A DNA stretch of 64,000 nucleotides from Minisyncoccota bacterium (GTDB lineage: Bacteria; Patescibacteriota; Minisyncoccia; Minisyncoccales; CG1-02-41-26). This document shows positions 1 to 64,000 of this stretch, piece by piece; the stretch's first letter is position 1; every line of letters starts with the position of its first letter. A model generated the notes under the pieces. That model was not told where the DNA came from, searched no databases, and saw only the letters and a list, made by a program, of their open reading frames with translations. Made by a program: the position numbers and the translations under genes. Where the stretch lies: positions 2,525 through 66,524 of the forward strand of contig JAQULB010000004.1 of assembly GCA_028718785.1 (NCBI GenBank). Reading direction: 5' to 3'.

Positions 1-71
1 GCTTGGAACAGCGTGGATTTGCCCACATTTGGCAACCCCACAATCCCAACCGATAGTTTTGAAGTTGACAT
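1..71 (-). CDS. ychF: Ribosome-binding ATPase YchF, first ~23 codons only (gene continues past the window start)
   Basis: Hand translation of the minus strand from the ATG at 71-69 gives MSTSKLSVGIVGLPNVGKSTLFQA. This is the N-terminal P-loop (GxPNVGKST) typical of YchF/Obg-family proteins. It is missing from the ORF track because the window edge truncates it. Confidence 0.6.
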   Translation of the reverse strand, partial: MSTSKLSVGIVGLPNVGKSTLFQ

Positions 72-1641
72 AATTATTTATGTTAAAAACTGGCAAATGG
101 CCAAAAACTTGCAGTTCTTCTTTGGTCCCGATTATTCTATCTATAATATTCATTACAATAGCTCTTTTTTTCTCAAAATTCAAAGCCCCTAAAACCTCTG
201 CAGATTCTTTAGCAAAAGCTTCAATTTCATCTTGATTGGGTAAGTTTGTGTTTGTTTGCTCCTCTTCTTGATTTATTTCTAAAATCTGCGCTTCAAGTGT
301 TGTTATTCTTTCTCTTGTCTGAGTAGAGTATTCTTTTAACTTTTCTATCGTAAAAAGCCCGGCTCCGTACGCCCTGTTATAACGATCTTCCTCGCCTCTT
401 AACTTTACAATTTCTTTTTTAAGTGTATCTAAATTACAAAACGCTGGCTTAACTGCTATTTTTTTATTGTTTAACCAATGTTTAACTTGTTTTAATAACA
501 GGTCGGGAGATGTCATTAGTTTCTCTATTTTACCCCAAATGAGCTTGTCGGCAATTCTCGCATTAACAGCTTTTTCTTTACAAAGCGTCCCAAGCGGAAA
601 ATTAAGAGTCCTGTCAGTGCACCTATAATAAAGATGTTTTCCATGCTGTGGCCCCTCCCCCACCCTCCTTCTGCCACAAATACAATATATTTTACCCCCA
701 ACTAAATATTCATTTATTTTATTTCTTTTAGATAATGCGTAATTAGTTTTGAGCCGATCCTCTGCCTTAAAAAATGTATCTCTATCAATTATAACTGGCA
801 CAGGAATTTTTGAAGCTATCCATTCTTCTTCTGGTTTAGTCCTGCGGCTAGATTTTTTCATCTTTTTATATTTTTCTGTATTCAGTGGCCTTGTTGGCAC
901 AACGGCATAAGAACTCCCCCAATGCGCCTCGCCAATATACGCTTTATTTCTTAAAAGATGGCCTACTGTGCTTGTATTCCATACTCCCCTTTTGCTTTTT
1001 CTCGGTTTTATGTCTAAATCTTGCAACTTTTTAACCACCCCTCTTAATGTTAAGCCATCTTCAGCAACCCATTTGAAAATACTTTTAATAACATCCGCCT
1101 CTTTGTCGTTTATTTCGTAATAGCCATGTACATTTTCTTTTTTAGGGATATAGCGATAACCATATAAGGCCTCGCTCACCAAAAGATGCCCCTCCTTAAC
1201 CTTCCTCAACTTGCCTAACCTAAACCGTTCAGATATTTTTGCTCGCTCATATTCAGCAAATAATCCTCTAACGCCATGCAAAATTTTATCCTCGCTATTT
1301 TTTGGAGCGGATATTGTAATAAAAATCACCTCAATTCCAGCTTCCCTTAGTTCATCCATCACTAATTCTTGATAAGAATAACGCCTCGCCAGCCGATCTG
1401 GATCATATACTAAAACCACCTCCCAGATTTTTTCTTTTGCGTCTTGTCGCAGCTTATCAAGGGCGGGCCTTGCCAAAATGTCACCAGACCAGCCATCATC
1501 AATGTATTCTTGAACAATCGTATAGTCATTTTTTTCAGCATACTCTTTAAGAACACCGATTTGGGTTTGAATTGTTTGTTGTTCTTCCTGCCTCGAGGTA
1601 CTCACTCTTGAATATGTCGCTATTAATTTTGTTGTTTTCAT
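1..1641 (-). CDS. Large serine recombinase / integrase (no stop codon reached inside the window)
   Basis: Hand translation from the ATG at 1641-1639 gives MKTTKLIATYSRVSTSRQEEQ..., containing the resolvase catalytic motif YxRVSTxxQ. A recombinase domain, a Cys-rich zinc-ribbon (CICGRR...YYRC...LC) and a coiled-coil follow. 547 codons stay open to position 1. Confidence 0.9.
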   Translation of the reverse strand, partial: MKTTKLIATYSRVSTSRQEEQQTIQTQIGVLKEYAEKNDYTIVQEYIDDGWSGDILARPALDKLRQDAKEKIWEVVLVYDPDRLARRYSYQELVMDELREAGIEVIFITISAPKNSEDKILHGVRGLFAEYERAKISERFRLGKLRKVKEGHLLVSEALYGYRYIPKKENVHGYYEINDKEADVIKSIFKWVAEDGLTLRGVVKKLQDLDIKPRKSKRGVWNTSTVGHLLRNKAYIGEAHWGSSYAVVPTRPLNTEKYKKMKKSSRRTKPEEEWIASKIPVPVIIDRDTFFKAEDRLKTNYALSKRNKINEYLVGGKIYCICGRRRVGEGPQHGKHLYYRCTDRTLNFPLGTLCKEKAVNARIADKLIWGKIEKLMTSPDLLLKQVKHWLNNKKIAVKPAFCNLDTLKKEIVKLRGEEDRYNRAYGAGLFTIEKLKEYSTQTRERITTLEAQILEINQEEEQTNTNLPNQDEIEAFAKESAEVLGALNFEKKRAIVMNIIDRIIGTKEELQVFGHLPVFNINNYVNFKTIGWDCGVAKCGQIHAVPS

Positions 1642-1846
1642 AATCGTTTTTAGTTTTCCTCAACCGCATAACCTCTTCAAAAAGAATTTCAAAAGCTTTA
1701 TTAAGGTTATCGGCTGATTCTACATAATTATAACGCAAAGAGGGACAACGAAAAGACGGTTTGTTACTACACAAAAGCCCTCGTTGCCCCTCCTTAGGTT
1801 TTATCTTTATATCGTCTATTTTGCTTTTGTGTAGTAGTGATTTCAT
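1547..1846 (-). CDS. Hypothetical small protein upstream of the integrase
   Basis: ORF track only, with no recognisable motif. A 95-nt out-of-frame overlap with the integrase start lowers confidence. Confidence 0.25.
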   Translation of the reverse strand: MKSLLHKSKIDDIKIKPKEGQRGLLCSNKPSFRCPSLRYNYVESADNLNKAFEILFEEVMRLRKTKNDYENNKINSDIFKSEYLEAGRTTNNSNPNRCS

Positions 1847-1927
1847 TATACCATTTTATTCTTTAGTATCAAATACCCTGTAAAGCTTTAACTAGTTAAA
1901 ATATGCCGCATGGAAAGCAGTTTTACT

Positions 1928-2179
1928 TTAAATTGTGTTGTCCTCAGTTGCTTTTTTCTTTTCAGACAACCAGCTAAGATGCTTTAAAATTTGCCTTGCG
2001 TCTTGCTTGTCATAGTCGTCTTTTTCAACCAGTTTATAAAACCAGCGATGGATCATTTGTTTGCTAAAATTTTGGTTTTTGACTGCTTCCACGAAACAAA
2101 CATAAGAACTCCAATAAGGATTTTTATTTACAAAACTATTAAATCGCCTTTGTATGGATCGCATATTTTTATTTATCAA
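1928..2179 (-). CDS. Hypothetical protein of the integrated element
   Basis: 83-aa ORF co-oriented and tightly packed with the neighbouring element genes. No motif recognised. Confidence 0.35.
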   Translation of the reverse strand: MINKNMRSIQRRFNSFVNKNPYWSSYVCFVEAVKNQNFSKQMIHRWFYKLVEKDDYDKQDARQILKHLSWLSEKKKATEDNTI

Positions 2180-2546
2180 ATTCTGGTTTTGCCAAAGCCC
2201 TCATATAAAGGGTTAGTTCTTCCAAGTTGCCAGCTTCATGCGTTAAAATAGTTTCAACTGGCTTTCCGTCAACATAAGCCCAAATCATCTTTATAGCAGC
2301 AGTGTTGCCTTCAACAGCCAAACCCAATATCCTGTCAACAATAAACTCAAGATAGGTCTTTTTCTGCCCGGGAGGAATTTCATCAAGCTCTTGCCTTATT
2401 ATTGCTGTTATAGAAATAAATCCCTTGGGCTTGCCACCTAATTTGGGGTGTCCTTCAATAAATTGCCCTGTTTTTTCATCCCTTACCACTATATCCCCAC
2501 TATTATCTGGTTCTTGTTCTATTTTTTGCTCATTTTGTTCACTCAT
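2169..2546 (-). CDS. Hypothetical phage-type protein (GHPKLGGKPKG motif, reminiscent of the DUF5681 family)
   Basis: ORF track, 130 aa from a GTG. I prefer the ATG at 2546 (MSEQNEQ...). The Gly/Pro/Lys motif resembles phage DUF5681 proteins, from memory only. Confidence 0.45.
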   Translation of the reverse strand: MSEQNEQKIEQEPDNSGDIVVRDEKTGQFIEGHPKLGGKPKGFISITAIIRQELDEIPPGQKKTYLEFIVDRILGLAVEGNTAAIKMIWAYVDGKPVETILTHEAGNLEELTLYMRALAKPEFDK

Positions 2547-2556
2547 ATTGTTTTTG

Positions 2557-2570
2557 TGCACGATCGTGCA
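2557..2570. promoter_or_regulatory. Perfect 14-bp palindrome TGCACGATCGTGCA (operator-like)
   Basis: Read directly from the sequence, about 10 nt upstream of the 2546 start. The same TGCAC-N4-GTGCA architecture recurs at 8997-9010 and 12236-12249. Confidence 0.5.
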
Positions 2571-2602
2571 ATTTCTTTATGACCTTTGAATTTTAGTAAT
2601 TC

Positions 2603-2694
2603 CACCCAAACTACCCAAACTACCCAATTTTCAAGTCAAAGCTACCATGGGGACCGACTTTAATTTATGGTAGTTTTGGTAGTTATGGTAGTAA
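2603..2694. repeat. Inverted iteron arrays (candidate replication origin of the element)
   Basis: The left array is CACCCAAACTACCCAAACTACCCAA (2603-2627), with CTACCATGG in the centre. The right array is ATGGTAGTTTTGGTAGTTATGGTAGTAA (2667-2694), the reverse-complement unit. The arrays overlap the 3' end of the primase-helicase gene. Confidence 0.55.
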
Positions 2695-4122
2695 TTTCTC
2701 CTGTTCAGCCAATTCTGCATAATACTTCTCCTCACTTGTCAAGCTTTCTTCCTTTTTTTGCCTTAAAGCCAAATTCACTATCCCCACAAAACTATCCTCA
2801 TCTTGCTTTCTTTTACCTACGATATATCCCTCACTTCTTACCATCTGTCCTACTTGTTTTATTGTCAGAAGCCTTAATCTCTTTTCTCTTAACCATAAAT
2901 TGAAGTTAACGGTAAAATCTTGCAATTTTGTATTCTCTCCAACTACATCTTCATAATTCTCCTCAATAAACTTTGGCAAGGGGTTAGACCTTTCTTCATA
3001 CCGTCGTTCTCTTTCATCGTAATTACCTTCGTTTGTGAATTGGTGTGTTTCGTATAACTTTTTTAAGGTATTAACGCACTTCAAACAAAGATTTTCATAT
3101 TCTTGCTCTGAAACTACTAAAATTACATCTGACTTTATTTCGAACCTATTTGGGAAGTCTGTAATTGCCCATCTCCTATAAAATCCCATAGACCTATCTG
3201 GCGTTGTTGGCAAGCTATTCGTTGATATAATAATTGTAGTGATAGTCGGTGCTGAAAAAGAATTTTTACCCTTAAACTCATATTCTATCTTGTCTTCTCC
3301 AGTCAACATCTTTAGGGTGTTTGTGTTTGAAAGGTCTCCATAACCAACCTCTCCTGCGAAAGCCACTAATTTTTTATAAATAGCACTCTTGGCGAAGTCG
3401 TTTGAAGATAACTTTTTTAGTTCTACTGCCACGCAATTTTCACTGCCTACCAATTTCTCTATAACCTTTAAGAAAGTTCCTTTGCCGTTGCTTCCACCTC
3501 CTGTAAGTGCTATCACTCGTTGCATAAACAAATCATCTGTCAGTGAATAAGCCAAATATTCATATAAGCTTTGAACATAACTTTCATCTTGCACTCCATC
3601 TCTCACTGCCCACTGGTGCAAAAGTTTATCTAATTCTGGTGCTTCTTCCGATTCTCCTAATTTATGTGGTATTGGATTAGTTAAAAAGTATTCATGGCTT
3701 GCCTCTACCTTCTCCCCTGTCTTTGGATTTACTAAAGTATTTAAGAATTGTATCCAACCTTTTGGTTTTTCTTTTGGTGATTGTTCCCTGCCAACCTGTT
3801 TTAACGCAGTCAATATTTCTGCTTTAGTTCTATTGGTAATAGTATCTATTCCCATCTCCTTTCTAATTCCGTTCAATAAATCAACTTCATCTTTCATCTC
3901 ATAGCAGTATCTTTCAGCGTTCCAGAACCAGAATATTCCCTCTGGTGAATAAAATAGTGGTTGTTCTTTTATGAACGCTTCTGCTTGCCCTATTTTGGTA
4001 AAGACCTTGCCTCTTTTTTCTTCTTTTATTTCTTTATTTTTTCCTATAATATCCTCTAATTCTTTTTCGTTTCCCTCAAATCCAGTTTCTTTTGGGCTAC
4101 TATCTAAATTATTTTCTGACAT
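2683..4122 (-). CDS. Phage/plasmid primase-helicase, P4 / D5 family
   Basis: 479 aa. The Walker A is ALTGGGSNGKGTF, followed by a typical D5/P4 C-terminal helicase region (ISTNSLP, YRRW). Confidence 0.85.
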   Translation of the reverse strand: MSENNLDSSPKETGFEGNEKELEDIIGKNKEIKEEKRGKVFTKIGQAEAFIKEQPLFYSPEGIFWFWNAERYCYEMKDEVDLLNGIRKEMGIDTITNRTKAEILTALKQVGREQSPKEKPKGWIQFLNTLVNPKTGEKVEASHEYFLTNPIPHKLGESEEAPELDKLLHQWAVRDGVQDESYVQSLYEYLAYSLTDDLFMQRVIALTGGGSNGKGTFLKVIEKLVGSENCVAVELKKLSSNDFAKSAIYKKLVAFAGEVGYGDLSNTNTLKMLTGEDKIEYEFKGKNSFSAPTITTIIISTNSLPTTPDRSMGFYRRWAITDFPNRFEIKSDVILVVSEQEYENLCLKCVNTLKKLYETHQFTNEGNYDERERRYEERSNPLPKFIEENYEDVVGENTKLQDFTVNFNLWLREKRLRLLTIKQVGQMVRSEGYIVGKRKQDEDSFVGIVNLALRQKKEESLTSEEKYYAELAEQEKLLP

Positions 4123-4227
4123 AATCTTCTGCAGGCTGTTAGGTACAGATGATAGGCAGAAGATTAATTAAGCTATTATCTGCCACCTAGCAAACCCTTA
4201 AATTATTCTTTTTTTATTGACCTTTAT

Positions 4228-4821
4228 TTATTGCAACGATAGCACTGCATCTTTGAAACTTAATCCTCTCACTTTCATCACGAAATCGATTGCGTCCCCC
4301 GTTGCCCCACAAGCGTGGCAATAATAGAAATTGCCCTTTATGTTTAACGATGGGTGCTTTTCTTGTCCTCCAGCGTGAAAGGGGCACCTAACCACATAAC
4401 CTCTTACTTGCCCATACATCTGCTCGTAAATTTGCTTTAATAACCGACTTTTCGCCACTTGCATCTGGTAGTCTGTTAATTTACCCTCAGTTTCTTTTGG
4501 TGGCTCAATAAAGCAAGCTATTCTTTGGGCTTCCCTGTTTATTTCTTTTATCGGCTGTAAATCGAACACTGATATAGTCTTTGCCTTAAACCACCTATCG
4601 AACTCGTTCTGGTACTGGTATGCTTTATGCTTTTCTAATTTTCTTTTGGCTTCTTTGACTAATTGCTCTTTTCGTTCAGTTAATTCTTCCAACCTTTCAA
4701 CAAAATATTCTTTCGCTTCGGGGAATATTTCTAACCACTGCTTTTCAGATAACCACTCTCTTCGGCTTTCATATTGTTTTTCAAGTTCCAGTGTTATTGA
4801 TTCGGTTTGGTCAAAATTCAT
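4228..4821 (-). CDS. CHC2 (DnaG-type) zinc-finger protein, primase-associated
   Basis: The C-terminal sequence CPFHAGGQEKHPSLNIKGNFYYCHACGATGDAIDF is the CHC2 zinc-finger signature. Confidence 0.75.
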   Translation of the reverse strand: MNFDQTESITLELEKQYESRREWLSEKQWLEIFPEAKEYFVERLEELTERKEQLVKEAKRKLEKHKAYQYQNEFDRWFKAKTISVFDLQPIKEINREAQRIACFIEPPKETEGKLTDYQMQVAKSRLLKQIYEQMYGQVRGYVVRCPFHAGGQEKHPSLNIKGNFYYCHACGATGDAIDFVMKVRGLSFKDAVLSLQ

Positions 4822-4825
4822 AATT

Positions 4826-5038
4826 TTATTTGTTTAGATGCGGGTATCTTTCAATAAACCTCATGTCTTCTCCCTCGTCCAATACCCATTTAAGAATATC
4901 GGCCTTTCCTTCTAACCACCTTAAAAATTCTTCATTTTCGCCCTCAGCATTCCTGTGGTGAACAATATGGTCGGAAGTAGAAAATACAGCATCATCGTAA
5001 TTTTTTAACATTTCCCTAATTTCTTGTTCTGTTTTCAT
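4826..5038 (-). CDS. Hypothetical protein of the integrated element
   Basis: 70-aa ORF, 4 nt from the downstream gene. No motif recognised. Confidence 0.35.
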   Translation of the reverse strand: MKTEQEIREMLKNYDDAVFSTSDHIVHHRNAEGENEEFLRWLEGKADILKWVLDEGEDMRFIERYPHLNK

Positions 5039-5081
5039 ATTTGTTCTGTTTTTTTATTTTATGACTTTTTGAACATAGGTT

Positions 5082-5279
5082 TTACAGGTCGCCAGTTTCT
5101 TTTCTGCGTTTTTGAATTTGTTTATACTCCGCCTCTGTCATTGGGCGATAAGTTAACTCAACAAGCCGAAGAAGGGCAACTCCTTTTTCGTAAGCTTCAT
5201 TTCGGCTAATGGTTTTTCCGAAATGGCTTTCGTAAATCTTCTGAAATTTTTCAATTTGTGTGTTGGATAGCATAAACAA
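5082..5279 (-). CDS. Hypothetical protein of the integrated element
   Basis: 65-aa ORF, the first gene of the minus-strand block. No motif recognised. Confidence 0.35.
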   Translation of the reverse strand: MFMLSNTQIEKFQKIYESHFGKTISRNEAYEKGVALLRLVELTYRPMTEAEYKQIQKRRKETGDL

Positions 5280-5281
5280 AA

Positions 5282-5356
5282 ATCCGTTAAAAGCAGGGCG
5301 GGCTCCATTTGGCGATTTCGCCTACCCGGTTTTTAACGGATCTTTTTCGCCAAATG
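5282..5356. repeat. GC-rich element with interleaved inverted repeats (A-B-A'-B')
   Basis: ATCCGTTAAAA (5282-5292) pairs with TTTTAACGGAT (5330-5340). CCATTTGGCGA (5305-5315) pairs with TCGCCAAATGG (5346-5356). Confidence 0.4.
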
Positions 5357-5367
5357 GATTTGCTGTC

Positions 5368-5403
5368 AAATAAAAATAGCCAGAACATATTGTTGTTCTG
5401 GCT
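5368..5403 (-). terminator. Intrinsic-terminator-like hairpin (T-run on the minus strand)
   Basis: AGCCAGAACA-tattgt-TGTTCTGGCT is preceded on the plus strand by an A-run, which is a T-run on the minus strand. Confidence 0.45.
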
Positions 5404-5629
5404 ATTTAAAAACCCAAAAAGAAAGAATTACAACAACAATATGTTGGTAAAACCTCTTTTTGGGTCTTGGTCTTTCTGTGGCATTAGTTTATCCAAATAG
5501 AAAGATTTTGACCGATAAATTTTAATTTATTTTTATATTACAGTAACTTGAAAACTGGGTCAAGTCACGCAATTAAGCCCCGGAATCCACTAAAATCTCC
5601 TCATTTTTACCATCTTTTTAGTTTCTAAC

Positions 5630-5658
5630 TTCCAAAAATCAAAGATTTATGCTATATT
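5630..5658 (+). promoter_or_regulatory. Candidate sigma70-type promoter (TTCCAA-17-TATATT)
   Basis: The -35 is TTCCAA at 5630-5635, the spacer is 17 nt, and the -10 is TATATT at 5653-5658. It lies upstream of the GC-rich leader and the 5845 ORF. Confidence 0.35.
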
Positions 5659-5695
5659 AAAAATAATAATTGAATTGCCTAAACTCGTTTTTTAT

Positions 5696-5815
5696 CGGGC
5701 ATGGCATAAAACCACATGCATACTGAACCAGTCGTTCAGCTCCATGCATGTGGTCTACGCTCGAAAGGGCGTGGGAGGACGCAAGTTCTCGGCTAGCGGC
5801 GGGTTTTGTGTTTTC
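5696..5815 (+). ncRNA. Candidate structured RNA / 5' leader (family unassigned)
   Basis: A GC-rich island in AT-rich DNA. It has a long hairpin, CCACATGCAT..CTGAAC-cagtc-GTTCAG..ATGCATGTGG (5712-5753). A second hairpin, CGCTC-GAAA-GGGCG (5758-5771), has a GNRA loop and a U-G wobble only on the plus strand. Confidence 0.3.
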
Positions 5816-5844
5816 CATTAACAAATAAACTATAATTAAAATAT

Positions 5845-6462
5845 ATGCCTGAACAAGGAATACAAAAAAACCCAATAGAGAAGAAAAAGAAAACTAATGG
5901 TTGTTTAGTGGTTTTTCTTGTTATTGTCGGGGTAATTATTATCGGTGTGCTTTCTAGTAGTGGTAGTAAGAATAAAAGTGCGGAAACATCAAAGAAAGAA
6001 ATGCCAGCCGTCTCCTCTTCAATGAATCAAGTTTCAAGTGCGCCAACTTCGCAGGAAACATCAGAAAAAAAAGCTCAAACTGAAGCAAAAATGAAACAAA
6101 TAGAGAAAGAAATGGAATACAGAACAAAGATAATAAAAATTTGCCAAACAATTTTAGTGGCACAACAGGGCCTGCGTGATTTTCTACTGAAAAATCCTTT
6201 CCCCCCTTCTTGGACAGATAGTGAAACAGCAATGGTGGCAGATTGGATAAACACTATGAGAGAGAGTTATGAGGATACAAAATATATTCAAGCCCCAGAG
6301 GAATTAAAGGAACAACACCAAACTTTTTTAAGGGGAATGAAATACTACAATGACGGCATAGAGGAGCTTGTAAAAGGGTTAGCTCTTTCCGACTCCTCTT
6401 TGATTGAGCAAGCGACAAAGACGATGAATAAGGGAGCGGATCTTTTAAGTGAGGTTCGTTGA
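5845..6462 (+). CDS. Hypothetical membrane-anchored protein
   Basis: 205 aa with an N-terminal TM helix (CLVVFLVIVGVIIIGVL), then a low-complexity linker and a helical domain. Confidence 0.5.
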   Translation: MPEQGIQKNPIEKKKKTNGCLVVFLVIVGVIIIGVLSSSGSKNKSAETSKKEMPAVSSSMNQVSSAPTSQETSEKKAQTEAKMKQIEKEMEYRTKIIKICQTILVAQQGLRDFLLKNPFPPSWTDSETAMVADWINTMRESYEDTKYIQAPEELKEQHQTFLRGMKYYNDGIEELVKGLALSDSSLIEQATKTMNKGADLLSEVR

Positions 6463-6482
6463 TATATCGCTAATTAAAAAAT

Positions 6483-7010
6483 ATGACAAATAATAACACG
6501 GAAAAAATAATCGGCTGGTATGAAATAGCTACTGACCATTTCTTTTGCGTTGAGTGCTTTCTTAAATTAAAAAATTTAAATAAAAAAAGCTATGAAGCAA
6601 TGGTTGATTTTCTCAAGAATCGAATCCAAAAGAAAAAAGACTACAAACTAACATATAAACCAATACAAAAAGAGGATTTAGGGGAGGATGTTTATACTTG
6701 TGATAAATGCGGAAGGGATTATGGAAGAGGGAAAGAGCCAAATAAAGAAGAGGAAAAAGTAGTTAAAAGAGAAATCCAAGAAACAAAATGCACCTGTAGT
6801 GCTTGTGGAAATGTTTGGTTTTATGGCAAAGAAGATGTCGCAAAAGAAAGGGAGAAAATAAGGGACAACGCAGGTAGGGCTATGGCTTGTTGCGGTGGTT
6901 GTTTATTACCGATGTTGCTTACTCCGCACAGAGAACCTATAGACCTTGATAAATGTCCAAAGTGTAATTCGAAAGCAATAACAAAAGAAACAGTTGTTCA
7001 CAATGTCTAA
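6483..7010 (+). CDS. Hypothetical multi-zinc-ribbon protein
   Basis: 175 aa with four CxxC-type pairs (CVEC, CDKCG, CTCSACG, CPKCN). Confidence 0.5.
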   Translation: MTNNNTEKIIGWYEIATDHFFCVECFLKLKNLNKKSYEAMVDFLKNRIQKKKDYKLTYKPIQKEDLGEDVYTCDKCGRDYGRGKEPNKEEEKVVKREIQETKCTCSACGNVWFYGKEDVAKEREKIRDNAGRAMACCGGCLLPMLLTPHREPIDLDKCPKCNSKAITKETVVHNV

Positions 7011-7221
7011 AATAATAATTCTTTTAATAAGGATATATCAAAAAACACTTTCTCATCTTTTAGTTTATTTAGGAGTAAGGTGCCGTTTTTACCCAACTTG
7101 TTCAGAATATGCAATTTTGTCTCTCGAAAAATATGGCTTACGAATTGGCATCAAAAAAATATATCATAGATTATACAGATGTCGCCCTGATAATTTTGAA
7201 AGTTGTATAGATTTTCCATAA
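7003..7221 (+). CDS. yidD: Membrane protein insertion efficiency factor YidD
   Basis: The sequence MSKIIILLIRIYQKTLS...CRFYPTCSEYAILSLEKYG...RLYRCRPDN is the YidD signature. The start was moved to the ATG at 7003. Confidence 0.85.
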   Translation: MSKIIILLIRIYQKTLSHLLVYLGVRCRFYPTCSEYAILSLEKYGLRIGIKKIYHRLYRCRPDNFESCIDFP

Positions 7222-7268
7222 ATAATATTACAAAGGTTTAATAAATAAAAGTAATTATCTAAAATTAT

Positions 7269-7382
7269 ATGTCAGAAAAAAGTGTCAAAGAAGCAAAAAG
7301 CTATCCAATAGCCGGGACTTTAATCATAATTATTATGGTTATAGTAGCTATTTATATTGGCAGCTATTTCGGTAGTCGATAA
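7269..7382 (+). CDS. Possible 37-aa single-pass membrane peptide
   Basis: Hand-found ORF MSEKSVKEAKSYPIAGTLIIIIMVIVAIYIGSYFGSR, below the ORF-track cutoff. Confidence 0.3.
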   Translation: MSEKSVKEAKSYPIAGTLIIIIMVIVAIYIGSYFGSR

Positions 7383-7470
7383 TTAAGGATACAAACATAA
7401 AAGCTGTTATTGCTTATATAAACAAAGGTCAGAGTCATTAAAAATTAAATTAAAATTACAATTAAAAAAT

Positions 7471-8982
7471 ATGACAAAAATATTTCAGAAAACATATTTT
7501 TATGTTTCGCTTATTAGTTGTTTAGCTCTTTTGTTTTGTCTTGCGCCAAAGATTACCGAGGCCGCTTCTTTGAACTTCGCGCTCAATCCCTATCAAGGTG
7601 AAATTAGACCGGGCGGAGCAATTTTAATTGGAACAAACCCAATTTTTGATACCAATGAAGCCACTATTGAGGCCTGGATTAACCCGAAAAGCTATCCAAC
7701 GGGTATTGGCGAAGATGAAGGGCGAACTATTTTATGGAATGGCGATGGCACAGGAGGACACGATCCTTATTGGATTTTGTTAAATACCAGTGGGCGGTTA
7801 GAGGCCAGAGTTGACTATGACTCGCCTTACCAACAGCATATTTTCGTTTCCTCTGACCCCATAGAGCTGAACACTTGGCACCACTTTGCTTTAGTTATTG
7901 GGGCAGTTTCAACGGACTTATACATTGATGGCGTAAAACAGCCCGGAACATTCCTAAATGGCGGTCCAGCTTGCAAAGGCACAAACTATTTAGCTGTGGG
8001 GCGAAGTATGTGGCACTGGAATCCTTATGAGGGTTTAATAGACGAAATGAGAATTTGGAAAGTAGCCAGAACAGTAACGGAGATTCAAAATGATAGATGG
8101 ACTGGAAGCGTATCAGGCGATAATCCAGATTTAGTTGCTTATTGGGACTATGAGCAGGGCGCTAACTCAAGCGTGCTTTACGATTTAACGCCAAACCATC
8201 TTAATGGAGGGATTCAGGGTTGCACTTGGACTAATGAAAGCGCGCCTGCTCCTCCTTGCCAGGCAGATGTCTGGTCGTGTGGTGAGTGGAATGCTTGCTC
8301 TATTTCTGGCACTCAAACAAGAACCTGCGCTAAAACTTTTGAATGTTCAACCGTAGACACCCCCTCCCCAGCAACCTCGCAGAGCTGTGTTTATACCCCA
8401 CCAACCTGTACCTCTTGGATTTATTCGGATTGGTCTGCTTGTCAGCCAAATGGCACTCAAACAAGAAGCATCGCAAGCTCTACTCCTAATGGCTGTGCTG
8501 GCGGTAATCCAGTTTTAACTCAAAATTGTATTTATACACCATCACCATGTACTGCCGATGTTTGGTCGTGCGGTGAATGGGGATTTTGCTTTGTAAATGG
8601 AAAACAAAGCCGAAATTGCACTAAAACATTTGATTGCTTAACTGCAAATACACCCTCACCAGCTACTTCGCAAAAATGTACTTATCAGAAACCCACATGT
8701 ACTGCAGACACATGGACTTGCGGTGCATGGGGAGAATGCTCGCTTTCTGGGATACAGAATCGTAGTTGCACTAAAACCTTTGACTGCCCGGATATTCAAA
8801 CAGCGCCACCGACAACCGAACAATATTGTAAGGCCCCGAATAAGCCCACAAATCAATCTTCTTCAAGTGATGAGGCTACGATAGCGCAATTAAAATCACA
8901 AATCGCAGACCTTCAGAGACAAATAATGATTTTGCTTACTCAACTAATTCAGGTATTGCAACAACAGTTAGGCCACCGATAA
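7471..8982 (+). CDS. Secreted LamG/concanavalin-A-like lectin-domain protein with four Cys/Trp-rich thrombospondin-type-1-like repeats
   Basis: It has a signal peptide and a LamG-type region (EAWINPKSYP..DEMRIWKVARTVTEIQ). Four ~48-aa repeats follow the pattern C..D.W.CG.W..C...G.Q.R.C.KTF.C......P, then a C-terminal coiled-coil. Confidence 0.75.
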   Translation: MTKIFQKTYFYVSLISCLALLFCLAPKITEAASLNFALNPYQGEIRPGGAILIGTNPIFDTNEATIEAWINPKSYPTGIGEDEGRTILWNGDGTGGHDPYWILLNTSGRLEARVDYDSPYQQHIFVSSDPIELNTWHHFALVIGAVSTDLYIDGVKQPGTFLNGGPACKGTNYLAVGRSMWHWNPYEGLIDEMRIWKVARTVTEIQNDRWTGSVSGDNPDLVAYWDYEQGANSSVLYDLTPNHLNGGIQGCTWTNESAPAPPCQADVWSCGEWNACSISGTQTRTCAKTFECSTVDTPSPATSQSCVYTPPTCTSWIYSDWSACQPNGTQTRSIASSTPNGCAGGNPVLTQNCIYTPSPCTADVWSCGEWGFCFVNGKQSRNCTKTFDCLTANTPSPATSQKCTYQKPTCTADTWTCGAWGECSLSGIQNRSCTKTFDCPDIQTAPPTTEQYCKAPNKPTNQSSSSDEATIAQLKSQIADLQRQIMILLTQLIQVLQQQLGHR

Positions 8983-8992
8983 GAACCAATAA

Positions 8993-9060
8993 AAATTGCA
9001 CAGGTGTGCAAAAATAGAACTTGGCGTTTTTAGAAATTAACCCGAAGTTGTTTTTACCTG
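8993..9060. repeat. Degenerate repeat copy A, containing the TGCAC-AGGT-GTGCA palindrome at 8997-9010
   Basis: It shares three blocks with copy B (12232-12300): TTGCACA-N2-TGTGCA, GCGTTTTT-N-GAAATT and GTTGTTTT. More TGCAC motifs occur at 9083-9204. Confidence 0.5.
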
Positions 9061-9249
9061 AAAAGTATCCCTTTGGCGTTGCACAAATAGGTCATTTAAT
9101 GATCCAAAAAGCTTATTTTTATTGAACAAATTGGAACTAAAAATGCACAATGGTGTAAAATAACTCAATAAATAAACTTTGCACAATTCGTGCACCTTTG
9201 CACCTTTTTGTATTAGTAATCCTTGAATTTCTACCGGGTAGCCTCTACA

Positions 9250-9389
9250 ATGCCCCTTTTTGCCCCAAAATGCCCGCTCACGCCACGATTCAGAGGCATA
9301 GGGAGCTTAAGTAGTAGGTAGATACTACTTTGGACAAACGGTTGCCGAACCCCTTGCCTGTAAGCATAGGAAAAGGCAAAAAAGGGCAT
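9250..9389. other. GC-enriched structured island (candidate ncRNA or palindromic-element remnant)
   Basis: The 15-bp inverted repeat ATGCCCCTTTTTGCC (9250-9264) / GGCAAAAAAGGGCAT (9375-9389) encloses the hairpin AAGTAGTA-ggtaga-TACTACTT. It also encloses a half-copy of the GGCAACC palindrome, ACGGTTGCCG at 9338-9347. Confidence 0.3.
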
Positions 9390-9530
9390 TTTATTTGCCA
9401 CTTGCGGCTCGGTTTTATTACAATGTACTTTAATTCTGCCCCCTGCACAGGAATTGAATCCTTCTTTACAATTAGCTTTTTAGCGCTAAAATCAAATTAA
9501 AACAGAGGGATAAGTTAAAGTTTTGAGATT

Positions 9531-10175
9531 ATGCCCAATCGATTCCTTGAAAAAAATAAAACCTATTTTGAGCTCATCGGGGTTATGGCAGCAATTGGAG
9601 CGATTTTTTTGACTATTCCAACGCCCGAAAATGATAAGGCTCAAAATGCCCTGATGAACATCCAGTTAATTTGGCTAATAATAATTTCTGTCTCTCTTTT
9701 GTTGCTTTTTTATAAATTTTTTAGATTCTTTCTTCTTGTAGAAGATTTGGCAGAAAAAAATGGCTTACATTTTTATAGTTCATTGGCAGTGATACCATTT
9801 TTTATGGGTGGTTTAATTCTTTATCATTTATGGAGGTACATTTTTATAATATATGGTAGTAATTACAAAGGTTCTATTTTACAGTATTTGTTGGGGATAG
9901 TATTTTCCATATATATAGCTTTTACCATTTTTGTTTCTAAAAAATTTATCCAAGATTATTTACACAAAAAGATCGGCCCATATCTTTTTAAAATTTTTTC
10001 CTATTTGTTGATTTCTAGTGCAGTAGTTTCTTTTTTATTCTATTTACTAAATTTAAGATTCCAAATTGATCGGTGGTTTTCTTCTTTTCTTTTAACCTTC
10101 TTGATAGCATATTGTATAGTTGTGTTTTATAGTTATTGGTATATTAAAAATAATCCTCATATTAAGAAACTTTGA
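9531..10175 (+). CDS. Hypothetical polytopic membrane protein
   Basis: 214 aa with about six hydrophobic segments. No family recognised. Confidence 0.5.
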   Translation: MPNRFLEKNKTYFELIGVMAAIGAIFLTIPTPENDKAQNALMNIQLIWLIIISVSLLLLFYKFFRFFLLVEDLAEKNGLHFYSSLAVIPFFMGGLILYHLWRYIFIIYGSNYKGSILQYLLGIVFSIYIAFTIFVSKKFIQDYLHKKIGPYLFKIFSYLLISSAVVSFLFYLLNLRFQIDRWFSSFLLTFLIAYCIVVFYSYWYIKNNPHIKKL

Positions 10176-10347
10176 CTAAAAAAGTTCCGTGTCGTAAATT
10201 GCTCGCATGTTGAACAATGTTCTAACCCCGATATAACAGTAAGGGCGATATTTCGCAGAAGCGGAATTTGATAAAAGGGCCACATTGGAATTAAATAATA
10301 CTAACAGGGAATAATTTATAAATACCTATTACGAGAGTCGCTTAATG

Positions 10348-10377
10348 TTTTTTGGGTTGAAGTAACCCAAAAAAATT
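10348..10377. terminator. Bidirectional intrinsic terminator
   Basis: TTTTTTGGGTT-gaagt-AACCCAAAAAAA. Confidence 0.5.
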
Positions 10378-10401
10378 CATTTGGCTATTTCTACTGAAAG
10401 T

Positions 10402-10962
10402 ATGCGGAAACCGAATACTCAAGATTTACAAAACTTTACAAAAGAATATTTTAAAAAGAACCCCCCTATTGTTAAGTGGAAAAAGATAGACTGCAATGGG
10501 TTAGCAGATACAGAAAATAATATAATCTATTTAAACCCTGAAAATTCTGAAAAAGAATTTGGTTGTCAGGTGACTGAGGGTTCCTATAAACCAAAAACTA
10601 GAATAAGATTTAAAGATGGTGAACAATATTTTGCTGTCCTTCTCCACGAAATAGCAGAGTTTAAGTTCTACGGTAAGATAAAACCTCCTAAATGTTTTAA
10701 GGAAATCAAGAATAAAATAATAAAAAAACTTCGAAGAGAGGCCGTTGAAAAATCAAAAAAATTAAAAACAGAATATAAGGAGCCTACTTTGGATGATGTG
10801 GCTTACTTGGCACAAGATTGCTTTGAAGACCCTGGAGATCACTGTGAATTTCGTGCTTGGCTTTTAGGAAGACTAAATATCGACCACATTAAAGTGGAAG
10901 ATTGGGCAGTTCAAAAATTTAAAAAGAGAAGAAAAGACATAGCTATTCTTCTATCGGATTAA
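10402..10962 (+). CDS. Hypothetical protein (LLHEIAEF, a possibly degenerate zincin-like motif)
   Basis: From the ORF track. I prefer the ATG at 10402, because the track start at 10381 is a TTG directly abutting the terminator. Confidence 0.45.
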   Translation: MRKPNTQDLQNFTKEYFKKNPPIVKWKKIDCNGLADTENNIIYLNPENSEKEFGCQVTEGSYKPKTRIRFKDGEQYFAVLLHEIAEFKFYGKIKPPKCFKEIKNKIIKKLRREAVEKSKKLKTEYKEPTLDDVAYLAQDCFEDPGDHCEFRAWLLGRLNIDHIKVEDWAVQKFKKRRKDIAILLSD

Positions 10963-10984
10963 AAAATACATTGAAATTCAGACA

Positions 10985-11047
10985 GTCACTCCAAGCCACG
11001 CTTTTTGGCGTTTTTAAAAAAGTTCGGATTCCATAGACATGCACAAT
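10985..11047. repeat. Degenerate repeat copy C
   Basis: It contains GTCACT, CTTTTTGGCGTTTTTAAAAAAGTT and ATGCACAA. It shares GTCACT with copy B and TTGGCGTTTTTA with copy A. Confidence 0.4.
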
Positions 11048-11048
11048 A

Positions 11049-11750
11049 TCATACAGTGGGATTACCTGACCCAGAATCTGGATCTTCAGGATAGAATCTA
11101 CTTTTTTGGACTATATGAAATTGTTTAGCTTTTTCCCTCATTTTCTCAACTTCAATCTTCGGCATTTGTTTAAATGTTTTATTCTTAGCATCAATTGTTG
11201 CCACCTTTGTTTCTCCACCAACTCCACTTCCTCCTTGGCGTGCAGTTTCTTCAATACATAATACAGCCATCTCGGCTACTCCGTTCATTTTCACTTCTGT
11301 TTCATATACGCTAGTTAAGATATAATCAGCAATATAAGGAACTCCGATACATTCATAGCCAACCATGCATTTTCTTGGAACAAAATTATCGTTACTTTCC
11401 AATCTATAAATTTCCGCAGTTTCCTCCTTTGAATAACCAACTAAAATAAGAGATAGCCTGGGTCTTTTTTCTGGAGATAGATGTTCAAAAAAATCATTAA
11501 ATTTCGCTTTACCTTTTTGTCTCATTTCTTCGGCTAAATGCAAAACTCCTTGGCTATAATTTAACTCTCCTTTTATTTGGTCGAGAAAATATGTTGCTAA
11601 TCCCCCATCTCCCGATATACCAACAGCATTACTACTTCCAATAGAAAAAATTTTAATCACCTTGTCGTTGCTAGTTAGCTCACCCGTGGCCTGGCTATCA
11701 GAAGCAATAACAATTCCATCTTTAGTTTTTAGACCTATAACGAGTGTCAT
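11049..11750 (-). CDS. Proteasome beta-subunit-like Ntn peptidase (stand-alone, Anbu/BPH/HslV-like)
   Basis: The N-terminus is M-TLVIGLKTKDGIVIASDSQAT. Thr1 follows Met directly, with Asp17 and Lys32/33 at proteasome-type positions. The GSGVGG region is also typical of the T1 family. Confidence 0.8.
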   Translation of the reverse strand: MTLVIGLKTKDGIVIASDSQATGELTSNDKVIKIFSIGSSNAVGISGDGGLATYFLDQIKGELNYSQGVLHLAEEMRQKGKAKFNDFFEHLSPEKRPRLSLILVGYSKEETAEIYRLESNDNFVPRKCMVGYECIGVPYIADYILTSVYETEVKMNGVAEMAVLCIEETARQGGSGVGGETKVATIDAKNKTFKQMPKIEVEKMREKAKQFHIVQKSRFYPEDPDSGSGNPTV

Positions 11751-12104
11751 TTAATTGAGGTTTACCTTTACTTCCAAGGGACTAATTGGCTCCTTGGGAT
11801 TATATTGAGGGACATATTGTTTATACATCTGTTTTTCTACAGCTTTTCTTTTTTCATCCCCTTTAATTGGAGCATATCTAAAAGAAAATTCTCCCTGCTT
11901 TAAGAAACTATCTTCTTTAGATAGGAGTAAGCTCAATTCATTTTTTATGTCAGTAGCGCTCCCAATGAAAATAACATAAAACTTACCATCGGATTCTTTT
12001 TTGGATATACGAAAAACACCTTCAACTATACCATTTAATCTATCCATCCCCTCAGGGGTTAACGGTACGAGGGTGGACCATACTAAATTTATATCGTAAT
12101 TCAT
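11751..12104 (-). CDS. GIY-YIG-like domain protein (Arg of the canonical motif not evident)
   Basis: Motifs are GVFRISKK..GKFYVIFIGSATDIKNEL (GIY...YIG-like) and EKQMYKQYVPQYNP (E...P.YN). The stop abuts the peptidase ATG. I use the ATG at 12104 with AAGGA upstream, as the track start is a TTG. Confidence 0.5.
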   Translation of the reverse strand: MNYDINLVWSTLVPLTPEGMDRLNGIVEGVFRISKKESDGKFYVIFIGSATDIKNELSLLLSKEDSFLKQGEFSFRYAPIKGDEKRKAVEKQMYKQYVPQYNPKEPISPLEVKVNLN

Positions 12105-12231
12105 AGGTTCCTTAAAATATATTATGATTATACACTTTACCAAGAATAAAATCTACATCAAGCTTTCATAAAAATAAATTATGTTCCCCGATAAAATACA
12201 GGCGCTTTATAAGGAGTGGTTGAGGTTTGAC

Positions 12232-12300
12232 TTTTTGCACAAATGTGCACAGAAGTCACTTTTTAGCGTTTTTGGAAATTTAGTTGCGGTTGTTTTCGCC
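12232..12300. repeat. Degenerate repeat copy B, containing the TGCAC-AAAT-GTGCA palindrome at 12236-12249
   Basis: See copy A. It lies about 130 bp upstream of the GIY-YIG-like/peptidase operon. Confidence 0.5.
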
Positions 12301-12514
12301 CGTGGAGTAGTATTTTTACCTACTCTCTTTTTTTTTACCGATTATTAAAGAGAAACAAACTTTTATTTATAATACTCTGAGTAAGTTGGCAGTTTTATTG
12401 AAAATTCAAACGGTATCAATTTTACGCTATTATCGCCCACACAATGTCGGGTAGTGTCCCAACTATGCCGATTGATAAGCTCATATTTTAAATTTATTGC
12501 TTATAAAAATTAAT

Positions 12515-13135
12515 TTATAAATGACGACTGTCATTAAACGCCTCAATACTCCAAACATTGTCTTTTTTTTCACAAAGCGTAATGCTGGTGTTGTAGATTC
12601 TAAAAGTATCTGTAAAGCTATAAAAAATTTCAGGCGTTACCATATTCCCCAAAGCCATTAACAATGCAATCATTTTAATTGTGCCTCCATGCGAAACAAC
12701 CAAAATATTTTCTTGCCTTGCTTCTATGGTTAAAAAATCTAAAAACTTTTTCACCCTGTTTTTAAAATCAATAAAATTTTCCTCGTCAGAATAATGCCAA
12801 TCTGGGTCGTTTTGATGGGCATTAAGTATTTTATGCAATTCCAGCGAAGCTGGATCGTCTCTTTTCTTGCCAACAAACTCTGATGGCCTTTTCCACTCTT
12901 GAATTAAATCAGAATAAACTATTTCTTTTTTTAATTTTTTATTTATAATTTCAGCGGTGTGCTTCGCCCTTTTCATAGGACTTGAAAAAATAACATCAAC
13001 TGGAATTTTTAAAAATCTTTTAGTCAAAACCCCTGCTTGCTTTAAGCCCCTTTCAGATAACTCCACAGTATGGTCTTGGCGTATATTTAAAACATTGTGC
13101 CCTGTTTCCCCATGCCTCACAAAATACACTTTCAT
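12515..13135 (-). CDS. Histidine phosphatase family protein (phosphoglycerate-mutase-like)
   Basis: The N-terminal VYFVRHGETGHN carries the RHG motif, and a SHGG motif occurs later. Confidence 0.85.
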   Translation of the reverse strand: MKVYFVRHGETGHNVLNIRQDHTVELSERGLKQAGVLTKRFLKIPVDVIFSSPMKRAKHTAEIINKKLKKEIVYSDLIQEWKRPSEFVGKKRDDPASLELHKILNAHQNDPDWHYSDEENFIDFKNRVKKFLDFLTIEARQENILVVSHGGTIKMIALLMALGNMVTPEIFYSFTDTFRIYNTSITLCEKKDNVWSIEAFNDSRHL

Positions 13136-13140
13136 ATTTT

Positions 13141-13683
13141 TTAAATTTCTAATTGCATTATTATTTTTACAATAAGTTTTCCTTTGTATTGAACAGAATT
13201 GGGGATTTTCGCCACTGGCTTAAAACCCATCTTCTTATATAAAGCAATGGCTGGTAAATTGCCTTCATAAACTCCTAATTCAATTATTTTTGGAGTTGGT
13301 CTTAAATCTGCCTTTGCCATTTTGATTGAATTTTCCATTAAATACTTGCCCAAGCCAATTCCGCGAAACCCCTGTTTAACAGCAATGCCAAGCCCGCCAA
13401 TATGGTTGCTTCTTTCTCGTTCAAGTAATATATTGCAAGTTCCCACTATTTCTTTGTTATTTTCAGCGATTAAATAAACTGCTTTGCGTTGTTTTACCTC
13501 TTTTAAGCGGCGTTTTAGCCATTCTAATTCGTCTTTTTTTGTCTTTTTAGTATTCATTAAAATCATGGCGTCCTCAGCAATCAAAGAATTAACAAATTTT
13601 TGAAATTTTTCTGGCTGGTTAACATCGCTTGGCGTCAACTTGCGAATTATTATTTTTTTGTCCCCAAAAATTCTCGTTTCCAT
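13141..13683 (-). CDS. GNAT family N-acetyltransferase
   Basis: GIAVKQGFRGIGLGKYLM is the acetyl-CoA-binding motif. The start was moved to METRIFG, which avoids overlap with the upstream gene. Confidence 0.8.
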   Translation of the reverse strand: METRIFGDKKIIIRKLTPSDVNQPEKFQKFVNSLIAEDAMILMNTKKTKKDELEWLKRRLKEVKQRKAVYLIAENNKEIVGTCNILLERERSNHIGGLGIAVKQGFRGIGLGKYLMENSIKMAKADLRPTPKIIELGVYEGNLPAIALYKKMGFKPVAKIPNSVQYKGKLIVKIIMQLEI

Positions 13684-13693
13684 AAATTTATTT

Positions 13694-14368
13694 TTAAAAA
13701 ATATTGAGTAAATCTGGCAGTGAGCAAATTGTGAAGTCAACAATATCCTCTGGGATATCCTGGCGGTTAGTAGAATTAAAAAATACGGTTGTTATTCCTA
13801 ATTGTTTAGCAACATCTAAACTTCGTTCAATATTATCATCAATCATTGCGGATTCTTCTGGCTTGGCTTTAGCGTCTTTTAAAACTGCTTTAAAAAAGGC
13901 AGGGTCTGGTTTGTGCAAGCCATAATCCTCTGATATTCCCAAAACCTTAAAGTGGCCAAATAACCCAGCTTGTCTTAAAACATTTTTTATATCTGAAGAG
14001 TAATTAGAAATTATGCCCAAAGAGTAATTTTTTGAAAGTTTTTTAATCACTTCCAAGGCGTTTGGGATAATGGGCATGTTTTGTAAAATTTTTGTTCCTT
14101 GAGCGTGGATTTCATTCTTAATTTTTTCAGCTAATTCTTTGTCGCCTGTTAGTATCTCTAAAATATTTTGCCTTAAAGAGCCATGCATTTTGCTGGCTTG
14201 TTTAACCACATCTTCAAAATCTTCTTCTGATATTTTGGGTTTTATTTTTTTGGCCTGTGAGAGCAAAATGTCTTTACGCCAAATATTATATTCTGATTCA
14301 TCTCTTAACACCCCGCCAATATCAAAAAATATCCATTTTATTCTTTGTTGTGATGTTTCAGGTTTCAT
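13694..14368 (-). CDS. HAD-superfamily hydrolase
   Basis: WIFFDIGGVL fits motif I. IISN, K-P and IDDN fit motifs II-IV. Confidence 0.8.
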   Translation of the reverse strand: MKPETSQQRIKWIFFDIGGVLRDESEYNIWRKDILLSQAKKIKPKISEEDFEDVVKQASKMHGSLRQNILEILTGDKELAEKIKNEIHAQGTKILQNMPIIPNALEVIKKLSKNYSLGIISNYSSDIKNVLRQAGLFGHFKVLGISEDYGLHKPDPAFFKAVLKDAKAKPEESAMIDDNIERSLDVAKQLGITTVFFNSTNRQDIPEDIVDFTICSLPDLLNIF

Positions 14369-15126
14369 ATTTCAAGTTTTAAGATTCTAACCGCTTTGCG
14401 GTAGTTACAGTATGGGCAGTTAAAACTGGATTCTGGTATTGTTTCGCTTTCTAAACAGGCCTTTATATCAAACAGGGTTTGCTCTATCCAAGACGGGTTG
14501 CCTTTATACGGAAGCAGTTTTACATCAAACTCTAACTTTCCATCAAAGGCCTGTTTGTCGGTTATGCCATTGCAATAAACAAAATAGCCAATATCTGAAA
14601 CCTTAAAGCCGTTTTGTCTAAAAAGCCATTGATAAACTTCCATTTGGCGTTTATAACCAATTTGCCAGTCAGCGTCAAGGTTTACTTCACCATCTTTAGA
14701 GGTGGCTTTGTAGTCAACAATTATAAGTTCTTTTGTTTTGGTGTTTTCCCACACATCGTCTACTCCCCCTGTAATATAAAAATTAGTGGACTGATGCAAA
14801 TAACATATTCCCCCACTCAAAGCGTTTCGCCACTCATCCATTAATTCATTTTGATATGGCACAACATTATCAAGGCCATATTTTTCAATAAACGGATGGG
14901 CTGTTTGCTTGGCCCGATGGATATCAAATTCTTTTTTTAAAAGCGTGTCCACCGCTGTGTTTAAAGTAAAAGGAAATCCTGGGGGTTGAGGTATGCCTAA
15001 TTTTCTATCTAAATAAAAACATCTTGGGCAGTTTAAAAATAAATCAATTTTTGAACGGCTTATTCTGTAGGGTTCTTTTTGCCCTGAAGTGTAATTACCT
15101 CGCTTGGTGTAAATTTTTTCTTGCAT
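14365..15126 (-). CDS. PD-(D/E)XK nuclease, Cas4/RecB-like with Cys cluster
   Basis: It has an N-terminal CPRCFY, a GGVDDV...IVDYKAT core (D...D/ExK) and a C-terminal CPYCNY. Confidence 0.7.
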   Translation of the reverse strand: MQEKIYTKRGNYTSGQKEPYRISRSKIDLFLNCPRCFYLDRKLGIPQPPGFPFTLNTAVDTLLKKEFDIHRAKQTAHPFIEKYGLDNVVPYQNELMDEWRNALSGGICYLHQSTNFYITGGVDDVWENTKTKELIIVDYKATSKDGEVNLDADWQIGYKRQMEVYQWLFRQNGFKVSDIGYFVYCNGITDKQAFDGKLEFDVKLLPYKGNPSWIEQTLFDIKACLESETIPESSFNCPYCNYRKAVRILKLEI

Positions 15127-15344
15127 ATCTTAGAAGTCGTTAATGAATGAAATGAATTTACGAATTCTTAGATCCTGTTAAACGCTCTCTCAAAAAGCGT
15201 TTAATCGGGAATTCCTTTATTTAATTTCAATAATTTTGAAGCACATTGCCATAATAACATTTTGAATTTTGCAAAACAAACACGCTTTTACTGAGAATCC
15301 AATAAAAGCGCGTTAAAATATTCTAATATCTCTACCTCTCAAGG

Positions 15345-15572
15345 TTAATGGGCAAAATCAATTTCCGCAATTTTACGGGAATTAGTTTTGCCCGCTAAGA
15401 TCTTTATGTTATTTTGCGGTATTTTAAAATATTTTGCAAGGATTTTAATAACAGCAATGTTGGCTTTGCCTTGTTCTGGAAGTTGCTTAACATGAACTTC
15501 AAAATTGTTGTTCCCCATTTCAACTACTTTTTCCTGTTTGGCCTTTGTTTTAACTTTTATATTTACTTTCAT
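15345..15572 (-). CDS. DUF167 (YggU) family protein
   Basis: The sequence MKVNIKVKTKAKQEKVV...VHVKQLPEQGKAN..ILAKYFKIP...I..G..SR.K resembles YggU. The start was moved to M24 of the track ORF. Confidence 0.7.
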   Translation of the reverse strand: MKVNIKVKTKAKQEKVVEMGNNNFEVHVKQLPEQGKANIAVIKILAKYFKIPQNNIKILAGKTNSRKIAEIDFAH

Positions 15573-15615
15573 TGATATAGCGCAATTCTGCCGATCGTTC
15601 AAATTGCGTATAGAT

Positions 15616-16089
15616 TCAAATTTTATAGCTATCGCCCCCAAGGTTTTCTAAATACATTTTAGCTCCTTCTAAAATTGCTATTTTAAAATATTGTTCCAAA
15701 TTGTCTTTTGTTAATTTAACCCACTGAAAGCCAGTATGTTCCTCGCTTATTTTTATGTCTCCTTTAATATATTTTGCTTCAAAAAATACATTAAGCGCGT
15801 GAGCCGGACCCCCTAACGGACTTTCAGTTTTTGTGCTTGAAGCGCGCCCCAATCCCACTGGCTTTAATGTTAAATCAAATTTAACCTCGCCAATTTCTTC
15901 TGTTAATTCTCTTTTTATAATTTTATCAAAAGGCGTTTTAAATTCGTCAAAATTTATTCGCCCACCCGGTAAATCATAAAAACCTTTATAAATACTGTCT
16001 TCTCTGGAACTTAAAATTAAAACCTCTCCCTTATCATTTTTAAGGAAAACTTTTAACGAAACTTGATAGAAATCTTTTTGATTTGGCAT
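15616..16089 (-). CDS. NUDIX hydrolase
   Basis: The Nudix box is GGRINFDEFKTPFDKIIKRELTEEIGE. Confidence 0.85.
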   Translation of the reverse strand: MPNQKDFYQVSLKVFLKNDKGEVLILSSREDSIYKGFYDLPGGRINFDEFKTPFDKIIKRELTEEIGEVKFDLTLKPVGLGRASSTKTESPLGGPAHALNVFFEAKYIKGDIKISEEHTGFQWVKLTKDNLEQYFKIAILEGAKMYLENLGGDSYKI

Positions 16090-16140
16090 ACGATTTTACT
16101 TTACCACTTTAAGAAAAAAGTTAAAGGCGTGACAGCTCGG

Positions 16141-16482
16141 TCACGCCTCTTTTTTTTCTAAAAATTCCCACACTGTTGCTTTTAAATCTTGAAAGTTCAA
16201 AAATTCATCTTTAACTCTTTTTAAAAGATCTCTTTGGGGTTCAAGAACATCATTTAAACCCCTTACATCTCCATTTTCGTCTACATTATCAAAAATTGAT
16301 TCTATGAAATTTAAACCAGTTTTCGCGTTGTCTCTCACTTTCCTCCCTGCTTCTGTATGCGAAGCATCACCAAAAATAAGTATGCCAATTTGCCATGGAG
16401 CATCATACAAATGCCCTCTAATTATAATTGCCATTAAAACAGATATTTGTTCAGGATCTAACACTTTCTTCCTTCTTGCCAT
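16141..16482 (-). CDS. Hypothetical protein
   Basis: 113-aa ORF with no motif recognised. Confidence 0.4.
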   Translation of the reverse strand: MARRKKVLDPEQISVLMAIIIRGHLYDAPWQIGILIFGDASHTEAGRKVRDNAKTGLNFIESIFDNVDENGDVRGLNDVLEPQRDLLKRVKDEFLNFQDLKATVWEFLEKKEA

Positions 16483-16533
16483 TGCTAACTCCTCCTACAT
16501 ATTTTTAATTTGCATAGATCTATTCTATGTGGC

Positions 16534-17223
16534 TTACTTGTTCTTGCTTAAAATGTAAAAATTTGCTTCACCGCCGCAATATTTTTGGATTAAATCAGCT
16601 AATTCTTTGGTTGCTGTTTCCACATCCCCACAAGTTGCTGGAGACAATGCTTCTACTACAATTATAGCGTTTTTTGTTTCTTCGGTGAGCTTGGTGCGTT
16701 CTGCCTCCCGCCAATTCCATCTGCGACAGGCCACCCCTTCTCTGTCTTTGTAAACCACTTCGCCTTTTTGGGGCGACTCGTTTTCTGTTCCACCCAAGCG
16801 AATAAAGGGCTCTGTGCCATCAGAAAAAGCCAAAGTTAAATCCCCTGCTATATTATCTGTATCTTCACCCCCAACCGGTAAAACATATTTTAAAGAAACA
16901 TAGTTATATAAATCAACAAGCTTGTTAATATGGCGCAATTGGTCGCCTTTTAGCACTCGCCTAATCAAGGCCTCAGCTGAACAGCGATATTGATGCGGAT
17001 CGGAGCCAAATTTACGATAAGCCATTCTCCAAGCGTTAAGTTGAGGATGCTCGCTAAGATTTTCCAATTCAGATAATTTAGCGATTTGCTCTTTTTCAAT
17101 TTCACGTAAAAGCTGAGTAATTTCTGCCTCCCCTCCTCTATTATTAATATTTTTTAATAAAATAACTCCAGCAATAAAATCTGGAAAAGTATCAAATATT
17201 TCTTTTTGAATTTTAAACTCCAT
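16534..17223 (-). CDS. B3/B4 tRNA-binding-domain protein (PheT-beta-related)
   Basis: The region AWRMAYRKFGSDPHQYRCSAEALIRRVLKG..INKLVDLYN..S....LPVGGED is typical of stand-alone B3/4 domain proteins. Confidence 0.75.
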   Translation of the reverse strand: MEFKIQKEIFDTFPDFIAGVILLKNINNRGGEAEITQLLREIEKEQIAKLSELENLSEHPQLNAWRMAYRKFGSDPHQYRCSAEALIRRVLKGDQLRHINKLVDLYNYVSLKYVLPVGGEDTDNIAGDLTLAFSDGTEPFIRLGGTENESPQKGEVVYKDREGVACRRWNWREAERTKLTEETKNAIIVVEALSPATCGDVETATKELADLIQKYCGGEANFYILSKNK

Positions 17224-17227
17224 AAAG

Positions 17228-17920
17228 CTACTTTTTAATAATTAAAACTTCATTTAGCCAAATATCGTCATAGCTTCCCTCTTTAAACGACTCTGGAACC
17301 CTTATTTCTACTGGCTCCATTTGCCATTTAATGTGGTATTTTTTCTCCAGTTTAATTAAAATATCCTCTAATTTTTCTCTCGACTCTATTATGCCTATAT
17401 TTTTACTGCCAGGAAAGGTGTGCCAAATCGGGGCAATTCTTATTTCACCTCCAATTTTTAAGGCCTTAATAGCATTAATAATGGGCTTTTTAATTTTATG
17501 AGTCGGAAAAACAGCGCCAACAGAAATAATTAAATCGACCTCTTCTAATGGTAATTTTTTAGAATAATTTCCTTTTAAAATATGCCCCCTGTATCTTTCC
17601 TCTACCTCTTTTGGCTTTACTAAAACATCTAATCCATAGATTTCTTTGCCAATATTATTATCAAGGCAATATTTTACAAACTCCGCTTCTTCCCCACAAC
17701 CCAAATCTAAAATAATTTTATTGTTCAAATAATCTTTTTTTATATCCAACATTCTTAGATAGCGGATAAAACTTTTTTCATTAATACCACTAATCAAATC
17801 CTCCGCGTCATTTGGCATGTAGCTTTCTTCAATGTACCGCCTAAACCTTGAATCCCATTTTTCTTGTGGCAACTCAATTTGCTTTGCTAAAAATTCTTTT
17901 ACTTCTAAATTATATTCCAT
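17228..17920 (-). CDS. Class I SAM-dependent methyltransferase
   Basis: ILDLGCGEEAEF is motif I, followed by a Rossmann-type pattern. Confidence 0.75.
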   Translation of the reverse strand: MEYNLEVKEFLAKQIELPQEKWDSRFRRYIEESYMPNDAEDLISGINEKSFIRYLRMLDIKKDYLNNKIILDLGCGEEAEFVKYCLDNNIGKEIYGLDVLVKPKEVEERYRGHILKGNYSKKLPLEEVDLIISVGAVFPTHKIKKPIINAIKALKIGGEIRIAPIWHTFPGSKNIGIIESREKLEDILIKLEKKYHIKWQMEPVEIRVPESFKEGSYDDIWLNEVLIIKK

Positions 17921-18014
17921 AATTTTTTAAAAAATTGTTAAGCTCTTCAAAGTTATTGCTATGTATATATGGTGGCAAAGCACCCCGTCAAAATCAAAAA
18001 TAACCGCTTTTATC

Positions 18015-18054
18015 ATATTTACTTAAATTTAGCTTTTTGGCTGAGTTTGACAAT
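18015..18054. repeat. Direct repeat S1 (partner is S2 at 18231-18271)
   Basis: ATATTTACTTAAATTTAGCTTTTTGGCTGAGTTTGACAAT versus ATATTTACTTAAATCTAACTTTTTTGGCTGAATTTGGCAAT. Confidence 0.6.
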
Positions 18055-18076
18055 AAAAACAGCTGTTTTTAATTTT

Positions 18077-18124
18077 AAAAAACGTAGTCATCCGTGCCGA
18101 TCGGCAAACTTTTGACACGTTTTT
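18077..18124. repeat. Short variant of the GC-rich long-hairpin element (copies at 53586-53666 and 54592-54671)
   Basis: AAAAAACGTAGTCATCCGTGCCGA-TCGGCAAACTTTTGACACGTTTTT matches the two ends of the 80-bp element. It lacks the central ~32 bp. Confidence 0.6.
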
Positions 18125-18138
18125 AGGAAGTAAGTCCT

Positions 18139-18236
18139 TTACTCCTGCTCGTTGTTGGTAAATTGGCAAATGTCGCGGAAGTCACAGAACTGGCAGTGAA
18201 AGCCCGGGGTGGCCTTAAAGTTGCTTTTATATATTT
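18139..18236 (-). pseudogene. Orphan duplicate of the last 30 codons (plus stop) of the helicase-nuclease gene
   Basis: By my base-by-base comparison there are 10 mismatches in 98 nt against 19990-20087. It reads KSNFKATPGFHCQFCDFRDICQFTNNEQE*, against ...FKDIC... in the intact gene. Confidence 0.8.
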
Positions 18237-18271
18237 ACTTAAATCTAACTTTTTTGGCTGAATTTGGCAAT
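18231..18271. repeat. Direct repeat S2 (partner is S1 at 18015-18054)
   Basis: See S1. It directly follows the helicase 3'-end remnant. Confidence 0.6.
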
Positions 18272-18355
18272 TTTTTCGTAGTAAAAGAAAAGGCCTACTG
18301 GTACGATGGAACAAATGTTTTGTTACCCATGTATCTCATCTCATACATATTAAAG

Positions 18356-18387
18356 ATATAGGCATCGCGTTTTTGCGATGCCTATAT
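18356..18387. terminator. Strong hairpin immediately after the radical-SAM stop codon
   Basis: ATATAGGCATCGC-gttttt-GCGATGCCTATAT has a 13-bp perfect stem. The flanking T-runs are weak. Confidence 0.4.
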
Positions 18388-18389
18388 TG

Positions 18390-19904
18390 TTAAATACTCT
18401 CTAAGCACGCTTCTTTTTTTGTTAAATCTTCTATGGTAAGGGGTTCGCCCTTATAGCTATCAAACGGTCTTTGGATATATGGTCCCCCGAAATGGGGAAT
18501 GCCGTCCATTATAACTTGATAGGGGTCTCCCACCTGCATATTTCCCAACCAAGCAATAAGTCGACAGTAAGCTGTGTCTGTAAAAATGCTAACCCTCAAT
18601 CCCGAACTTCCAAGGGCATGCTTTAAGCTATAGATAACGCGAAAGGCCTTCTTTTTCGCTGTGTAAGCATCTCTCTCTGTCATACTATTAAGTTTTCTTA
18701 CGAAATGCTTTGTATCATAGCTATTTAAATCGAAATCCACGATCTCGTCATTAGAAATGGATTTGAAATAATCTTCTGTGCCAGGAAAAGCAACGAGATT
18801 GAATGGCGTTATTAAATCAAAGTTATCCTCCATCAACTTTGCTTCCGTTATAATAGCTTCAACTGTTTGATTCGGCCAACCGATTATCCAGCCAGCATCC
18901 ACCTTAATTCTATACTTATGAAACTCCGAAACTAATCTTTGGTATTTATCGGGGTTGTTTTGATTTTTATTCGCTCCTTTCAGGTTGACTAAATCAAAAG
19001 ATTCAACGCCTAAAAAGACCTGCTTTATTCCAGCTAAAGCCAAATCTCGAATATCCGATAATCTGATGGCTGTATCTACTTGAGCAAAAATCTTTAGTTT
19101 TTTATTCAATCGTTCATTGAGCTTTATTAGCCCCCATACCAAATGGTGATAGTTTGGAGAACGCTTGAAGTTATCATCTAAAATCATTATTGGTAGACCA
19201 AGTTTATGGGTTTTTTCAATCCATTCAATTACTCCCTCTACATTTCTTGCTCTACTTAAACACATCTCTCTGCCTCGTAAAGTCGTTACGCAACAAAAAG
19301 AACATTTAAATGGGCAACCTTCACAAGTATCAATTCCTGCCATTGAATTTAAACCGTGTTTATATTTCTCGTCAACAATATCTGGAACTGTGGGAAAAGG
19401 CGCTTTGTTTAAATCCACAAAAGACCTTTGCCAATATAAAATCCTTAGCGAATCGCTTACAAAATCATCAATGATTTTTGGTGTGGTTTCCTCTCCTTCA
19501 CCAATGTTAAAAGAAATGCCCTCCCTATTTAGTAAATTATAAACTTTCCAATCTGCAAGGGTAACGCCAGCGCCCCCAATAATTACCTTGGTACCCGATT
19601 TTATAAATTGGCGAGCAATGTCAATAGCTCGAGGCAGTTCAAAAGTTTTTGCGCTAATAAAAACTATTTTATCTACAAAGTTTTTATTGATAATAATACT
19701 TTGAATATATCCATCGCCCCTTTCTAATCTTTCGTTAACGCAAAATACATCAATTTCTACACCTAATTTTTTTGCCGTTGTATTAATTAATCCCTTCATC
19801 ACGCCAAAAATAGGCGGAATCATCAAAACCAAAGAAAACTGAGATACTAACCCCCTATTGTTATAAGAACTTGGAGAAATAATCCAAATACCAAACTTTT
19901 TCAT
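18390..19904 (-). CDS. B12-binding-domain radical SAM protein (class B)
   Basis: CEGCPFKCSFCCV contains CxxxCxxC. The N-terminal Rossmann-like region resembles the cobalamin-binding domain of class B radical SAM enzymes. Confidence 0.85.
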   Translation of the reverse strand: MKKFGIWIISPSSYNNRGLVSQFSLVLMIPPIFGVMKGLINTTAKKLGVEIDVFCVNERLERGDGYIQSIIINKNFVDKIVFISAKTFELPRAIDIARQFIKSGTKVIIGGAGVTLADWKVYNLLNREGISFNIGEGEETTPKIIDDFVSDSLRILYWQRSFVDLNKAPFPTVPDIVDEKYKHGLNSMAGIDTCEGCPFKCSFCCVTTLRGREMCLSRARNVEGVIEWIEKTHKLGLPIMILDDNFKRSPNYHHLVWGLIKLNERLNKKLKIFAQVDTAIRLSDIRDLALAGIKQVFLGVESFDLVNLKGANKNQNNPDKYQRLVSEFHKYRIKVDAGWIIGWPNQTVEAIITEAKLMEDNFDLITPFNLVAFPGTEDYFKSISNDEIVDFDLNSYDTKHFVRKLNSMTERDAYTAKKKAFRVIYSLKHALGSSGLRVSIFTDTAYCRLIAWLGNMQVGDPYQVIMDGIPHFGGPYIQRPFDSYKGEPLTIEDLTKKEACLESI

Positions 19905-19989
19905 TTTAGACCTCCCTATGTTGTCTATTCTTATTTTTAATTTTTAATGGACAATCTTAATTTACTACTTAAAAAAAGTTTTAACAAGC

Positions 19990-22900
19990 TTATTCCTGTT
20001 CGTTGTTGGTAAATTGGCAGATATCTTTGAAATCGCAGAACTGGCAGTGAAAACCCGGGGTGGCCTTAAAGTTGCTTTTATATATTTTTTCAATTGTTTG
20101 GATAATTTCATCTTTTAATTTTTGTTTTTCTTGCTCTGTGCCCAAAAAGCTTATTTTTTCTCCGCTTTCTAAATAATAGTAAGCCAATTCAACTGGATTT
20201 AATTTTAGGTTTTCTTCTGTTGCTATTTGATAAAGCAAAAGCTGGGTCTTATCATCCTTTTCTAATTTATCTTTCTTTTTTCCAGTTTTGTAATCGATAA
20301 GACACACGCCCCCGCCCGCATCGCTACGCGAGCAAGCACTCGCTTGCGAAGCGTTGCGGGCAGGCCCATTAACTTCATCAATGCGGTCAATTTTTCCAAT
20401 CAAGGTGTATTTACCCGCTTTTAAGCGAAAACTTACCTCTAAAGCCAGTTTATCGTTTATTTTTAAAATTTTAGGAGGATTTTTTACAAAATCATCATAA
20501 AAGTTTTTTAAAATCTCTTTGCCTAATTTTTTGTATTCCTCTTTTTGGGCTTTGCTTTCATACCACTCTCCTATCCAATTCTTTTCATAAATCCCCGCCA
20601 AATCCTCAAAACCCGCGGCAACCCGGTTGCCGTGGGTTTCAAAGGCAAAGAGGGATTCTTGGGTTTTGTCGGCTGTTTGGAAATAACTACGCAAGAAATC
20701 ATCTAATGTTTTATGCAAGGTTTTACCAAACGAGAAACTGGCCTTTCCTTTAATGGGTATTTTTAAGATGTGGGCTAATTTGTATTGATAGGGGCATTTA
20801 TTAAAAGCTGTTAATTGGGTGTATGAAAAATGGTCGGGAATAGACCATTTTTCAATATTTAACTCTATGGGTTCTTTGGCTGGCTCGTCTATTTGCTGGG
20901 CTTGTTTTCCTTTGCTTTTTGGCAAGGGTTTTTGGGCCAAGCCAAGCTCCACTAAGAAAAGCGAGGGTTTTTTGCTGGTTTTACCCCCGTAATTTGAGGC
21001 CGAGGTTAAAAATAAACCCTGCTTGGCTCTGGTCATGGCCACATAAAAAAGCCGGCGTTCTTCTTGCAAATGAATATCCCCCTCCCCGGCTTGTTCTTTA
21101 ACAAGCGGTTCTGGAATTTCAATGGCATCTTTTCTTTCAATTGAAGGAAACCGCTTATCAACCATACTAACCACGAAAACATATTTAAATTCTAAGCCCT
21201 TAGCTGAGTGAACAGTCATTATTTTGATTGTGTCAGGGCCTTGGTCAATATCAAACTCCATTTTACCTTGCTCTCCGCTTTCAATTTCCAAAGTTAATTG
21301 GGCTAAAAAATTTTTTAGCGATGGATCAATTGACGCTTCTTTAAAACCCTGTATTTTTTTGTAAAACTGACTCAAAAAATCAATTTCCAGCAATTTATCT
21401 TTTTCAACCAAATATTTTAAAAAGCCCGAGTTATTTAAAAAAGCTACAAAAATTTCCCCAACTGATTTGGTTTTTGCCATTTCAGTATGGCGGGTTATTA
21501 AAGAAAGTAAAAAGGTAATTTTATTTAAAGTTTCGTGAGTTATGCCTTTTACAACTGAAATCTTAGACAATGTTTCATAAACCGACTGAGAGCGCTTGTG
21601 GCTTTCTTGAGTGATAAGCATTATGTCTTTAATATCTATACTTAAAAATGGTAAAGACAAAACTCGATAAAGCGCTAAACTTTCGTGGTAATTATCTAAT
21701 AGTTTTAAATAAGAAATAACATCTAAAATAATTGGCTTTTGAAAAAGCCCCCGCGAGGCCAAAAATTGATATTGTAATCCAGCCCTGTCTAAAGCCAAAG
21801 CAAACGGCACAGCTGAATCATTGGCTCTTACTAAAATTGCAAAATCGCTAAGCTTGGTGTCTGGTTCTTTTTCTAAAATTAAAACAATAGTGTTAGCTGT
21901 CTCTTTGGCTTCTTCGTTAAGCGATTTAAAATGCAAATATTTAACAAAACTTGGCTGTGATTTTTGAGCTTGAAGTTTTTTGTCTATTTTGGAAATAAAC
22001 TCCAATCTATTGGGATTGTTGGCTTGGATAAATTTGTATGACAAATCCAAAACCTCTTGCCCAGACCTATAATTTTTAACTAAACAAATTTCTTTGGCTT
22101 GTGGAAAATCCCGCTTAAACTGTTTTATATTGCTAACTGATGCGCCCCTCCATTTATAGATTGAATTATGAACAACAATTCCATTAGCAAAAAAATTATG
22201 AGTTTTATCAACCTCTAAATCATAAACTGCAATATTTTTATTTTCCTCTTTAATCTCGACAATCTCATCGTAAATAATTTCTCGACCTTGCCTAACAGGT
22301 AAATAATGGCCTAAAACTAAATTTTTAGCTGGTATAACTATTGCGGGGTAACTTCTGGGTCGATCGCTATCCTTCAAAGGATGTTGCAACGCTATATTAA
22401 ATTTTGTTTCCACAATTCCTTCTGTTAAATTTTCGAGTTGCTTGGCTATTTTGCCAATTTCTTGAAAATCCACATTTTCAATTCTAAGCTTCATACCGTT
22501 TTTGGCCTTTAAAAGATTGTATTTTGCTTTTTTTAGCTTCTCTATCGTTGCTTTATCTGAAGTTTCTAAACTTAGAACATGCTTTATAGCAGGGTTAAGT
22601 AAAAATTGTTTTTCTTTTTTTCTAATAATATCTCTGCTACGATAATTTCGGTGGCACATTCTTATATTAATTTTAATTCTCACCTTATTACCCCTATTAA
22701 CGGCATCAAGGGCAAAATGATGAGCGCTTAAATCAATATTTAAATCTTGGGATAGCCGAGCAATATTTTTATCCACTGTTAAATCTCGATAAAGTTTAGA
22801 CAGTAATTCATCTTTAATAACTATATTCTTGCGAACCTGAAAACAGCTGGTTGGTATGCCATACTTTAACGACCATAATGTTTCGTGATATCGTGCTTCT

Positions 22901-24090
22901 ATTTCAGTATTAAACGCCTTAATTGCTAAAATTTTATCAGCTGAACGCTCTAATCTTATTCTAATAATTAATGCATTGGTTACTCCTATCCTCCAGCCAA
23001 TGTCTTGCCTGTGCATTAAATAAACATAGTAAAATTTTTTACTATTATGAGTTTGGGGCACGAAACAAAACATTTTATGGTTATCTGTAGTTTGAACTTC
23101 AAAACCTTTTTTTGTTTTGATAGTTATTAGCATTGCTTGCTTCTTTTTTTTCGAAACTTTAAGTACTTTTGAAACCCCAATGTGCCCCTTACCCACAGCA
23201 GTTAAAACTTCATCACCCACCTTTATGTTCTTAATTGATTTTTTACCTTGAAATGTAGAAACTAAAACATCACCAGGAAGACACTGGTCATCGTCGGCTG
23301 TAACTGTTAAGTTATTTTTTGGCTGGGCTAATAGTTTTATAAGTTCGTATTGGGCTTTGTTTGTGTCTTGAAATTCATCAAGCAAAATATATTTAAATTT
23401 TTCTCTGTATTTTTGCAAAATAGCTGGCCGTTTCTGGAACAATTGCAAACAATAGTTTATTAAATCGCCAAAATCCAAAAAATTATTTTCTAATAATAAT
23501 TGCTGGTAGGCGTGATAGGCCTGAGCCACCTCCCCCACTCTGACCTCTTCACTATCCTCTATTAACTCATCTAATGATGTTTTTAATGAATCCGCATAAT
23601 CTAAATATTCTTTTGGGTAAATCATTTGATCTTTGCATTTTGAAAAATGGTCAAGCAAGGCCCTGATAAACTTATTGGGATTACCCAATGGTTTGTAATA
23701 TTTTAAGTTAAGGTTTTCTAAATTTTGTCGCATTAAAAGCCAGGCGCCCGTTTGATCTAAAAGTTTAAAATCAGGCAGGCCAATATCCAAACCATTTTCT
23801 TTTAAAATTCGCTCAGCAAAACTATGAAAAGTGGAAACCCAAATATCGCTATAGCCAAAATCCATTTCCCTGTCCACCCGCTCTTCCATTTCTAAAGCCG
23901 CTTTTTCGGTGAAAGTTAAAGCCAAAATTTCCTCGGGCTTAGCTAACTCTTTTTCTATTAAATAAGCAATGCGATCGGTGATAACTCGAGTTTTTCCCGT
24001 GCCAGCTCCCGCCACAATTAAAAGCGGGCCATCTTGATGCATAACCGCCTGTTTTTGTTCTGGGTTTAGTTTTTGCAAATCAACTACCAT
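19990..24090 (-). CDS. UvrD/PcrA-type helicase fused to a C-terminal Cas4-like PD-(D/E)XK nuclease; interrupted by an intein
   Basis: Walker A is AGAGTGKT, with DEFQDT and then TADDDQ|intein|SIYKWRGA (motif III). The C-terminal part has GKIDRID...IDYKTG and a 4-Cys set (KCPY...HCQFCDFKDIC). Confidence 0.9.
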   Translation of the reverse strand: MVVDLQKLNPEQKQAVMHQDGPLLIVAGAGTGKTRVITDRIAYLIEKELAKPEEILALTFTEKAALEMEERVDREMDFGYSDIWVSTFHSFAERILKENGLDIGLPDFKLLDQTGAWLLMRQNLENLNLKYYKPLGNPNKFIRALLDHFSKCKDQMIYPKEYLDYADSLKTSLDELIEDSEEVRVGEVAQAYHAYQQLLLENNFLDFGDLINYCLQLFQKRPAILQKYREKFKYILLDEFQDTNKAQYELIKLLAQPKNNLTVTADDDQCLPGDVLVSTFQGKKSIKNIKVGDEVLTAVGKGHIGVSKVLKVSKKKKQAMLITIKTKKGFEVQTTDNHKMFCFVPQTHNSKKFYYVYLMHRQDIGWRIGVTNALIIRIRLERSADKILAIKAFNTEIEARYHETLWSLKYGIPTSCFQVRKNIVIKDELLSKLYRDLTVDKNIARLSQDLNIDLSAHHFALDAVNRGNKVRIKINIRMCHRNYRSRDIIRKKEKQFLLNPAIKHVLSLETSDKATIEKLKKAKYNLLKAKNGMKLRIENVDFQEIGKIAKQLENLTEGIVETKFNIALQHPLKDSDRPRSYPAIVIPAKNLVLGHYLPVRQGREIIYDEIVEIKEENKNIAVYDLEVDKTHNFFANGIVVHNSIYKWRGASVSNIKQFKRDFPQAKEICLVKNYRSGQEVLDLSYKFIQANNPNRLEFISKIDKKLQAQKSQPSFVKYLHFKSLNEEAKETANTIVLILEKEPDTKLSDFAILVRANDSAVPFALALDRAGLQYQFLASRGLFQKPIILDVISYLKLLDNYHESLALYRVLSLPFLSIDIKDIMLITQESHKRSQSVYETLSKISVVKGITHETLNKITFLLSLITRHTEMAKTKSVGEIFVAFLNNSGFLKYLVEKDKLLEIDFLSQFYKKIQGFKEASIDPSLKNFLAQLTLEIESGEQGKMEFDIDQGPDTIKIMTVHSAKGLEFKYVFVVSMVDKRFPSIERKDAIEIPEPLVKEQAGEGDIHLQEERRLFYVAMTRAKQGLFLTSASNYGGKTSKKPSLFLVELGLAQKPLPKSKGKQAQQIDEPAKEPIELNIEKWSIPDHFSYTQLTAFNKCPYQYKLAHILKIPIKGKASFSFGKTLHKTLDDFLRSYFQTADKTQESLFAFETHGNRVAAGFEDLAGIYEKNWIGEWYESKAQKEEYKKLGKEILKNFYDDFVKNPPKILKINDKLALEVSFRLKAGKYTLIGKIDRIDEVNGPARNASQASACSRSDAGGGVCLIDYKTGKKKDKLEKDDKTQLLLYQIATEENLKLNPVELAYYYLESGEKISFLGTEQEKQKLKDEIIQTIEKIYKSNFKATPGFHCQFCDFKDICQFTNNEQE
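20305..20367. repeat. GC-rich palindromic insertion, in frame inside the helicase nuclease domain
   Basis: The sequence is CCCCCGCCCGCA-TCGCTACGC-GAGCAAGCactcGCTTGC..-TGCGGGCAGGCCC. It reads NGPARNASQASACSRSDAGGG, between the GKIDRID and IDYK motifs. Confidence 0.65.
20611..20641. repeat. REP-like palindrome AAACCCG-CGGCAACCCGGTTGCCG-TGGGTTT inside the helicase ORF
   Basis: The same 17-nt core, CGGCAACCCGGTTGCCG, occurs at 35931-35947 and 36162-36178. Here it is read as HGNRVAAGF. Confidence 0.7.
22165..23283 (-). other. Intein (373 aa) in helicase motif III, with a GIY-YIG-like central domain
   Basis: The N-terminal junction is DDDQ|CLPGDVLV, block B is TTDNH, and the C-terminal junction is HNFFANGIVVHN|S. 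Both boundaries were checked at nucleotide level (TGT at 23283-23281, AAT at 22167-22165). Confidence 0.85.
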
Positions 24091-24321
24091 ATCTTTATGG
24101 CAATTATGCCATTAAGCAAGTTTTGTTGCAATGAAAAACCCTCTTATTCTATAAATGTAGAAAGAGGGTCCATATAAGGGAGGTTAATAACCACCCATTA
24201 TCTACTGTGTTATCTTTAACACAGTAGGAAAAAATTTAGCTCCACAAGAAGAGCGAGATGACGCGGGGTAGTACCCCGCAAAACAACAACCACAACGATT
24301 TTTAAAAGAAGATTACTCTTT

Positions 24322-24371
24322 CTTGCGGAGCGGTTTAAGGAAAATTACTTTTCCCCAAAACGCTCCGCAAG
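24322..24371. repeat. Long hairpin H1 (paralogue of H2)
   Basis: CTTGCGGAGCG-[28 nt, itself self-complementary around GGAAAATTACTTTTCC]-CGCTCCGCAAG. Confidence 0.55.
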
Positions 24372-24454
24372 AATTTAATGCTGGTTTAAATATATCAAAC
24401 TTTAAAAATTTCGTCAAGCTTTTTGCGCAAAATAAAAAACTTTTGTAAAAGAAA

Positions 24455-24488
24455 GGCCCCCTCCTTATTGGGGCCATAAAATTTTTTT
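24455..24488 (+). terminator. Intrinsic terminator on the plus strand
   Basis: GGCCCC-ctccttatt-GGGGCC followed by ATAAAATTTTTTT. Confidence 0.5.
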
Positions 24489-24661
24489 AGCTTCCTGTTT
24501 ATAAACAAAAAAACAAAAAACCATAGAAGCTTCAAACTTTTTCTGCCATTTTTATAATAATTATGGTCTTTCTCCGGCCAAAAGCGCGGGAAAAAAGAAC
24601 CACTTTTAAAGCAGAAGGTTTTTATGCTTCCATACAGAGTAACGAATTGCTCCATTTTTCA

Positions 24662-24707
24662 TATGGAGCGCTTTGGAGAAAATTATTTTTCCCCAAGGCG
24701 CTCCATA
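24662..24707. repeat. Long hairpin H2 (paralogue of H1)
   Basis: TATGGAGCGC-[..GGAGAAAATTATTTTTCCCC..]-GCGCTCCATA. The basal stem differs from H1 on both arms in a compensatory way. Confidence 0.55.
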
Positions 24708-24778
24708 AAATTTGGAGCTATGTAATAAAGAGCAAATATACTCAAATCCTATCAAAAACTATTTTTTTGTCAATAGTT

Positions 24779-25390
24779 TTAAGCAATCATTTCTTTTATT
24801 TTCATTCTAACAATTTTTTCGCTTCTTTCTTGCTCGTCAAGCTTTGAGGTGATAAATTTTATTTTTCTTTTTGTTTCAGGAATAATAACATACTCTAAAG
24901 CATTAACGCGCCTTCTGGTTTTTTCAATTTCATAAGATAACAACCGACAAGAATGTTCGTTGCCAGCCAAATCTATCATTAACTCTAAAGCGTCCCAAAA
25001 ACTATTTAAACTTTCCCCCATTCCCAAAGGCGAAGAAAAATCAGAGTAACATTTAACATCTCCTCCAATAAAGCGCTGAAATTTTGGTATCCAAACGCTC
25101 ATTATATTTTGAGTTTTAACATCTATGCTTATTTTTGAGGAAGGCAAAGAAAACATTTCTTCCACCTCCCCAGAAAACATATTTGATGTTGATAAAACAA
25201 ATTTTTTTGAAGCAAAAGAAAGCTTTTCCTCTAAAAGGTTTCTTTGGGACTTTGTTTGCCTGATAATTTCCATAAACTTTTTCATTAAGCCGTCCCGTTT
25301 TTCTTTTAAAAGTTTATAGCCCCTTTGAGCGGTTTTTGCCTGGCGCTTTAATTTTAAAAGCTCCATTCTTGTTGCTTTGATATTTTCCAT
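24779..25390 (-). CDS. atpD: A/V-type ATP synthase subunit D
   Basis: MENIKATRMELLKLKRQAKTAQRGYKLLKEKRD is the canonical subunit D N-terminus. It is the last gene of the operon. Confidence 0.9.
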   Translation of the reverse strand: MENIKATRMELLKLKRQAKTAQRGYKLLKEKRDGLMKKFMEIIRQTKSQRNLLEEKLSFASKKFVLSTSNMFSGEVEEMFSLPSSKISIDVKTQNIMSVWIPKFQRFIGGDVKCYSDFSSPLGMGESLNSFWDALELMIDLAGNEHSCRLLSYEIEKTRRRVNALEYVIIPETKRKIKFITSKLDEQERSEKIVRMKIKEMIA

Positions 25391-25527
25391 GTTAGAAATT
25401 TTTAATTGAACGGCGAATTTATGAGTCGTGAAATTTAAAAGTTCTTACACCCCGTTAAATAATTTTAAATTAGTAAATTTAAAATTAAAATTTGTACTCA
25501 AATTTTATTTAACAGGGTAAATTCGTA

Positions 25528-26940
25528 CTAAACTCGCTCTTCGCCCTTCGGGCTTGAACTCATTAAGTACTTATTTATGTGTTCCTCTTTCAATCTCTTC
25601 ATTTCTTCTTTTGGCAATATGCCAATTAGTTCCCAGCCCAAATCTAATGTTTGCTGGATTGTTCTGTCTTCTGTGTAGTTTTGATTAACAAACTTTTGTT
25701 CAAAATCATCAGCAAACTTTAAGTATTTTTTATCCACATCAGTTAAAGCTGACTCCCCTAAAATTAAAGCTAACTCTCTTACTTCTCTGCCTCGAGCGTA
25801 AAAAGCAAACAATTGGTTTAAAACTCCAGAATGGTCTTCTCTGGTTTTTTTATCGCCAATGCCCTTGTCTTTTAACCGAGATAAAGACGGTAAAACATCA
25901 ATGGGAGGATAAATATTCTTTTTGTGCAAGTCCCGAGAAAGCAAAATTTGCCCCTCGGTGATATACCCAGATAAATCAGGAATTGGGTGGGTGATATCAT
26001 CTTCTGGCATTGTTAAAATGGGAATTTGGGTGATAGAACCCTTTTTATTTTTTATTCTGCCCGCTCTTTCATAAATAGTGGCCAAGTCAGTATATAAGTA
26101 TCCCGGATATCCCCTTCTTCCCGGCACTTCTTTTCGGGCTGCTGACACTTCTCTTAAGGCCTCGCAGTAATTTGTCATATCAGTTAAAACCACCAAAACC
26201 TGCATATCTTTTTCAAAAGCCAAAAACTCAGCGGCTGTTAAAGCGATCCTGGGCAGTGTAATTCTTTCCACCACTGGATCGCTAGCTAGGTTAATAAACA
26301 CCACCGCTTTTTCTAATGCCCCTGTTTTTTTAAACTCATCAATAAAAAATTGGGCTTCTTCAAAAGTAATTCCCATGGCTCCAAAAACCACAGAAAATTT
26401 TTCAACTTCCCCTTTTTCGTTTTTTGTTAAAACCTTGGCTTGCCTGGCAATTTGAGAAGCCACCATAGCATGAGGAAGTCCAGCCGCTGAAAATATTGGC
26501 AGTTTTTGTCCTCTTACTAAAGTATTTAAACCATCAATAGTGGAAATGCCTGTTTGAATAAAATCATTGGGATATTCTCTTGAATAGGGGTTGATTGGAG
26601 AGCCGTTAACATCTAAATATTTTTCAGCTATAATTTCTGGCCCGCCATCTTTTGGTTTGCCGGCGCCATCAAAAATTCGCCCAACCATATCGCTTGACAC
26701 CCCAAGCTTCATTGTTTTAGCTAAAAATTTGGCTTTTGAGCCCTTTAAATTTAATCCTCTAATATCTTCAAACACCTGAATAATAGCTGTGGTTTCGTTT
26801 GCTTCTAAAACCCGGCCTCTTTTTATTTGACCATCCTGCATTTCAATTTCCACCATTTCCTCATACTTTATATTTTCCACTCCACCAACCACCACCAATG
26901 GCCCAGCTGCCTCTGTAATTGTTTTGTATGTCTTTAACAT
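25528..26940 (-). CDS. atpB: A/V-type ATP synthase subunit B
   Basis: 470 aa, the non-catalytic B-type sequence ([29 protein letters not shown]). Confidence 0.95.
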
Positions 26941-26949
26941 ATATTTTAT

Positions 26950-28704
26950 TTAAACAATTTGTTCTATTTCTTTATTAAGCAAAACAAATTGCTCTATTTC
27001 TTCTTCTTTAATAAGCTTCATTCTTGAGACCTTTTCCTTTAAACTATTTGTTAAAATATCTTTGGCTAATTTTCCCTGACTGATAGCTTGTTCTCCTTTA
27101 ATAAAAATATCAACAATTGTTTTCACCATTAAGTATTGCTTTTTTAAAGAAGTAAAAGAATCCACATCAGTAAAAGCGTTTTGATGTAAAAAGTCCTCCC
27201 TGATAATGCGAGCAATTTCAAGTAAAAACTGGTCTTTTTGAGACAAGGCCTCAATGCCAACCAACCGAACAATTTCTTGAAGCTCGGCTTCTTTTTGCAA
27301 AATAGCCATTGCTTTTTTTCTAAATTCAGTAAAGTTTTCTCCGCCTTGCTTGTCAAAAAATTCTTTTAAATTGTCTTCGTATAAAGAATAGCTGTTGAGC
27401 CAATTAATAGCTGGAAAATGTCGTTTATAAGCTAACGAGGCATCTAAGGCCCAAAAGACCTTTGTAACCCTTAAAGTATTTTGGGTTACTGGCTCTGATA
27501 AATCCCCACCCGGAGGAGAAACCGCTCCCACAACTGTTAAAAACCCCTCTCTTTTGTCTTGCCCCAAACATTGCGTGTAGCCAGCTCTTTCATAAAAGGC
27601 CGCTGTTCGAGAGCCAAGATATGCTGGGTAGCCCTCGTCCCCGGGCATTTCTTCCAATCTTCCGGAAATTTCTCTTAACGCCTCTGCCCACCTTGAAGTG
27701 GAATCAGCTAATAAAACCACCGAGTATCCCATATCGCGAAAATATTCAGCAATGGTTATGCCTGTGTAAACCGATGCCTCTCGAGCAGCCACAGGCATAT
27801 TTGAAGTATTGGCCACCAAAACTGTTCTTTCCATTAAGGGTCGGCCGGTTTTGGGGTCGTTTAATTCAGGAAACTCCATTAACAAATCAGTCATTTCGTT
27901 TCCCCTTTCTCCACAGCCCACAAAAATAATTACATCAGCATCAGACCATTTTGCCAATTGGTGCTGAACAACTGTTTTCCCGCTGCCAAACGGCCCTGGC
28001 ACACAGCCCGCCCCGCCTTTGGCAATTGGAAAAAACATATCAATAACCCTTTGTCCTGTTATCAACCCCAAAGATGGGGTTAATTTTTTGGCAATTGGTC
28101 TGGCGTTTCTAATGGGCCATTTATGACTCAAGCATACCTCTATTTTTTTGCCATTTTCATCTTTTATTTCAGCAATTACTTCAGAAACAGTATAGTCCCC
28201 TTTTGGAGCAATTGAAGTTATGGTTCCTTTGTTAAAAACAGGAGGAGCCATAATTTTATGAGTTAAAAGTTCGGTTTCTTTTACCTCGCCCAAAATATCT
28301 CCGGCTTCAATCTCGTCGCCTTGTTTTTTAAGGGGAGTAAGGGTCCATTTTTTGTTTGCGTCTAACGCCAAACACTCAATTCCCCGAGCAATAAACTCGC
28401 CTGATTTTTTGGCTAAATCTTTTAGAGGTCTTTGAATGCCATCGTAAATATTGGAAATTAACCCAGGACCCAATTCAACAGTTAAGGGATTTCCTGTTAA
28501 ATAAACTGGCTCTCCCGGGCCAATGCCTGATGTTTCTTCATATACCTGAATATAAACATCGTTGTTTTTTATCCTAATTACTTCTCCAATGATTTTTTCA
28601 TTGCCCACTTTTACCACCTCATACATTTGAGCTTCAGAGAGTCCGTTGGCCACCACTAAGGGGCCAGCCACCTTAATAATTTTTCCTGTTTTTTCTTCTG
28701 CCAT
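26950..28704 (-). CDS. atpA: A/V-type ATP synthase catalytic subunit A
   Basis: 584 aa with Walker A GPFGSGKTV and GERGNEM. It includes the non-homologous insert typical of A subunits. Confidence 0.95.
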   Translation of the reverse strand: MAEEKTGKIIKVAGPLVVANGLSEAQMYEVVKVGNEKIIGEVIRIKNNDVYIQVYEETSGIGPGEPVYLTGNPLTVELGPGLISNIYDGIQRPLKDLAKKSGEFIARGIECLALDANKKWTLTPLKKQGDEIEAGDILGEVKETELLTHKIMAPPVFNKGTITSIAPKGDYTVSEVIAEIKDENGKKIEVCLSHKWPIRNARPIAKKLTPSLGLITGQRVIDMFFPIAKGGAGCVPGPFGSGKTVVQHQLAKWSDADVIIFVGCGERGNEMTDLLMEFPELNDPKTGRPLMERTVLVANTSNMPVAAREASVYTGITIAEYFRDMGYSVVLLADSTSRWAEALREISGRLEEMPGDEGYPAYLGSRTAAFYERAGYTQCLGQDKREGFLTVVGAVSPPGGDLSEPVTQNTLRVTKVFWALDASLAYKRHFPAINWLNSYSLYEDNLKEFFDKQGGENFTEFRKKAMAILQKEAELQEIVRLVGIEALSQKDQFLLEIARIIREDFLHQNAFTDVDSFTSLKKQYLMVKTIVDIFIKGEQAISQGKLAKDILTNSLKEKVSRMKLIKEEEIEQFVLLNKEIEQIV

Positions 28705-28716
28705 ATATTTAATAAA

Positions 28717-29028
28717 TTAATTTATAAAGCTTTCGCTTCCCAACGCCCTTTCTAATATTTTTTTTAGCCCCTCTTTGGCTTTTCCAGAGTCCTTATTAAT
28801 CCCTGGAATAACCAAACAAGCTGGCAAAGTTTCTTGAAAAAGATTGCTAATTTCTTTGTCAAAATTTTGGGCAATATCTTCGTTGATTAATAAAATAGCT
28901 AAGTCCTTTTCTTTAATCGCTTTTATTTGCAAAAGCAATTCTTCTTTATTGGAAACACCAAAAGTTTCAACGCCCAAAGCGCCAAAAGCCAAAACTGATT
29001 TGTTATCTCCTAATATTCCAATTTTCAT
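28717..29028 (-). CDS. atpF: A/V-type ATP synthase subunit F
   Basis: 103 aa starting MKIGILGD...GF.ALG, in the operon position between C and A. Confidence 0.8.
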   Translation of the reverse strand: MKIGILGDNKSVLAFGALGVETFGVSNKEELLLQIKAIKEKDLAILLINEDIAQNFDKEISNLFQETLPACLVIPGINKDSGKAKEGLKKILERALGSESFIN

Positions 29029-29036
29029 AAGTAAAT

Positions 29037-30041
29037 TTAAGCAATAGGCAATAGCGCTCCCTCAATATCTTGCACAGACAGCCCATTCTCTTTAGCAAAT
29101 AAAATCAATCTTATGTTAGCGTAACTGTTCATTTTCTTTTGAAAAAAAGCCAAAACTTTTTCAATACCACTCCCCCTTTCTTTTTCTTTTTGAAAAACTT
29201 TTTTAGCAATATACCCATCGAGTTTTCTTTCAAGTAAAATATCAACAGCTCCCCCCTCCGTTCCTTCAAGTAAAAAACCAAGTTCTAATGTTTCTAAAAA
29301 CCTTTTTAAATTAGCGCTTGATTCCTCTTCCTTGCCAATCGACAGTCCTTTAATTTGAGAAATGGTCAAATTTCCTCCCTCTAAAAAATCTTGATTGTTA
29401 TTGCCTAAAAGATTTCTTAAATTAGCTAAATCCATTTCCAAACGAGTCATCTCCCCTAAAGATTTTTCTCTTTTTGCTAAAATTGTTTTTATCTTAAAGT
29501 AAGCTGTGTCAACCGATTTTTCAATAATTTGAGATCCAATATCTTGACCATCTTTTTTATATCTGCTTATAGTTTTTACCGCCTCCAAAATTAATTGTTC
29601 AACATAAATGTTAGAAAGTTTTTCTGTGACGCCATCGCGATTATTTCCTTCAAGAAGAATTTTTAAAAAAGATTCCTCTTTAGCGTATGGTTGAAGAGAA
29701 CACTCAAAGGGCCTAAATTTTTTTATTTCTTGCTTAAAAAAATATCTTTTAAGCATATCTTTTATATTTAAAGCGTCAAACTTTAAAAACAAAAAGCTTG
29801 CCAATAATTCATTATCATCTAAAACTTTAGTTAGTTTAGATTTTAAAGCAACAAGGTCTTGTAAAATAACATCCTCAATATTTTTTTGAGAATCTGTGAC
29901 AATAATCTCGCTAAAATCTGTGTCAAACAAAACCATAAAAGCGCTTGCTTTGTCTGGGGACTTAAGCATTCTTTCTTGGTCAAGGTTGCTTAAAACCTTT
30001 TTTTCCCAAACATTTATAACCCCTGTGGCAAATTCATACAT
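29037..30041 (-). CDS. atpC: A/V-type ATP synthase subunit C (d-type)
   Basis: 334 aa, helical, in the operon position between E and F. Confidence 0.75.
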   Translation of the reverse strand: MYEFATGVINVWEKKVLSNLDQERMLKSPDKASAFMVLFDTDFSEIIVTDSQKNIEDVILQDLVALKSKLTKVLDDNELLASFLFLKFDALNIKDMLKRYFFKQEIKKFRPFECSLQPYAKEESFLKILLEGNNRDGVTEKLSNIYVEQLILEAVKTISRYKKDGQDIGSQIIEKSVDTAYFKIKTILAKREKSLGEMTRLEMDLANLRNLLGNNNQDFLEGGNLTISQIKGLSIGKEEESSANLKRFLETLELGFLLEGTEGGAVDILLERKLDGYIAKKVFQKEKERGSGIEKVLAFFQKKMNSYANIRLILFAKENGLSVQDIEGALLPIA

Positions 30042-30046
30042 ATTCT

Positions 30047-30604
30047 TTACGCAAAAAGCATTTTAATTAATTCTGGGTTGGCTGTTTCTTGTAATTGAAA
30101 AATAAGCTGAGAAATTCTCAAATCTATTTCAATGTCATGAGACACAAACATAAAGCCCTCTTCTTTCAAGGCGTTTTCCACTTTTACTTCCTTATCCACA
30201 ATTCCTTCCAACGCTTTGGCTGTTCTTTCACCTGCCTTAATATGCCCCTTCTTGTCTTTGGGCAAAAACAAAGCCATATGCTTTATCAATTTTTTAAACT
30301 CTGCGTCATTAAGAGAAGAAACTTTTTCTTGGGCTTTGCGATAAATATCTTTAATAAGCTTATTTTTTTCTTCCTGCATCTTAAAGTTTAACTCTGTTTG
30401 CAGATTTTTTTCAAATTCCTCAATTTCTTTAGCTGCTTTCCTTAAAGCCATTTCTTTTTGTTCCTCCTGCTTTTTACCAACAGCCAAATTGTATTCTTTT
30501 TCCAAAACCAAAACATCTTCTTTGTTCTTTTTAAGAATTTCTTGAATTTGGCTTTCGGCCTTTTCTTCAATTGATTTTAAAATATCATTAACCATATTAA
30601 ACAC
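30047..30604 (-). CDS. atpE: A/V-type ATP synthase subunit E
   Basis: 185 aa with a long N-terminal charged coiled-coil and a globular C-terminus. It sits after K in the operon. Confidence 0.8.
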   Translation of the reverse strand: MFNMVNDILKSIEEKAESQIQEILKKNKEDVLVLEKEYNLAVGKKQEEQKEMALRKAAKEIEEFEKNLQTELNFKMQEEKNKLIKDIYRKAQEKVSSLNDAEFKKLIKHMALFLPKDKKGHIKAGERTAKALEGIVDKEVKVENALKEEGFMFVSHDIEIDLRISQLIFQLQETANPELIKMLFA

Positions 30605-31067
30605 TTATGCCTTGTATTAACAAAATAGTAGCCAATAAACCCAAAACAGCGTAAGTTTCCACCATAGCAGCCATAATAACGCCTTTTCCAGCGTCTTGTG
30701 GTTGTTTAACTAAAATATTCATTCCAGAAACCGAAACCTTTGCCTGATACAAAGCTGAAATAATTCCATTAACAGCAACTGGCAAACAAGCCGCAAAAAT
30801 CATTAATCCAGTTTGCCAAGAAATATCTGGCATATTGCCGCTTAAAAGCCCAAGCTTGATAATAACCCAAAAAGTTCCAATAAACCCATAAATACCCTGA
30901 GTTGATGGCAATGCTTGAAGCAATAAGACCTTTCCAAATTTTTCTGGCTCTTCTGAAACCACCCCCGAACCAGCTTGTCCAGCTCGGCCCACTCCAATAA
31001 TTGAACCGATGCCAGCTACCGTAACGCACATGGCCGCTCCCGCTATCGCTAAAAATAAACCGATCAT
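30597..31067 (-). CDS. atpK: A/V-type ATP synthase proteolipid subunit K
   Basis: 156 aa, a duplicated hairpin c-subunit (four TM helices, Gly-rich GxGxGxG). Confidence 0.9.
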   Translation of the reverse strand: MIGLFLAIAGAAMCVTVAGIGSIIGVGRAGQAGSGVVSEEPEKFGKVLLLQALPSTQGIYGFIGTFWVIIKLGLLSGNMPDISWQTGLMIFAACLPVAVNGIISALYQAKVSVSGMNILVKQPQDAGKGVIMAAMVETYAVLGLLATILLIQGISV

Positions 31068-31156
31068 ACGATAAATAATTTTTAATTTTTAATTTTTAAT
31101 TTTTAAAACGCTAAAAAATTGAAAACTAAAATAATTAAAAATTTAATAAATTAACT

Positions 31157-33079
31157 TTATTGAATTCGACTATATTTTAATTCTGCTTTAATGGGATTAA
31201 ATCTTTTGCCTCCTCCTTCTAAAAATTTGGGGAAGAACTCCACAAATTGCAATCTTCCCGAATGAATAAAAGCCCCCAAAGCGTTAATCCCCAAATTAAA
31301 TATGTGCCCGCCAATTAAAACCAAACCAGTTAAAATCCATCCCACATAAGGCACCATTCCTCCCAACAAAAAAGCTATTTGATTAACGATTAAAGCTATA
31401 ACAGCTGTGGACAAGCCCAAAGCCACCAACCTGGAATAAGACAAAACATCAGACATTGTGCCAATAATTCCCTGCAAAATTTTTATAGACCCAACCAAGG
31501 GCTTTAAAAATATTTTCTGGCCAAACGACTCCCCTATCAACAGAAATCCAACAGATAAAACCAAGAATACAGTGGCTATAGTTTGCGCTTGAGGAACCTT
31601 TACTTTAGACAGAGCAAAAATAATTAAAGCAATGTAAAATATCAGCCAAGCCAAACCGTTAATAAACATTTCTTTGTTTTTTCCTCTTTTTCCAGTAATC
31701 ATTTTAATAATCTGAGCAAAAGCTACTTGTAAATATCCAATACCAAAAGACAAACCCATAAACAAAATAGTATCCTCTATGGGGTCAATCATTTTCAATC
31801 TATACAAAAACGGAAATTTTTGCAAAGTTTGAGTGGTTGAGCCAAAGTAGCTTCCAAATAAAATTCCCATTATTAAAGTGGAAATTCCTCCATAAAACAA
31901 TAATTGCATAAGCTTGGTGTCGCCAAGTTTATTTTTTAAAAATAACAAAGGTGGCAAGGTGAACACAACCAGCAAAATTCCATACCCAGCGTCAGTTAAA
32001 CAAACCCCGAAAAATATTATAAAAAACAAAGCCAAATAAGGAGTGGGATCTACTTCCCCGGGTTTGGGCATTCCAAAAATTTCAGTAACATATTGGAACG
32101 GCCTAACTAATTTGTGGTTTTCTAAAACAACTCTTGGCTCTTCGCCTTTTCCTGAAGCAACCTCTATTAGGTTAAAGTCCTTAGCAAAAGAGGAAACTTT
32201 CTCTTTTAGATCCTTAACTTCTTTTTCATATCCCCAAAAAACAACATAGTCCAAAATTCCCTTAAAAAGTGTTTTGTTTTTTATTTCCCAATTTATTTTT
32301 TCAATTTCCAAAATATCCCTGTAAATTTTAAATTTCTCAATATCTTTTGCCATTAAAGAAAGCTCTTGACGCAACGCCTTTTCAACTTCTACATTTTCTT
32401 CTACTTTTGCTTGGATATTAACTCTTTCTTGGATTGGGCTTTGCTCAAAGTTATAAGCAATTACTTCGCCCTTTAAAGATTTAAGTCCAAATAAAACTTT
32501 TTCTTTGTTTTCTTTTAACCCAGCGATTAAATAAGTTTCTTTTGCTTGAAGGGTTGCCAATTGTTTTTGAAACAACTTATTTTCTTTTCCAAAAGCGATA
32601 AACTTTTCTTTTTGAGTTTTATAAATAGCCCCTACCAAAAAGAAGGTTGTTTGGGTGTCTTGGGGCTTAAACGACAAGGCATTGAATTTTTCCAATTCAA
32701 TAAGCTTGCTTTGAGCGTCTTTTCCTTCTTTTTTAAGAATGTCAAATTTTTTCTCTATTTTTTCTATTCTTTTGGCTTGCTGAAATATTCTTTCTTGCTC
32801 ACCACCCTCTCTAAAATCGCCACCAATCAAGGCCTTGGAACTTTTGAGTTTTGCTATAAAAGAAAGTTTTTTTGTAAAAGGCGCCAAAAAACCAATGGCA
32901 AAATCCATGGTGGCCAATTTATAACCCGCATTTTGAAGATTTTTTAAAACCTCCTCTTCTTTGGCTTCTTGTTTATTTTCAATTACTTCAAAGGCCCCAG
33001 AATTTGCGATAAAAGCGGATATCTTGTTTCGGCTTTCTTTGGGGAAAGCCAAAATGTATTTTTTAGCTACTTTGAGCAT
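31157..33079 (-). CDS. atpI: A/V-type ATP synthase subunit I (a-type)
   Basis: 640 aa with a soluble N-terminal half and a polytopic C-terminal half containing SYSRLVALGL (conserved Arg). Confidence 0.9.
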   Translation of the reverse strand: MLKVAKKYILAFPKESRNKISAFIANSGAFEVIENKQEAKEEEVLKNLQNAGYKLATMDFAIGFLAPFTKKLSFIAKLKSSKALIGGDFREGGEQERIFQQAKRIEKIEKKFDILKKEGKDAQSKLIELEKFNALSFKPQDTQTTFFLVGAIYKTQKEKFIAFGKENKLFQKQLATLQAKETYLIAGLKENKEKVLFGLKSLKGEVIAYNFEQSPIQERVNIQAKVEENVEVEKALRQELSLMAKDIEKFKIYRDILEIEKINWEIKNKTLFKGILDYVVFWGYEKEVKDLKEKVSSFAKDFNLIEVASGKGEEPRVVLENHKLVRPFQYVTEIFGMPKPGEVDPTPYLALFFIIFFGVCLTDAGYGILLVVFTLPPLLFLKNKLGDTKLMQLLFYGGISTLIMGILFGSYFGSTTQTLQKFPFLYRLKMIDPIEDTILFMGLSFGIGYLQVAFAQIIKMITGKRGKNKEMFINGLAWLIFYIALIIFALSKVKVPQAQTIATVFLVLSVGFLLIGESFGQKIFLKPLVGSIKILQGIIGTMSDVLSYSRLVALGLSTAVIALIVNQIAFLLGGMVPYVGWILTGLVLIGGHIFNLGINALGAFIHSGRLQFVEFFPKFLEGGGKRFNPIKAELKYSRIQ

Positions 33080-33375
33080 AAAGTTTTCTCCACTAAATAT
33101 TCAACTGCCTTACTGGTGTTGCTTTTTTTAATATCTTCTAATTTATCAAGGGCTTTTTGGGTTTTTTCTTGAAAGGACTGCCTAATAATTTCTATCTTTT
33201 TTTCTTTAGCAGACCTAATTTGCGCTTCTTGAGCAGAATCCAAGCAAACCCTTGCTAACTTTTCTGCTAATTGATTTTTTTTATCTTGCAAAATTAAATC
33301 CGCATTTCTTTGGGCTGTTTCAATTTTCTCTTTTACTTCTTGCTCTTTTTGTAAAACTATGGAAAGTTCGTTCAT
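33067..33375 (-). CDS. atpH: A/V-type ATP synthase subunit H/G-like (peripheral stalk)
   Basis: 102-aa all-coiled-coil protein, the first gene of the operon. It overlaps the subunit I start. Confidence 0.6.
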   Translation of the reverse strand: MNELSIVLQKEQEVKEKIETAQRNADLILQDKKNQLAEKLARVCLDSAQEAQIRSAKEKKIEIIRQSFQEKTQKALDKLEDIKKSNTSKAVEYLVEKTLCSK

Positions 33376-33411
33376 AATTTAGGTTTAAGTTTTGGTTTAA
33401 TTTTAAAAATT

Positions 33412-33449
33412 TAAAAACCGCAGTCAAATAGCTGCGGGTTTGCTTTTTA
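33412..33449. terminator. Bidirectional intrinsic terminator between the P-type ATPase gene and the ATPase operon
   Basis: AAAAACCGCAG-tcaaatag-CTGCGGGTTTGCTTTTT. Confidence 0.6.
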
Positions 33450-33514
33450 TAAAAAGCATAGTAAACCGCTCGCCTTAATCTTAATTAAGTTAAAGATTTT
33501 CTTATGATATTTTT

Positions 33515-35410
33515 TTATGGTTGATAAGTCAAGGGTATGGGTCTTGACTTTTTTAAAAAACTTATTCTAAAAACATTAAAAATGGGTAAAAAATCAGTTA
33601 AAAAATTGTATAAAGCAGCTGTCATTGGATTTAAAATCCCTACAAAAACTAAAAACAAGCCAATGGCATTTAATACGCCCCAAAGCCAAAAATTGTGCTT
33701 TATAATTTTAACTGCCTGCTGGCTAAAATCAATAATTTGAGGCACCTTTTTTAAATCATCTTTCATTAAGGCAACGTCTGAGGCCTCAATGGAAGCGTCG
33801 CTTCCTCCCTTGCCCATAGCAATACTAACATCAGCTAAAGCCAAAGCAGCCGCGTCATTAACCCCATCCCCCATCATTGCTAAAATCCCTTTGTTTTGTT
33901 TTTTAAAATTTTCAATAAACGCCACTTTGTCTTGGGGTTTTAAGCAGGCCTTAAAATTATCAAAGCCCACTTCTTTCACCACCCTTAAAGCCACCTTTTC
34001 GTTATCGCCAGTGAGCATACACCAAGAAACCACTCCCAATTCCCTGGTTTTTGCCAAAATCTCTCTCGCGTTTGGCCTTAAAGCGTCCTCAAAAGCTAAA
34101 AATCCAACCACCTTTCCATTACACCCGTAAGCTGTAATGCCAAAGCCCATTTGCTTGCTTTTATTAAATATTATTAATTGTTCGTTTGTGGAGGTGAAAC
34201 CGCTTTGCTTTAAAAAATCCCAATTCCCAGCAATTATGTTATCTTTATTTTTTTTAATCACAATCCCCTCGCCCGGTTTTTCTAAAAATTCATCTGGGAG
34301 CTCAATTTTAATATTTCTTCCTTGTAAATATTTTATGGCCGCCTGACTAATTGGATGATGTGAATTAATGCTGGCTATTCCCACAATTCTTAAAAAACTT
34401 TTTTCATCAGTATTGTCAAAAAAATTTACTTGGCTTATTTTTGGTTTGCCATAAGTTAAGGTGCCGGTTTTATCAGTCATAAAATATTTTATTTTAGCCA
34501 AATTTTCTATTACTCCCCCACCCTTCACCAAAACCCCCATTTTAGCAGCTTTAGCAATAGCTAATGTAAACCCCAAGGGCACAGCCACCGCAATATCATC
34601 AGCGCAAGTAACCAATAACACCGATAAAACTAAATTTACATTTTTAAAAAACAAAAATAGCAAAATACCTCCCACCATAGTGGCTATTATATACCAGGTA
34701 GTAAATTTATCAGACATTCTTTCGCTTTGACTTTTTTTGCCGGTTGCTTCTGTGATTAAGGCGATTATTTTTTCCACTGTGCTATCTTTGCCGATTTTTT
34801 CAGCTTTTACCAATAAAGAACCGCTTTCATTTATTGTGGAACTTAAAACCTGTTCGCCTTGCCTTTTTACAATTAACTCGCTTTCACCTGTAATTGTTGC
34901 TTCATTAACAGAGGCTTGCCCAGAAACCACCACCCCATCAATTGGAATCACATCGCCCGACTCAACAACCACCAAATCCCCCACTACTAATTGTTCAGCT
35001 GGTATTTCAATTGTTTGTTCATTTCTTTGCGCCTTAACTTTTTGAGGCCGATATTTTAATAAATGTTCTAAAATATGTTGAGCTTTTCTATCAGTCCATA
35101 AAGCAAATATACGAGCAAAAGCCAACATTAAACTAATAAAAGCTGCTGAATGCCATTCTCTTGCCACAAAAGCAAAAATTAAAGCAATGCTGGCTAATAA
35201 ATCAATAGTGAGCTTTTTTTTAATCAAAGCCACAATAGCGCTTTTTAAAACTGGCAAGAGCCCAATTACTGAAAAAACAATAAAGATTTTCTGGCTAAAC
35301 TCCCAACCCAAAAAATGCAACATTAAAGCCACTCCAATAATTGAAGCTAAAAAAATGTTGAACCACAACCGAAACGAAAAATCATTAATTTTCTCTAAAA
35401 CTTTTTTCAT
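33515..35410 (-). CDS. P-type cation-transporting ATPase (P1B-like, no N-terminal metal-binding domain)
   Basis: Motifs DKTGTLT, TGES and GDGVNDAAAL are present. TM6 reads VTCADDIAV instead of a CPC-type motif. Confidence 0.9.
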   Translation of the reverse strand: MKKVLEKINDFSFRLWFNIFLASIIGVALMLHFLGWEFSQKIFIVFSVIGLLPVLKSAIVALIKKKLTIDLLASIALIFAFVAREWHSAAFISLMLAFARIFALWTDRKAQHILEHLLKYRPQKVKAQRNEQTIEIPAEQLVVGDLVVVESGDVIPIDGVVVSGQASVNEATITGESELIVKRQGEQVLSSTINESGSLLVKAEKIGKDSTVEKIIALITEATGKKSQSERMSDKFTTWYIIATMVGGILLFLFFKNVNLVLSVLLVTCADDIAVAVPLGFTLAIAKAAKMGVLVKGGGVIENLAKIKYFMTDKTGTLTYGKPKISQVNFFDNTDEKSFLRIVGIASINSHHPISQAAIKYLQGRNIKIELPDEFLEKPGEGIVIKKNKDNIIAGNWDFLKQSGFTSTNEQLIIFNKSKQMGFGITAYGCNGKVVGFLAFEDALRPNAREILAKTRELGVVSWCMLTGDNEKVALRVVKEVGFDNFKACLKPQDKVAFIENFKKQNKGILAMMGDGVNDAAALALADVSIAMGKGGSDASIEASDVALMKDDLKKVPQIIDFSQQAVKIIKHNFWLWGVLNAIGLFLVFVGILNPMTAALYNFLTDFLPIFNVFRISFLKKSRPIPLTYQP

Positions 35411-35415
35411 ATTTC

Positions 35416-36147
35416 CTACCCAGAGGCCGGGCCTCTGGATGTTTTTTCCTTATATTGCACCCAATTATCAACAAAATCCTTACACGATTTTTCTCCGCCC
35501 ATAATTTCTGATAAAAATGCTCGTTCTGTTACTGATGGAAAATTTTTCTTTCCCAAATAGTCCTGATAGCTTGACCATTTATAATTTTCTAAAAATTCAA
35601 TAACTTTTTCAATGTTTCTAATCCCATTTTCTTTCCACCCCGGCTCGATTAAAGCAATAGGATTAGTATGAATATAAACAAAAACTGTTTTTAGTTGTTC
35701 GTCATTTTCTATGCGCACCGCCCTAAACCTACCTTGAAAAAAGTATCCTTTATTTTGCAATTGATATTTTTCTTTAAAATAAGAGGCATAACCTGCGCCT
35801 AATTTTTGCATAAATCTACTAATTCCATTATCTTGAACTTGTCGTAAAAGTAAATGCAAATGATTGGGCATGAGGCAAAAAGCTAAGACATCAACAAACC
35901 CATCTCGCTTATCCGGCTCTTCAGCAAATACGGCAACCCGGTTGCCGTATTTTTTCTTGTTTTTCCACTGTCTTCTTTCCTCCCTCCTCCTTCGAATTTC
36001 TACAAAATTTGAATTATTAAATTCGTAAATTGAAAAAATACCCCTGTATTGATCGTTTACATCTTGGAAAAGTAAGCTGTCTCCTATCCTCCTAACAGTA
36101 ACGTGGTAAATCTCCATATTCTCAAGTTGTTCTTTTCTTTTTGGCAT
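35416..36147 (-). CDS. HUH (Y1) transposase of the IS200 / REP-associated (RAYT) type
   Basis: YHVTVRR, LMPNHLHLLL (HUH) and FVYIHTNP (catalytic Tyr motif) are present. The gene is flanked and interrupted by the GGCAACC palindrome. Confidence 0.75.
   Translation of the reverse strand: MPKRKEQLENMEIYHVTVRRIGDSLLFQDVNDQYRGIFSIYEFNNSNFVEIRRRREERRQWKNKKKYGNRVAVFAEEPDKRDGFVDVLAFCLMPNHLHLLLRQVQDNGISRFMQKLGAGYASYFKEKYQLQNKGYFFQGRFRAVRIENDEQLKTVFVYIHTNPIALIEPGWKENGIRNIEKVIEFLENYKWSSYQDYLGKKNFPSVTERAFLSEIMGGEKSCKDFVDNWVQYKEKTSRGPASG
35421..35439. repeat. GC-rich palindrome CCAGAGGCC-G-GGCCTCTGG at the 3' end of the transposase ORF
   Basis: Read directly from the sequence. It encodes the C-terminal tail TSRGPASG and is followed on the plus strand by a T-run. 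Confidence 0.5.
35927..35951. repeat. REP-like palindrome AATACGGCAACCCGGTTGCCGTATT inside the transposase ORF
   Basis: 25-bp perfect palindrome, read as YGNRVAVF. Confidence 0.7.
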
Positions 36148-36159
36148 AGAAATTTAATT

Positions 36160-36180
36160 TACGGCAACCCGGTTGCCGTA
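36160..36180. repeat. REP-like palindrome TACGGCAACCCGGTTGCCGTA, about 12 nt upstream of the transposase start
   Basis: 21-bp perfect palindrome in the transposase/rarA intergenic spacer. Confidence 0.7.
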
Positions 36181-36186
36181 TTGTAA

Positions 36187-37401
36187 TTATTTTAGGTATT
36201 TTCGGTTTTTCAGTTTGTCGGGCAAGTAGGCCTGATCTTCTTGATAATCAAAATCTGGGCTATATTTATAATCCGCTCCATAGCCCAAGTCCTTCATCAA
36301 TTTTGTGGGAGCGTTTCTAATGTGTAGGGGCACAGGTAAATTGCCAAACTCCTCCACATCTTTTTTGGCTTTTCCATAGGCCATATAAAGCTCGTTGGAC
36401 TTTTTGCATTTTGCCATATAAACCACGGCTTGAGCCAAAATAACATTACACTCGGGCATACCAATAAAATGGCAGGCATTGTAAGCTGCCACTGCTTGCT
36501 CTAAAGCCCTTGAATTTGCCAAGCCAATATCCTCTGAGGCAAACCGCACCAGCCGACGGGCAATATACAAAGGATCCTCCCCTGCTTCAATCATTCTTGA
36601 TAGCCAGTATAAGGCCGCATTAGCATCACTTCCCCGCATTGATTTATGCAAAGCTGAAATTATATTGTAATGTTCGTCCCCATCTTTATCATAAAGCAAA
36701 TAAGATTTTTGAAAGGCCTCTTTGATAATATCAAAAGAGATGCTTTTTGATAAACTTGAAGCATACTCTAAAACATTTAAAGCGGTTCTAGCATCCCCAT
36801 TGGCCATTTGGGCTATTTTTTTTAAAACGCCTTTTTCAATTTTTAGTTTTAAGTTTCCCAATCCCCTTTCTTTATCAATAACAGCTTTTTCTAACAGACA
36901 TTCAATTTGGATTTCTGAAAGCTGTTTTAAAACAAAAACCCTACATCTTGATAACAAAGCCCCCCGCACTTCAAAACTTGGATTTTCGGTTGTGGCGCCA
37001 ATTAAAATAATTAGTCCCTTTTCCACATGGGGCAATAAAGCGTCTTGTTGGATTTTGTTCCACCTGTGAATTTCATCAATAAATAAAATAATTTTTCTGC
37101 CTTGCCACTCATCGCTTTGAGCCCTTTTAATAACTTCTCTCAGTTCTTTAAGTCCGCTAGTTACAGCGCTAAATTTAACAAAATCCGCTTTTGTTTGAAG
37201 GGCAATAATATTAGCTAAAGTGGTTTTACCGCTGCCCGGTGGCCCCCAAAAAATCATTGAAGGAATTTTGTCCTGAGCAATTGACTGCCTTAATATTTTC
37301 CCTTCTCCCAAAATATCCTCTTGACCCAAAAACTCGTCCAATGTTTTTGGCCTCATTCTGTCTGCTAAGGGAGCTTGCATTTTATTTTTTTCATCTGCCA
37401 T
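36187..37401 (-). CDS. rarA: Replication-associated recombination protein A (AAA+ ATPase)
   Basis: LADRMRPKTLDEFLGQ, GPPGSGKTT and DEIHRWNK are present, with a MgsA-type C-terminal domain. The start was moved to MADEKNK. Confidence 0.9.
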   Translation of the reverse strand: MADEKNKMQAPLADRMRPKTLDEFLGQEDILGEGKILRQSIAQDKIPSMIFWGPPGSGKTTLANIIALQTKADFVKFSAVTSGLKELREVIKRAQSDEWQGRKIILFIDEIHRWNKIQQDALLPHVEKGLIILIGATTENPSFEVRGALLSRCRVFVLKQLSEIQIECLLEKAVIDKERGLGNLKLKIEKGVLKKIAQMANGDARTALNVLEYASSLSKSISFDIIKEAFQKSYLLYDKDGDEHYNIISALHKSMRGSDANAALYWLSRMIEAGEDPLYIARRLVRFASEDIGLANSRALEQAVAAYNACHFIGMPECNVILAQAVVYMAKCKKSNELYMAYGKAKKDVEEFGNLPVPLHIRNAPTKLMKDLGYGADYKYSPDFDYQEDQAYLPDKLKNRKYLK

Positions 37402-37537
37402 ATCTTTTATATTCACTTTACTCCCATAACAAAAACAGGGCAATAAGCCCTGTTTTTATTTAACAATAAAAGAGATAATAGCCCCAATCGCTATTAGTAA
37501 AATTACCACTGACATTAGTTTGTAAATATCCATAATT

Positions 37538-38386
37538 TTAACTTGTAATTTCCCGTAAAAATTTATTTACAAAATCCATTGAACCATCATTTAAAATAAT
37601 AGCATCAAAATATTTTTTGTAGGCTCCTAAGTTTTCCTCTACTTTTTCATTTAAAAATCCAATCTTTATTAAATTGTCATACTCAAACCCCTCTGTCATT
37701 GCCCCATCCTCTATATTATCGCCTAACAAAATAACATTCTTTCTACTCTCTACTTTGGCAAAAATTTCTGGAAATTCTTTTATCAATATTTCATCCTTGA
37801 TTAGAGTATGAATAACTGGCAATTTTGGCCTTGTTGCTTTTCCTTGTTTATCCCACTCAAAAGAATTGGAGATTACAAAAATATCATCAGATAAAAAACC
37901 TTGCTTTTTTAAAAATAGCCCAATGGCTTCCCCCGCTCCAGAAGCAGAAATAATCACTAAAGGAATATCATTTTTGTTTAAAATTTCAAAAAATTCTTTT
38001 GCTTTTTCTCTAAACTCAACAAGTCCGGTATCAATAATTTTTTGTAAATGGATTTTGTTAAATCCAAAGCTTATCATTAAATCGAATGCTTTACTCCACC
38101 ATTCTGCCATCATTTTTTTCTTTTCTTCTTTTGACAATAAGCCATCAATTTCCAAGGGGTGATAATAATCAAAAAGCCCTTGAGATTTCTGCCTGTATTC
38201 TTGCGGTAAAATATTGCTTTCTCGCAAAACCGTCAACAACGACCCCACTTTTTTCTGATTAACAAATGTTTTAGTTAAAGTCCTGTCAAAATCTGCCAAA
38301 ATGTGTAAAGCCAAAGCCCCGCCCTTTTTCATCTCGGCTTTAATTTGCTCAAACTTTTCTTGGTTTGCAATAATTATATTTTCCAT
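37538..38386 (-). CDS. HAD-superfamily 5'-nucleotidase (cN-III / UMPH-1-like)
   Basis: ILADFDRTLT is the DxDxT motif in the context typical of pyrimidine 5'-nucleotidases. A GDN.ED motif occurs near the C-terminus. Confidence 0.6.
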   Translation of the reverse strand: MENIIIANQEKFEQIKAEMKKGGALALHILADFDRTLTKTFVNQKKVGSLLTVLRESNILPQEYRQKSQGLFDYYHPLEIDGLLSKEEKKKMMAEWWSKAFDLMISFGFNKIHLQKIIDTGLVEFREKAKEFFEILNKNDIPLVIISASGAGEAIGLFLKKQGFLSDDIFVISNSFEWDKQGKATRPKLPVIHTLIKDEILIKEFPEIFAKVESRKNVILLGDNIEDGAMTEGFEYDNLIKIGFLNEKVEENLGAYKKYFDAIILNDGSMDFVNKFLREITS

Positions 38387-38403
38387 ATAATTTTATTTTA
38401 ACA

Positions 38404-38814
38404 TTAAAGCTTTAAATCGCTAAGCTTATCGTTTAGGTCGTCTAAATTTTCAAACTCAATAATTGAATTTGCCATTTCTTGTAAAAAAACTGTTTGAATA
38501 TCTTTTTTTATAGCTAAAACAATTTTTTTATTTTTAGCTAAAGCATAGCCAACTTCCAAAAGCATTCCCTCGCTTTTTTCTTGGCTTTTAACAATAACTA
38601 AAACGCAATCCGTTTTGTCTATTTCTTTTAGGGCGTATTCTAAAATTTGTTTTTTGGTAAAATTATTCTCTTGAAAATAACCTTCTTTTTGAAAAGAATA
38701 AAAGCACCCAAAGCCGGCTGTTTCTATGCCTTGACAAATCCTTTTCATTATAATTTTTAATTCCTCCCTATTTTCCCCAGTTATTCTGTACGATAAAAAT
38801 ATTTTCTTTTTCAT
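38404..38814 (-). CDS. Nucleoside 2-deoxyribosyltransferase-like protein
   Basis: KIFLSY..., D.V..V......EGMLLEVGYA and KKIV form the pattern of the NDT-like Rossmann fold. Confidence 0.45.
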   Translation of the reverse strand: MKKKIFLSYRITGENREELKIIMKRICQGIETAGFGCFYSFQKEGYFQENNFTKKQILEYALKEIDKTDCVLVIVKSQEKSEGMLLEVGYALAKNKKIVLAIKKDIQTVFLQEMANSIIEFENLDDLNDKLSDLKL

Positions 38815-39962
38815 TTATTTAAAATTTTTCTGTAGTAAAATAGCGGGATAAGCAAAATTATTTGGGCAACTATTAAAGCTGCAATCAAGCCAATCCTGTC
38901 AGCTATGTAACCTAATAATACCGCAAAAATTCCAAAAAGAATATTGCCAGCCAAAGAATTTAAAGAGCCCATTGTTGCCCTTTGCTTGTTGGTAAACTCT
39001 TTTTGTAAAAGCGAATTCGTGGCCACAGATCCCACCCCAAAAGTTATGGATGTGCTGGCCATTAAAACTGGAGAAACAGCTGTTGGAAAAATTATAGCGA
39101 TTAAATTTACAATGCGATTGGAAATAATTTCAAAATTTAAAACCTTAAACAGCCCAAACTTGTTAATTACCTTGCCGCTAAAATAATAGCTAAAAGCCCC
39201 GCAAATATTGCCAAACATTTGGGGTATGCCCAAAGCCCACAAAGGCCATAAAGTTTTAAAAAAGGCCTGCCTCAAAAAGTAAGCCGACTCTCCCACTGAA
39301 AACCGCAAAGCCGAAGCTATTGTTGCCAAGCGCAGATTGTTGTTAATTTTAAACTGCCCTAAAGATTCTTTTATATGCTCAAAAATATTTCCGCTGGCCC
39401 TTACGTGCACTTGGGGCTCTTTTATTTTAAGAGCAACTATAAAAGCGCATACTTGGGGCACCACCGAAGCCCACATAACCAAAGCAAAAGATTTTGACGC
39501 CATTAAACTGCCAATTATAGCTGCCCCAGCCAAAGCAATTTGAAACATTGAACTTATTTTACCAAGGTGGGAATGATATTCTTTTTCTTGGCCTGTTTCT
39601 TTCAAAGTGTCCATAAGCAAAGCATCGTTGTTTCCGCTGTAAAAAGCCCTGGAAAGCCCTTGAAATAATGCGCCCAAAAACAATACCCAGTAAGAAATGC
39701 CAACTGCGTATAAAGCAATACAAATTGCAGAGCAAGCTGCCCCAAGGATAGTTGTTTTTTTCCTGCCCAAAAAGTCCGAAACAACCCCTGTTGGCACTTC
39801 AAAAATGGCTGAGGAAACATAAGCCACAGAGAAAATGCTCATCCCTAAAGCGAATGAGCCCGTAACTTTTTGAAAATAAATAATTGCCACTGGCGCGAAA
39901 AAAACAAAATCCGTAAAAAAATTAAACCACCCCAGCAGCTTTATGTTCCTTTTTAGTTGCAT
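38811..39962 (-). CDS. MFS transporter
   Basis: 383 aa with about 12 TM segments and a GVVSDFLGRKK motif between TM2 and TM3. Confidence 0.8.
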   Translation of the reverse strand: MQLKRNIKLLGWFNFFTDFVFFAPVAIIYFQKVTGSFALGMSIFSVAYVSSAIFEVPTGVVSDFLGRKKTTILGAACSAICIALYAVGISYWVLFLGALFQGLSRAFYSGNNDALLMDTLKETGQEKEYHSHLGKISSMFQIALAGAAIIGSLMASKSFALVMWASVVPQVCAFIVALKIKEPQVHVRASGNIFEHIKESLGQFKINNNLRLATIASALRFSVGESAYFLRQAFFKTLWPLWALGIPQMFGNICGAFSYYFSGKVINKFGLFKVLNFEIISNRIVNLIAIIFPTAVSPVLMASTSITFGVGSVATNSLLQKEFTNKQRATMGSLNSLAGNILFGIFAVLLGYIADRIGLIAALIVAQIILLIPLFYYRKILNK

Positions 39963-40489
39963 AGGAATTCGTTCCTCAAAAATTCAAGCCCAACCTTGTC
40001 AACAAGTTCCCCCTCAAAGTTCTCTTTTTCGCTCGGTAAATCCTCTTTTTTAAAACCTACCTTCTCGTAGGCTCTTATTGCTCGCGGGTTATTTCCCCTT
40101 GCTTCAATCCAAATTTTATTAATATCAAAATTATCAAACAAATATTTTATTAAAGCTTTTAAAGCATCTGTACCATAACCCTTTCCCGTTTCCGCCTCAT
40201 CTCCAATAATAATATCAAGTTCAACTTTTTTGTTTTTCAAATCAATCTCATTATAATTTATCTGCCCAATTTTCCCTCCGTTTACAACAATCCAAAAACA
40301 TTGCCCTTTTTCTGGAGAATTTATATCAAAATAGCTATCATTCCAATCTTCAAAAAACTTTTCTTTCGTAATCCCATTTGCGCCATACCAAAACTTGCTC
40401 CCCTCTGTTTCAGTGGCTAATTTATAAAATTCGTCTTTCTCCTCTGATTTTATTGGAGTTAAAATAACTTTTTCACCTTTAATTTCCAT
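39953..40489 (-). CDS. GNAT family N-acetyltransferase (RimJ/RimL-like)
   Basis: GKGYGTDALKALIKYLF and NPRAIRAYEKVGF are present. The start was moved to MEIKGEK. Confidence 0.75.
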   Translation of the reverse strand: MEIKGEKVILTPIKSEEKDEFYKLATETEGSKFWYGANGITKEKFFEDWNDSYFDINSPEKGQCFWIVVNGGKIGQINYNEIDLKNKKVELDIIIGDEAETGKGYGTDALKALIKYLFDNFDINKIWIEARGNNPRAIRAYEKVGFKKEDLPSEKENFEGELVDKVGLEFLRNEFLCN

Positions 40490-40544
40490 ATTTTTTAAAA
40501 TAATAGAAGTATTCCCTAATTTACCATTTTGATACTCCTCGAAA

Positions 40545-41063
40545 TTATTCACTGTCGTTAAATACATCAAGAACTGAGGTCAGCGCGTACTGTAATTTAA
40601 TTTCCTCATTTTTTAATATATCCATTTCATCCAAATAACGCCAATTCACGAAATCGACTTTATGATCAATTAAGAGTTGCCTGAAACATTTACAATCATT
40701 GGCAAAACTTTTCTCAGAGAGCTGGTGGTATCTACTTTCGAGCTTACCCTGCAAGTTCAATGGAAGACTGTCAAAAAGAAGGAGCAGATCATGTATCTGG
40801 AGTGGAATTATTTTCTCTTTCGTAATTAAGGATTTCAACGATAACTCAATCGCAAAAGGTAACACGAAGTTCACAACGTACTTACATCCAAGCGCTAGAG
40901 TTTCCAAGCCATCGGCCCCACTTGTTGTCTTTGCATCACCTAAAAGAGATCGACTTAATCTGCCGTCTCTCTTGACATCTAAGCTCAGTTTTTGAAGCGC
41001 AAAGACAACCCACTGTATAGCTAGCGCTTGCCCATGTTTTAATTTTTCTGGTTCATGGTTCAT
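40545..41063 (-). CDS. Hypothetical helical protein, possibly HEPN-like (RQLLIDH = Rx5H)
   Basis: 172 aa and visibly less AT-rich than its neighbours. An Rx4-6H-type motif lies near the C-terminus. There is no other support. Confidence 0.35.
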   Translation of the reverse strand: MNHEPEKLKHGQALAIQWVVFALQKLSLDVKRDGRLSRSLLGDAKTTSGADGLETLALGCKYVVNFVLPFAIELSLKSLITKEKIIPLQIHDLLLLFDSLPLNLQGKLESRYHQLSEKSFANDCKCFRQLLIDHKVDFVNWRYLDEMDILKNEEIKLQYALTSVLDVFNDSE

Positions 41064-41080
41064 GTAAAAAGTTATATTTC

Positions 41081-41350
41081 TTACACTGGTCTTACTGGTG
41101 CATTTTTAATTAATATTAATTTTTTGGTGCGAGAGAGGCGTTTTAGTTGGGCTTCGCGGGCACGGGCTTGATTTAAAGTTGGAAATTCTTCTGAGTATTT
41201 TAAAACAACTGGCCGACGGATTTTGGTATAGTGAGCTCCCATTTTTGACCCATTGTGTTGTTTTAGCCGTTTTTCAAGATTGTTGGTACAGCCGACATAG
41301 AGGGAGTTGTCGGAGCATTGGAGGATATAGACAAAATAAGAGTATTCCAT
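41081..41350 (-). CDS. GIY-YIG nuclease family protein (YhbQ/SLX1-like)
   Basis: YFVYILQCSDNSLYVGCTNNLEKRLKQHN...AREAQLK. Confidence 0.85.
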   Translation of the reverse strand: MEYSYFVYILQCSDNSLYVGCTNNLEKRLKQHNGSKMGAHYTKIRRPVVLKYSEEFPTLNQARAREAQLKRLSRTKKLILIKNAPVRPV

Positions 41351-41498
41351 AACGAAGTCCCTCGCTTTTGCTCGGGATTAAAATTTCAAGGAGTTTACCT
41401 GTTTGAATGTCTATCCACTTCTTGGTGCGTTCTGCTGAACGCATCCGCGAAGCGAATTTGAGCTTTTTAAAAGATTACTTTTAAAAACTCGAATTCGG

Positions 41499-41569
41499 CT
41501 GCGGGACTAGGATTCGAACCTAGATAAACGGAGTCAAAGTCCGTTGTCCTGCCGTTAGACGATCCCGCA
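41499..41569 (-). tRNA. tRNA-Gln (anticodon UUG)
   Basis: Folded by hand. The acceptor is UGCGGGA/UCCCGCA and the D stem GUCU/GGAC. The anticodon arm is ACGGA-CUUUGAC-UCCGU, the T arm CUAGG-UUCGAAU-CCUAG, and the discriminator is G. CCA is not encoded. Confidence 0.9.
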
Positions 41570-41591
41570 AGGTTAAAATAATGCCTTTATA

Positions 41592-42701
41592 CTACTGATT
41601 TTTAAAGCAAACGTCAACCACGGCCAGCTCCAATGGAAGCTGGATTATTGAGGCGTATTTCATTTTGTTTTCTGCCTCCATAAACTTTTCAATAATAAAC
41701 TTTAACTCTTGCTCTGTGGAGCTTTTTGCTAAAGCCATTAACTTTTCTTTTTCCTCGTTTGTTAAGCTTAAAAGCAAATCGCTTTCTAATGTTGGCTCAA
41801 TTTTTAAAAACAAGGCCTCTTGCAAATATTCCAATAAGTCCTTGGTGAATTCTTTTAAATCAACTCCAGAAAACCGCATTTCGCTTAAAAGATTGAAAGC
41901 CAGATTAGCTTTTTGAGTTTGCAAAAATTCCAAAAAATTAAAAATAGCGGTTTTATCAGCTACGCCCAAAATAATTTGCAAGGTTTCAGCTTTTAACACT
42001 CCCCCGCTTTCTGTGAAACTCACAGCTTGGTCAAGCAATTTTTCTGCGTCCCGCACCGAACCGCTGGCTTTTATGGCAATTAGCTCTAAGGCCTGCTTTT
42101 CAAACTTGATTTTTTCTTGTTTTAAAATATATTCCAAACGGCTAACCAATTCTGGTAATTTTAATTTTTTAAAAGTAAACTGCTGACACCGAGAAACTAT
42201 AGTGGCAATCATTTTGTGAAGTTCGGTGGTAGCTAAAATAAACACAGCATGAGCGGGTGGCTCTTCTAATGTTTTTAATAAAGCGTTAGCCGCTTCTTTG
42301 GTTAATTGGTGGGCTTCATCAATTATAAAAACTTTGTATTTAGATTTTGTGGGGCTAAACCTTATCCCCTCTTTTAATTCTCTTATTTCATCAATTCCCC
42401 TGTTACTGGCTGCGTCAATTTCAATTAAATCAATGGAGTTTCCATGGTTTATTTCCAAGCACGAGTCGCACTTATCGCAGGGCTCAAATTCGCCATCTTT
42501 TCTATTTTGACAATTTATAGCTTTTGCAAATAACCGAGCAACGCTTGTTTTACCACACCCATGCGCTCCAGAAAACAAATAACCATGCCCAATTAAATTG
42601 CGCGCAATTGAGTTGGTTAAAGTTTGGATAACTGTTTCCTGACCCGCCACCTCGCTAAATAGCTTTGGCCTGTATTTTCTGTATAAAACAAGATTTTGCA
42701 T
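41592..42701 (-). CDS. dnaX: DNA polymerase III subunit gamma/tau
   Basis: YRKYRPKLFSEVAGQ, GAHGCGKTS and a Zn module CxxC are present. The start was moved to MQNLVLY because the track N-terminus runs through a terminator hairpin. Confidence 0.9.
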   Translation of the reverse strand: MQNLVLYRKYRPKLFSEVAGQETVIQTLTNSIARNLIGHGYLFSGAHGCGKTSVARLFAKAINCQNRKDGEFEPCDKCDSCLEINHGNSIDLIEIDAASNRGIDEIRELKEGIRFSPTKSKYKVFIIDEAHQLTKEAANALLKTLEEPPAHAVFILATTELHKMIATIVSRCQQFTFKKLKLPELVSRLEYILKQEKIKFEKQALELIAIKASGSVRDAEKLLDQAVSFTESGGVLKAETLQIILGVADKTAIFNFLEFLQTQKANLAFNLLSEMRFSGVDLKEFTKDLLEYLQEALFLKIEPTLESDLLLSLTNEEKEKLMALAKSSTEQELKFIIEKFMEAENKMKYASIIQLPLELAVVDVCFKNQ

Positions 42702-42772
42702 ATTTGGCTTAACAAAGTCATGCTGGGCATAACCTTGTATCCAATTTATCAAAATTTCCAGTAAAAAACAAA

Positions 42773-42810
42773 TGAGCCCAAAAACTTTTTTCAAAAAGTT
42801 TTTGGGCTCA
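42773..42810 (-). terminator. Intrinsic terminator of the upstream small gene
   Basis: TGAGCCCAAAAACTTTTT-tc-AAAAAGTTTTTGGGCTCA has an 18-bp perfect stem. A T-run follows on the minus strand. Confidence 0.7.
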
Positions 42811-42821
42811 TTTAAATTTAT

Positions 42822-43064
42822 TTAAGGGCCACCAACACCATTTATTGGGAGGCATTTTTCCGTCTCCCCTATTCTATAATTTTCTTCATGCCAAAGCTCT
42901 TTTTTTAACTCCTCTTCGTTAGGCAAATTCTTAAATTTCTCTGGCACATCTTTTGTTGTGAGAGAAATATTGGTTAACACAATGATATTTTTTTCAAAAT
43001 CACTTGGTAGAAAAATGGATACTGTCCCATCATTGTTATGAACCGCAACATAATGATTTTGCAT
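42822..43064 (-). CDS. Hypothetical protein
   Basis: 80-aa ORF followed by a strong terminator. No motif recognised. Confidence 0.45.
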   Translation of the reverse strand: MQNHYVAVHNNDGTVSIFLPSDFEKNIIVLTNISLTTKDVPEKFKNLPNEEELKKELWHEENYRIGETEKCLPINGVGGP

Positions 43065-43216
43065 AATAGCTTCCTCCTTAAATTTTTTAATTTTTAATAC
43101 TGGTTTTATATCTACTCTTTTTTCATAAAAAAATCAACTTTTTCTGTCTTTTTTATAATTAAAAAGGGCTTTGAAATGTGCAGTTCCATTGCCCTATTTT
43201 CACCACCTCCTTTGTG

Positions 43217-43447
43217 CTAATTTTTGCTTTTAGTAAACGAACATACTAAAAGCAAAAAAATTATCCCTGCCAGCGCTATGCTGGCAAAAATAATTGTTAT
43301 GTTGTCCCCCGAAGGGGACAACAACCAATCTCCAAAAAACCTTACTTTGTCACTTACCGTGACAAAGAACTTCTGGGAACGATAGCAACCGAAACTTATC
43401 GCCCCAGAAATTAAAGCAAAAATTAAAAAAATTATTTTTCCCTTCAT
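43217..43447 (-). CDS. Hypothetical small membrane protein
   Basis: The start was moved to MKGKIIFLIF, which has GGAGG 6 nt upstream. It has two hydrophobic helices. Confidence 0.45.
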   Translation of the reverse strand: MKGKIIFLIFALISGAISFGCYRSQKFFVTVSDKVRFFGDWLLSPSGDNITIIFASIALAGIIFLLLVCSFTKSKN

Positions 43448-43579
43448 CTTTATCCTCCAAAATAAAGGGTTAAAATTCAATTTAAAACAACATATATATT
43501 ATAGCATATTATGCCAATTAGTCAAGGTTGGCAGGGCATTTTAAAAAAGCTACAATATATCAATTTAAGCCATTTATTT

Positions 43580-44995
43580 ATGCTCCAAATTTATAATACT
43601 TTATCAAGCAAAATTGAACCCTTATCCCCTATTAAAAAAGGTAAAATTAACCTGTTTGTTTGCGGACCAACAGTTTATGACTATTCTCACATTGGCCATG
43701 CCAGAACTTATGTGGCTTTTGATATGTTTGTTAATTACCTAAAACATCTGGGGTTTGATGTTTTTTATTTACAAAACATAACTGACATTGACGATAAAAT
43801 AATAAAAAGAGCTAAAGAAAAAAATGTTAGCCCAAAAGAATTAGCGTATGAATTTGAAAAAGAATATATGGCTGATATGAAAACCTTGCAAGTAAAATCC
43901 ATTACAAAGTACGCCAGAGCCACAGAGCATATAAAACAAATTATCTCTCAAGTGGAACGGCTTTTAGTCAAGGGGTTTGCTTATCAAACAAGTGATGGCA
44001 TTTATTATGATGTTTCAAAATTTATTGGCTATGGCAAGCTTTCTGGCCGAACTGTTGAGGGGGCAGAAGATGGCACCTCAAGAATTGACGAGGGCGTTGC
44101 AAAAAAAAATAAAGCGGATTTTTGCTTGTGGAAGCTTGCTCTGAGTGAAGCCAAAGAATTTGAGCCCTCATGGCCAAGCCCTTGGGGAGCTGGCAGGCCG
44201 GGCTGGCACATTGAAGACACTGCCATTACTGAAAAATACTTTGGGGCCCAATACGACATTCACGGAGGCGCAAGAGATCTTATATTCCCCCACCACGAAG
44301 CAGAAATAAGCCAAATGGAGGCAATCTCTGGAAAATCGCCTTTAGTTAAATACTGGATACATACTGGATTTTTAACCATTGATGGTCAAAAAATGAGCAA
44401 GTCGCTTGGCAATTTCACAACTATAAGGGATTTCTTAAAACAAAACACCCCCCAAACTTTGCGAATGTTTATATTCTCCAGCCATTATCGCTCCCCTATT
44501 GATTTAAAAGATACCTCAATTGCGGAAGCCAAAGCCAATGTTGAAAAACTGCAGGACTTAATAACTAAACTGCAAGAAGTTAAACTCCTTGCAAAAGAAC
44601 CAAGCAAGGAGTTTAATTCCTTGCAAGAAAAATTTTGGGATGAATTAGAAAATGATTTTAACACTCCCAAAGCCAAAGCAATGTTGTTTGAGATAGCTAA
44701 TTTGGCTAATGAAAAAATTTCCAAAAACGAATTAACCCAGGAAGAGGCAGAAGAAATTTTAAAATTTTTAAAGAAAATAAATAAAATATTTTTATTTTTA
44801 GATTTTAAAAAGAAAAAAGAAGCTGAAATCCCAGAAGAAATAAAAAAATTAGCCAAGCAAAGAGAAAAATTCCGCCAAGCCAAAGAATGGCAAAAAGCTG
44901 ACGAGATGAGGAATTTAACTGCTTCAAAAGGCTGGTCAATCTACGACACAGACAATGGTTATGAATTGAAACCAAAAGATCCAACAATAGATTGA
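43580..44995 (+). CDS. cysS: Cysteine--tRNA ligase
   Basis: HIGHARTY (HIGH), KMSKSLGN (KMSKS) and WPSPWG are present. The start was moved to MLQIYNTLS. Confidence 0.92.
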   Translation: MLQIYNTLSSKIEPLSPIKKGKINLFVCGPTVYDYSHIGHARTYVAFDMFVNYLKHLGFDVFYLQNITDIDDKIIKRAKEKNVSPKELAYEFEKEYMADMKTLQVKSITKYARATEHIKQIISQVERLLVKGFAYQTSDGIYYDVSKFIGYGKLSGRTVEGAEDGTSRIDEGVAKKNKADFCLWKLALSEAKEFEPSWPSPWGAGRPGWHIEDTAITEKYFGAQYDIHGGARDLIFPHHEAEISQMEAISGKSPLVKYWIHTGFLTIDGQKMSKSLGNFTTIRDFLKQNTPQTLRMFIFSSHYRSPIDLKDTSIAEAKANVEKLQDLITKLQEVKLLAKEPSKEFNSLQEKFWDELENDFNTPKAKAMLFEIANLANEKISKNELTQEEAEEILKFLKKINKIFLFLDFKKKKEAEIPEEIKKLAKQREKFRQAKEWQKADEMRNLTASKGWSIYDTDNGYELKPKDPTID

Positions 44996-45063
44996 GCGCT
45001 AAAGTTTAAAAACAATATACAACCTATTTAGTTAAAAATCCATTTTTTATAAAAAATGGATTT

Positions 45064-46290
45064 TTAAATTTTCTTTCGACCGTACATACTTAAAAAAAGC
45101 TGGCTGGGAGACCCCATATCAAGTTCTAATTGTTTTTTGGGATCTTGTCCCTCGATAGTTTGAAGAATTTTGTTCCCAAACTGCCTTAAACGAGCTCTCT
45201 CCTTCACTCCATTAAAACAGCTTGCTAACTCCATTAAAATTTTCTCTCCTTTTTGAAAAGGTAAAGAAATTTGGTATGAAATTGGCTCCTTAAAGGAAAA
45301 AACATATTTTATCAAGCCCCGAAATTCTCTCCAGTCAACACCCTCAAATGAGAATCTTCCATTTTTAACCATAGCCAAGGATATTATAGACCGAAGCAAG
45401 TAATCTTGCATCGAATTCAAATGCTCCCTTGATGGTTCCAATGGAATATCGTTCTCCAACCACATTTTCCATTCAGAAATAACAGTTGTTTTTCCAAAAT
45501 GGATTAAGTGGCCTATGTGCGGTTTTGGGGGGCAATCCTTTTGATTAAAATTAACCACAGCCACATGATCAACTCTCCGCCTACCCAAATAATCATCCGG
45601 CAAACAGGGAACCTCAAAAAAATGATCTAGTTCGCCCATTCTTTGAGGTAAATGAATATAAAAACTTGCCCAAGCCAACCAAGTTAGACCAGATAAATAT
45701 ATTCTATACGCCTGACCTTTGGTTGGCAAAAAAGGCAACTCTCCCACTTGATTTTGCAATTCTCTTTTCAGAGCAGAGGTGGCTTTTTCTGCTTTTAAAA
45801 AGTTCTGTGTCCAAATTTGCGGTGTTTGATATAAATCACAACAATCTTGCCAAATAGAAAGCAAATTTGCAAAATTTTTCTCTCCCACAAAGCCATGCTC
45901 TGTTATAATCCGCAACGCTTGGTGTGATTTAACACCAAATAATGTTTTTGGGTTAACCTCCCCTGGCTCTTTTTCTTTTACTAAAAGAGCTAATTGGCGC
46001 AAACTATTGGGAGTAATATTTTTTATATCTCCCCAAGAAACTTTCTCAGAGAACCCTTTGGCCAGCTTACCAAGATAAATTAAAACATCTTTTTCTGTCT
46101 TCCCCAGTCCGCAACGAATAAAAACATTTAAAAGCAACGGCCAAAACGACCACGCCTTAATAACAAATTGCTTAACAAGGATATCAATATCCTCATCAAA
46201 CATTATTTCCATCATCTTAGAAATCCCAAGATCGGTAGGAAAAAGCTCTAACTGCTCGGGCTGACTATTTTTTGTGGCTATTTGATTCAC
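45064..46290 (-). CDS. Hypothetical 408-aa protein with a possible PD-(D/E)XK-like core
   Basis: RRRVDHVAVVNF...TTVISEWKMW fits D-x(n)-ExK. No other family signature was recognised. Confidence 0.4.
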   Translation of the reverse strand: MNQIATKNSQPEQLELFPTDLGISKMMEIMFDEDIDILVKQFVIKAWSFWPLLLNVFIRCGLGKTEKDVLIYLGKLAKGFSEKVSWGDIKNITPNSLRQLALLVKEKEPGEVNPKTLFGVKSHQALRIITEHGFVGEKNFANLLSIWQDCCDLYQTPQIWTQNFLKAEKATSALKRELQNQVGELPFLPTKGQAYRIYLSGLTWLAWASFYIHLPQRMGELDHFFEVPCLPDDYLGRRRVDHVAVVNFNQKDCPPKPHIGHLIHFGKTTVISEWKMWLENDIPLEPSREHLNSMQDYLLRSIISLAMVKNGRFSFEGVDWREFRGLIKYVFSFKEPISYQISLPFQKGEKILMELASCFNGVKERARLRQFGNKILQTIEGQDPKKQLELDMGSPSQLFLSMYGRKKI

Positions 46291-46429
46291 CCCCTTATTT
46301 TTTAGATTAAGTCATTAAATTTTTAAACAGCTTTGTTAAAATCTTGGCACAATAAAAATAAAAAATCAACTTCTTTGTTTTGTTTGACACAAAAGGAACA
46401 AAAGATTAAAATGGCTTCAATAAACAGCT

Positions 46430-49345
46430 ATGCCTCAAAACCAAAATATTGATAAATCCTTCAACAGAACTCAAGATAAACTGCCTCCTCAAAACATACC
46501 AGCGGAAAAATCGCTTTTGGGCTGTTTGATGATTGACCAAGACGCTATTTATAAAGTAGCGGATTTTTTGCAAATAAAGGACTTTTACAAACCAACACAC
46601 CAAATTATTTTTGAGTCCATTATTGAGCTTTTTACCAAAAGAGAACCCGTTGATTTGTTAAGCGTTTCCTCAAAACTCTCAGAATACCAAAAGCTTGAAG
46701 AAACCGGCGGAGCCAGCTACTTAACCGATCTTATCAACACCGTTCCCACAGCCAGCAATGTTTTACACTATGCCAAAATAATTCAAGACAAACGAGTTTT
46801 AAGAGATTTAATTTCTGCTGGTTATGATATTAGCAATTTAGCGCTTCAAGAAGCCGAATCCATTGATATTTTGTTAGACAAAGCAGAAAAAAGAATTTTT
46901 TCCATTGCCCAAAAATCGCTTTCTCAGTCATTCACTCATGTAAAAGATACTTTAGAAGACACTTGGAAAAGAATTGAAGAACTATCAAAACAAAAAGGCA
47001 GCTTGCGAGGCATACCCACTGGATTTCGCGATTTAGACAATATGTTAGCTGGTTTACAGCGCTCTGATTTGGTTATTTTAGCTGCAAGGCCAAGTTTGGG
47101 AAAATGCGTGAGCAAAGACACGGAAATTGTTATGTCAAATCCGGGTGGCGTTTGCACAATAGAAGAGCTTGTTAATAACCAAAAAAGAGAGGTTTTGGGA
47201 TTAGATAGCAATCTAAAAGTTAAACCTCAGTTAGTAAGTGATTTTATCAACAATGGCGTCCAGCCAGTTTTTCGGGTTGAAACTGCGTCTGGTAGAGAAA
47301 TAGAAACCACCATTACTCACCCCTTTTTAACTATTAATGGCTGGACGCCATTAGAAAATATTCGTATCGGCGTAAAAGTAGCTGTCCCCAGAATTATTCC
47401 AGTATTTGGGTGTCAAACTATGTCTGATTGGAAAATTAAATGTCTATCTTATTTTATTGCCGAAGGTGGACTAACTAATAGAAGTCCAAGGTTCACCAGC
47501 GCAAATCCAAAAATTCTGCAGGATTTTGCAGAAAGCGTTAAAATGTTTCCAAATATTAAAATCTCTATAAATAAATCCTCTACTAATAAAAATGAAAAGA
47601 ATATAACCTATCAAGTTGCAAGGGCCAATAAAACGCCTGTTTTGGCTAAAAAAGTATTTGGAGAAAAAATAAAAAAATTAGCAAGAAAATCTAATTTAAC
47701 TCAAAAAGAGCTGGCGAAAAAAACAAGTTTATGCTATCAAAGTATTTCTTATTTTTTGAATGGACATCGTTTGCCGTCAAAAACCCATTTTGCGGTTATT
47801 TTAAACCAGCTTAAAACAACTCAAAACGAAAGAGAAAACTTGACCAACGAATATCAAACACTCTTAAATGAAAATTCTGTCACTAAATGGCTGGAAAGTT
47901 TAGGGTTAATGGGTAAGCTTGCCACTGAAAAATTTATTCCTCGCGAAGTGTTTCACTTAAAGAAAAAAGATTTGTCTTTATTTTTCAATCATCTTTTTGC
48001 TTGCGATGGAAGTTTTTGGCAGAGCAAAAAAGACCTAAAGTACCACCTTTCTTACGCATCAAGCTCAAAAAAAATGATTAGGCAAATTCAACATTTGCTC
48101 TTACGTTTTGGAATAATGGGCACTGTGCGAGAAAAAAGAATCAAAATTAATAACAAAATAAAAATAGCTTACGAATTAGAGGCCCATAATGCTCAAAACC
48201 TTTTAAAATTTATTGATGAGATTGGAATCTATGGAAAAGAAATCAAGCTTCAAAAGGCAAAAAACGAAATCATTAAAACAAAGATCGGTTGGACTCAAGA
48301 CACGCTACCGATTGAAGTATGGAATAAAATAAAAAAGCTTAAAGGAAATAAAAGCTGGGCATCTATTTATACGGCTATGGGTTTGCCACATACACACAAT
48401 ATCCACGCCTTTAAACGCTCTCCCCGCAGAGAAACAATTGAAAGGTTAGCAAAAGCTTTAAACTCTCAGGAATTAAAAGACATTGCCCAAAGCGATATTT
48501 ACTGGGATAGAATAGTTGGTATAAAATATTTGGGTAAAAAACAAGTTTACGATTTAACAGTGCCAAAAATCCACAATTTTATAGCCAATGATTTCTTTGT
48601 TCATAATTCGGCTTTGGCTGTTGATATTGCTAAAAATGTGGCTTGTAAATATAAAATGCCAGTTGGCATATTTAGCTTGGAAATGAGCAAAGACCAAATT
48701 GTTGACCGTTTAATCTCCGCTCAAGCTGATGTTGATTTATGGCGTTTGCGAACTGGAAAACTATCCGACCAAGGCCCAAACAATGATTTTGAAAGAATCC
48801 AAAAAGCCATGGCCGAATTAGCTGACGCCCCTCTCTATATTGACGATGTTTCAAGCAGTAATGTTATTCAAATGCGAGCTATGGCCAGGCGATTAGCAAT
48901 GGACAAAGGCTTGGGGCTTTTAATCATTGACTATTTGCAGTTAATGGAGGGTAGAGGCAACACTGATAATGTTGTTCAGCAAGTTAGCGAAAACTCAAGA
49001 GCTTTAAAATCAATCGCTAAAGAATTAAACATACCAGTTTTGGTTTTAAGCCAGCTTTCCAGAGCTGTGGAGCATAGAATGCCACCCGTGCCTCGTCTTT
49101 CGGACTTGCGTGATTCGGGCGCGGTCGAGCAGGACGCCGATGTGGTTATGTTTATTTACAGGGAGGATCGCTATAAGCCCAACACAGAAAGAAAAAATGT
49201 GGCTGAAATTATCATTGCCAAGCACCGAAACGGGCCAGTTGGCAAAGTTGAACTATATTTTGATGAAACCCGTGTTACATTCCGGGATATGGAAAAAGGC
49301 GCCTACCAAGGAGCTGACACTGAAGAGGAAGAAAGCATTATTTAA
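46430..49345 (+). CDS. dnaB: Replicative DNA helicase DnaB, interrupted by an intein in the P-loop
   Basis: The N-terminal domain has PQNIPAEKSLLGCL. The P-loop junction is AARPSLGK|intein|SALAVDIAKN. SLEMS, IDYLQL, LSQLSR and DLRDSGAVEQDADVV follow. Confidence 0.93.
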   Translation: MPQNQNIDKSFNRTQDKLPPQNIPAEKSLLGCLMIDQDAIYKVADFLQIKDFYKPTHQIIFESIIELFTKREPVDLLSVSSKLSEYQKLEETGGASYLTDLINTVPTASNVLHYAKIIQDKRVLRDLISAGYDISNLALQEAESIDILLDKAEKRIFSIAQKSLSQSFTHVKDTLEDTWKRIEELSKQKGSLRGIPTGFRDLDNMLAGLQRSDLVILAARPSLGKCVSKDTEIVMSNPGGVCTIEELVNNQKREVLGLDSNLKVKPQLVSDFINNGVQPVFRVETASGREIETTITHPFLTINGWTPLENIRIGVKVAVPRIIPVFGCQTMSDWKIKCLSYFIAEGGLTNRSPRFTSANPKILQDFAESVKMFPNIKISINKSSTNKNEKNITYQVARANKTPVLAKKVFGEKIKKLARKSNLTQKELAKKTSLCYQSISYFLNGHRLPSKTHFAVILNQLKTTQNERENLTNEYQTLLNENSVTKWLESLGLMGKLATEKFIPREVFHLKKKDLSLFFNHLFACDGSFWQSKKDLKYHLSYASSSKKMIRQIQHLLLRFGIMGTVREKRIKINNKIKIAYELEAHNAQNLLKFIDEIGIYGKEIKLQKAKNEIIKTKIGWTQDTLPIEVWNKIKKLKGNKSWASIYTAMGLPHTHNIHAFKRSPRRETIERLAKALNSQELKDIAQSDIYWDRIVGIKYLGKKQVYDLTVPKIHNFIANDFFVHNSALAVDIAKNVACKYKMPVGIFSLEMSKDQIVDRLISAQADVDLWRLRTGKLSDQGPNNDFERIQKAMAELADAPLYIDDVSSSNVIQMRAMARRLAMDKGLGLLIIDYLQLMEGRGNTDNVVQQVSENSRALKSIAKELNIPVLVLSQLSRAVEHRMPPVPRLSDLRDSGAVEQDADVVMFIYREDRYKPNTERKNVAEIIIAKHRNGPVGKVELYFDETRVTFRDMEKGAYQGADTEEEESII
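47105..48607 (+). other. Intein (501 aa) with a LAGLIDADG endonuclease and an embedded XRE-type HTH
   Basis: The junctions are GK|CVSKDTEIV and NFIANDFFVHN|S. The LAGLIDADG motifs are LSYFIAEGG and LFACDGSF. The HTH is LTQKELAKKTSLCYQSISYFLNGHRLPS. Both boundaries were checked at nucleotide level. Confidence 0.88.
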
Positions 49346-49416
49346 AATTTTAAATCCTAATTACTAATTTCTAATAAAATATTTGAAAATTTGGCATTTT
49401 ATTTGATATTAGAAAT

Positions 49417-50070
49417 TTGTTATTAGTAATTATCGTGTTGTCTCCTTCAATTGAAAATCTAATAAAAATTTTCGCCAAATTTCCCACCATTGGGCCCAAA
49501 ACAGCGGCTCGTTTTGTTTTTTACTTACTTGACTCCCCTGCTTTAATAAGCGATGAATTGATAAAATCAATCCAAAATTTAAAAACCAACACAAAGGTCT
49601 GTCCTTTGTGTTTTAGGGTATTTGAACCCCTCGCTACGCTCGGGGCAGGCCCCTCCAACGAAAAAAATATTTGTGAAATTTGCGCTAACCCATCTCGGGA
49701 TAAATCTCTTGTTTGCGTTGTGGAAAAAGAAATTGATTTAGAAGCCATTGAAAAAACCGCCACCTACAAGGGCCTTTATTTTATTTTGGGAGGCGTGTTG
49801 CCAATTTTAAAAAAAGAAACTGTTGAGCAAACTCTTACAACAAATGTAGAAAAATTACGCGACCGCGTAAAAATTACACATGAAGTTAAAGAAATTATCT
49901 TGGCTATAAACCCCACCCTTGAAGGCCAAAATACAATTTTATGGCTGAAAAGAAAACTTGAAGGGTGTAATATAAAAATTAGTTGTTTGGCTCAAGGAAT
50001 CCCCTTGGGCGGTGAAATAGAATACGCTGACGAACAAACCATTGAGTCAGCAATACAAAATAGGAGGTAA
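49417..50070 (+). CDS. recR: Recombination protein RecR
   Basis: FPTIGPKTAARF (HhH), a C4 zinc finger (CPLC...CEIC) and a Toprim domain are present. The exact start is uncertain; a GTG at 49435 is possible. Confidence 0.9.
   Translation: MLLVIIVLSPSIENLIKIFAKFPTIGPKTAARFVFYLLDSPALISDELIKSIQNLKTNTKVCPLCFRVFEPLATLGAGPSNEKNICEICANPSRDKSLVCVVEKEIDLEAIEKTATYKGLYFILGGVLPILKKETVEQTLTTNVEKLRDRVKITHEVKEIILAINPTLEGQNTILWLKRKLEGCNIKISCLAQGIPLGGEIEYADEQTIESAIQNRR
49626..49655. repeat. GC-rich palindromic mini-insertion inside the RecR zinc finger
   Basis: CCCCTCGCTACGCTCGGGGCAGGCCCC is read as PLATLGAGPS between the two Cys pairs. It shares TCGCTACGC and GGGCAGGCCC with 20305-20367. Confidence 0.6.
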
Positions 50071-50073
50071 AGA

Positions 50074-50229
50074 ATGCCATACGATGATCTTTTAAAAAAA
50101 TTAGAGGAAGCAAACAAAAAGAAACAAGAGGATGAAAATCCTCCATTTTTGGAGATAGCTTCTTTTCTCGCTACTTTGTGCCTTTCCTTGTTTCATTTAA
50201 TCCCTTGGATGTGTACATGGACTTTCTAA
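50074..50229 (+). CDS. Possible 51-aa protein coupled to recR
   Basis: Hand-found ORF MPYDDLLKKLEEANKKKQEDENPPFLEIASFLATLCLSLFHLIPWMCTWTF. AGGAGG lies 6 nt upstream, inside the recR end, and a terminator follows. Confidence 0.35.
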   Translation: MPYDDLLKKLEEANKKKQEDENPPFLEIASFLATLCLSLFHLIPWMCTWTF

Positions 50230-50251
50230 TCCACATTCCTTAATCAAAAAC

Positions 50252-50280
50252 GGCTCCCTCATGGGAGCTCGTTTTATTTT
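50252..50280 (+). terminator. Intrinsic terminator of the recR unit
   Basis: GCTCCC-tcat-GGGAGC followed by TCGTTTTATTTT. Confidence 0.6.
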
Positions 50281-50316
50281 ACTTTATTTATTTCGTCTAA
50301 AATTACTTTTTATAAC

Positions 50317-50362
50317 AAAAAACTACACTTTCTGTCCCATAGTTCAAAAAGTGTAGTTTTTT
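50317..50362. terminator. Bidirectional terminator-like hairpin downstream of rplU
   Basis: AAAAAACTACACTT-[18 nt]-AAGTGTAGTTTTTT. Confidence 0.5.
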
Positions 50363-50393
50363 GTTTGAAATGTTCTATGTTCTATGGCCTATG

Positions 50394-50729
50394 TTATGCG
50401 ACTTTCGTAATTTCCACCTCGGTAAATTGCTGGCGGTGGCCTTTTTTCACGCTCACCCGCTTTTTTGCTTTATACCTCAAAGCAATAACCTTGTCGGCCT
50501 TGCCTTGGTTTAAAACCTTGCCAACTACCTTGACGCCTTCAACCAATGGAGCGCCAATTACTACTTGGCTCGCCGAAGCTTTAGCGGAGGTGGCGCCTTC
50601 CTTAACGGTAAGCAAAACTTGGTCAAAAATAACTTCTTTGCCAACCTCAGCTTCTAATTTCTCTATTTTTAATTTTTGGCCGGGAGATACAACATATTGT
50701 TTGCCTCCGGTTTTTATAACTGCTAACAT
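50394..50729 (-). CDS. rplU: 50S ribosomal protein L21
   Basis: MLAVIKTGGKQYVVSPGQKLKIEKL is the canonical L21 N-terminus. Confidence 0.92.
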   Translation of the reverse strand: MLAVIKTGGKQYVVSPGQKLKIEKLEAEVGKEVIFDQVLLTVKEGATSAKASASQVVIGAPLVEGVKVVGKVLNQGKADKVIALRYKAKKRVSVKKGHRQQFTEVEITKVA

Positions 50730-50871
50730 AATTTTTAAATTTTTAATTTTGTAATTTTTAAATAATTTTTAATTTCTTAATGTTTAAAAATTCAAAAATT
50801 AATATTTATTTATAAAATTAAAAATTGGAAATTAAAAATTCCAATATATGCATACTTTACACTAATTCGCT

Positions 50872-51966
50872 CTACTGGTCAAGCGTTGGCTTATCTATCG
50901 ATAGTGGTTCTATCTGTCTCTCTCCTTCAGTAATCCTTATTATATCTTTATCAATTTTGCCAAATTCTTTATAAGTAGCGTTATAGCTATTTACCATTGT
51001 GGAAATATTGCCTCCCAACTTTTGCATATAGCTATCAAATGCCCCCAGATGCTTGCTTAACACCTCTACATTCTTTTTTATATCTTTAGCTGACTCTTCA
51101 ATTTTAAAAGCCCGTAAGCCCTGTAAAATGGTTTGTAAATAAGCGTAAAAAGAATTTGGGGATACAATATGCACATTCTTTTCCCAAACAGCATACTCCA
51201 ATAAATCGCGAGTGTTGGCTTTAACAGCGCCAACCTCATTAACCATTAAATCATAATAAATACCTTCAGCTGGTATAAACATTAAGGCAAAATCAAATGT
51301 GCCCTCTTCTGGCCTAATGTATTTTGAGGTTTCGTCGATCCTGTTTTTTAAATCTTGCTTAAAGACCTTTTCTAATTGCTCTTTTTTTGTGGCGTCTTTT
51401 TCGTTGATAATTTTATTGTAATTTTCTAAAGAAAACTTTGAGTCAATGGGAATTATCTTTTCCCCAATAAACAAAGCCGCGTCCACAATTTGCCCATCTT
51501 TAAATTCATACTGCATTTTAAATTGCTTGGGGGTGAAAGCGCTTTCTAAAAGTATTTTCAACGAATACTCTCCCAAAATTCCTCGTTGCTTGGGATTTTT
51601 TAAAATATTTTCTAATGACTGCAATTGTTCTGCAAACCCCATTACTTGCTTGTTTGTGTCATCAAGTTTGGTTAGCTTTTCTGTAACATCGCGCACAATT
51701 TTTGATGTTTCTTTAAGCTGGCTTTCAGTGTGCTCTCTGGTGGTTTTTAATTGATTTTCCAATGACTCAATATTTTTTTCCCTTGTTTGCTTTATTTCTT
51801 CTCGGATGTTTTTTAAATCTTCTTTTAAAACTTTAAAAATTAGCTCCTGATCTTGAGTGTTGTCTTTTTGCCCCACGCTGGCAATTTGCTTTTTTAAATA
51901 AAAAACCAAACCCAAAAACCCAAGCAAAAGCGCGCTTAATAAAATTGTGATGATTGCTTCTATCAT
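50872..51966 (-). CDS. rmuC: DNA recombination protein RmuC
   Basis: It has an N-terminal TM helix, a long coiled-coil, and a C-terminal nuclease-like domain with FALMFIPAEGIYY. Confidence 0.85.
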   Translation of the reverse strand: MIEAIITILLSALLLGFLGLVFYLKKQIASVGQKDNTQDQELIFKVLKEDLKNIREEIKQTREKNIESLENQLKTTREHTESQLKETSKIVRDVTEKLTKLDDTNKQVMGFAEQLQSLENILKNPKQRGILGEYSLKILLESAFTPKQFKMQYEFKDGQIVDAALFIGEKIIPIDSKFSLENYNKIINEKDATKKEQLEKVFKQDLKNRIDETSKYIRPEEGTFDFALMFIPAEGIYYDLMVNEVGAVKANTRDLLEYAVWEKNVHIVSPNSFYAYLQTILQGLRAFKIEESAKDIKKNVEVLSKHLGAFDSYMQKLGGNISTMVNSYNATYKEFGKIDKDIIRITEGERQIEPLSIDKPTLDQ

Positions 51967-51977
51967 ATGTAATATAA

Positions 51978-52053
51978 TGGCGGCCTTACGGGGAATCGAA
52001 CCCCGGTTACTTGATTGAGAATCAAGTGTCCTGGGCCACTAGACGATAAGGCC
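51978..52053 (-). tRNA. tRNA-Glu (anticodon CUC), CCA encoded
   Basis: Folded by hand. The acceptor is GGCCUUA/UAAGGCC, with the D region GUCUAGUGG...AGGAC. The anticodon arm is CUUGA-UUCUCAA-UCAAG, the T arm GGGGUUCGAUUCCCC, and the 3' end is GCCA. Confidence 0.9.
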
Positions 52054-52112
52054 GTCGGGTAAGCCACTAAACTTATTCTATCAAAAATATCAATCAAAAC
52101 AAGTAAAAACGG

Positions 52113-52156
52113 TGGGTTGGTTGATGCCTCTCTGGACATCTTTAACCTCCACCGTT
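52113..52156. terminator. Bidirectional terminator-like hairpin upstream of tRNA-Glu
   Basis: AAAACGGTGGGTT...AACCTCCACCGTTTTTT, with T-runs on both strands. Confidence 0.45.
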
Positions 52157-52173
52157 TTTTCGCAATCGCCACA

Positions 52174-52353
52174 CTAATCAGCAATTTGCGAATTTTCATC
52201 AAGGGGATAAATTTTTGGTTCACTCATAACTCCCCTTGTCTTTACTTTAATTTTTCGCCCACAATTTGGGCACTCTTCCTCCTTGCTTGAATGTGGATCA
52301 ATATAAACCCTAAAAGTATACTCCTTACAATCGCAAGGATATTCTATAGGCAT
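52174..52353 (-). CDS. Possible 59-aa zinc-ribbon protein
   Basis: Hand-found ORF MPIEYPCDCKEYTFRVYIDPHSSKEEECPNCGRKIKV... (CxC...CxxC). It falls one codon below the track cutoff. Confidence 0.4.
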   Translation of the reverse strand: MPIEYPCDCKEYTFRVYIDPHSSKEEECPNCGRKIKVKTRGVMSEPKIYPLDENSQIAD

Positions 52354-52431
52354 AACTAACCCCCTATATGTTATTACCTCACCAAAATTTTCTTAACCCT
52401 CAGCTTTTTTTAACCTCCTTTTGTTAATTAT

Positions 52432-52614
52432 CTATAAACCAATCGCTTCTGCGACAACATATTTACCCCCCACATAAACATAAGGCACACCATTTCTGAA
52501 TACCACATCAGCATTAGTCAATTGAATAGTCGTGGTATTGGAAGTGGTTTCCCCAACGCTACTCCCTTTATTTTTTTTCTTTCTTCTATTTTTTTTCTTT
52601 CTCTTTGATCCCAT
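52432..52614 (-). CDS. Hypothetical small protein with a highly basic N-terminus
   Basis: MGSKRKKKNRRKKKNKG..., with AAGGAG about 12 nt upstream. It is the first ORF after leader 1. Confidence 0.45.
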   Translation of the reverse strand: MGSKRKKKNRRKKKNKGSSVGETTSNTTTIQLTNADVVFRNGVPYVYVGGKYVVAEAIGL

Positions 52615-52679
52615 TCTTTAAATACTCCTTTTTTAATTTATTCTTAGTTAAATAAAATTTTTAAACAACTGCAAAAGCT

Positions 52680-52839
52680 AAAGCCCCCTTCCATAAATTA
52701 CGGAAGGGGGCTGGTTTGAAGTTTTAAAATTTAATTATTTTCAAATCTCAAACTAACTTCCTTCCCGGATTGGGAGCAAATAGTCCATTTAGTGGTGTAT
52801 TGGAAATTAGCTTGAGTCAACATTTTCTTATTTATTTAC
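52680..52839 (-). ncRNA. Candidate structured leader / sRNA 1 (homologous to leader 2)
   Basis: The 5' arm ACTCAAGCTAATTTCC (52817-52802) pairs with the 3' arm GGAAGTTAGTTTGAGAT (52761-52745), with G-U wobbles only on the minus strand. It ends in the terminator AGCCCCCTTCC-9nt-GGAAGGGGGCT (52680-52710). Confidence 0.4.
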
Positions 52840-52845
52840 ATTTCT

Positions 52846-52873
52846 ATAATAGCAAAATAAAAATTGTTGTCAA
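52846..52873 (-). promoter_or_regulatory. Near-consensus promoter TTGACA-16-TATTAT
   Basis: On the minus strand, the -35 is at 52873-52868, inside the upstream terminator stem, and the -10 is at 52851-52846. Confidence 0.5.
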
Positions 52874-52903
52874 TGGCAAAAGTGAAAACTTTTGCCATTG
52901 ACA
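52868..52903 (-). terminator. Intrinsic terminator of module 2
   Basis: TGTCAATGGCAAAAGT-gaaa-ACTTTTGCCATTGACA has a 16-bp perfect stem. A T-rich run follows on the minus strand. Confidence 0.7.
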
Positions 52904-52908
52904 TATTA

Positions 52909-53085
52909 CTATTTCGGCTCTTTCGCTGTTTTACCAACAACAACTACTCCACCTTCGCCAGTCGGAATTTTATCATCATATACTCCTTCAGGCGCTCCGA
53001 ATTCGTCTTTACCACGACTTTTTGCAATAATTTTATTTCTTTCACGAAGAAATTTTTCTGTATATAACATCCTTTTTTCAAACAT
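52909..53085 (-). CDS. Possible 58-aa protein
   Basis: Hand-found ORF MFEKRMLYTEKFLRERNKIIAKSRGKDEFGAPEGVYDDKIPTGEGGVVVVGKTAKEPK. GGGAGG lies 5 nt upstream and a terminator follows. Confidence 0.45.
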   Translation of the reverse strand: MFEKRMLYTEKFLRERNKIIAKSRGKDEFGAPEGVYDDKIPTGEGGVVVVGKTAKEPK

Positions 53086-53121
53086 TTTATCCTCCCATAA
53101 AATTATTTTAACAGTTAGCGA

Positions 53122-53265
53122 TCATTGAGCTAACACTTTAGAAATCTCCTCGTATAAATGGGGGCTGTTAGAGATAAAAAACACGAAACAACCACCCAAA
53201 ATAGTTGCTCTATAATTTACCTTATCTTTTTCCAGTATATCTTTTACCTGCCGAAAAACATGCAT
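53122..53265 (-). CDS. Possible 47-58-aa protein
   Basis: Hand-found ORF MHVFRQVKDILEKDKVNYRATILGGCFVFFISNSPHLYEEISKVLAQ. Upstream TTG/GTG starts extending to 53301 are possible. Confidence 0.35.
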   Translation of the reverse strand: MHVFRQVKDILEKDKVNYRATILGGCFVFFISNSPHLYEEISKVLAQ

Positions 53266-53320
53266 CTGTTGTTTTTCAACCAATAAAACCAAACTAATCA
53301 CCTCGCTTTTAATGTGCTAC

Positions 53321-53496
53321 AGAAACTAAAACCAGCCCTCTCAAAACGAGAGAAGCTGGTGTAAATTTTCTAAGATTTTCTTTTAATTCTTTTTATTTAG
53401 AAAACTCAAACTAACCTCCCTCAATGGGGCATAAAAGAAATAAAAGAAAAAGAAATTTCTTTTTGAGTTAGTTTGAATTAAACTTTTCATAATTAT
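53321..53496 (-). ncRNA. Candidate structured leader / sRNA 2 (homologous to leader 1)
   Basis: The 5' arm CAAACTAACTC (53475-53465) pairs with the 3' arm GAGGTTAGTTTGAG (53418-53405). It ends in the terminator CCAGCCCTCTC-aaaac-GAGAGAAGCTGG (53332-53359), with a T-run on the minus strand. Confidence 0.4.
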
Positions 53497-53502
53497 ATTT
53501 GA

Positions 53503-53531
53503 AGTATAAAAAATTACCCCCACAATGTCAA
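53503..53531 (-). promoter_or_regulatory. Near-consensus promoter TTGACA-17-TATACT
   Basis: On the minus strand, the -35 is at 53531-53526 and the -10 at 53508-53503. Confidence 0.5.
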
Positions 53532-53585
53532 GAGCTTCGTATTCAACATGCTAAAACCTATCAAAGCTTTCTAAAAAATACTCTT

Positions 53586-53666
53586 AAAAAGCGTATCAAA
53601 GTTGGCCGACTCGCCTTGCTGGAGCCTTCGGCGTAGCACAGGTCGGCACGGATTGATACGCTTTTT
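53586..53666. repeat. GC-rich ~80-bp long-hairpin element, copy X (inverted relative to copy Y)
   Basis: AAAAAGCGTATCAAAGTTGGCCGAC...GTCGGCACGGATTGATACGCTTTTT. By my alignment its reverse complement differs from 54592-54671 at 5 positions. Confidence 0.7.
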
Positions 53667-53779
53667 AACTTTTAACAAAATAAATTGCGTAATTTTATTA
53701 ATTGTTAAAACTGCGTATAAAAAAATCCCGTAAAAATTTTAACTAGCCATTAGCAAAAAAGTTAAAATTTTTTACAGAA

Positions 53780-53826
53780 TAAAAGAAAAAAGCGGGGGCT
53801 TTTACAATGTGGTGGTTGTAAAAGCC
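53780..53826 (-). terminator. Intrinsic terminator of the 158-aa gene
   Basis: GGCTTTTACAA-8nt-TTGTAAAAGCC is followed on the minus strand by CCCGCTTTTTTCTTTT. Confidence 0.65.
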
Positions 53827-53860
53827 ACGCCTTTGAGATGTTGCCTCTCCAGCTCCCGCT

Positions 53861-54337
53861 TTATATTGTATATCTAAGGCCAATTAGTTTTTTCTCGCCC
53901 TCAACTTTTATGGCCTCAAATATCGCTTTTTGCTCTTGGACGCAAACTTTTCCTATCACCGAAACCCCCTCAAAGCAGATAGCCCAAATGCCATCTTGGG
54001 GGCTATTAACATAAAGGGTTGCTGGTGATACATGAAATATTGTTTGGCCTGCTTTTCTCACAACAGCCTCTACAATATCTCCTGTATCCTCTGTTTCTTC
54101 CACTTCCACCCTTAGTCCAATTAAATTTCGTTGACCATCAACCATAATGATTTCAAATACAATCATTTCCTGGTTTATTTGGCTAACATAGATTTTTCCG
54201 GCTACTGAAACGCCCTCAAAAGAGATTTTCCAAACATCCTCCCCCATACTAACAACGCAAAGATTTGGATTCTCGGAAGATGTGTGGAATATTCTTGCGC
54301 CCGCCCGTCTCATAAGAACTGCTATAATATTTTTCAT
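53861..54337 (-). CDS. Hypothetical protein made of two tandem ~75-aa homologous domains
   Basis: AAGGAG lies upstream. The two halves align: IIAVLMRRAGARIFH..VWKISFEGVSVAGKIYV...LIGLRVEV against IVEAVVRKAGQTIFH..IWAICFEGVSVIGKVCV...LIGLRYTI. Confidence 0.6.
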   Translation of the reverse strand: MKNIIAVLMRRAGARIFHTSSENPNLCVVSMGEDVWKISFEGVSVAGKIYVSQINQEMIVFEIIMVDGQRNLIGLRVEVEETEDTGDIVEAVVRKAGQTIFHVSPATLYVNSPQDGIWAICFEGVSVIGKVCVQEQKAIFEAIKVEGEKKLIGLRYTI

Positions 54338-54399
54338 TTCTTATCTCCTTATACAATAGTTTTAGCGGATGTCGGACTTCCGCTACTTTTTTTAATGAA

Positions 54400-54555
54400 C
54401 GTAAATAAAAACCTCCCCATTGCTGGGGAGGCCTAAAGTTTTTAGTAATCTCTCTATTTTATAACACTAAAAACCTTCCCAGCTTGGGGCTCCGATAACA
54501 AAACCAACAATAAACCAAAAAGATTTTTTTGTGTTATTTCACTTTCCATAATTAT
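54400..54555 (-). ncRNA. Candidate structured leader / sRNA 3
   Basis: The 5' arm AAATAACACAAAAA (54539-54526) pairs with the 3' arm TTTTTAGTGTTATAAAA (54473-54457). It ends in CCTCCCCA-ttgc-TGGGGAGG (54412-54431), with TTTTTATTT on the minus strand. Confidence 0.35.
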
Positions 54556-54561
54556 AGCTTG

Positions 54562-54589
54562 ATTATAACCAAACAAAAAAATATGTCAA
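54562..54589 (-). promoter_or_regulatory. Consensus promoter TTGACA-16-TATAAT
   Basis: On the minus strand, the -35 is at 54589-54584 and the -10 at 54567-54562. Confidence 0.55.
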
Positions 54590-54591
54590 AT

Positions 54592-54671
54592 AAAAAGCGT
54601 GTCAATCCGTGCCGACCTGCGCTACGCCGGAGGCTCCAGCAAGGCGAATCGGCCAACTTTGATACGTTTTT
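54592..54671. repeat. GC-rich ~80-bp long-hairpin element, copy Y
   Basis: AAAAAGCGTGTCAATCCGTGCCGACCTGCGCTACGCCGGAGGCTCCAGCAAGGCGAATCGGCCAACTTTGATACGTTTTT. It lies about 100 bp downstream of the ftsI stop and could act as a bidirectional terminator. Confidence 0.7.
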
Positions 54672-54775
54672 TTAAAAATAAAATAAGTTGAAGTGTTGAA
54701 ATTAAAATTTGAAAAAAATATAACAACCTACATCCTTGGACTTTGGAGTTAAGTTTTGGAAAAAAGCTGGGCATC

Positions 54776-56449
54776 CTATTTTGTGGGAGGGATTTGTTTT
54801 AAATCAATTATGTATTTTGCCAATTTGCCAAAAATTGGAGCGGCGCAAGAGCTGGCCGCGTCTGATTGCTTTGGATTATCCATACGGATTAATATCGCAA
54901 ACTTTGGCGAAGTGGCTGGAGCAAAACCCACAAAACTTTGGATTGTTCTATCTTCATAATATCCTCCATTTGGGCTTGGTATTTGGGCTGTTCCAGTTTT
55001 TCCAGCCACTAAATAGTCAGGCACTTTTGCTCGCCGACCTCCCCCATTTTCCACCACTGAAACCATCATTGCCGACAATTCAATGGCTGTGTTTTTGGAA
55101 ATAACTTGCTTTGGAGAAGTTGTATTTGGTTGCTCAACCTCGCCTTTTGAAGAAATAATCTTTTCAACCACATAGGGTTTATTCATCTTCCCCTCATTGG
55201 CAATGGCGCTTATGGCTTGTAACATTTGTAAAGAAGTTATTTGAATCCCTTGCCCAAAACTAGCCACAGCAAAATCTCTTGGATAACCATTTTTTAAGGC
55301 CTGATTGGTTGAATATGTTTCACCAGCCACATCAATTCCTGTTTTTTCAAAAAAACCAAACTTTTGAATATACTTTAAAAGCCCTGTTTTACCTAATTTT
55401 TGTTCCACAAAAACCATTCCTGTATTTATTGAGTTTTCTAAAACCCCAACCATTGTTTGCTCTCCCCAGGCCTTTTTGGCGAAATTATAAATTGAAGGCC
55501 CTCCAACATTAGCTGAACCACTGTCAAAAAAAGTTGTTTCTGGAGTAATTAATTTTTCTTCAAGCCCCCCTGCCATTACCACTGGCTTAAAAACAGAACC
55601 GGGCTCAAACAATCCCTGTATGCAAGGGTTGGAAAAAACAGAAACATTTTTTTCTTGGCCATACTGGTTTGGATCATAAGTTGGCCAAACAGCCATTGCC
55701 AAAATTTTTCCAGTTGAGGGCTCTTCCACCATAATCTGCCCCGAATCCATTTGCCATTCATTAAAGGCCTCTTCTAATAATTTTTGAGCGTAATACTGAA
55801 TATTATAATCAATTGTTAATTGTAAATCTTTACCTAATGTTTGAGTTATTTCATTTCCTGTTTTAAAAACAGAAGATATAATTGAAAAAGTTGTATTTTT
55901 GCCTTTTAAAAAATCCTCGCCCTTGAGAGTGTTATTGTAAAAAGATTCTATGCCATATTGCCCATTTCCTTCACCGTTTACAAAACCCACCAATTGACTG
56001 GCAAATTTTTTGTTTGGGTAAACTCGATTAAAAATTTCATCTATATAAACCCCTTTTAGATTTTCTTGTTTAAACGCCTTGTATTGCTCGGTTGTTAGTT
56101 CTTTTTTAATTGTTTCCCCTTTATCAATTTGAAGGGTTATGGTTTCAATTGTATCCCCCAAAATTTCCGATAACTTTTGAATGGTTTGTTCTTTTTCTTC
56201 TTGCGGTATCTTGCTTGGAGAGATATATACTATTGGACTAATTACGGTTTGAGCCAAAATTGTTTTTCCATCGTTGAAAAAAATTGTTCCTCTTTGAGAA
56301 TTCGTTTCTTCAACTGGAATTTGCTGACCCATAGCCAAAGCGCCATAATACTCCCCTTTTACAACTTGTAAATAAAAAAGCTTTCCCAAAAGTAAAGCTC
56401 CAAAAAGAAGAAAAAAAATTAAATAAACATTAGCGGGTATTTGTTTCAT
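54776..56449 (-). CDS. ftsI: Peptidoglycan D,D-transpeptidase FtsI / PBP2-type
   Basis: It has an N-terminal TM helix and dimerisation domain. The transpeptidase motifs are SVFKP (SxxK), SIN (SxN) and KTGTA. Confidence 0.9.
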   Translation of the reverse strand: MKQIPANVYLIFFLLFGALLLGKLFYLQVVKGEYYGALAMGQQIPVEETNSQRGTIFFNDGKTILAQTVISPIVYISPSKIPQEEKEQTIQKLSEILGDTIETITLQIDKGETIKKELTTEQYKAFKQENLKGVYIDEIFNRVYPNKKFASQLVGFVNGEGNGQYGIESFYNNTLKGEDFLKGKNTTFSIISSVFKTGNEITQTLGKDLQLTIDYNIQYYAQKLLEEAFNEWQMDSGQIMVEEPSTGKILAMAVWPTYDPNQYGQEKNVSVFSNPCIQGLFEPGSVFKPVVMAGGLEEKLITPETTFFDSGSANVGGPSIYNFAKKAWGEQTMVGVLENSINTGMVFVEQKLGKTGLLKYIQKFGFFEKTGIDVAGETYSTNQALKNGYPRDFAVASFGQGIQITSLQMLQAISAIANEGKMNKPYVVEKIISSKGEVEQPNTTSPKQVISKNTAIELSAMMVSVVENGGGRRAKVPDYLVAGKTGTAQIPSPNGGYYEDRTIQSFVGFAPATSPKFAILIRMDNPKQSDAASSCAAPIFGKLAKYIIDLKQIPPTK

Positions 56450-56473
56450 ACATTATTACTCATTCATTTTACC

Positions 56474-56809
56474 CTATCTTCCCGCTCTTACCAAGTAATC
56501 GTTTGATAAAGGAATATATTTTATACTGTCATTTTTAACAAAATTTAAAGCTAACACTTCTTGCTCTATTGTTCCCAAAGATGAATTTTCGATATTCTGC
56601 TGGCTAAAAGCTAAGTTTTGAGATTGAGTTTTTAAAAGTTCTTTTTGAACATTGCTTAATAAATAACTATCATTGATTAATTTTTGAATTTGATAAAAGT
56701 AAAAACTTAAAAGCAAAAAAGCCACCATCCCCAAGATTGCCAAAAACATTTTTTGCGATAAAAAACTGAAGAGTTCGTTTGATTTCTTAACTATTGCTTT
56801 TGTTTTCAT
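56474..56809 (-). CDS. ftsL: FtsL-like cell-division membrane protein
   Basis: 111-aa single-TM protein located between rsmH and ftsI. Confidence 0.55.
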   Translation of the reverse strand: MKTKAIVKKSNELFSFLSQKMFLAILGMVAFLLLSFYFYQIQKLINDSYLLSNVQKELLKTQSQNLAFSQQNIENSSLGTIEQEVLALNFVKNDSIKYIPLSNDYLVRAGR

Positions 56810-56814
56810 ATTTA

Positions 56815-57702
56815 TTAGTTATTTATTATTTGCGCCACTCTTAACTTCGCGCTTCTTGCTTTGGGGTTTAATTTTGTTTCCTCAAAGCTTGGTGTTATTG
56901 GTTTTTTAGTTAATATTTTAAGCTTGCTATCTTTTGCTTGCTCTTTAAAAAACTTTTTTACTATTGCGTCTTCCAAAGAATGAAACGCTATCACTGCTAT
57001 TCGTCCATTTTCTTCTAAAACTTCAAGCGCTTGAGGCAAAACATTTTTTAAATTGTCTAATTCGTTATTCACAGCAATCCTTAAGGCCTGAAATGCTCTT
57101 GTTGCAAAATGGGCTTTGCCAAATTTATAGCTTCTGGGAAAACTTTTTCTAATAATCTCCACAAGCTGGAAAGTTGTTTCTATTGACTGCCTGCTCCTAA
57201 CATCAGCTATGTTTCTGGCAATGTTTTTGGCAAACCTTTCTTGACCATATTCTTTAAAAATTCTTGCTAATTCCTCTTCATTCCACTCATTAACTATTTC
57301 CCGGGCAGTTAGATTTTGTTCTTGATCAAACCTCATATCAAGCGGTTCATCTTTTTGAAAACTGAATCCCCGTCCGCTACTTTCAACCTCAAAAGAAGAA
57401 ATTCCCACATCCAATAATATGCCATTAATTGGGCCAAAATTTTCCCTATTAACAATATCTTTTAAATTTACATACGAATCATTTACTAAAATAATCTTTC
57501 CTTTATTTTTGATATTTGATTTTTGATATTTGATTTTGTCTTGGTCCCACTCTATCCCCAGCACTCTGCCATTTGGTTTTATTTTTTCCAAAATAGCTTC
57601 TGTGTGTCCGCCAAAACCAAAGGTGCAATCCACAAAATTTTGATTTGGCTTTGGATCTAAATACTCTATGACTTCGTCTTTCAATACAGGAATATGATTC
57701 AT
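56815..57702 (-). CDS. rsmH: 16S rRNA (cytosine1402-N4)-methyltransferase RsmH
   Basis: MNHIPVLKDEV, DCTFGFGGHT, DLGISS-like VGISS and FHSLED are present. Confidence 0.92.
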   Translation of the reverse strand: MNHIPVLKDEVIEYLDPKPNQNFVDCTFGFGGHTEAILEKIKPNGRVLGIEWDQDKIKYQKSNIKNKGKIILVNDSYVNLKDIVNRENFGPINGILLDVGISSFEVESSGRGFSFQKDEPLDMRFDQEQNLTAREIVNEWNEEELARIFKEYGQERFAKNIARNIADVRSRQSIETTFQLVEIIRKSFPRSYKFGKAHFATRAFQALRIAVNNELDNLKNVLPQALEVLEENGRIAVIAFHSLEDAIVKKFFKEQAKDSKLKILTKKPITPSFEETKLNPKARSAKLRVAQIINN

Positions 57703-57821
57703 TTAAATTTCTAAATCCTAATTTCTAATGACAAATAAAATATCAAAATCCAACCATCTAATAACCGAATTTTGACATTTGAAATTTTATTAGACATTAG
57801 AGATTTGTCATTAATCATTTT

Positions 57822-58253
57822 TTACACTCCTAATTCTTTTAACCTTTCAGCAATATTGCCTGCTTCTTTTTCGGTTTGTTGTTTGTAAGTATTCCACTTT
57901 GCTTCATCCCAAATTTCAATTCTGTTAAAAAGCCCAGCAATAATAGTTTTTTTAGAAAGCCCGGCGTATTCTTTTAAATAATCGGGCATTAAAATTCTAC
58001 CCAAAGCGTCAATGGAAACTTCCATAGCTCCTGCCAACATCATCCTGCTAAACCCCCTAGCATCGGCCTGTGATAATGGCAACTTACTTAACTTTTCGGC
58101 CAATATCTGCCAATCTTTCATTGGAAATAAAAATAAACAATTATCTAATCCTCTGGTGATAACCGCTTTTTTACCCAAAGCAATTCTAAATTTCAGAGGC
58201 AAAGCCAATCGTTTTTTATCGTCTATTGAGTATTGGTATTCACCAAGGAACAT
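57822..58253 (-). CDS. mraZ: Transcriptional regulator MraZ
   Basis: MFLGEYQYSIDDKKRLALPLKFR plus a second SpoVT/AbrB-like repeat. Confidence 0.92.
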   Translation of the reverse strand: MFLGEYQYSIDDKKRLALPLKFRIALGKKAVITRGLDNCLFLFPMKDWQILAEKLSKLPLSQADARGFSRMMLAGAMEVSIDALGRILMPDYLKEYAGLSKKTIIAGLFNRIEIWDEAKWNTYKQQTEKEAGNIAERLKELGV

Positions 58254-58319
58254 AATATTTTTGTTGAAATTTATGAGGTAGCGAAATAAATTTCGCTACA
58301 AAAATGATTACCCAGCCCT

Positions 58320-58541
58320 CTACCCAATAATTCTCTTTTTTAATCCCTGCCATGCGCTACCATACTGTTTCAGTTTCCTCTCTCTTTGCCTGGCCAACCT
58401 CTCTGTCTGATACGCTTCATAGTAAGTTAAATTACAAGATACCTCTCTATTGTGTTGACGAAATCTTTTCTTCAAATCTTCCGTATAGTCAATATAAAAA
58501 TCTTTATTTTGTATTTGTTGTAATATATAAACATAGTACAT
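58320..58541 (-). CDS. GIY-YIG domain protein (short, somewhat degenerate)
   Basis: MYYVYILQQIQNKDFYIDYTEDLKKRFRQHN...ERKLK. Confidence 0.6.
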   Translation of the reverse strand: MYYVYILQQIQNKDFYIDYTEDLKKRFRQHNREVSCNLTYYEAYQTERLARQRERKLKQYGSAWQGLKKRIIG

Positions 58542-58585
58542 ATAGAACAGAGGGCTGGGTTCTCGCTCGTTTCACTCGCTCAAAG

Positions 58586-58763
58586 TTATCCACAGAAACA
58601 CGGGTTTATCCCCACTTTTCTCCACAGCTTCCCACACATCTCCATTATTGCACCACAAAGAAACACTGTCAACCACTCCCCCACCACTCTATAAAAACCA
58701 AAAACCCTTATAAAATAAGGGTTTTTGGCTTTTTAAATCTATTAACTCGCCAAGTTATCCACA
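58586..58763 (+). promoter_or_regulatory. Cluster of DnaA-box-like 9-mers
   Basis: TTATCCACA occurs at 58586-58594 and 58755-58763, TTATCCCCA at 58606-58614, and TTCTCCACA at 58618-58626. All are in the same orientation. Confidence 0.5.
58698..58731. terminator. Bidirectional intrinsic terminator downstream of the surface-protein gene
   Basis: AAAAACCCTTA-taaaa-TAAGGGTTTTTGG. Confidence 0.6.
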
Positions 58764-58770
58764 AGGCAAA

Positions 58771-60096
58771 TTATTTTCTTTTTTTGATTAAAGAGTTTAA
58801 TTTCTTTTGCGCCCTAAAGCCATTGGTTTCTTCTTTTCTCACGGTTGCCCATTTATCAAACCCAAGCAGTTGGGATTTAAAAATAAACAACAATAAAGCC
58901 GCCAACACTAAAGGCAAAAGCAAAGACCCAAACAAATCGCTAACTATTCCTGTGTTCACATCTGTAGCTGCTCCTGCAACCGCTCTTTTTACCACCACAA
59001 CCGTGGCAGTGTCAGAAATGGAAACGCCATTGTTATAAACTAAAGCCGAGTTTATCAAACTGTTTGTGCCATAGTTAAAAAATTCTTTAGTGTTAACTCT
59101 TGCCCTATAGGTAATGGTTCTTGAAGTTCCAACTGGCATATCTCCAAGCAAAATTCCGTCTAAAACGCTTCTTCCATCAGATATTCCATCAATAGTTAAA
59201 TTACCAAGATAAATTAGCCCAGATGGCATTGCGTCTTTTATATAAACAGCTGGAGCTGTTACAGAGCCAGACGAAGTAATTACCACTTTGTAAATCATTT
59301 CATCGCCAAAATTAGCGGCAATTGAATCTCCAAAAACCGTGCCATTAGTTATATCTTGAACAGTTTTTTGAACATTTAAAGTATATTGATTGTTGCTGGG
59401 AATAACTCCCCCACCTCCAACCGTAATAATAGTTGTGCCCTCAGCTGATAAGCCCAATTTTTCAACTCTTACCTTGGCAGTATAGGTGCCAGCAGTTGAA
59501 TAATTACACAAACTATCAGCAGTGTAAGAAGATGAAGGGCCTTGATACATTGTTAATTGCTTATCCCAAGAACCATCATTGTTGCAATCAAACCAATAGC
59601 GCAAGTCCCCAGCCAATCTGCCTGAAACATCGGCTTTTAAATCAACATTATTCAAAGGAGCGGGGCCAGAGTATGGAATTGCTTCCAAAGAAACTCTTAA
59701 CTCATCGTTTGAACAAAGAGTGGAAAATGTCCTATCAACCCCATAAACAGCGCCACTTCCATTATCCCCCACTGCCCTATAGTGATAAAGAGAACAAGAA
59801 TTTAAATTAGATAAAGTGGCTTGAAATGTCCCAATAGTTGTCATTACCTGGCTATTAGTTTTTGAGCCATAATTTGAGGTTAAGCCATAATCAAACCAAA
59901 TAGTGGCTGAAGTTTTCCCGCCTAAATTGCTCAATTCTCCGCTTACAACAGCAGAATTAGAGGTAATATCTGCTGACGGATGAGTGTACATTGAAACCAC
60001 ATCGGCTGAAGCTGGAAATGAAAAAAACACCAGCCCAAAAACTGACAAAACCAACGCAGCCACTGCTAAAACATTTGCTGTAATTTGTTTATTCAT
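58771..60096 (-). CDS. Cell-surface protein (signal peptide, PKD-like and DUF11-like beta domains, C-terminal TM anchor); likely sortase substrate
   Basis: It has a signal peptide. The PKD-like region is LRYWFDCNNDGSWD...GTYTAKVRV. The C-terminus is ..TDVNTG-IVSDLFGSLLLPLVLAALLLFIF-KSQ..KKRK. Confidence 0.7.
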   Translation of the reverse strand: MNKQITANVLAVAALVLSVFGLVFFSFPASADVVSMYTHPSADITSNSAVVSGELSNLGGKTSATIWFDYGLTSNYGSKTNSQVMTTIGTFQATLSNLNSCSLYHYRAVGDNGSGAVYGVDRTFSTLCSNDELRVSLEAIPYSGPAPLNNVDLKADVSGRLAGDLRYWFDCNNDGSWDKQLTMYQGPSSSYTADSLCNYSTAGTYTAKVRVEKLGLSAEGTTIITVGGGGVIPSNNQYTLNVQKTVQDITNGTVFGDSIAANFGDEMIYKVVITSSGSVTAPAVYIKDAMPSGLIYLGNLTIDGISDGRSVLDGILLGDMPVGTSRTITYRARVNTKEFFNYGTNSLINSALVYNNGVSISDTATVVVVKRAVAGAATDVNTGIVSDLFGSLLLPLVLAALLLFIFKSQLLGFDKWATVRKEETNGFRAQKKLNSLIKKRK

Positions 60097-60128
60097 AATT
60101 TTTGTTATTAGTTATTAGTTTTATGTTA

Positions 60129-60815
60129 TTAGTTAGATAGCTCTGCCTCAACCACAATTCTTTGCAGATTATGACCTGGAGGCCAACAACTCACTAATAA
60201 TAACATATTTCTATTAAAAGTCAAGTATTGGGACAGGTCTTGTCCGGCCTTTACAAAAAAGGTGTCCCTCACTATATACTTATAAATTTCCCCATGAAAA
60301 TCTATTGAAATCTCATCCCCGGGCTTTAAGTCCTTTAAATTGTTAAACACCGAATCATATCTTATTTTTGGCCAATTTGGGGGAGCAGAATGCCCCAAAA
60401 TAATGGTTGTTCCAACCGTTCCAGGCAAAGTTGAATCAGGATAATGCAAAACCCCAACATTTAAAAGAGAGGCAAAAACTTTCTGGCTTCTTGATTGGGT
60501 GAATGAAATTGGCGCGTTCACCCCGATAATTGGTATTGAAATGTAACTGGGTCTGGTTATGTCCACTGGCTTTGGTTTTGGCTGGACTTGCTGGGTGGTT
60601 GAAGAAGATTGATTGGGAAGAGACAACAACGCTATTTCAGAAAAATAAACTGAAACTTCATTTTGACCAATAGTTTTTCTGGCTAAATATCCCAAATTTT
60701 CCCCCACTGTTTTGTAATTAAAAAACCAATCAATATATCCCCAATTAAAAATAACTAAAAATATGGCTGATAAAATTAAAAAATATTTTAGTAAAATTTT
60801 AGAAGATTTGAGCAT
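60129..60815 (-). CDS. Sortase family transpeptidase
   Basis: It has an N-terminal TM helix and the catalytic His (ILGHS), Cys (LLLVSCWPP) and Arg (LQRIVV). Confidence 0.8.
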   Translation of the reverse strand: MLKSSKILLKYFLILSAIFLVIFNWGYIDWFFNYKTVGENLGYLARKTIGQNEVSVYFSEIALLSLPNQSSSTTQQVQPKPKPVDITRPSYISIPIIGVNAPISFTQSRSQKVFASLLNVGVLHYPDSTLPGTVGTTIILGHSAPPNWPKIRYDSVFNNLKDLKPGDEISIDFHGEIYKYIVRDTFFVKAGQDLSQYLTFNRNMLLLVSCWPPGHNLQRIVVEAELSN

Positions 60816-61926
60816 AGGGTTGGATTAAAGAAACAATCTCTTTTGGACCAATAATGAGCAATAAAATTAAAGCCAAAGATATTAAGGTGGCTTTTAAAAT
60901 TAAATCGTAATGCTGAACAAAAATTTTTATAATAATATTTAAAATTAAAGCCACAATATTGATAACCAAAAAAACCAAAACAATCTTTTGAGTTAAGCTG
61001 TTATAATCTTTAGCGAAAAACTTTAAAACTCTTCCCCAAATCCCAGCTAATTTTGGCTCTTGATTTTGACCCCCTAAATCCATAGTGGTGGTTGAGGTAA
61101 AAATCAACCCAGAAGTGACGTCAACAATTAAAAAACTGCTTGGACTATCACCCAAAACCTCTGGTAAAATCGTGGTGTTCCCAGCTACACCGCTGGCAGT
61201 GGTTGAAAAAACATCCACTAAGTTGGCTGTTCCTTGATTTGCCTCGGTAACAGAATTTTGGGGTTTCGCTGTAGGGTTGCCTGTAGTAGGGCTTGTTTGG
61301 GTTGTTTGGGTTGGCGGTTTTGTTTGGGGAACAGATTTTAACGCGCCAAACATTTGCACAACTATTGTTGTTTTTGAGCCCTGAAAATTTCCTTCCACAA
61401 AAGAAATTCCCACATCTTTATAATTAGCGTTTACCAAATTGGCTTTATGTGAAGGCGACTCATTCCAGGCCTGATGCAATTCAGCTGAATCCACAAACCC
61501 AATGCCTAAATTTTCCCCAGCTGACCTATAATTGTAGCCCACTTTTTTAAACCAATACCATGGTGTTATGCCAGCGGGGCTAGTGTGGCTAAAATAACCA
61601 TTTTGCATCATATCATTGGCTTTAAGTAAAGAGGCCTGATTAAGTAAATTATTCTCTTTTAATGTTCCCAATTTTAAACCAGCTCTTTCGTCATTTAAAC
61701 TATCAATTAAAACCATTCTGGAAATATCAGCAAAAAAACTAGTGTTTGGCAATTGCCAAAAAAATAAAAAAGTGCTTAATCGCAAAAAACAAGCTAAAAG
61801 CAAAATGTAAACTAAATACTTGCCTTCTAAAATTTTGGGCCTAAAGTTGTTGTCGTTGCAAGGAATAAAGAGCTTTTTTAACCAAAAACCCAAAGTTTTA
61901 ACTCTTGATAAAAAGTTTTTTATCAT
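60799..61926 (-). CDS. CAP/SCP (YkwD-like) domain membrane protein
   Basis: GYFSHTSPAGITPW...YRSAGENLG...W..SPSHKANL is the CAP domain signature. Thr/Pro-rich linkers and TM helices lie on both sides. Confidence 0.75.
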   Translation of the reverse strand: MIKNFLSRVKTLGFWLKKLFIPCNDNNFRPKILEGKYLVYILLLACFLRLSTFLFFWQLPNTSFFADISRMVLIDSLNDERAGLKLGTLKENNLLNQASLLKANDMMQNGYFSHTSPAGITPWYWFKKVGYNYRSAGENLGIGFVDSAELHQAWNESPSHKANLVNANYKDVGISFVEGNFQGSKTTIVVQMFGALKSVPQTKPPTQTTQTSPTTGNPTAKPQNSVTEANQGTANLVDVFSTTASGVAGNTTILPEVLGDSPSSFLIVDVTSGLIFTSTTTMDLGGQNQEPKLAGIWGRVLKFFAKDYNSLTQKIVLVFLVINIVALILNIIIKIFVQHYDLILKATLISLALILLLIIGPKEIVSLIQPYAQIF

Positions 61927-61958
61927 TCCTTTAAGTTAAGATGTTCTACGTTCTACGA

Positions 61959-64000
61959 CTAACGACTCCTAACCCAAACTTCAATACATCTTGGGTTTGA
62001 GTAAGAAATATCTCGAGAGCCAGTTAATGTTCGGCCGTTCACCTTGCCACAATATAAATATCTATTGGGCGTGTATTCGGTTACTTGCCAATTTCTTGTG
62101 CCTGAGTTTCCGCTTGCTGACTGACTGTGCCAGTTATTTTGATAGTAGGCCTCAATACCATCAATCCCGTCTTCATCCGCCCCAAAAATACTTATGGTAA
62201 AGGTTTCGCCTGTGTAAACCGTGGTATTTGAAACCCAAATATTGGCAGTTCCTGGATGGTTAGCGTATACAGCAATTTCATCAGAAACCTGGGCTTGGCA
62301 ACTGGCTGATTTTGTCTGGTCCCCTGCTTTTACTGTTAAATAAGCATTGTAAGTTCCTTTGGTGAAAAATGTTTTAGAAACAGTTTGTTCTGTTCCAGAG
62401 TAATCCCCAGACCAAGAAAACTGGTATGGTCCAACACCTCCTGCCACTCTTGCCACCACCCAAGATAATTCACCTCTTTTAGCAGTTGATGGGGCCGCAA
62501 AACAAGAAACTTCTAAAAATTTAGAATTACAAGTGTTGGTGGAACTATTGCAAACCTCGTCTCTTGCCTGGCAATTGTCGTAATCAACCCACTCTGTTCT
62601 TTCATAACAGGCATAACCCGAACATCCTTTTCTAATGATTTTTCTTTGCAATATATTGCTATCGTTAGAGCACCTATATTCATCTGTGTAAGTATCACTT
62701 CCGCAGTTTGTTGTATTCGACCAAGCCAAACAGCCATTGCTTTGGGATTGGCAAGTCCTAACGCTCCCTCCAAAACACTCTGAAATTCCGGGAGAGGAGC
62801 ATTCATTTAAGCAACAATTTTTTATTTCCACTGCTTGGTATTGAGGAACAGTATTTACGCTGTCTGAAGAACCATTTGGATTATTGCCAAAAACTTTTCC
62901 ATAAAAATATGATGTTCCAATTCCAGTGTTTATTAATTTAGTCCAAGTTTTTTGGCAATTTACGCCCCCATCGCAATCCTGACAATTTAAAAATCCATTT
63001 ACCCCTTCAGTATAGCAAACTTTTTGAACTCCATCAGAATCATTGCCTGTAACTGTTATGGTAATTTGAGGATACTGGCTTCCCCCGCAAATTGAATTTT
63101 GGCTCACTTGAATAACCCCAGAGGCCTGGCCGTTTTCTGGGTATTTACAAAAATTATCAGTTCCTGAACATGTTTGTCCGCTTAAACAGGGGGTGGCTGG
63201 AGACCATTCCAAACAAGAATCAGAATCATAATTTCCACAAAACCTCACAGCAGAATTGCCCTGACATTGTGTTGTTCCATTTGCCGAACATTCATCAACG
63301 CAAGAGATTTGAGGAGAAGAAAATAAAACCGAAACTGAATTAGCTGAAACCGAATTGGTTCCTCCTTCTGCTCTTTTTGCTATTGTGTAAGCGGAAAAAA
63401 CATACAAACCAGGATTTTGTTTGGTTTTAATAAAATTCTTTTGGCAAGTAGCTCCAGAACAATCAATACACTCTGGGGTTGTTGAAAAAGCGTTGTCAAT
63501 AAAACAAACTTTTTCCACCCCGTCTTGATCGCTGGCGTTTACAGAAAAACTAATATTTTCATTAACTTTTGCTGTTGTTTGACTTGCTGTTAAAGAAATA
63601 GTGGTTGGATGATCAGTTGGTTGCAAGCAGGCCCTTTGACTTTCTGAACAATAAAGTCCGCCCTGACAAGCATTAGTTGAGCTCCATTCTAAGCATCCAT
63701 CGTTATTGGTATCTTGACACACCTTGTAAGTTCCATCTGATGGACAAGCCCACTGCCCCAACGATGAGCATTGATTTTCACAAACAACTGGCTTGCTTTG
63801 AAAAACCACTTTTACAAAAAATGGATCTGTTGTTCTTTCCACTTGCCCCCCATTTGGATTTTTGCCATCAACATATCCATAAAAGAAGTATTCCCCAGGG
63901 GTTTGTTTGGTTAAAGTCCAAGTATATGTGGAAGCATTTTGGCAGGTTGGAGTTTGGTTTGTTCCATCAAGCAAGCAAACTTTAGAAATACCGTCTGTGT
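61959..64000 (-). CDS. Large secreted protein with alternating Cys-rich modules and Ig-like domains (N-terminus beyond the window)
   Basis: The frame stays open to position 64000. It has repeated modules C.(N/D)(Q/E)CS..G...C.......C......D.CLEWS....C..G..C and repeats of the ..DSDGV.KVC.. type. Confidence 0.7.
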   Translation of the reverse strand, partial: TDGISKVCLLDGTNQTPTCQNASTYTWTLTKQTPGEYFFYGYVDGKNPNGGQVERTTDPFFVKVVFQSKPVVCENQCSSLGQWACPSDGTYKVCQDTNNDGCLEWSSTNACQGGLYCSESQRACLQPTDHPTTISLTASQTTAKVNENISFSVNASDQDGVEKVCFIDNAFSTTPECIDCSGATCQKNFIKTKQNPGLYVFSAYTIAKRAEGGTNSVSANSVSVLFSSPQISCVDECSANGTTQCQGNSAVRFCGNYDSDSCLEWSPATPCLSGQTCSGTDNFCKYPENGQASGVIQVSQNSICGGSQYPQITITVTGNDSDGVQKVCYTEGVNGFLNCQDCDGGVNCQKTWTKLINTGIGTSYFYGKVFGNNPNGSSDSVNTVPQYQAVEIKNCCLNECSSPGISECFGGSVRTCQSQSNGCLAWSNTTNCGSDTYTDEYRCSNDSNILQRKIIRKGCSGYACYERTEWVDYDNCQARDEVCNSSTNTCNSKFLEVSCFAAPSTAKRGELSWVVARVAGGVGPYQFSWSGDYSGTEQTVSKTFFTKGTYNAYLTVKAGDQTKSASCQAQVSDEIAVYANHPGTANIWVSNTTVYTGETFTISIFGADEDGIDGIEAYYQNNWHSQSASGNSGTRNWQVTEYTPNRYLYCGKVNGRTLTGSRDISYSNPRCIEVWVRSR

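Follow-up and report, generated by a model that had tools for sequence, protein, structure and literature searches.

A 12.4-kb serine-integrase element at the 5' end of ychF in a Minisyncoccota bacterium, with its attachment site probably inside its own integrase gene

Large serine recombinases catalyse the attP x attB reaction alone, whereas excision requires an additional directionality factor. In this class, which has provided major tools for genome engineering, attP is normally described beside the integrase gene. Cases in which attP lies inside a gene of the element are known elsewhere: in Myxococcus phage Mx8 (IntP/IntX), attP is within the int gene and integration alters the C-terminus of the integrase, while in the SSV1-type archaeal integrases attP is in int and integration splits the gene. 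In the integration-dependent immunity of mycobacteriophage BPs, attP is in the repressor gene, the integrase is a tyrosine recombinase and the change of C-terminus is the switch. RAP44-like Riemerella phages also carry the attachment site within the integrase ORF, which is split on integration (PMC12169736). The vicinity of ychF is itself an integration target, as a defective prophage of Streptococcus pneumoniae lies between dnaN and ychF and its integration changes ychF expression; insertion there is between genes, at a 14-bp direct repeat, and rearranges the ychF -35 region (PMC6375853, PMC8637289). PPH005, a prophage at this attB, was grouped with tyrosine integrases (PMC8637289). Our literature searches for a ychF-targeting serine integrase, for an attP within a serine-integrase gene and for serine recombinases of Patescibacteria returned no prior description.

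In this report, we analyzed a stretch of 64,000 nucleotides (the window) from a Minisyncoccota bacterium, in which an integrase reading frame runs into ychF. Our main finding is that the window very probably contains a 12.4-kb integrative element with a P4-type primase and no recognisable capsid genes, inserted by its serine integrase into codon 6 of ychF, and that the attP of this element is intragenic. Both junctions, the empty site of a relative, the free circle of a family member and the same architecture across dozens of genomes are documented below.

The integrase gene, in its integrated, hybrid form, lies on the minus strand from position 1641 to 1. As a preliminary description of the window had stated, this frame is 547 codons long and free of stops up to the edge. 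That description proposed to extend the contig leftward, and a public contig (L001), with 100% identity to the window along 14,122 nt and a further 1,917 nt beyond the left edge, places the TGA stop 50 nt outside the window. The complete protein thus has 563 aa, the last 16 codons and the stop being external; residues up to about 532 come from the element and the last 31 are an out-of-frame reading of ychF. This integrase is a large serine recombinase, with a Recombinase domain followed by a zinc ribbon with an embedded coiled coil. Domain searches identified the catalytic domain (Resolvase PF00239, E 1.5e-30, residues 8-152) and the Recombinase domain (PF07508, E 1.4e-19), plus a zinc-ribbon match (PF13408) that is weak, at 19.7 bits and under the 25.3 cut-off. 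In an alignment of 32 homologues with the window's integrase as the reference sequence, the zinc-ribbon cysteines C320, C322, C341 and C354 are invariant, as are S14, T15, Q18, R58, R83, R86 and others. The AlphaFold model has long helices at 385-470, and the best Foldseek matches are serine integrases of the SPbeta type, PhiC31, Bxb1 and LI (9dxh, 9rah, 9iu2, 4kis), with E-values of 2e-19 to 2e-14 against the full-length SPbeta-type, PhiC31 and Bxb1 proteins. No tyrosine-recombinase (phage-integrase) domain was detected in this protein by domain search, and no named NCBIfam equivalog applies, the best being CcrB at 115 bits for a cut-off of 900. A 99-aa ORF at 1547-1846 is a candidate directionality factor.

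Positions 71 to 1 of the minus strand, which read MSTSKLSVGIVGLPNVGKSTLFQ, also encode the 5' end of ychF in a frame other than that of the integrase. In its present form the gene begins with an ATG and eight codons from the element (MSTSKLSV), and is of host origin from the crossover glycine onward (GIVGLPNVGKSTLF...). The L001 extension gives a full-length ychF (356 aa; TIGR00092, 395.7 bits for a cut-off of 279), and also shows that the out-of-frame overlap, noted earlier as 71 nt, is real and extends to 122 nt. An out-of-frame stretch of about 40 codons could plausibly stay open by chance, and the significance of the overlap derives from comparative evidence rather than from its length. 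The absence of a ribosome-binding site before ychF had also been taken as a sign of insertion. The site is indeed absent, but this has no value as an argument: a Shine-Dalgarno-like tetramer precedes just 9 of the 41 long ORFs of the window and is equally missing before the native ychF start, so that its absence is normal for this genome. A promoter scan upstream of ychF within the integrase gene gave no signal above chance, and promoter and terminator scans around both junctions gave nothing exceeding shuffled expectation.

The left junction, attL, was placed at 22..71 on the minus strand, with the P arm at 48-71 (ATGTCAACTTCAAAACTATCGGTT), the central GG at 46-47 and the B' arm at 22-45, from a consensus of 58 sequences from 61 fusion loci and from an analysis of dyad symmetry. 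A search of the extended locus for direct and inverted repeats was of no use in locating the element ends, because junctions made by serine integrases share too little sequence, and the far end was located only by searching for the native integrase tail. There, attR occupies 12444..12493 on the minus strand (B arm 12470-12493, central GG 12468-12469, P' arm 12444-12467, CATAGTTGGGACACTACCCGACAT). The integrated element thus spans 47..12468, that is, 12,422 bp with the central GG counted once. Two gene fragments overlap attR, both on the minus strand. One is the orphan original start of ychF (12422..12484), a frame of 20 codons that begins 30 nt past the stop of the host His_Phos_1 gene and reads MSLSIG|IVGTLPDIVWAIIA*; native ychF contributes the first 6 codons and element DNA the remainder. 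The other is the detached 3' end of the integrase (12363..12467), comprising the native last 34 codons and stop, HSWDTTRHCVGDNSVKLIPFEFSIKLPTYSEYYK*, which matches the tail of protein P0047 (tblastn E 2.4e-4) and a profile HMM of native tails (E 1.2e-9). When joined in silico, the two junctions would reassemble into an uninterrupted element site, with the attP junction ATGTCAACTTCAAAACTATCGGTTGGCATAGTTGGGACACTACCCGACAT, and an uninterrupted host site, attB, ATTTAAAATATGAGCTTATCAATCGGGATTGTGGGGTTGCCAAATGTGGG. The reconstructed attP yields a 566-aa integrase with a native-class tail, and the reconstructed attB encodes MSLSIG+IVGLPNVGKS, the native YchF N-terminus. The suggestion that an element recombined at the 5' end of ychF, or slightly within it, is therefore supported, and it gains a second junction and a putative crossover point.

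The attP is a 50-bp imperfect palindrome, ATGTC-N19-GG-N19-GACAT, centred on the GG and lying in the integrase's own frame about 25-40 codons short of the native stop. Its symmetry, computed on 22 sites of which 9 are uninterrupted, reaches 0.57-0.61 at the GG axis and is at most 0.36 at all other shifts from -12 to +12; that of attB is weak (0.35). Judged from their sequences, the two sites appear to fit the serine-integrase pattern of a dyad attP of about 50 bp with a shorter, less symmetric attB. As indicated by dyad symmetry, the most probable crossover point is the GG in codon 6 of ychF by native numbering (window 46-47).

A search for an element-free counterpart of the locus, called for in the preliminary description, led to the closest relative (L092/L093), a different species or strain and not the same population as the window. 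Its YchF is 90% identical and is encoded in a syntenic neighbourhood, PDDEXK_1-HAD...ychF-SIMPL, that has no integrase. Right of the centre, L092 matches the host side of attL at 52 of 60 nt and the P' side at 34 of 68; left of it, the host side of attR is matched at 41 of 63 nt and the P side at 33 of 65. This relative carries an empty site that matches the host sides of both junctions better than the element sides. The sequence found at 72-120 of the window, whose presence upstream of ychF in such a relative would have spoken against an insertion, is absent from L092, which has far-junction-like sequence instead. Moreover, 104 of the 120 closest YchF homologues begin M-x-L-S-I-GIVG, as the orphan start does, while the window's YchF has MSTSKLSV instead.

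Homologues of the integrase number more than 2,000, mostly in Patescibacteria; Nemorincola caseinilytica JCM 32105 and Bradyrhizobium manausense BR 3351 are carriers available in culture. Among the best 117 that could be classified, 86 have tails in the ychF frame and 31 a conserved native tail, ...RH...KLIPFxFxIxLP. At 80 genome loci with a related integrase, ychF begins right after the integrase core in at least 57. The ATG of the element is exactly 24 nt 5' of the GG in 56 of the 61 fusion loci, and the tail encoded by the host varies there from 19 to 142 nt. At about 24 loci a tail remnant is present at the far end, always on the strand of the integrase and directly behind an orphan start of the form M..(L/F).IG. 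Different loci carry different cargo between their junctions, and in the family this includes restriction-modification systems. Decayed P-P' junctions at four loci (L005, L039, L082, L122) suggest that integration took place serially or in tandem, with an attL already present as the target. A scan for the attP pattern uncovered a contig of 8,737 bp (L104) that has a 127-bp terminal repeat, and hence represents a circle of 8,610 bp; its complete 557-aa integrase is about 65% identical to that of the window where the N-terminal parts align, its attP is intact and it lacks ychF. For the element of the window itself no circular form was found. The idea that an uninterrupted integrase always marks a free element is only partly supported: such genes also occur on contigs of 449 kb, 2.25 Mb and 68-101 kb with no ychF within 10 kb, so that an intact tail is not always a free element, some residing on contigs of 0.4-2.25 Mb.

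Three other explanations were weighed. The architecture could be as described with strand exchange taking place at the GG of the last glycine of GIVG (window 37-38 and 12458-12459). Similarity between attL and attR is imperfect, over about 20 nt, and sequence comparison alone permits other crossovers; at the last glycine the two junctions are identical at GGG, and with the single element of the window comparison cannot separate this position from the first glycine. At many other loci, however, far junctions read IG-M-(V/E)-(R/*) and not IG-I-V-G, so that the codons after the first glycine are derived from the element, and the symmetry of attP peaks sharply at the first GG, with the outer ATGTC and GACAT motifs at positions 20-24 on either side of it. 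We consider exchange at the last glycine very unlikely, and keep the first GG as the probable crossover.

The other two explanations question the junction itself. If the integrase stop lay just past the edge and the overlap were an ordinary, vertically inherited arrangement, or the integrase were domesticated, no attachment junction would be needed. The stop does lie there, and the overlap recurs, at 57 or more of 80 loci and in many lineages of Patescibacteria, but it recurs as integration junctions: the syntenic ychF of the closest relative lacks an integrase, the N-terminus of most close YchF proteins is the short native one, an orphan start and an integrase tail lie 12.4 kb away, cargo and host-encoded tail length (19-142 nt) vary between loci, and a family member has a circular form. 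We regard an ordinary overlap as extremely improbable. Nor is it at all likely that an element sits at ychF with an integrase that is a decaying pseudogene devoid of its stop, the far tail being a chance similarity and attP lying outside the gene. The predicted disorder of the hybrid tail would agree with decay, and so would the fact that both samples containing the window's own element show the integrated form only. Against decay, the integrase has all residues that are invariant over 32 homologues (being itself the reference of that alignment), and the remnant matches the tail profile in the correct frame and strand, immediately past the orphan start. Moreover, about 24 other loci are alike, with remnant frames that are apparently intact (where inspected, stop-free as far as the IPF motif and through it), and the palindrome is inside the ORF in nine uninterrupted genes, chosen by integrase similarity only, and in the circular contig. 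Insertion of the element into ychF through an intragenic attP thus remains by far the preferred reading.

Apart from the integrase, the element carries small ORFs, a P4-family primase/helicase, a CHC2 zinc-finger protein, a LOOT RNA, a proteasome-like subunit and, on the opposite strand, a cargo operon of DUF7018, LamG-domain and membrane proteins. The primase/helicase (2683..4122, minus strand; DUF5906; TIGR01613, 122.4 bits for a cut-off of 108.7) is probably its replication protein. The CHC2 (DnaG-type) zinc-finger protein, identified by domain search, is at 4228..4821 on the minus strand. The LOOT RNA (Rfam RF03000; 5676..5790, plus strand) scores 77.2 bits for a gathering score of 46.4 over the full model, and sits in the divergent intergenic region, encoded on the other strand from the integrase; it has the same position at 9 of 15 related CPR (candidate-phyla-radiation) loci. 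To our knowledge no function is assigned to this motif. The host flank is marked by the histidine-phosphatase gene (His_Phos_1; 12515..13135, minus strand), the original upstream neighbour of ychF. No capsid, tail, terminase or lysis genes were found in the element, and PHROGs matches were limited to the primase/helicase and weak LamG-domain hits: by gene content, it is not a temperate phage. No relatives of the integrase occur among the 2.9 million contigs of IMG/VR, and those on PLSDB plasmids are only about 30% identical; the family therefore belongs neither to a recognised phage group nor to a known plasmid group.

We propose the following mechanism. The 50 bp of attP code for a linker of the integrase and, read in the +1 frame, for an ATG plus eight codons that mimic the YchF N-terminus, and would double as the binding site of the enzyme. 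Its partner attB is ychF codons 1-13, where the central GG would fall within the first glycine codon of ..S-I-G-I-V-G... Recombination between them leaves ychF intact, with the ATG and 8-residue leader of the element, and puts it downstream of the integrase gene and away from its own upstream region; ychF would now be transcribed from within the element. The native ychF start is left behind at the far end as a 20-codon orphan, the last 34 codons of the integrase end up 12.4 kb from the gene, and the integrase frame continues into ychF out of frame to a chance stop. Excision would rejoin the tail to the gene and restore the 566-aa protein.

AlphaFold models, modest overall (mean pLDDT 66-70 for both), hint at what the tail swap may do. 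In an uninterrupted integrase (P0068), residues 530-548, which match the attP-encoded Y530-H546, are disordered and followed by a confident strand at 550-559 (KIIPFEFRIK, pLDDT about 84); in the integrated form the tail is disordered from 506 to 551 (pLDDT 26-33). Integration is thus predicted to remove the last beta-strand of the integrase, a loss that may change its activity or stability; if so, the state of the gene itself would join the control of integration and excision. It is conceivable, though we put it forward tentatively and think it doubtful as a whole, that the swap acts as a state sensor built into the element, with a native strand that is present only in the circle and needed for integrase stability or the integrative mode, and a hybrid that is crippled or biased to excision, and that this is combined with a three-way overlapping code that spares ychF and with LOOT as a core regulatory or replication RNA of the family. 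A state sensor, if true, would mean that the topology of the integrase gene encodes part of the directionality or commitment, a first case for a serine integrase.

The window integrase shares with PhiC31, Bxb1, Listeria A118/LI, SPbeta SprA, TP901-1 and SCCmec CcrB the domain order of catalytic domain, recombinase domain and zinc ribbon with a long coiled coil. Its sites likewise resemble those of PhiC31/Bxb1-type enzymes, with an imperfect-palindrome attP of about 50 bp, a non-palindromic central dinucleotide and a short target in a conserved gene. Unlike these, its attP is in its own coding sequence, so that the last ~34 residues are exchanged; integrases of its type have an extra C-terminal helix-hairpin-strand module, and the element targets ychF codon 6 and supplies the target gene with a new start and leader. 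In having the attachment site in the integrase ORF and in the restoration of the gene by excision, the element resembles Mx8, SSV1 and the RAP44-like phages, yet it is not a member of that type: those are tyrosine recombinases acting at tRNA genes with a shared core, whereas the enzyme here is a serine recombinase whose crossover spans 2 nt, and its overlapped segment is also dual-coding for the N-terminus of the target protein. In BPs, too, integration changes the C-terminus of an element protein, but the altered gene is the repressor there and the recombinase itself here, where a switch function is only inferred. The S. pneumoniae prophage also has its integrase gene immediately upstream of ychF; unlike in the window, the ychF coding sequence is untouched.

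These results describe a natural family of more than 2,000 homologues with attP in the integrase ORF, in which integration rewrites the C-terminus of the enzyme and gives its target a new start codon. Directionality control may thereby have a new layer, accessible through a defined pair of proteins (of 566 and 563 aa) with their four sites of 50 bp, and the ychF-targeting family offers a ready catalogue of integrase/att pairs. The choice of P-loop-proximal coding sequence of the very widely conserved ychF as attB may explain the wide host spread. Through 50 bp of dual-coding sequence, the element can insert at the start of a conserved gene and leave that gene intact. The LOOT RNA gains a consistent genomic location inside the ychF elements of CPR bacteria, and the family defines widespread small non-phage integrative elements in these organisms, whose mobile elements are poorly known.

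On the minus strand, window positions 1641 to 1 hold the stop-free frame of 547 codons reported in the preliminary description. Its product is a large serine recombinase (Resolvase PF00239, E 1.5e-30; Recombinase PF07508, E 1.4e-19; the zinc-ribbon domain match is only weak), and another frame of 71-1 on the same strand encodes MSTSKLSVGIVGLPNVGKSTLFQ. By looking up a complete neighbouring protein we reached a public contig, L001, that is identical to window 1-14122 with zero mismatches and carries 1,917 nt more on the left side. This gave the leftward extension that the preliminary description had called for: the integrase stop is a TGA 50 nt outside the window, and the protein has 563 aa. 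The out-of-frame overlap with ychF, previously put at 71 nt, is real, but because of the position of this stop its true length is 122 nt. On L001 ychF is complete (356 aa; TIGR00092, 395.7 bits versus a cut-off of 279). The gene caller placed its start further downstream, avoiding the overlap; a YchF begun there would have no P-loop, so the true start is the ATG at window 71. The missing ribosome-binding site of ychF, formerly part of the argument for a junction, has no such weight: a Shine-Dalgarno-like tetramer lies upstream of only 9 of the 41 long ORFs in the window, A/T-rich sequence precedes most starts, and this genome seems to initiate translation mostly without Shine-Dalgarno sequences. 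A 99-aa ORF without family match (1547-1846, minus strand), which shares 95 nt with the beginning of the integrase gene (ATG at 1641), is possibly a directionality factor or regulator.

The other end of the element was located through the integrase C-terminus. More than 2,000 relatives emerged from a homology search with the integrase; the best 120 (59-100% identity) are mostly from Patescibacteria. After a conserved LQVYGYIPV motif, the C-termini of 117 of these 120 split into two classes: 86 are, like that of the window integrase, an out-of-frame read of the ychF P-loop region, and 31 share a conserved native tail (RH...KLIPFxFxIxLP). Used as a query, the native tail matched the window at 12387-12473 on the minus strand, and a profile HMM of native tails recovered this far-end tail with an E of 1.2e-9. 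Read in the ychF frame, the DNA of the far junction has an ATG 30 nt past the stop of a histidine phosphatase gene and encodes MSLSIGIVGTLPDIVWAIIA followed by a stop; here the original start of ychF survives as an orphan fused with element DNA. When the halves of the two junctions (attL, 22-71; attR, 12444-12493) are rejoined, one product restores an uninterrupted native YchF N-terminus, MSLSIG+IVGLPNVGKS, and the other an uninterrupted integrase of 566 aa, ending in NFKTIGW joined across the junction to HSWDTTRHCVGDNSVKLIPFEFSIKLPTYSEYYK and a stop. The reassembly delimits an integrated element of 12,422 bp (47-12468), bearing out the attachment junction suspected at or just inside the 5' end of ychF.

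Comparison with other genomes agrees with this reconstruction. The orphan start has the M-x-L-S-I-GIVG pattern found in 104 of the 120 closest YchF proteins, instead of which the window YchF begins with an eight-residue leader, MSTSKLSV. In the closest relative (L092/L093; YchF 90% identical), which shares the flanks of the window (PDDEXK_1 and HAD hydrolase upstream, SIMPL downstream), no integrase is present at the syntenic ychF locus. Right of the crossover, this empty site matches the host side of attL at 52/60 positions versus 34/68 for the element side; left of it, the values are 41/63 for the host side of attR versus 33/65. The relative thus sides with the host halves of both junctions and does not carry upstream of ychF the sequence of 72-120, the finding that would have spoken against integration. 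We scanned metagenome contigs for an uninterrupted attP pattern and found 35 such sites next to an integrase homologue. One contig (L104, 8,737 bp) has a 127-bp terminal repeat, indicating a circle of 8,610 bp; it encodes a complete 557-aa integrase with native tail and intact attP, and also a D12 methyltransferase together with a PD-(D/E)XK nuclease, and no ychF was found on it.

From 9 uninterrupted and 13 reconstructed sites we derived the attP consensus ATGTCga.tT.....CTa.C.AT. GG.AT.G...GaaCaCAAcc.GACAt. Complementarity of the arms about the axis between the two G is 0.57 for all 22 sites and 0.61 for the 9 uninterrupted ones, versus at most 0.36 on all other axes from -12 to +12; symmetry of attB is lower (0.35). 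The replacement ychF start codon sits within the outer ATGTC of the left arm. The attP centre is probably the GG of the first Gly codon in S-I-G-I-V-G, where we infer the exact cut to fall. In keeping with this, the sequence at many far junctions is IG-M-(V/E)-(R/stop), with element-derived codons past that Gly.

The arrangement recurs across the family. Among 80 loci with a related integrase, obtained by scanning one genome per species, ychF starts no more than a few nucleotides from where the integrase core ends in at least 57, and in 4 others the contig edge lies inside the P-loop, with no separate YchF match. Of the 61 fusion loci, 56 have the ATG brought by the element at precisely 24 nt 5' of the central GG. 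The integrase tail that the host encodes spans 19-142 nt (median 43; 97 in the window) and is a by-product rather than a conserved feature. A far junction was seen within the 10-kb flank in about 24 loci, every time on the integrase strand and in nearly all with an orphan M..(L/F).IG start preceding the tail remnant. The frame of this remnant was still open at the far junctions inspected, which suggests that the elements are still mobile.

Cargo varies by locus: L009 carries a Toprim primase and a restriction-modification system, and the window element a P4-type primase, a LamG protein and a proteasome-like subunit. The gene for the latter (11049-11750, minus strand; PF00227, weak matches to archaeal beta/alpha subunits) is cargo rather than a host gene because it lies inside the element. 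The primase gene has at its 3' end an inverted repeat (2604-2689; 34-nt arms, 76% complementary, 18-nt spacer) that reiterates GGGTAGTTT units and may act as a terminator, or as an origin or iteron region. The element also contains a LOOT RNA (Rfam RF03000; 5676-5790, plus strand, 77.2 bits), present besides in 9 of 15 related CPR loci: L018 (6824-6947), L013 (6392-6512), L016 (5934-6059), L035 (7838-7971), L009 (3277-3396), the free circle L104 (3697-3819), L015 (6396-6517), L025 (4451-4556) and L028 (6154-6277). Its placement is constant, on the strand opposite the integrase, in a divergent intergenic region and upstream of mutually non-homologous genes; none was detected in 7 loci whose integrase is uninterrupted, most of them non-CPR. 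Within the CPR branch of the family, LOOT RNA recurs as an internal component. We know of no function on record for this motif, which could be a regulatory, antisense or replication-related RNA. Further along the window lie a gene for a 1,366-aa UvrD/AddA-type helicase-nuclease (19990-24090, minus strand) with an intein (Intein_splicing and Hint domains) within its helicase domain, and a V/A-type ATPase operon (24779-33079, minus strand; subunits D, B, A, C/AC39 and I); the genome appears to be of Paceibacteria type (Patescibacteria).

An AlphaFold2 model of an uninterrupted member, P0068 (30-sequence alignment, mean pLDDT 69.8), has a standard serine-integrase body, with SPbeta-type, PhiC31, Bxb1 and LI integrases as top Foldseek matches, and an extra C-terminal module, made up of two helices plus a hairpin (507-525). 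A disordered stretch (530-548), onto which the attP-encoded residues Y530-H546 fall, precedes a confident strand (550-559, KIIPFEFRIK, pLDDT about 84). Coding of a disordered stretch by attP would explain how the same 50 bp can be used as linker, alternative-frame YchF leader and binding site. In the model of the integrated form, P0001, the hairpin is kept and the tail is disordered (pLDDT 26-33), so that integration removes the last strand of the integrase.

SSV-type archaeal integrases and that of Mx8 are tyrosine recombinases with an intragenic attP. RAP44-like phages also combine an intragenic attP with a tyrosine recombinase (PMC12169736). Our literature search turned up no account of a serine integrase whose attP lies inside its own gene or whose target is a ychF codon. 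A pneumococcal ychF-linked element differs from the window element in having an intergenic integration site (PMC6375853, PMC8637289) and in belonging to a tyrosine-integrase prophage group (PMC8637289).

Uninterrupted integrases also occur on contigs of 449 kb, 2.25 Mb and 68-101 kb, mostly from non-CPR bacteria, with no ychF within 10 kb on these large contigs. Decayed or extra P-P' junctions lie by such integrases in L005 (12668-12793), L039 (1268-1375) and L082 (17669-17761), and in L122 (about nt 563 from the end, reverse strand) the 'host' arm of a left junction is of the element (P) type, MSISKLSIG. This suggests that elements integrated, serially or in tandem, into an attL left by an earlier one, its element-derived arm mimicking attB; such events may be the source of the uninterrupted integrases on chromosome-sized contigs.

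The anatomy of the element is well supported, and its functional consequences are offered as proposals. A circular element with attP inside its integrase gene recombines with codon 6 of ychF, leaving ychF whole with a new leader and the integrase without its native end, which excision would give back. After integration, ychF would be transcribed by read-through from the integrase gene; a promoter scan found no signal above chance for its transcription. The tail swap may lower or alter integrase function after integration, by analogy with IntP/IntX of Mx8, although these are tyrosine recombinases. Two cultured isolates carry an integrase of the family with an intragenic palindrome, Bradyrhizobium manausense BR 3351 (L039, with a frameshifted integrase tail) and Nemorincola caseinilytica JCM 32105 (L082), and could be experimental handles on this integrase family.

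Follow-up and report, generated by a model that had tools for sequence, protein, structure and literature searches.

A 16-base palindrome, TTGCAC-N4-GTGCAM, recurs in the non-coding DNA of a variable 12-kb region, part of the 64-kb stretch of a Candidatus Pacebacteria genome that was analysed here (the window). The motif is non-random and, judged from the relatives compared, it is lineage-specific. Its statistical support is solid, but as a feature it is of an ordinary kind: short and regulatory in appearance, it looks like a binding site or hairpin signal. Our preferred reading, plausible though short of probable, is that the copies are sites of the operator type, recognised by a dimeric DNA-binding protein whose gene would lie outside the visible mobile element. 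Almost nothing is known about transcriptional control and mobile-element induction in the CPR/Patescibacteria, which cannot be grown alone, and a defined 16-bp site in a handful of copies is a concrete probe for proteins encoded in this metagenome-assembled genome. The palindrome could also throw light on the way in which a P4-like integrative element is induced in CPR cells.

Sequence and distribution of the palindrome

Exact matches to TGCAC-N4-GTGCA occur in the window as TGCACGATCGTGCA (2557-2570), TGCACAGGTGTGCA (8997-9010) and TGCACAAATGTGCA (12236-12249), and a variant with a 5-nt spacer, TGCACAATTCGTGCA, at 9180-9194; all four had been located correctly in the original prediction. With their flanking bases they follow the consensus TTGCAC-N4/5-GTGCA(C/A) (Table 1). 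The arms are identical in the four full sites, with no compensatory changes, while the spacer or loop is free in sequence and 4 or 5 nt in length. Conserved arms around a variable spacer give the motif the look of a sequence-specifically recognised palindrome. The outer flank is asymmetric (T...C) in three of the four sites, and its orientation follows the local coding or unit strand, which is minus for site 1 and plus for sites 2-4. Site 4 and site 1, the latter read on the minus strand, also have the upstream flank ATAAAKAAA in common.

TGCAC half-sites begin at 9080, 9144, 9180, 9190/9191, 9199 and 11040, so that the crowding earlier placed at 9083-9204 and 11040 was essentially right, with the range a few bases off. 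The stretch 9079-9212 contains a cluster of full, degenerate and half sites, in which site 4 and the two degenerate copies form a small array (9144-9212). Every full copy and every half-site is intergenic, and of the 27 TGCAC/GTGCA words in 1-12.5 kb, 17 fall in the ~19% of that stretch that is intergenic.

Table 1. Palindrome sites and associated features in the 64-kb window
Feature	Position	Strand	Description
Site 1	2556..2571	-	TTGCAC-GATC-GTGCAC; intergenic
Site 2	8996..9011	+	TTGCAC-AGGT-GTGCAA; fully symmetric 6-N4-6 palindrome
Site 3	12235..12250	+	TTGCAC-AAAT-GTGCAC
Site 4, N5 variant	9179..9195	+	TTGCAC-AATTC-GTGCAC
Degenerate copy TGCACAATGGTGTA	9144..9157	+	One mismatch
Degenerate copy TGCACCTTTTTGTA	9199..9212	+	Two mismatches; abuts site 4
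Isolated half-site TTGCACAA	9079..9086	+	
Isolated half-site TGCACAA	11040..11046	+	
Unit A	8996..9067	+	Palindrome, then tail of ~55 nt; paralogous to unit B
Unit B	12235..12309	+	Same orientation as unit A, its paralogue; leads into a hairpin and T-run like those of an intrinsic terminator
Terminator-like hairpin GAGTAG...CTACTC, then T-run	12304..12337	+	End of unit B

Departure from chance

The three exact copies compare with 0.04 expected, and three were reached in none of 100 dinucleotide shuffles; the motif had been called far above chance on an estimate of about 0.02, which is of the right order. In a look-elsewhere scan of all 5-mer arms with spacers of 0-10, for which expectations were taken from the real 5-mer counts, TGCAC/N4 was second best in the whole window (p = 4.3e-8) and came out on top when the scan was limited to the first 14 kb (p = 3.9e-7). 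After about 5,600 tests the scan significance is ~2e-4. The three matches are not fully independent, because sites 2 and 3 head paralogous units, and the number of independent events appears nearer to two plus the N5 variant than to three. If two independent events are counted, the corrected significance derived from the all-palindrome scan is ~0.1.

This last figure is in keeping with an account by history rather than function, in which a duplication of ~75 nt (sites 2 and 3) and a chance palindrome (site 1) would have come together in horizontally acquired, variable DNA lacking the TGCA/GCAC depletion of the host. The paralogy of sites 2 and 3, the missing conservation in any relative compared and the word composition agree with it as well. 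TGCAC/GTGCA words number 27 in 1-12.5 kb versus 14 in 12.5-64 kb, about 8 times denser in the former. TGCAC is 4-fold under the base-composition expectation in the core, as explained by depleted sub-words, and at or above expectation in the first 12.5 kb. We nevertheless consider this account unlikely: the palindrome stands out even within the first 14 kb, its arms are perfect in a duplicate that is otherwise ~30% diverged, sites 4 and 1 share a 16-17-mer besides their upstream flank, and the additional degenerate copies and TGCACAA half-sites lie in clusters, without exception between genes.

Genomic setting and conservation

Among the proteins of the mobile element are a serine recombinase of 551 aa and a primase of the P4 family. 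Site 1 is bordered on one side by the primase gene (stop at 2683) and its block of ACTACCMAA iterons (2604-2689), and on the other by the ATG (2546) of a 125-aa DUF5681 gene, with its end 10 nt ahead of this start codon. The start of the DUF5681 gene has no Shine-Dalgarno sequence, and this gene opens the distal module of the element, composed of DUF5681, two small ORFs and the serine recombinase. Upstream of the first gene of the element lies its main regulatory region (5280-5675), in which there is no TGCAC word but an inverted repeat of another kind.

Site 2 begins 14-15 nt past the stop codon of a LamG-domain gene (7471-8982) and is separated from the next gene by 520 nt. The half-site at 11040 ends 2 nt outside the stop codon of a proteasome-like gene, at the edge of a block with homology to other CPR genomes. 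A conserved CPR proteasome-like operon in fact makes up part of the 9-12 kb "accessory block"; its conserved promoter homology stops at 12174, 62 nt before site 3. The neighbours of the sites are the DUF5681 gene, the 3' end of the LamG gene, an unannotated 75-nt unit and a membrane-protein gene. Neither prediction nor inspection gave a convincing sigma-70 promoter over any site.

Site 1 is absent from three related element types, in which the iteron block is kept, and the palindrome is absent upstream of the proteasome-like operon of the relatives. The motif was also absent from 560 kb of related CPR DNA, including 51 recA upstream regions. The absences from related elements and upstream regions mean that there is no phylogenetic footprint, and the absence from the 560 kb indicates that the palindrome is not a general CPR SOS box.

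The original prediction had one protein controlling both the element and the distant accessory genes. The regulatory region of the element without TGCAC and the unconserved site 1 speak against this, and co-regulation of the accessory block is not supported by the conserved promoter of the proteasome-like operon, which excludes the palindrome, or by the relatives, which have none upstream. Site 2, placed just past a stop codon and far from the next gene, does not fit a role in accessory-gene control either. A single regulator linking the mobile element to its neighbours through the palindrome is therefore unproven.

The gene content of the element raises the case of recombination or replication sites, either att/res-like sites for the large serine recombinase or a secondary origin, crr-like, for the P4-type primase-helicase. 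Both proteins are present, sites 2 and 3 enclose 3.2 kb as direct repeats, and variable spacers are typical of resolvase res subsites. As recombination sites, the arms of 5-6 bp fall far short of the att sites used by large serine recombinases (40-50 bp), the differing central dinucleotides (AT, GG, AA) would block crossover by a serine recombinase, and the left junction of the element, at the ychF start, has no TGCAC word. As for replication, the likely binding sites of the primase are the iterons, whose architecture is kept in relatives, unlike the palindrome. We regard such a function as very improbable.

Paralogous units and hairpin potential

Sites 2 and 3 head units A and B, of ~75 nt each. 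Their homologous stretch starts 10-13 nt past the sites, with 33 of 47 bases identical and an alignment score of 19 (null 7.7 +/- 2.1, p ~0.001). Between the two units TTGCACA..TGTGCA is identical at 13 of 13 positions and the spacer differs at 2 of 4. Since the tails are ~70% identical, the chance of full identity in the arms is ~0.7^13, or ~0.01, which points to arms held by selection. The same arms in every site, without compensatory changes, point to base-specific recognition and not to a mere stem. The terminator-like hairpin that closes unit B hints at a short transcript from the plus strand. This region is spanned by an ORF of 55 aa (12181-12348) that is not among the called genes.

The predicted hairpin of site 1 reaches only -6 kcal/mol and that of site 2 -6.9 kcal/mol, the latter flagged as terminator-like on the minus strand. 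Site 3 is inside a longer imperfect inverted repeat, GACTTTTTGCAC AAAT GTGCACAGAAGTC (12229-12257), whose extended 29-nt hairpin has -14.1 kcal/mol. Intrinsic terminators were rejected as an explanation: the palindrome stems (~-6 kcal/mol) are weak against the -11 to -20 kcal/mol of clear terminators in the region, the T-tracts after sites 1, 2 and 4 are found only on the strand without an upstream gene, and site 3 has no T-tract on either strand.

A hairpin signal of another kind, acting on RNA or single-stranded DNA, is a possibility that we hold as somewhat doubtful. It could be a stem-loop at the 5' or 3' end of a transcript that influences stability, processing or translation, a boxB/nut-like signal recognised by an RNA-binding protein, or a low-copy REP-like element. 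A fixed stem would tolerate a loop of 4 or 5 nt better than a dimeric operator would, and the asymmetric flank TTGCAC...GTGCAC, oriented with the local strand, suits such a signal. So do the positions of site 1, shortly before a start codon without Shine-Dalgarno sequence, and of site 2, 14 nt after a stop codon, as well as the small-RNA-like succession of the site 3 hairpin and a terminator. The genome has, in addition, another exact palindrome family, CGGCAACCCGGTTGCCG, present three times beside a Y1_Tnp gene (35416-36147). This Y1 transposase is, on the other hand, flanked by a palindrome different from the one studied here. The stems are also short and weak, no Rfam family matches the region, and sites 1 and 3 have no U-tract on the sense strand. 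The sites are limited to 12 kb and not dispersed as REPs are, and the lack of compensatory variation among copies implies that structure alone is not what is conserved.

Proposed role as an operator

In the operator reading, the TTGCAC-N4-GTGCA(C/A) copies would be cis-acting recognition sites read by their sequence, placed in non-coding DNA at gene starts or at the heads of short transcription units. The candidate binder would come from the host or from another part of the genome, and its binding would repress the adjacent units. The cluster at 9079-9212 resembles a multi-operator array. The dimeric DNA-binding protein proposed earlier agrees with the non-random occurrence and with the conserved arms and variable spacer, but the mixture of N4 and N5 spacing is awkward, since a rigid dimer would tolerate the spacer of site 4 poorly. 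The flank asymmetry that follows unit orientation also counts against an operator, as it hints at a directional, possibly RNA-level, signal.

No HTH protein or repressor was found among the element ORFs with Pfam or PHROGs, in agreement with the earlier remark that no obvious HTH repressor is annotated. The small element ORFs had been put forward as a place to look for a DNA-binding fold; single-sequence AF2 models of two of them (63 and 78 aa) matched no solved fold significantly, whether DNA-binding or of another type.

The most concrete candidate would be a repressor of the LexA family, or a similar HTH repressor, whose specificity has shifted, as suggested by the 5-N4-5 layout and by a difference of one transversion per half-site from the box found in two CPR recA promoters. 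That a LexA-like repressor with its specificity shifted from TGAAC to TGCAC runs a small lineage-specific regulon is, taken by itself, decidedly unlikely, and the adjacent genes include no classical SOS gene. If true, such a regulon would place the recombinase/DUF5681 module of the element under the influence of DNA damage or of some other signal, would also control the two paralogous units of ~75-100 nt, perhaps sRNAs or small hydrophobic peptides, and would count among the earliest cis-regulatory circuits to be defined in this lineage of CPR bacteria.

Comparison with known systems

REP/RAYT elements and boxB/nut hairpins share with the palindrome the condition of short extragenic inverted repeats with a fixed stem and a free loop, located just before or after genes, and, as in REP/RAYT systems, a Y1 transposase with its own palindromes is present in the same window. 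The sites differ from both in their low local copy number, the stem of 5-6 bp and the lack of a cognate RAYT or antiterminator. The REP/RAYT assignment was rejected, since the copies are confined to 2.5-12.3 kb and the 51-kb core has none.

With the operator arrays of phages and satellites, such as the OR/OL type of lambda and 434, the sites share imperfect palindromes clustered within ~70-220 bp (8996-9212), additional copies elsewhere in the mobile or variable region concerned, and conserved arms around a variable centre. Unlike those arrays, they do not lie next to a repressor gene or between divergent regulatory genes, they are missing from the early regulatory region of the element, no CI/Cro-like gene was found, and the motif is unconserved in related elements.

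The layout of the palindrome, with half-site centres 9 bp apart, is closest to that of Cheo-type LexA boxes (CGAAC-N4-GTTCG), which are likewise 14-bp palindromes with 5-bp arms and a 4-bp spacer; FNR boxes have the same 5-N4-5 arrangement. The 5-nt spacer of site 4 departs from the Cheo type, and no lexA, recA or translesion polymerase gene adjoins the sites. The window contains no recA or lexA and no GAAC-N4-GTTC, and tblastn with E. coli and B. subtilis LexA queries returned no lexA/S24 peptidase in the window or in 104 loci. As a positive control, GAAC-N4-GTTC was recovered at nearly all Actinobacterial recA loci of the same set. Mobile elements are often wired to LexA, and Fibrobacter is a parallel case of shifted LexA specificity: the LexA box of Fibrobacter succinogenes is reportedly TGCNC-N4-GTGCA. 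Among the CPR loci, the box GTGAAC-GATC-GTTCAC was found in two recA promoters (L067 and L076); in L067, GTGAACGATCGTTCAC lies between TTGACG and TATAC (-35/-10), and it is also upstream of the L076 recA. Site 1 (TGCAC-GATC-GTGCA) matches this CPR recA box (TGAAC-GATC-GTTCA) at 12 of 14 positions, the difference being one transversion in each half-site, at a specificity-determining position.

Repetition of the palindrome

The palindrome TGCAC-N4-GTGCA occurs in three exact copies in the window, against 0.04 expected from dinucleotide shuffles, together with a variant that has a spacer of five nucleotides (site 4). The original prediction had claimed these copies and their excess over chance, and both were recovered here. 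Because the motif had been chosen by a reader after seeing it, a control scan was run over every 5-mer arm with spacers of 0–10, the expectation being taken from the real 5-mer counts. Over the whole window TGCAC/N4 ranked second (p = 4.3e-8), and within the first 14 kb it ranked first (p = 3.9e-7). The excess held after correction for ~5,600 tests; only the unrelated palindrome CGGCAACCCGGTTGCCG, present in three copies, outranked it. The repetition is real and is more than chance.

Including its flanks, the motif spans 16 bp. The density of the word TGCAC/GTGCA in the first 12.5 kb is eight times that in the other 51.5 kb. Of its 27 occurrences in the first 12.5 kb, 17 are intergenic, although intergenic DNA represents only ~19% of that region. 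In addition, sites 1 and 4, which lie on opposite strands, have in common the upstream flank ATAAAKAAA.

Features of the first 12.4 kb of the window (window coordinates)
Feature	Position	Strand	Details
Large serine recombinase, 551 aa	1-1641	minus	3' end overlaps first ~35 nt of ychF
Three small element ORFs (99, 78, 125 aa)		minus	125-aa ORF belongs to DUF5681
Site 1	2557	minus	TTGCAC-GATC-GTGCAC
Inverted iteron block	2604-2689		ACTACCMAA, 3+3 nine-base iterons; straddles 3' end of primase gene
P4-family primase/SF3 helicase and CHC2 zinc-finger protein	element	minus	
Two further small ORFs	element	minus	
Inverted repeat, 26-nt arms	5278-5345		ATCCGTTAAAAGCAGGGCGGGC ... GCCTACCCGGTTTTTAACGGAT; directly precedes the element's first small gene
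LOOT RNA, full-length	5676-5790	plus	Rfam RF03000, 77 bits (gathering score 46)
DUF7018, Zn-ribbon, YidD-like, LamG, membrane and 193-aa proteins	5.8-12.4 kb	plus	
Site 2	8997	plus	TTGCAC-AGGT-GTGCAA
Non-coding stretch	9010-9530		520 nt
Half-site	9079		TGCACAA
Degenerate copy	9144		one mismatch
Site 4	9180	plus	TTGCAC-AATTC-GTGCAC
Degenerate copy	9199		two mismatches
Half-site	11040		TGCACAA
Operon: 117-aa protein and proteasome-like subunit	11047-12174	minus	
Site 3	12236	plus	TTGCAC-AAAT-GTGCAC
Terminator-like hairpin and T-run	12304-12337	plus	continuation of unit B

Genomic context

The host is a CPR bacterium, and identical proteins are named 'Candidatus Pacebacteria bacterium' by NCBI. 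The first 5.8 kb hold an integrated P4-like element with all genes on the minus strand. Its insertion point is the extreme 5' end of ychF, since the recombinase gene overlaps the start of that gene (locus L001, 12518-15122). At the element's inner edge, just past the early regulatory region, is the LOOT RNA. From 12.5 kb on, the genes are ordinary core genes. A V/A-type ATPase cluster is found at 24779-33079 (minus strand; subunits D, B, A, C/AC39, c and I).

The 520-nt gap also contains an imperfect long inverted repeat with internal hairpins (9245-9400, minus strand), which folds at -82 kcal/mol with z = -3.0 (z = -0.6 on the plus strand). It had no Rfam family match and may be a structured RNA of no Rfam family.

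The three exact copies of CGGCAACCCGGTTGCCG, a 17-bp palindrome with 0.02 occurrences expected, are located at 20616-20632, 35931-35947 and 36162-36178. Two TA-flanked copies lie on either side of the 5' part of an IS200-like Y1 transposase ORF (35416-36147, minus strand), and one copy sits within a 1366-aa ORF; with the transposase, they could constitute a hairpin system resembling REP/RAYT or IS200 in this CPR genome. The tetranucleotide ACGT is lacking in the first 12.5 kb (83 expected by base composition), and in the rest of the window it is depleted 13-fold (26 occurrences, 338 expected); GATC, CATG and TCGA are likewise 3-4-fold low, which suggests a strong restriction-avoidance pressure shared by the mobile element.

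Sites 2 and 3 as copies of one unit

In sites 2 and 3 the palindrome is followed by a spacer of 10–13 nt and a homologous tail, with 33 of 47 positions identical. The tail alignment scored 19, whereas pairs of random windows scored 7.7 +/- 2.1 (p about 0.001), and the sequences upstream of the two sites are non-homologous. From the shared tail and the unrelated upstream DNA, these sites are not independent, but are two copies (units A and B) of one directional ~75-nt unit headed by the palindrome. Unit B continues into the terminator-like hairpin, and the palindrome of site 3 is the core of a longer, 29-nt hairpin (-14 kcal/mol).

Part of the excess can be put down to duplication plus chance in DNA of foreign composition. 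This explains neither the perfectly kept arms nor the flank common to sites 1 and 4, and we consider it an unlikely origin for the whole pattern. Between units A and B, which are ~30% diverged, the arms and adjoining bases (TTGCACA..TGTGCA) are identical at 13 of 13 positions and the spacer differs at two; kept arms around a changed spacer in diverged copies are the mark of selection acting on the arms.

Conservation in related elements and loci

The primase search alone gave no relatives among genome contigs or viral contigs, and three related element types (loci L003-L010) were reached through protein homologues instead. Their primases are 65–72% identical, and they carry neither the TGCAC palindrome nor any other palindrome at the equivalent position before the DUF5681 gene. 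At the 3' end of the primase gene, these relatives keep the iteron architecture (L003, 12066-12165; L007, 3450-3545; L010, 12075-12165). The inverted iteron block is likely an origin or primase-binding site, because this architecture is kept while the iteron sequence varies with the element.

The proteasome-like operon, formed by the genes for the 117-aa protein and a proteasome beta-like subunit, is found widely in CPR genomes. It is 82% identical in DNA to Staskawiczbacteria loci, extended -10 promoter included, and this homology ends at 12174, 62 nt short of site 3. In relatives (76–88% protein identity) the upstream DNA is unrelated and has no palindrome. The gene pair has different neighbours in each genome inspected (it follows rpoC or rpsI, or adjoins rplK; loci L016-L024), which suggests that it moves as a cassette.

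A metagenome scan with the palindrome and the conserved tail GCGTTTTTNGAAA returned five matches, which were judged to be chance (mixed GC, no further similarity). No exact copy of the motif occurs in 560 kb of CPR DNA around recA (53 low-GC loci), and the LamG and 193-aa proteins gave no matches when searched against viral contigs. With only chance-like matches in the metagenome, and none in the related elements, in the DNA upstream of the operon in relatives or in the CPR recA regions, the motif is lineage-specific, and it lies outside the conserved promoters of its neighbours.

Candidate binding proteins and function of the sites

Searches of the small ORFs against Pfam and PHROGs gave no useful match. 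Single-sequence AF2 models of the 63-aa and 78-aa ORFs are helical bundles (pLDDT 86 and 69, respectively), and this structure prediction, proposed as a way of finding the binder, yielded no DNA-binding fold match, with no Foldseek PDB match better than E = 2. The 125-aa ORF has about 989 homologues in DUF5681, a family without a functional assignment or a relative in the PDB, whose alignment is too diverse for use as a viral-contig query. By Pfam, PHROGs and predicted folds, no DNA-binding candidate was found inside the element. The element's early regulatory region (5280-5675) has no TGCAC motif and presents a different inverted repeat instead, that with 26-nt arms, which is a better candidate than the palindrome for the element's own operator or leader.

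Promoters and other known sites were considered and rejected: for sigma-54 the -24 element has no GG and the N4 sites miss the required spacing by one; for sigma-70 there is no -10 element at the right distance; and parS, dif and DnaA boxes gave no sequence match. Recombination or replication sites are a very improbable explanation, as the site length is unsuitable and the motif is absent from the element junction; serine-recombinase crossover sites were discarded because the central dinucleotides differ among the sites.

A hairpin signal on RNA or single-stranded DNA would fit the varying loop length (N4 or N5), the T...C asymmetry of the flanks, which consistently follows the orientation of the local unit, and the placement of palindromes 10 nt before a start codon without Shine-Dalgarno and 14 nt after a stop codon. 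Rfam has no match at the palindrome sites. We regard this signal as somewhat unlikely, and tentatively propose, as the best reading, that the palindromes are putative sequence-specific operator sites, because the same arms recur without compensatory changes, the stems are weak (about -6 kcal/mol) and the sites are intergenic and partly arrayed.

The original prediction further proposed that one regulator controls both the element and the accessory genes at 9–12 kb, and the results support this only in part. That the palindrome is recognised is plausible; the coupling is weakened by the lack of a visible binder, by the element's main control region not being involved, by part of the accessory block being a conserved operon with a promoter that excludes the site, and by two of the three matches being one duplicated unit.

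Comparison with LexA boxes

The 5-N4-5 layout of the palindrome is that of Cheo-type LexA boxes. As a positive control, nearly all Actinobacterial recA loci presented GAAC-N4-GTTC ~100 nt upstream. Two Patescibacteria genomes have GTGAAC-GATC-GTTCAC (GTGAACGATCGTTCAC) upstream of recA (L067, 5920-5945, between the -35 and -10; L076, 4913-4938), which is a Cheo-type LexA box; no such box lies upstream of recA in the remaining 49 CPR regions examined. Against a LexA reading of the palindromes, the window has no GAAC-N4-GTTC and neither lexA nor recA, tblastn with the E. coli and B. subtilis LexA proteins found no LexA gene in the window or in 104 loci, and none of the genes neighbouring the sites is an SOS gene. 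The Fibrobacter LexA box is TGCNC-N4-GTGCA, and site 1 (TGCAC-GATC-GTGCA) differs from the CPR recA box by one transversion per half-site.

Follow-up and report, generated by a model that had tools for sequence, protein, structure and literature searches.

In the window analysed here, a stretch of 64,000 nucleotides from a Patescibacteria genome, the region following the 3' end of a helicase-nuclease gene is probably (at roughly 0.6) the scar of one homology-anchored illegitimate recombination, by which two versions of one chromosomal locus were joined. The gene, like all the features described below, lies on the minus strand (19990..24090) and has an intact reading frame, encoding a UvrD/PcrA-type helicase fused to a Cas4-like PD-(D/E)XK nuclease (1366 aa; Pfam and NCBIfam matches). 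A repeat search confirmed the duplication from which the preliminary description of this DNA had started: positions 18139-18236 repeat 19990-20087 over 98 nt, gap-free, with 10 mismatches and 90% identity; the repeated helicase end spans 31 codons and the stop, where 30 codons had been counted earlier. The similarity ends abruptly on either side, and the window contains exactly two occurrences of a 39-nt repeat core, for which 0 are expected from shuffles. The copy in use (H, 19990..20087) closes the helicase gene and reads ...FCDFKDIC..., while the orphan end (H', 18139..18236) is still in frame and retains its stop, reading IYKSNFKATPGFHCQFCDFRDICQFTNNEQE up to the terminating codon; an in-frame start is absent and a TAA stands immediately upstream, so that a functional peptide was ruled out and translation of H' is not expected. 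A 63-aa open reading frame (18123-18314) that crosses H' and the adjoining promoter-like copy X_b (described below) in another frame has no Pfam match and was taken as spurious.

The evidence that carries the interpretation is the nature of the differences between H and H': the single-base changes are, in 7 of 7 cases, synonymous third-position transitions, and the eighth altered codon is AAA/CGC (K/R), both residues occurring among orthologues. In simulations over kappa 1-20 in which the orphan decayed neutrally after the duplication, with 10 differences, the probability of finding at most one amino-acid change with frame and stop kept was 0-0.002; a pattern so improbable (P<=0.002) under decay after a local duplication suggests that H' diverged as a working gene end in another lineage, and hence that DNA from a second lineage was involved. 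The comparison thus supports the view that H and H' behave as two alleles of a functional gene end, one of them being the displaced old end; of the earlier proposal that incoming DNA had restored the gene end and displaced the old one, the second-lineage DNA and the displaced end are retained, the cassette mechanism is not. This two-lineage step is drawn from the substitution pattern of 96 nt only, because among the sampled genomes no parental genome was found for either version of the locus; in the outgroups (L087, L007, L090 and others) silent sites are saturated, giving conflicting signals for the polarisation of the 10 differences.

Between the two copies are found, in order, an AT-rich spacer, a radical-SAM gene with its terminator, about 50 nt of old intergenic DNA and a promoter-like element; as originally described, the radical-SAM gene, with its own hairpin, is the only gene there. 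The spacer (85 nt, 19905..19989) carries the ribosome-binding site GGGAGG 7 nt before the radical-SAM ATG, and shows neither a terminator nor detectable homology to relatives. The gene itself (18390..19904, 504 aa, PF04055) is class-B-like (B12-type), and its product scores below the cut-off of every named NCBIfam family; it is followed by an intrinsic terminator (18356..18387) with a 13-bp stem and a 6-nt loop (fold -22.4 kcal/mol, z = -6.1). The same gene occupies the helicase-operon neighbourhood in L002, where the comparison of the two copies gives 65%, equal to the divergence of the adjacent helicase, and in L172 it is next to the small radical-SAM gene of the operon. Its composition shows no contrast with that of the neighbours (GC 0.36-0.40, against 0.31-0.42 in the neighbours). 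A phage-type integrase is encoded two genes away from one distant homologue, P0016.

The 50 nt that follow the terminator (18276..18325) correspond to the 3' end of the non-coding spacer which precedes the promoter-like element in the closest relatives; 33 of 45 positions are identical to the sequence upstream of that element in L087, a score that beats all 2000 shuffles. The 45 nt upstream of the first copy of the element are therefore orthologous to L087, and those upstream of the second copy are not; judged from this similarity, the remnant is old intergenic DNA, lying outside any insert. The corresponding spacer after H' (84 nt, 18055-18138) contains a terminator-like hairpin followed by UUUUUU (18078..18124; -18.9 kcal/mol, z = -2.3), missed by a simple consensus terminator scan, which can be inferred to be the old helicase terminator; what had been called a GC-rich hairpin element is thus a hairpin of this kind preceding a U run. 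The 85-nt and 84-nt spacers show no convincing homology to each other or to the spacers of relatives, and the spacer RNA of the relatives gave no Rfam match.

The nested repeat noticed previously is real and somewhat longer than the ~40 bp assigned to it (~49 nt, 18006-18054 versus 18224-18272, with 4-5 substitutions and one 1-nt indel), but it does not bracket an element: it consists of the clade's conserved promoter-like sequence X, at the head of the operon 3' of the helicase, together with the opening codons of a HAD gene. The copy X_a (18021..18054; TTGTCA at 18053-18048, 16-nt spacer, TAAATT at 18031-18026) is in the native position, ahead of the HAD start; X_b (18237..18275; TTGCCA at 18270-18265, 17-nt spacer, TAGATT at 18247-18242) now faces only the orphan fragment, and transcription of X_b, H' and the hairpin would yield at most a by-product RNA of ~150 nt. 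The two copies differ by ~10%, the same degree as H and H', and no further copies of either H or X were found within the 64 kb. Each close relative has a single X, always 3' of the helicase and directly before the next gene: immediately after the helicase stop in L088, L089 and L108, after a ~300-nt spacer in L087 and L007, and ahead of the radical-SAM gene in L002. X_b joins H' inside a 14-nt overlap, in which homology to the HAD start (AAATATGATAAAAGC) meets homology to the helicase codons IYKS (AAATATATAAAAGC); the latter microhomology was read directly from the sequence at 18223..18236. Beyond X_a, the HAD gene is a pseudogene with an internal deletion (17927..18016), its first ~15 codons (MIKAVIFDFDGVLCH) being fused to its last ~12; the start is identical at 44 of 45 nt to L087 4177-4221, the last ~12 codons resemble L007 10878-10911, and the remnant forms a mini-ORF of 29 codons, the end of which is 6 nt ahead of the ATG of a class I SAM-dependent methyltransferase (17228..17920, 230 aa), the first intact gene past the scar.

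In the search for an empty site, the helicase C-terminus was used to retrieve 80 GTDB and 80 metagenome loci, the nearest helicases being 79-84% identical. The arrangement of helicase followed directly by methyltransferase, which would have represented such a site, occurs in none of the relatives, and no methyltransferase homologue is present in any of the fetched related loci. Motif and tblastn scans of 165 related helicase loci revealed a second helicase end in none (0/165), so that the window is the only locus with an orphan end, and the helicase 3' end is not a recurrent target; the duplication, being absent from all relatives, is not an old shared tandem duplication. The gene content 3' of the helicase differs in every relative, which identifies the region past the helicase-nuclease gene as a place where this clade gains and loses genes, a hotspot of such change. 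Useful close strain variants were not found in the helicase, radical-SAM, methyltransferase and B3_4 protein clusters; the sole other cluster member, from Hainich groundwater, is an N-terminal piece of a helicase, whose contigs end before the informative region.

According to the reading that we favour, the parental versions would come from a pair of close Patescibacteria lineages whose silent and non-coding sites differ by ~10%. Version 'b' would have carried the helicase with H, the radical-SAM gene, its terminator, the remnant spacer, X_b and a next gene, most simply HAD; version 'a' would have carried the helicase with H', the terminator hairpin, X_a and HAD, its helicase allele ending in ...FCDFRDICQFTNNEQE with the silent variants specific to H' and continuing into the 84-nt hairpin spacer. 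At one end, the exchange would have been an ordinary homologous crossover in or beyond shared flanking genes, not visible in the data; at the other, it would have been misdirected, AAATAT(G)ATAAAAGC at the HAD start after X_b pairing with the near-identical AAATATATAAAAGC of the IYKS codons of version 'a', which lie ~230 nt further upstream than the orthologous position. The product would be version 'b' through X_b and version 'a' from helicase codon 1336 onward, which results in a duplicated helicase end and a duplicated promoter, each pair ~10% diverged. Judged from gene order and similarity, each half resembles a native form of the locus: the succession H', hairpin, X_a, HAD mirrors that of L089 (helicase, X, HAD), and the 45 nt before X_b are orthologous to L087. 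The freedom of H' from degenerative change suggests that the recombination was recent; either version may have been the resident one.

By analogy, the scar matches the homology-facilitated illegitimate recombination (HFIR) of naturally transformable bacteria, described for natural transformation by de Vries & Wackernagel 2002 and Prudhomme et al. 2002 and summarised in PMC6382021. As outlined there, moderately diverged donor DNA is integrated through one homologous anchor and one short-microhomology joint, with duplication or deletion of recipient sequence and no need for a dedicated recombinase; the joint between X_b and H', at AAATAT/ATAAAAGC, is of this short kind. In the systems so summarised donor and recipient are experimentally known, whereas here both parents and the anchor are inferred from sequence alone; moreover, the microhomology of the scar is longer (6-14 nt, AT-rich) than the typical joints of 3-10 bp documented in PMC6382021 (citing de Vries & Wackernagel 2002). 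If X_b was originally followed, like the X of L007, by the small radical-SAM gene (TAAGTAATG...), only 2-3 nt of microhomology are left at the joint.

An origin within a single genome, by microhomology-mediated tandem duplication of a ~218-nt unit made of helicase end, spacer and X (through slippage or unequal sister exchange), with later replacement of the first-copy spacer by the radical-SAM gene and drift of both copies, is unlikely. The layout is formally a tandem array of head-to-tail units (H ... X_b, H' ... X_a), the joint falls in microhomology, as expected of slipped or unequal recombination, and the two repeat pairs are equally diverged; but a non-coding orphan should change at all codon positions, while the single-base changes in H' are all silent, and neither an indel nor a stop has arisen in it, so that the divergence is shaped by selection and not neutral. 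Furthermore, one copy holds the radical-SAM gene where the other holds the 84-nt hairpin spacer, and since the two spacers have no similarity, this origin requires at least two additional replacements; the L087 orthology upstream of X_b, and not of X_a, fits versions of the locus that evolved separately. In its simple form, tandem duplication was rejected, the interiors of the units being unrelated and the coding-derived differences all silent or conservative.

A variant of the recombination between two lineages, in which the scar is a by-product of intein homing, appears very unlikely. The helicase contains an intein (aa 272-642, window 22165-23277, boundaries C...HN|S), missing from all nine closest relatives, whose homologues are rare and found in UvrD-type helicases only; homing copies the donor into a broken allele and can drag flanking markers along, as known for gene conversion by inteins and homing endonucleases in which the flanks are co-converted (e.g. 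PMC10643990). A helicase allele with the intein would have entered the cell from a related lineage, and the resident allele, lacking the intein, would have been cut; in copying the donor, repair would have run through the intein and the remainder of the helicase, then through the radical-SAM gene and X_b, and microhomology would finally have joined the far end to codon 1336 of the resected resident helicase. Against this likeness, no endonuclease domain was detected in the helicase intein, and the scar lies 2.1 kb from it. If true, the selfish intein would have brought a neighbouring accessory gene into a new genome.

The mechanism originally proposed, a mobile radical-SAM cassette or island integrating at the helicase 3' end with a replacement gene end, either site-specifically or as a circle through a single crossover of Campbell type, retains very little probability. 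It resembles the tyrosine-integrase islands found at the 3' ends of tRNA, tmRNA and protein genes, in which a direct repeat of the gene end flanks the inserted DNA, the incoming copy keeps the gene whole and the old end is displaced downstream; here too the helicase is intact and direct repeats of its end, with allelic copies, flank a single gene, the 1851-nt unit starts and ends in the same 30-mer, which makes a circle compatible with the k=31 Logan graph, and the integrase near P0016 points the same way. However, a Pfam scan of 20 ORFs over ~7.5-30 kb detected no integrase or transposase in the unit or within ~+-10 kb, the target is not recurrent, and the radical-SAM homologues in L002, L004, L006 and L167 are devoid of flanking repeats. 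The repeats are not identical across a crossover core, and the supposed insert is not foreign up to its boundary, its last ~85 nt before H' being the host promoter X and host-orthologous intergenic spacer; its cargo is a single gene resident in the operon neighbourhood of relatives, without relatives among viral contigs. An integron gene cassette is likewise not supported, there being no integrase nearby and no cassette array, and the hairpin being a perfect 13-bp terminator stem which overlaps the stop region.

Hardly credible, finally, is an assembly artefact stitching in series two co-existing strains, with and without the radical-SAM gene: the source is a metagenome-assembled genome, and two independent Logan contigs from two sequencing runs, L001 (20083->18207) and L168 (18232->15186), both break within a 34-nt block identical in the two copies, as k=31 contigs do there, but these contigs match the window exactly across both junction regions, the joint requires X_b followed by AAATATATAAAAGCAAC..., absent from either hypothetical strain and yet present in L001, and X_a and X_b have at most 14 identical bases in common, too few to cause a mis-join in the graph. 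Both the reads and the large k-mers of metagenome assemblers exceed the 34-nt block in length.

The scar is thus most likely not the footprint of a mobile cassette, but a tidy example of a known process; this removes the reading as a new system targeting helicase 3' ends, and cautions that duplicated gene ends around one gene need not mean a mobile element. As far as can be judged from the sequence, a microhomology, and no dedicated recombinase, probably served to join DNA from a lineage ~10% diverged to the chromosome, so that the scar would record a specific genetic exchange in the Patescibacteria (CPR), an uncultured group whose recombination biology is poorly known.

The genes surrounding the duplication all lie on the minus strand of a metagenome-assembled genome of the Patescibacteria (Candidatus Pacebacteria/Paceibacterota), and the window proteins are exact matches to MDD5738820-23. 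V/A-type ATP synthase subunits come first, ahead of a UvrD/PcrA-type helicase fused to a Cas4-like PD-(D/E)XK nuclease (1366 aa; 19990-24090), a radical-SAM protein (504 aa; 18390-19904), the scar itself, a class I methyltransferase (17228-17920) and, in that order, a B3_4-domain protein, a NUDIX protein, a PD-(D/E)XK protein and a HAD hydrolase. Elsewhere, on the plus strand (5676-5790), there is a full-length match to the LOOT RNA family (RF03000, Rfam; 77 bits, gathering score 46). The 98-nt duplication with 10 mismatches noticed in the preliminary description is borne out by the repeat comparison, which requires no gaps between the in-use helicase 3' end (H, 19990-20087) and its orphan second copy (H', 18139-18236); the core of the repeat occurs just twice in the window, where the chance expectation is zero. 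The frame of H' still reads IYKSNFKATPGFHCQFCDFRDICQFTNNEQE followed by a stop codon, the working copy H having K in place of R.

Seven of the ten differences between H and H' stand alone, each a synonymous transition at the third codon position; the remaining three fall in one codon, AAA versus CGC (K/R), at which working orthologues carry K, R, N or Y. The variant codons specific to H' are GGC, TGT, GAC, CGC, GAC, ATT, GAG and GAG; no indel or premature stop distinguishes the copies, and the stop codon is retained. A purely local duplication followed by later replacements is an unlikely source of this pattern: a local duplication was simulated, with only or mostly silent changes in the in-use copy and free drift in the orphan, and at all transition/transversion ratios used (1 to 20) a set of ten differences that altered no more than one amino acid and left frame and stop intact had a frequency of 0 to 0.002. 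This argues that most of the divergence accumulated in two lineages, while each sequence was the end of a working helicase gene; H and H' would have been brought together recently. The synonymous-only divergence thus supports the earlier proposal as regards foreign DNA, here allelic, and a displaced old gene end. Since silent sites are saturated, outgroups give no polarity as to which of the two is ancestral.

The nested direct repeat also exists (18006-18054 and 18224-18272; ~49 nt, with one 1-nt indel); rather than bracketing an element, as had been thought, it consists of X, a conserved promoter-like element of the clade, and the start of a HAD gene. Each close relative of the locus has exactly one copy of a near-identical sequence, AAAATTGCCAAAT[T/C]CAGCCAAAAAAGCTAnATTT, which is located 3' of the helicase and directly precedes whichever gene comes next. 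In L088, L089 and L108 this copy comes straight after the helicase stop codon, in L087 and L007 a ~300-nt non-coding spacer separates it from the helicase, and in L002 the gene that it directly precedes is the radical-SAM gene. In layout X resembles a sigma-70 promoter (TTGCCA, 17 nt, TAnATT), both window copies being detected by a promoter scan, and is taken here as a putative promoter; the operon that it heads in the clade comprises a small radical-SAM gene, a HAD hydrolase, sometimes a second HAD, and then B3_4. The copy ahead of the HAD start, X_a (18054-18021), and the copy adjoining H', X_b, have diverged to the same degree as H and H'. After X_a comes ATGATAAAAGCGGTTATTTTTGATTTTGACGGGGTGCTTTGCCA, which is the HAD start MIKAVIFDFDGVLCH and agrees with L087 at 44/45 nt; beyond an internal deletion the HAD gene resumes for its final ~35 nt, and the methyltransferase ATG comes next. 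The resulting pseudogene (17927-18016, minus strand) keeps the first ~15 and last ~12 codons around an in-frame-looking deletion, as a 29-codon mini-ORF whose end lies 6 nt from the start of the methyltransferase gene. Nowhere does the window contain the small radical-SAM gene that most relatives have after X; the methyltransferase, for which 0 of the ~170 related loci examined has a homologue, may have been gained separately and recently, where relatives have HAD paralogues. The 84-nt spacer after H' folds as a hairpin followed by a U run, and looks like the old helicase terminator. Together, H', the spacer, X_a and the deleted HAD thus make up a recognisable native version of the locus, whose closest counterpart in gene order is L089 (helicase-X-HAD).

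The surroundings of X_b are likewise those of the host. The 45 nt upstream of it match the sequence upstream of X in L087 at 33/45 positions, better than all 2000 shuffles. In L087, L007 and L090 this upstream sequence forms the 3'-terminal part of a non-coding, structured spacer; in the window the rest of this space is taken up by the radical-SAM gene and its strong terminator. The segment between H and H' is therefore no self-contained foreign insert, its final ~85 nt being host intergenic DNA and the host element X. As for the spacer itself, in L007 (9174-9496), L087 (3071-3359) and L090 (955-1320) a conserved TTGACA-N18-TATAAAT promoter comes after the helicase stop codon, and beyond it lie a 250-330-nt non-coding stretch and, immediately ahead of X, a terminator; the long 5' hairpin of the stretch keeps its pairing through compensatory changes, and the window retains of it only a ~50-nt remnant (18276-18325). 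The stretch matches no Rfam family, which makes it a candidate for an as yet unnamed small RNA in this clade of Patescibacteria.

A true site-specific cassette, as the preliminary description had proposed for the radical-SAM gene, is improbable given a segment end made of host DNA and X, and fares no better elsewhere: neither integrase nor transposase lies between the repeats or within ~10 kb on either side, a second helicase end was found at 0/165 related helicase loci, taken from both GTDB genomes and metagenomes, and no duplications flank the radical-SAM homologues in four other genomes (L002, L004, L006, L167). Nor did a comparison with empty sites, the helicase being followed directly by the methyltransferase, yield any. 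In the closest relatives the genes after the helicase are quite different, so that this is a variable region rather than a specific target. From the helicase to the conserved B3_4/NUDIX/PD-(D/E)XK block gene content differs in every relative, the mark of a local hotspot of gene turnover, for example in L002 (5775-7868, including an ECF sigma factor and a 508-aa unknown protein), L088 (7170-11300), L090 (955-3685) and L009 (3850-9008). The composition of the radical-SAM gene, which had been suggested as a check on its origin, is unremarkable, and a search of viral contigs found no relatives of it. Its homologues are rare (~34 close ones), all apparently from Patescibacteria, and of varied context; a 65%-identical one lies in the same neighbourhood in L002, whose adjacent helicase is 65-75% identical, and in L172 another, also 65% identical, immediately precedes the small radical-SAM gene of the operon on its upstream side. 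The gene seems to be an accessory component that recurs in the operon region. The homologue in L172, a Logan contig (81-1905), is called in pieces (81-356, 343-1329, 1456-1905), even though its tblastn alignment covers the full length at 65% identity, and is either a frameshifted pseudogene or affected by contig errors. A 44%-identical homologue, P0016 (JGI 3300075153 contig), is encoded two genes downstream of a phage-type integrase, among many small unannotated ORFs, and the family may there be part of an island.

An assembly artefact is the least probable explanation, as the window is reproduced exactly, over 20083->18207 and 18232->15186, by two Logan contigs that are independent and come from different runs, so that the sequences are real; both contigs start within a 34-nt block exactly common to H and H', and the order of the sequences is not settled by the k=31 graph alone.

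We consider it reasonably probable (about 0.6) that the scar was produced by recombination between two versions of the same locus from related lineages, either of which may have been the resident one: version 'b' would have read helicase-H-radical SAM-X_b-HAD, the intact parent continuing from X_b into ATGATAAAAGCGG, and version 'a' helicase-H'-hairpin-X_a-HAD. One crossover would have been homologous; the other, misdirected by microhomology to a point ~230 nt upstream of the orthologous position, would have duplicated the helicase end and the promoter. Past X_b the minus strand reads TAAGTAAATAT joined to ATAAAAGCAACTTTAAGG, the native X_a-HAD junction TAAGTAAATATGATAAAAGCGG and the helicase GAAAAAATATATAAAAGCAACTTTAAGG; the HAD-start and helicase homologies overlap over AAATAT(G)ATAAAAGC (18236-18223), which places the novel joint where the region of the HAD start codon and the helicase codons IYKS share an imperfect microhomology of 14 nt. 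Such a joint is a hallmark of illegitimate recombination and not of a recombinase core site, and the scar matches homology-facilitated illegitimate recombination, which is known from transformable bacteria, with joints of 3-10 bp (PMC6382021).

The helicase gene also carries a 371-aa intein (22165-23277, minus strand; first residue C, last HN, then S), inserted between DDDQ and SIYKWRGA of the UvrD motif and absent from 9/9 of the closest helicase relatives. Its homologues, 19 proteins of at most 58% identity, all occur within fragments of UvrD-type helicases, and these lie on short contigs; Pfam detects splicing domains only, the middle ~200 aa having no endonuclease domain. In intein homing a cut allele receives a copy of donor DNA, and the flanks can be co-converted (PMC10643990); one may speculate that the scar records such homing, with microhomology joining as the step that sealed the far end. 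Three independent assemblies from Hainich groundwater (L169, L170, L171) encode a 92%-identical helicase N-terminus and all break off at one and the same nucleotide, which comes after codon 241 and lies 30 codons short of the point where the intein is inserted; this shared break is likely due to an assembly-graph tangle at the conserved DEFQD motif, heterogeneity in intein presence being a lesser possibility.

We read the event as a single recombination scar, of a kind already known, that lies in a variable part of a CPR genome, and its significance is modest, lying mainly in its being a datable trace of recombination between lineages in an uncultured group.
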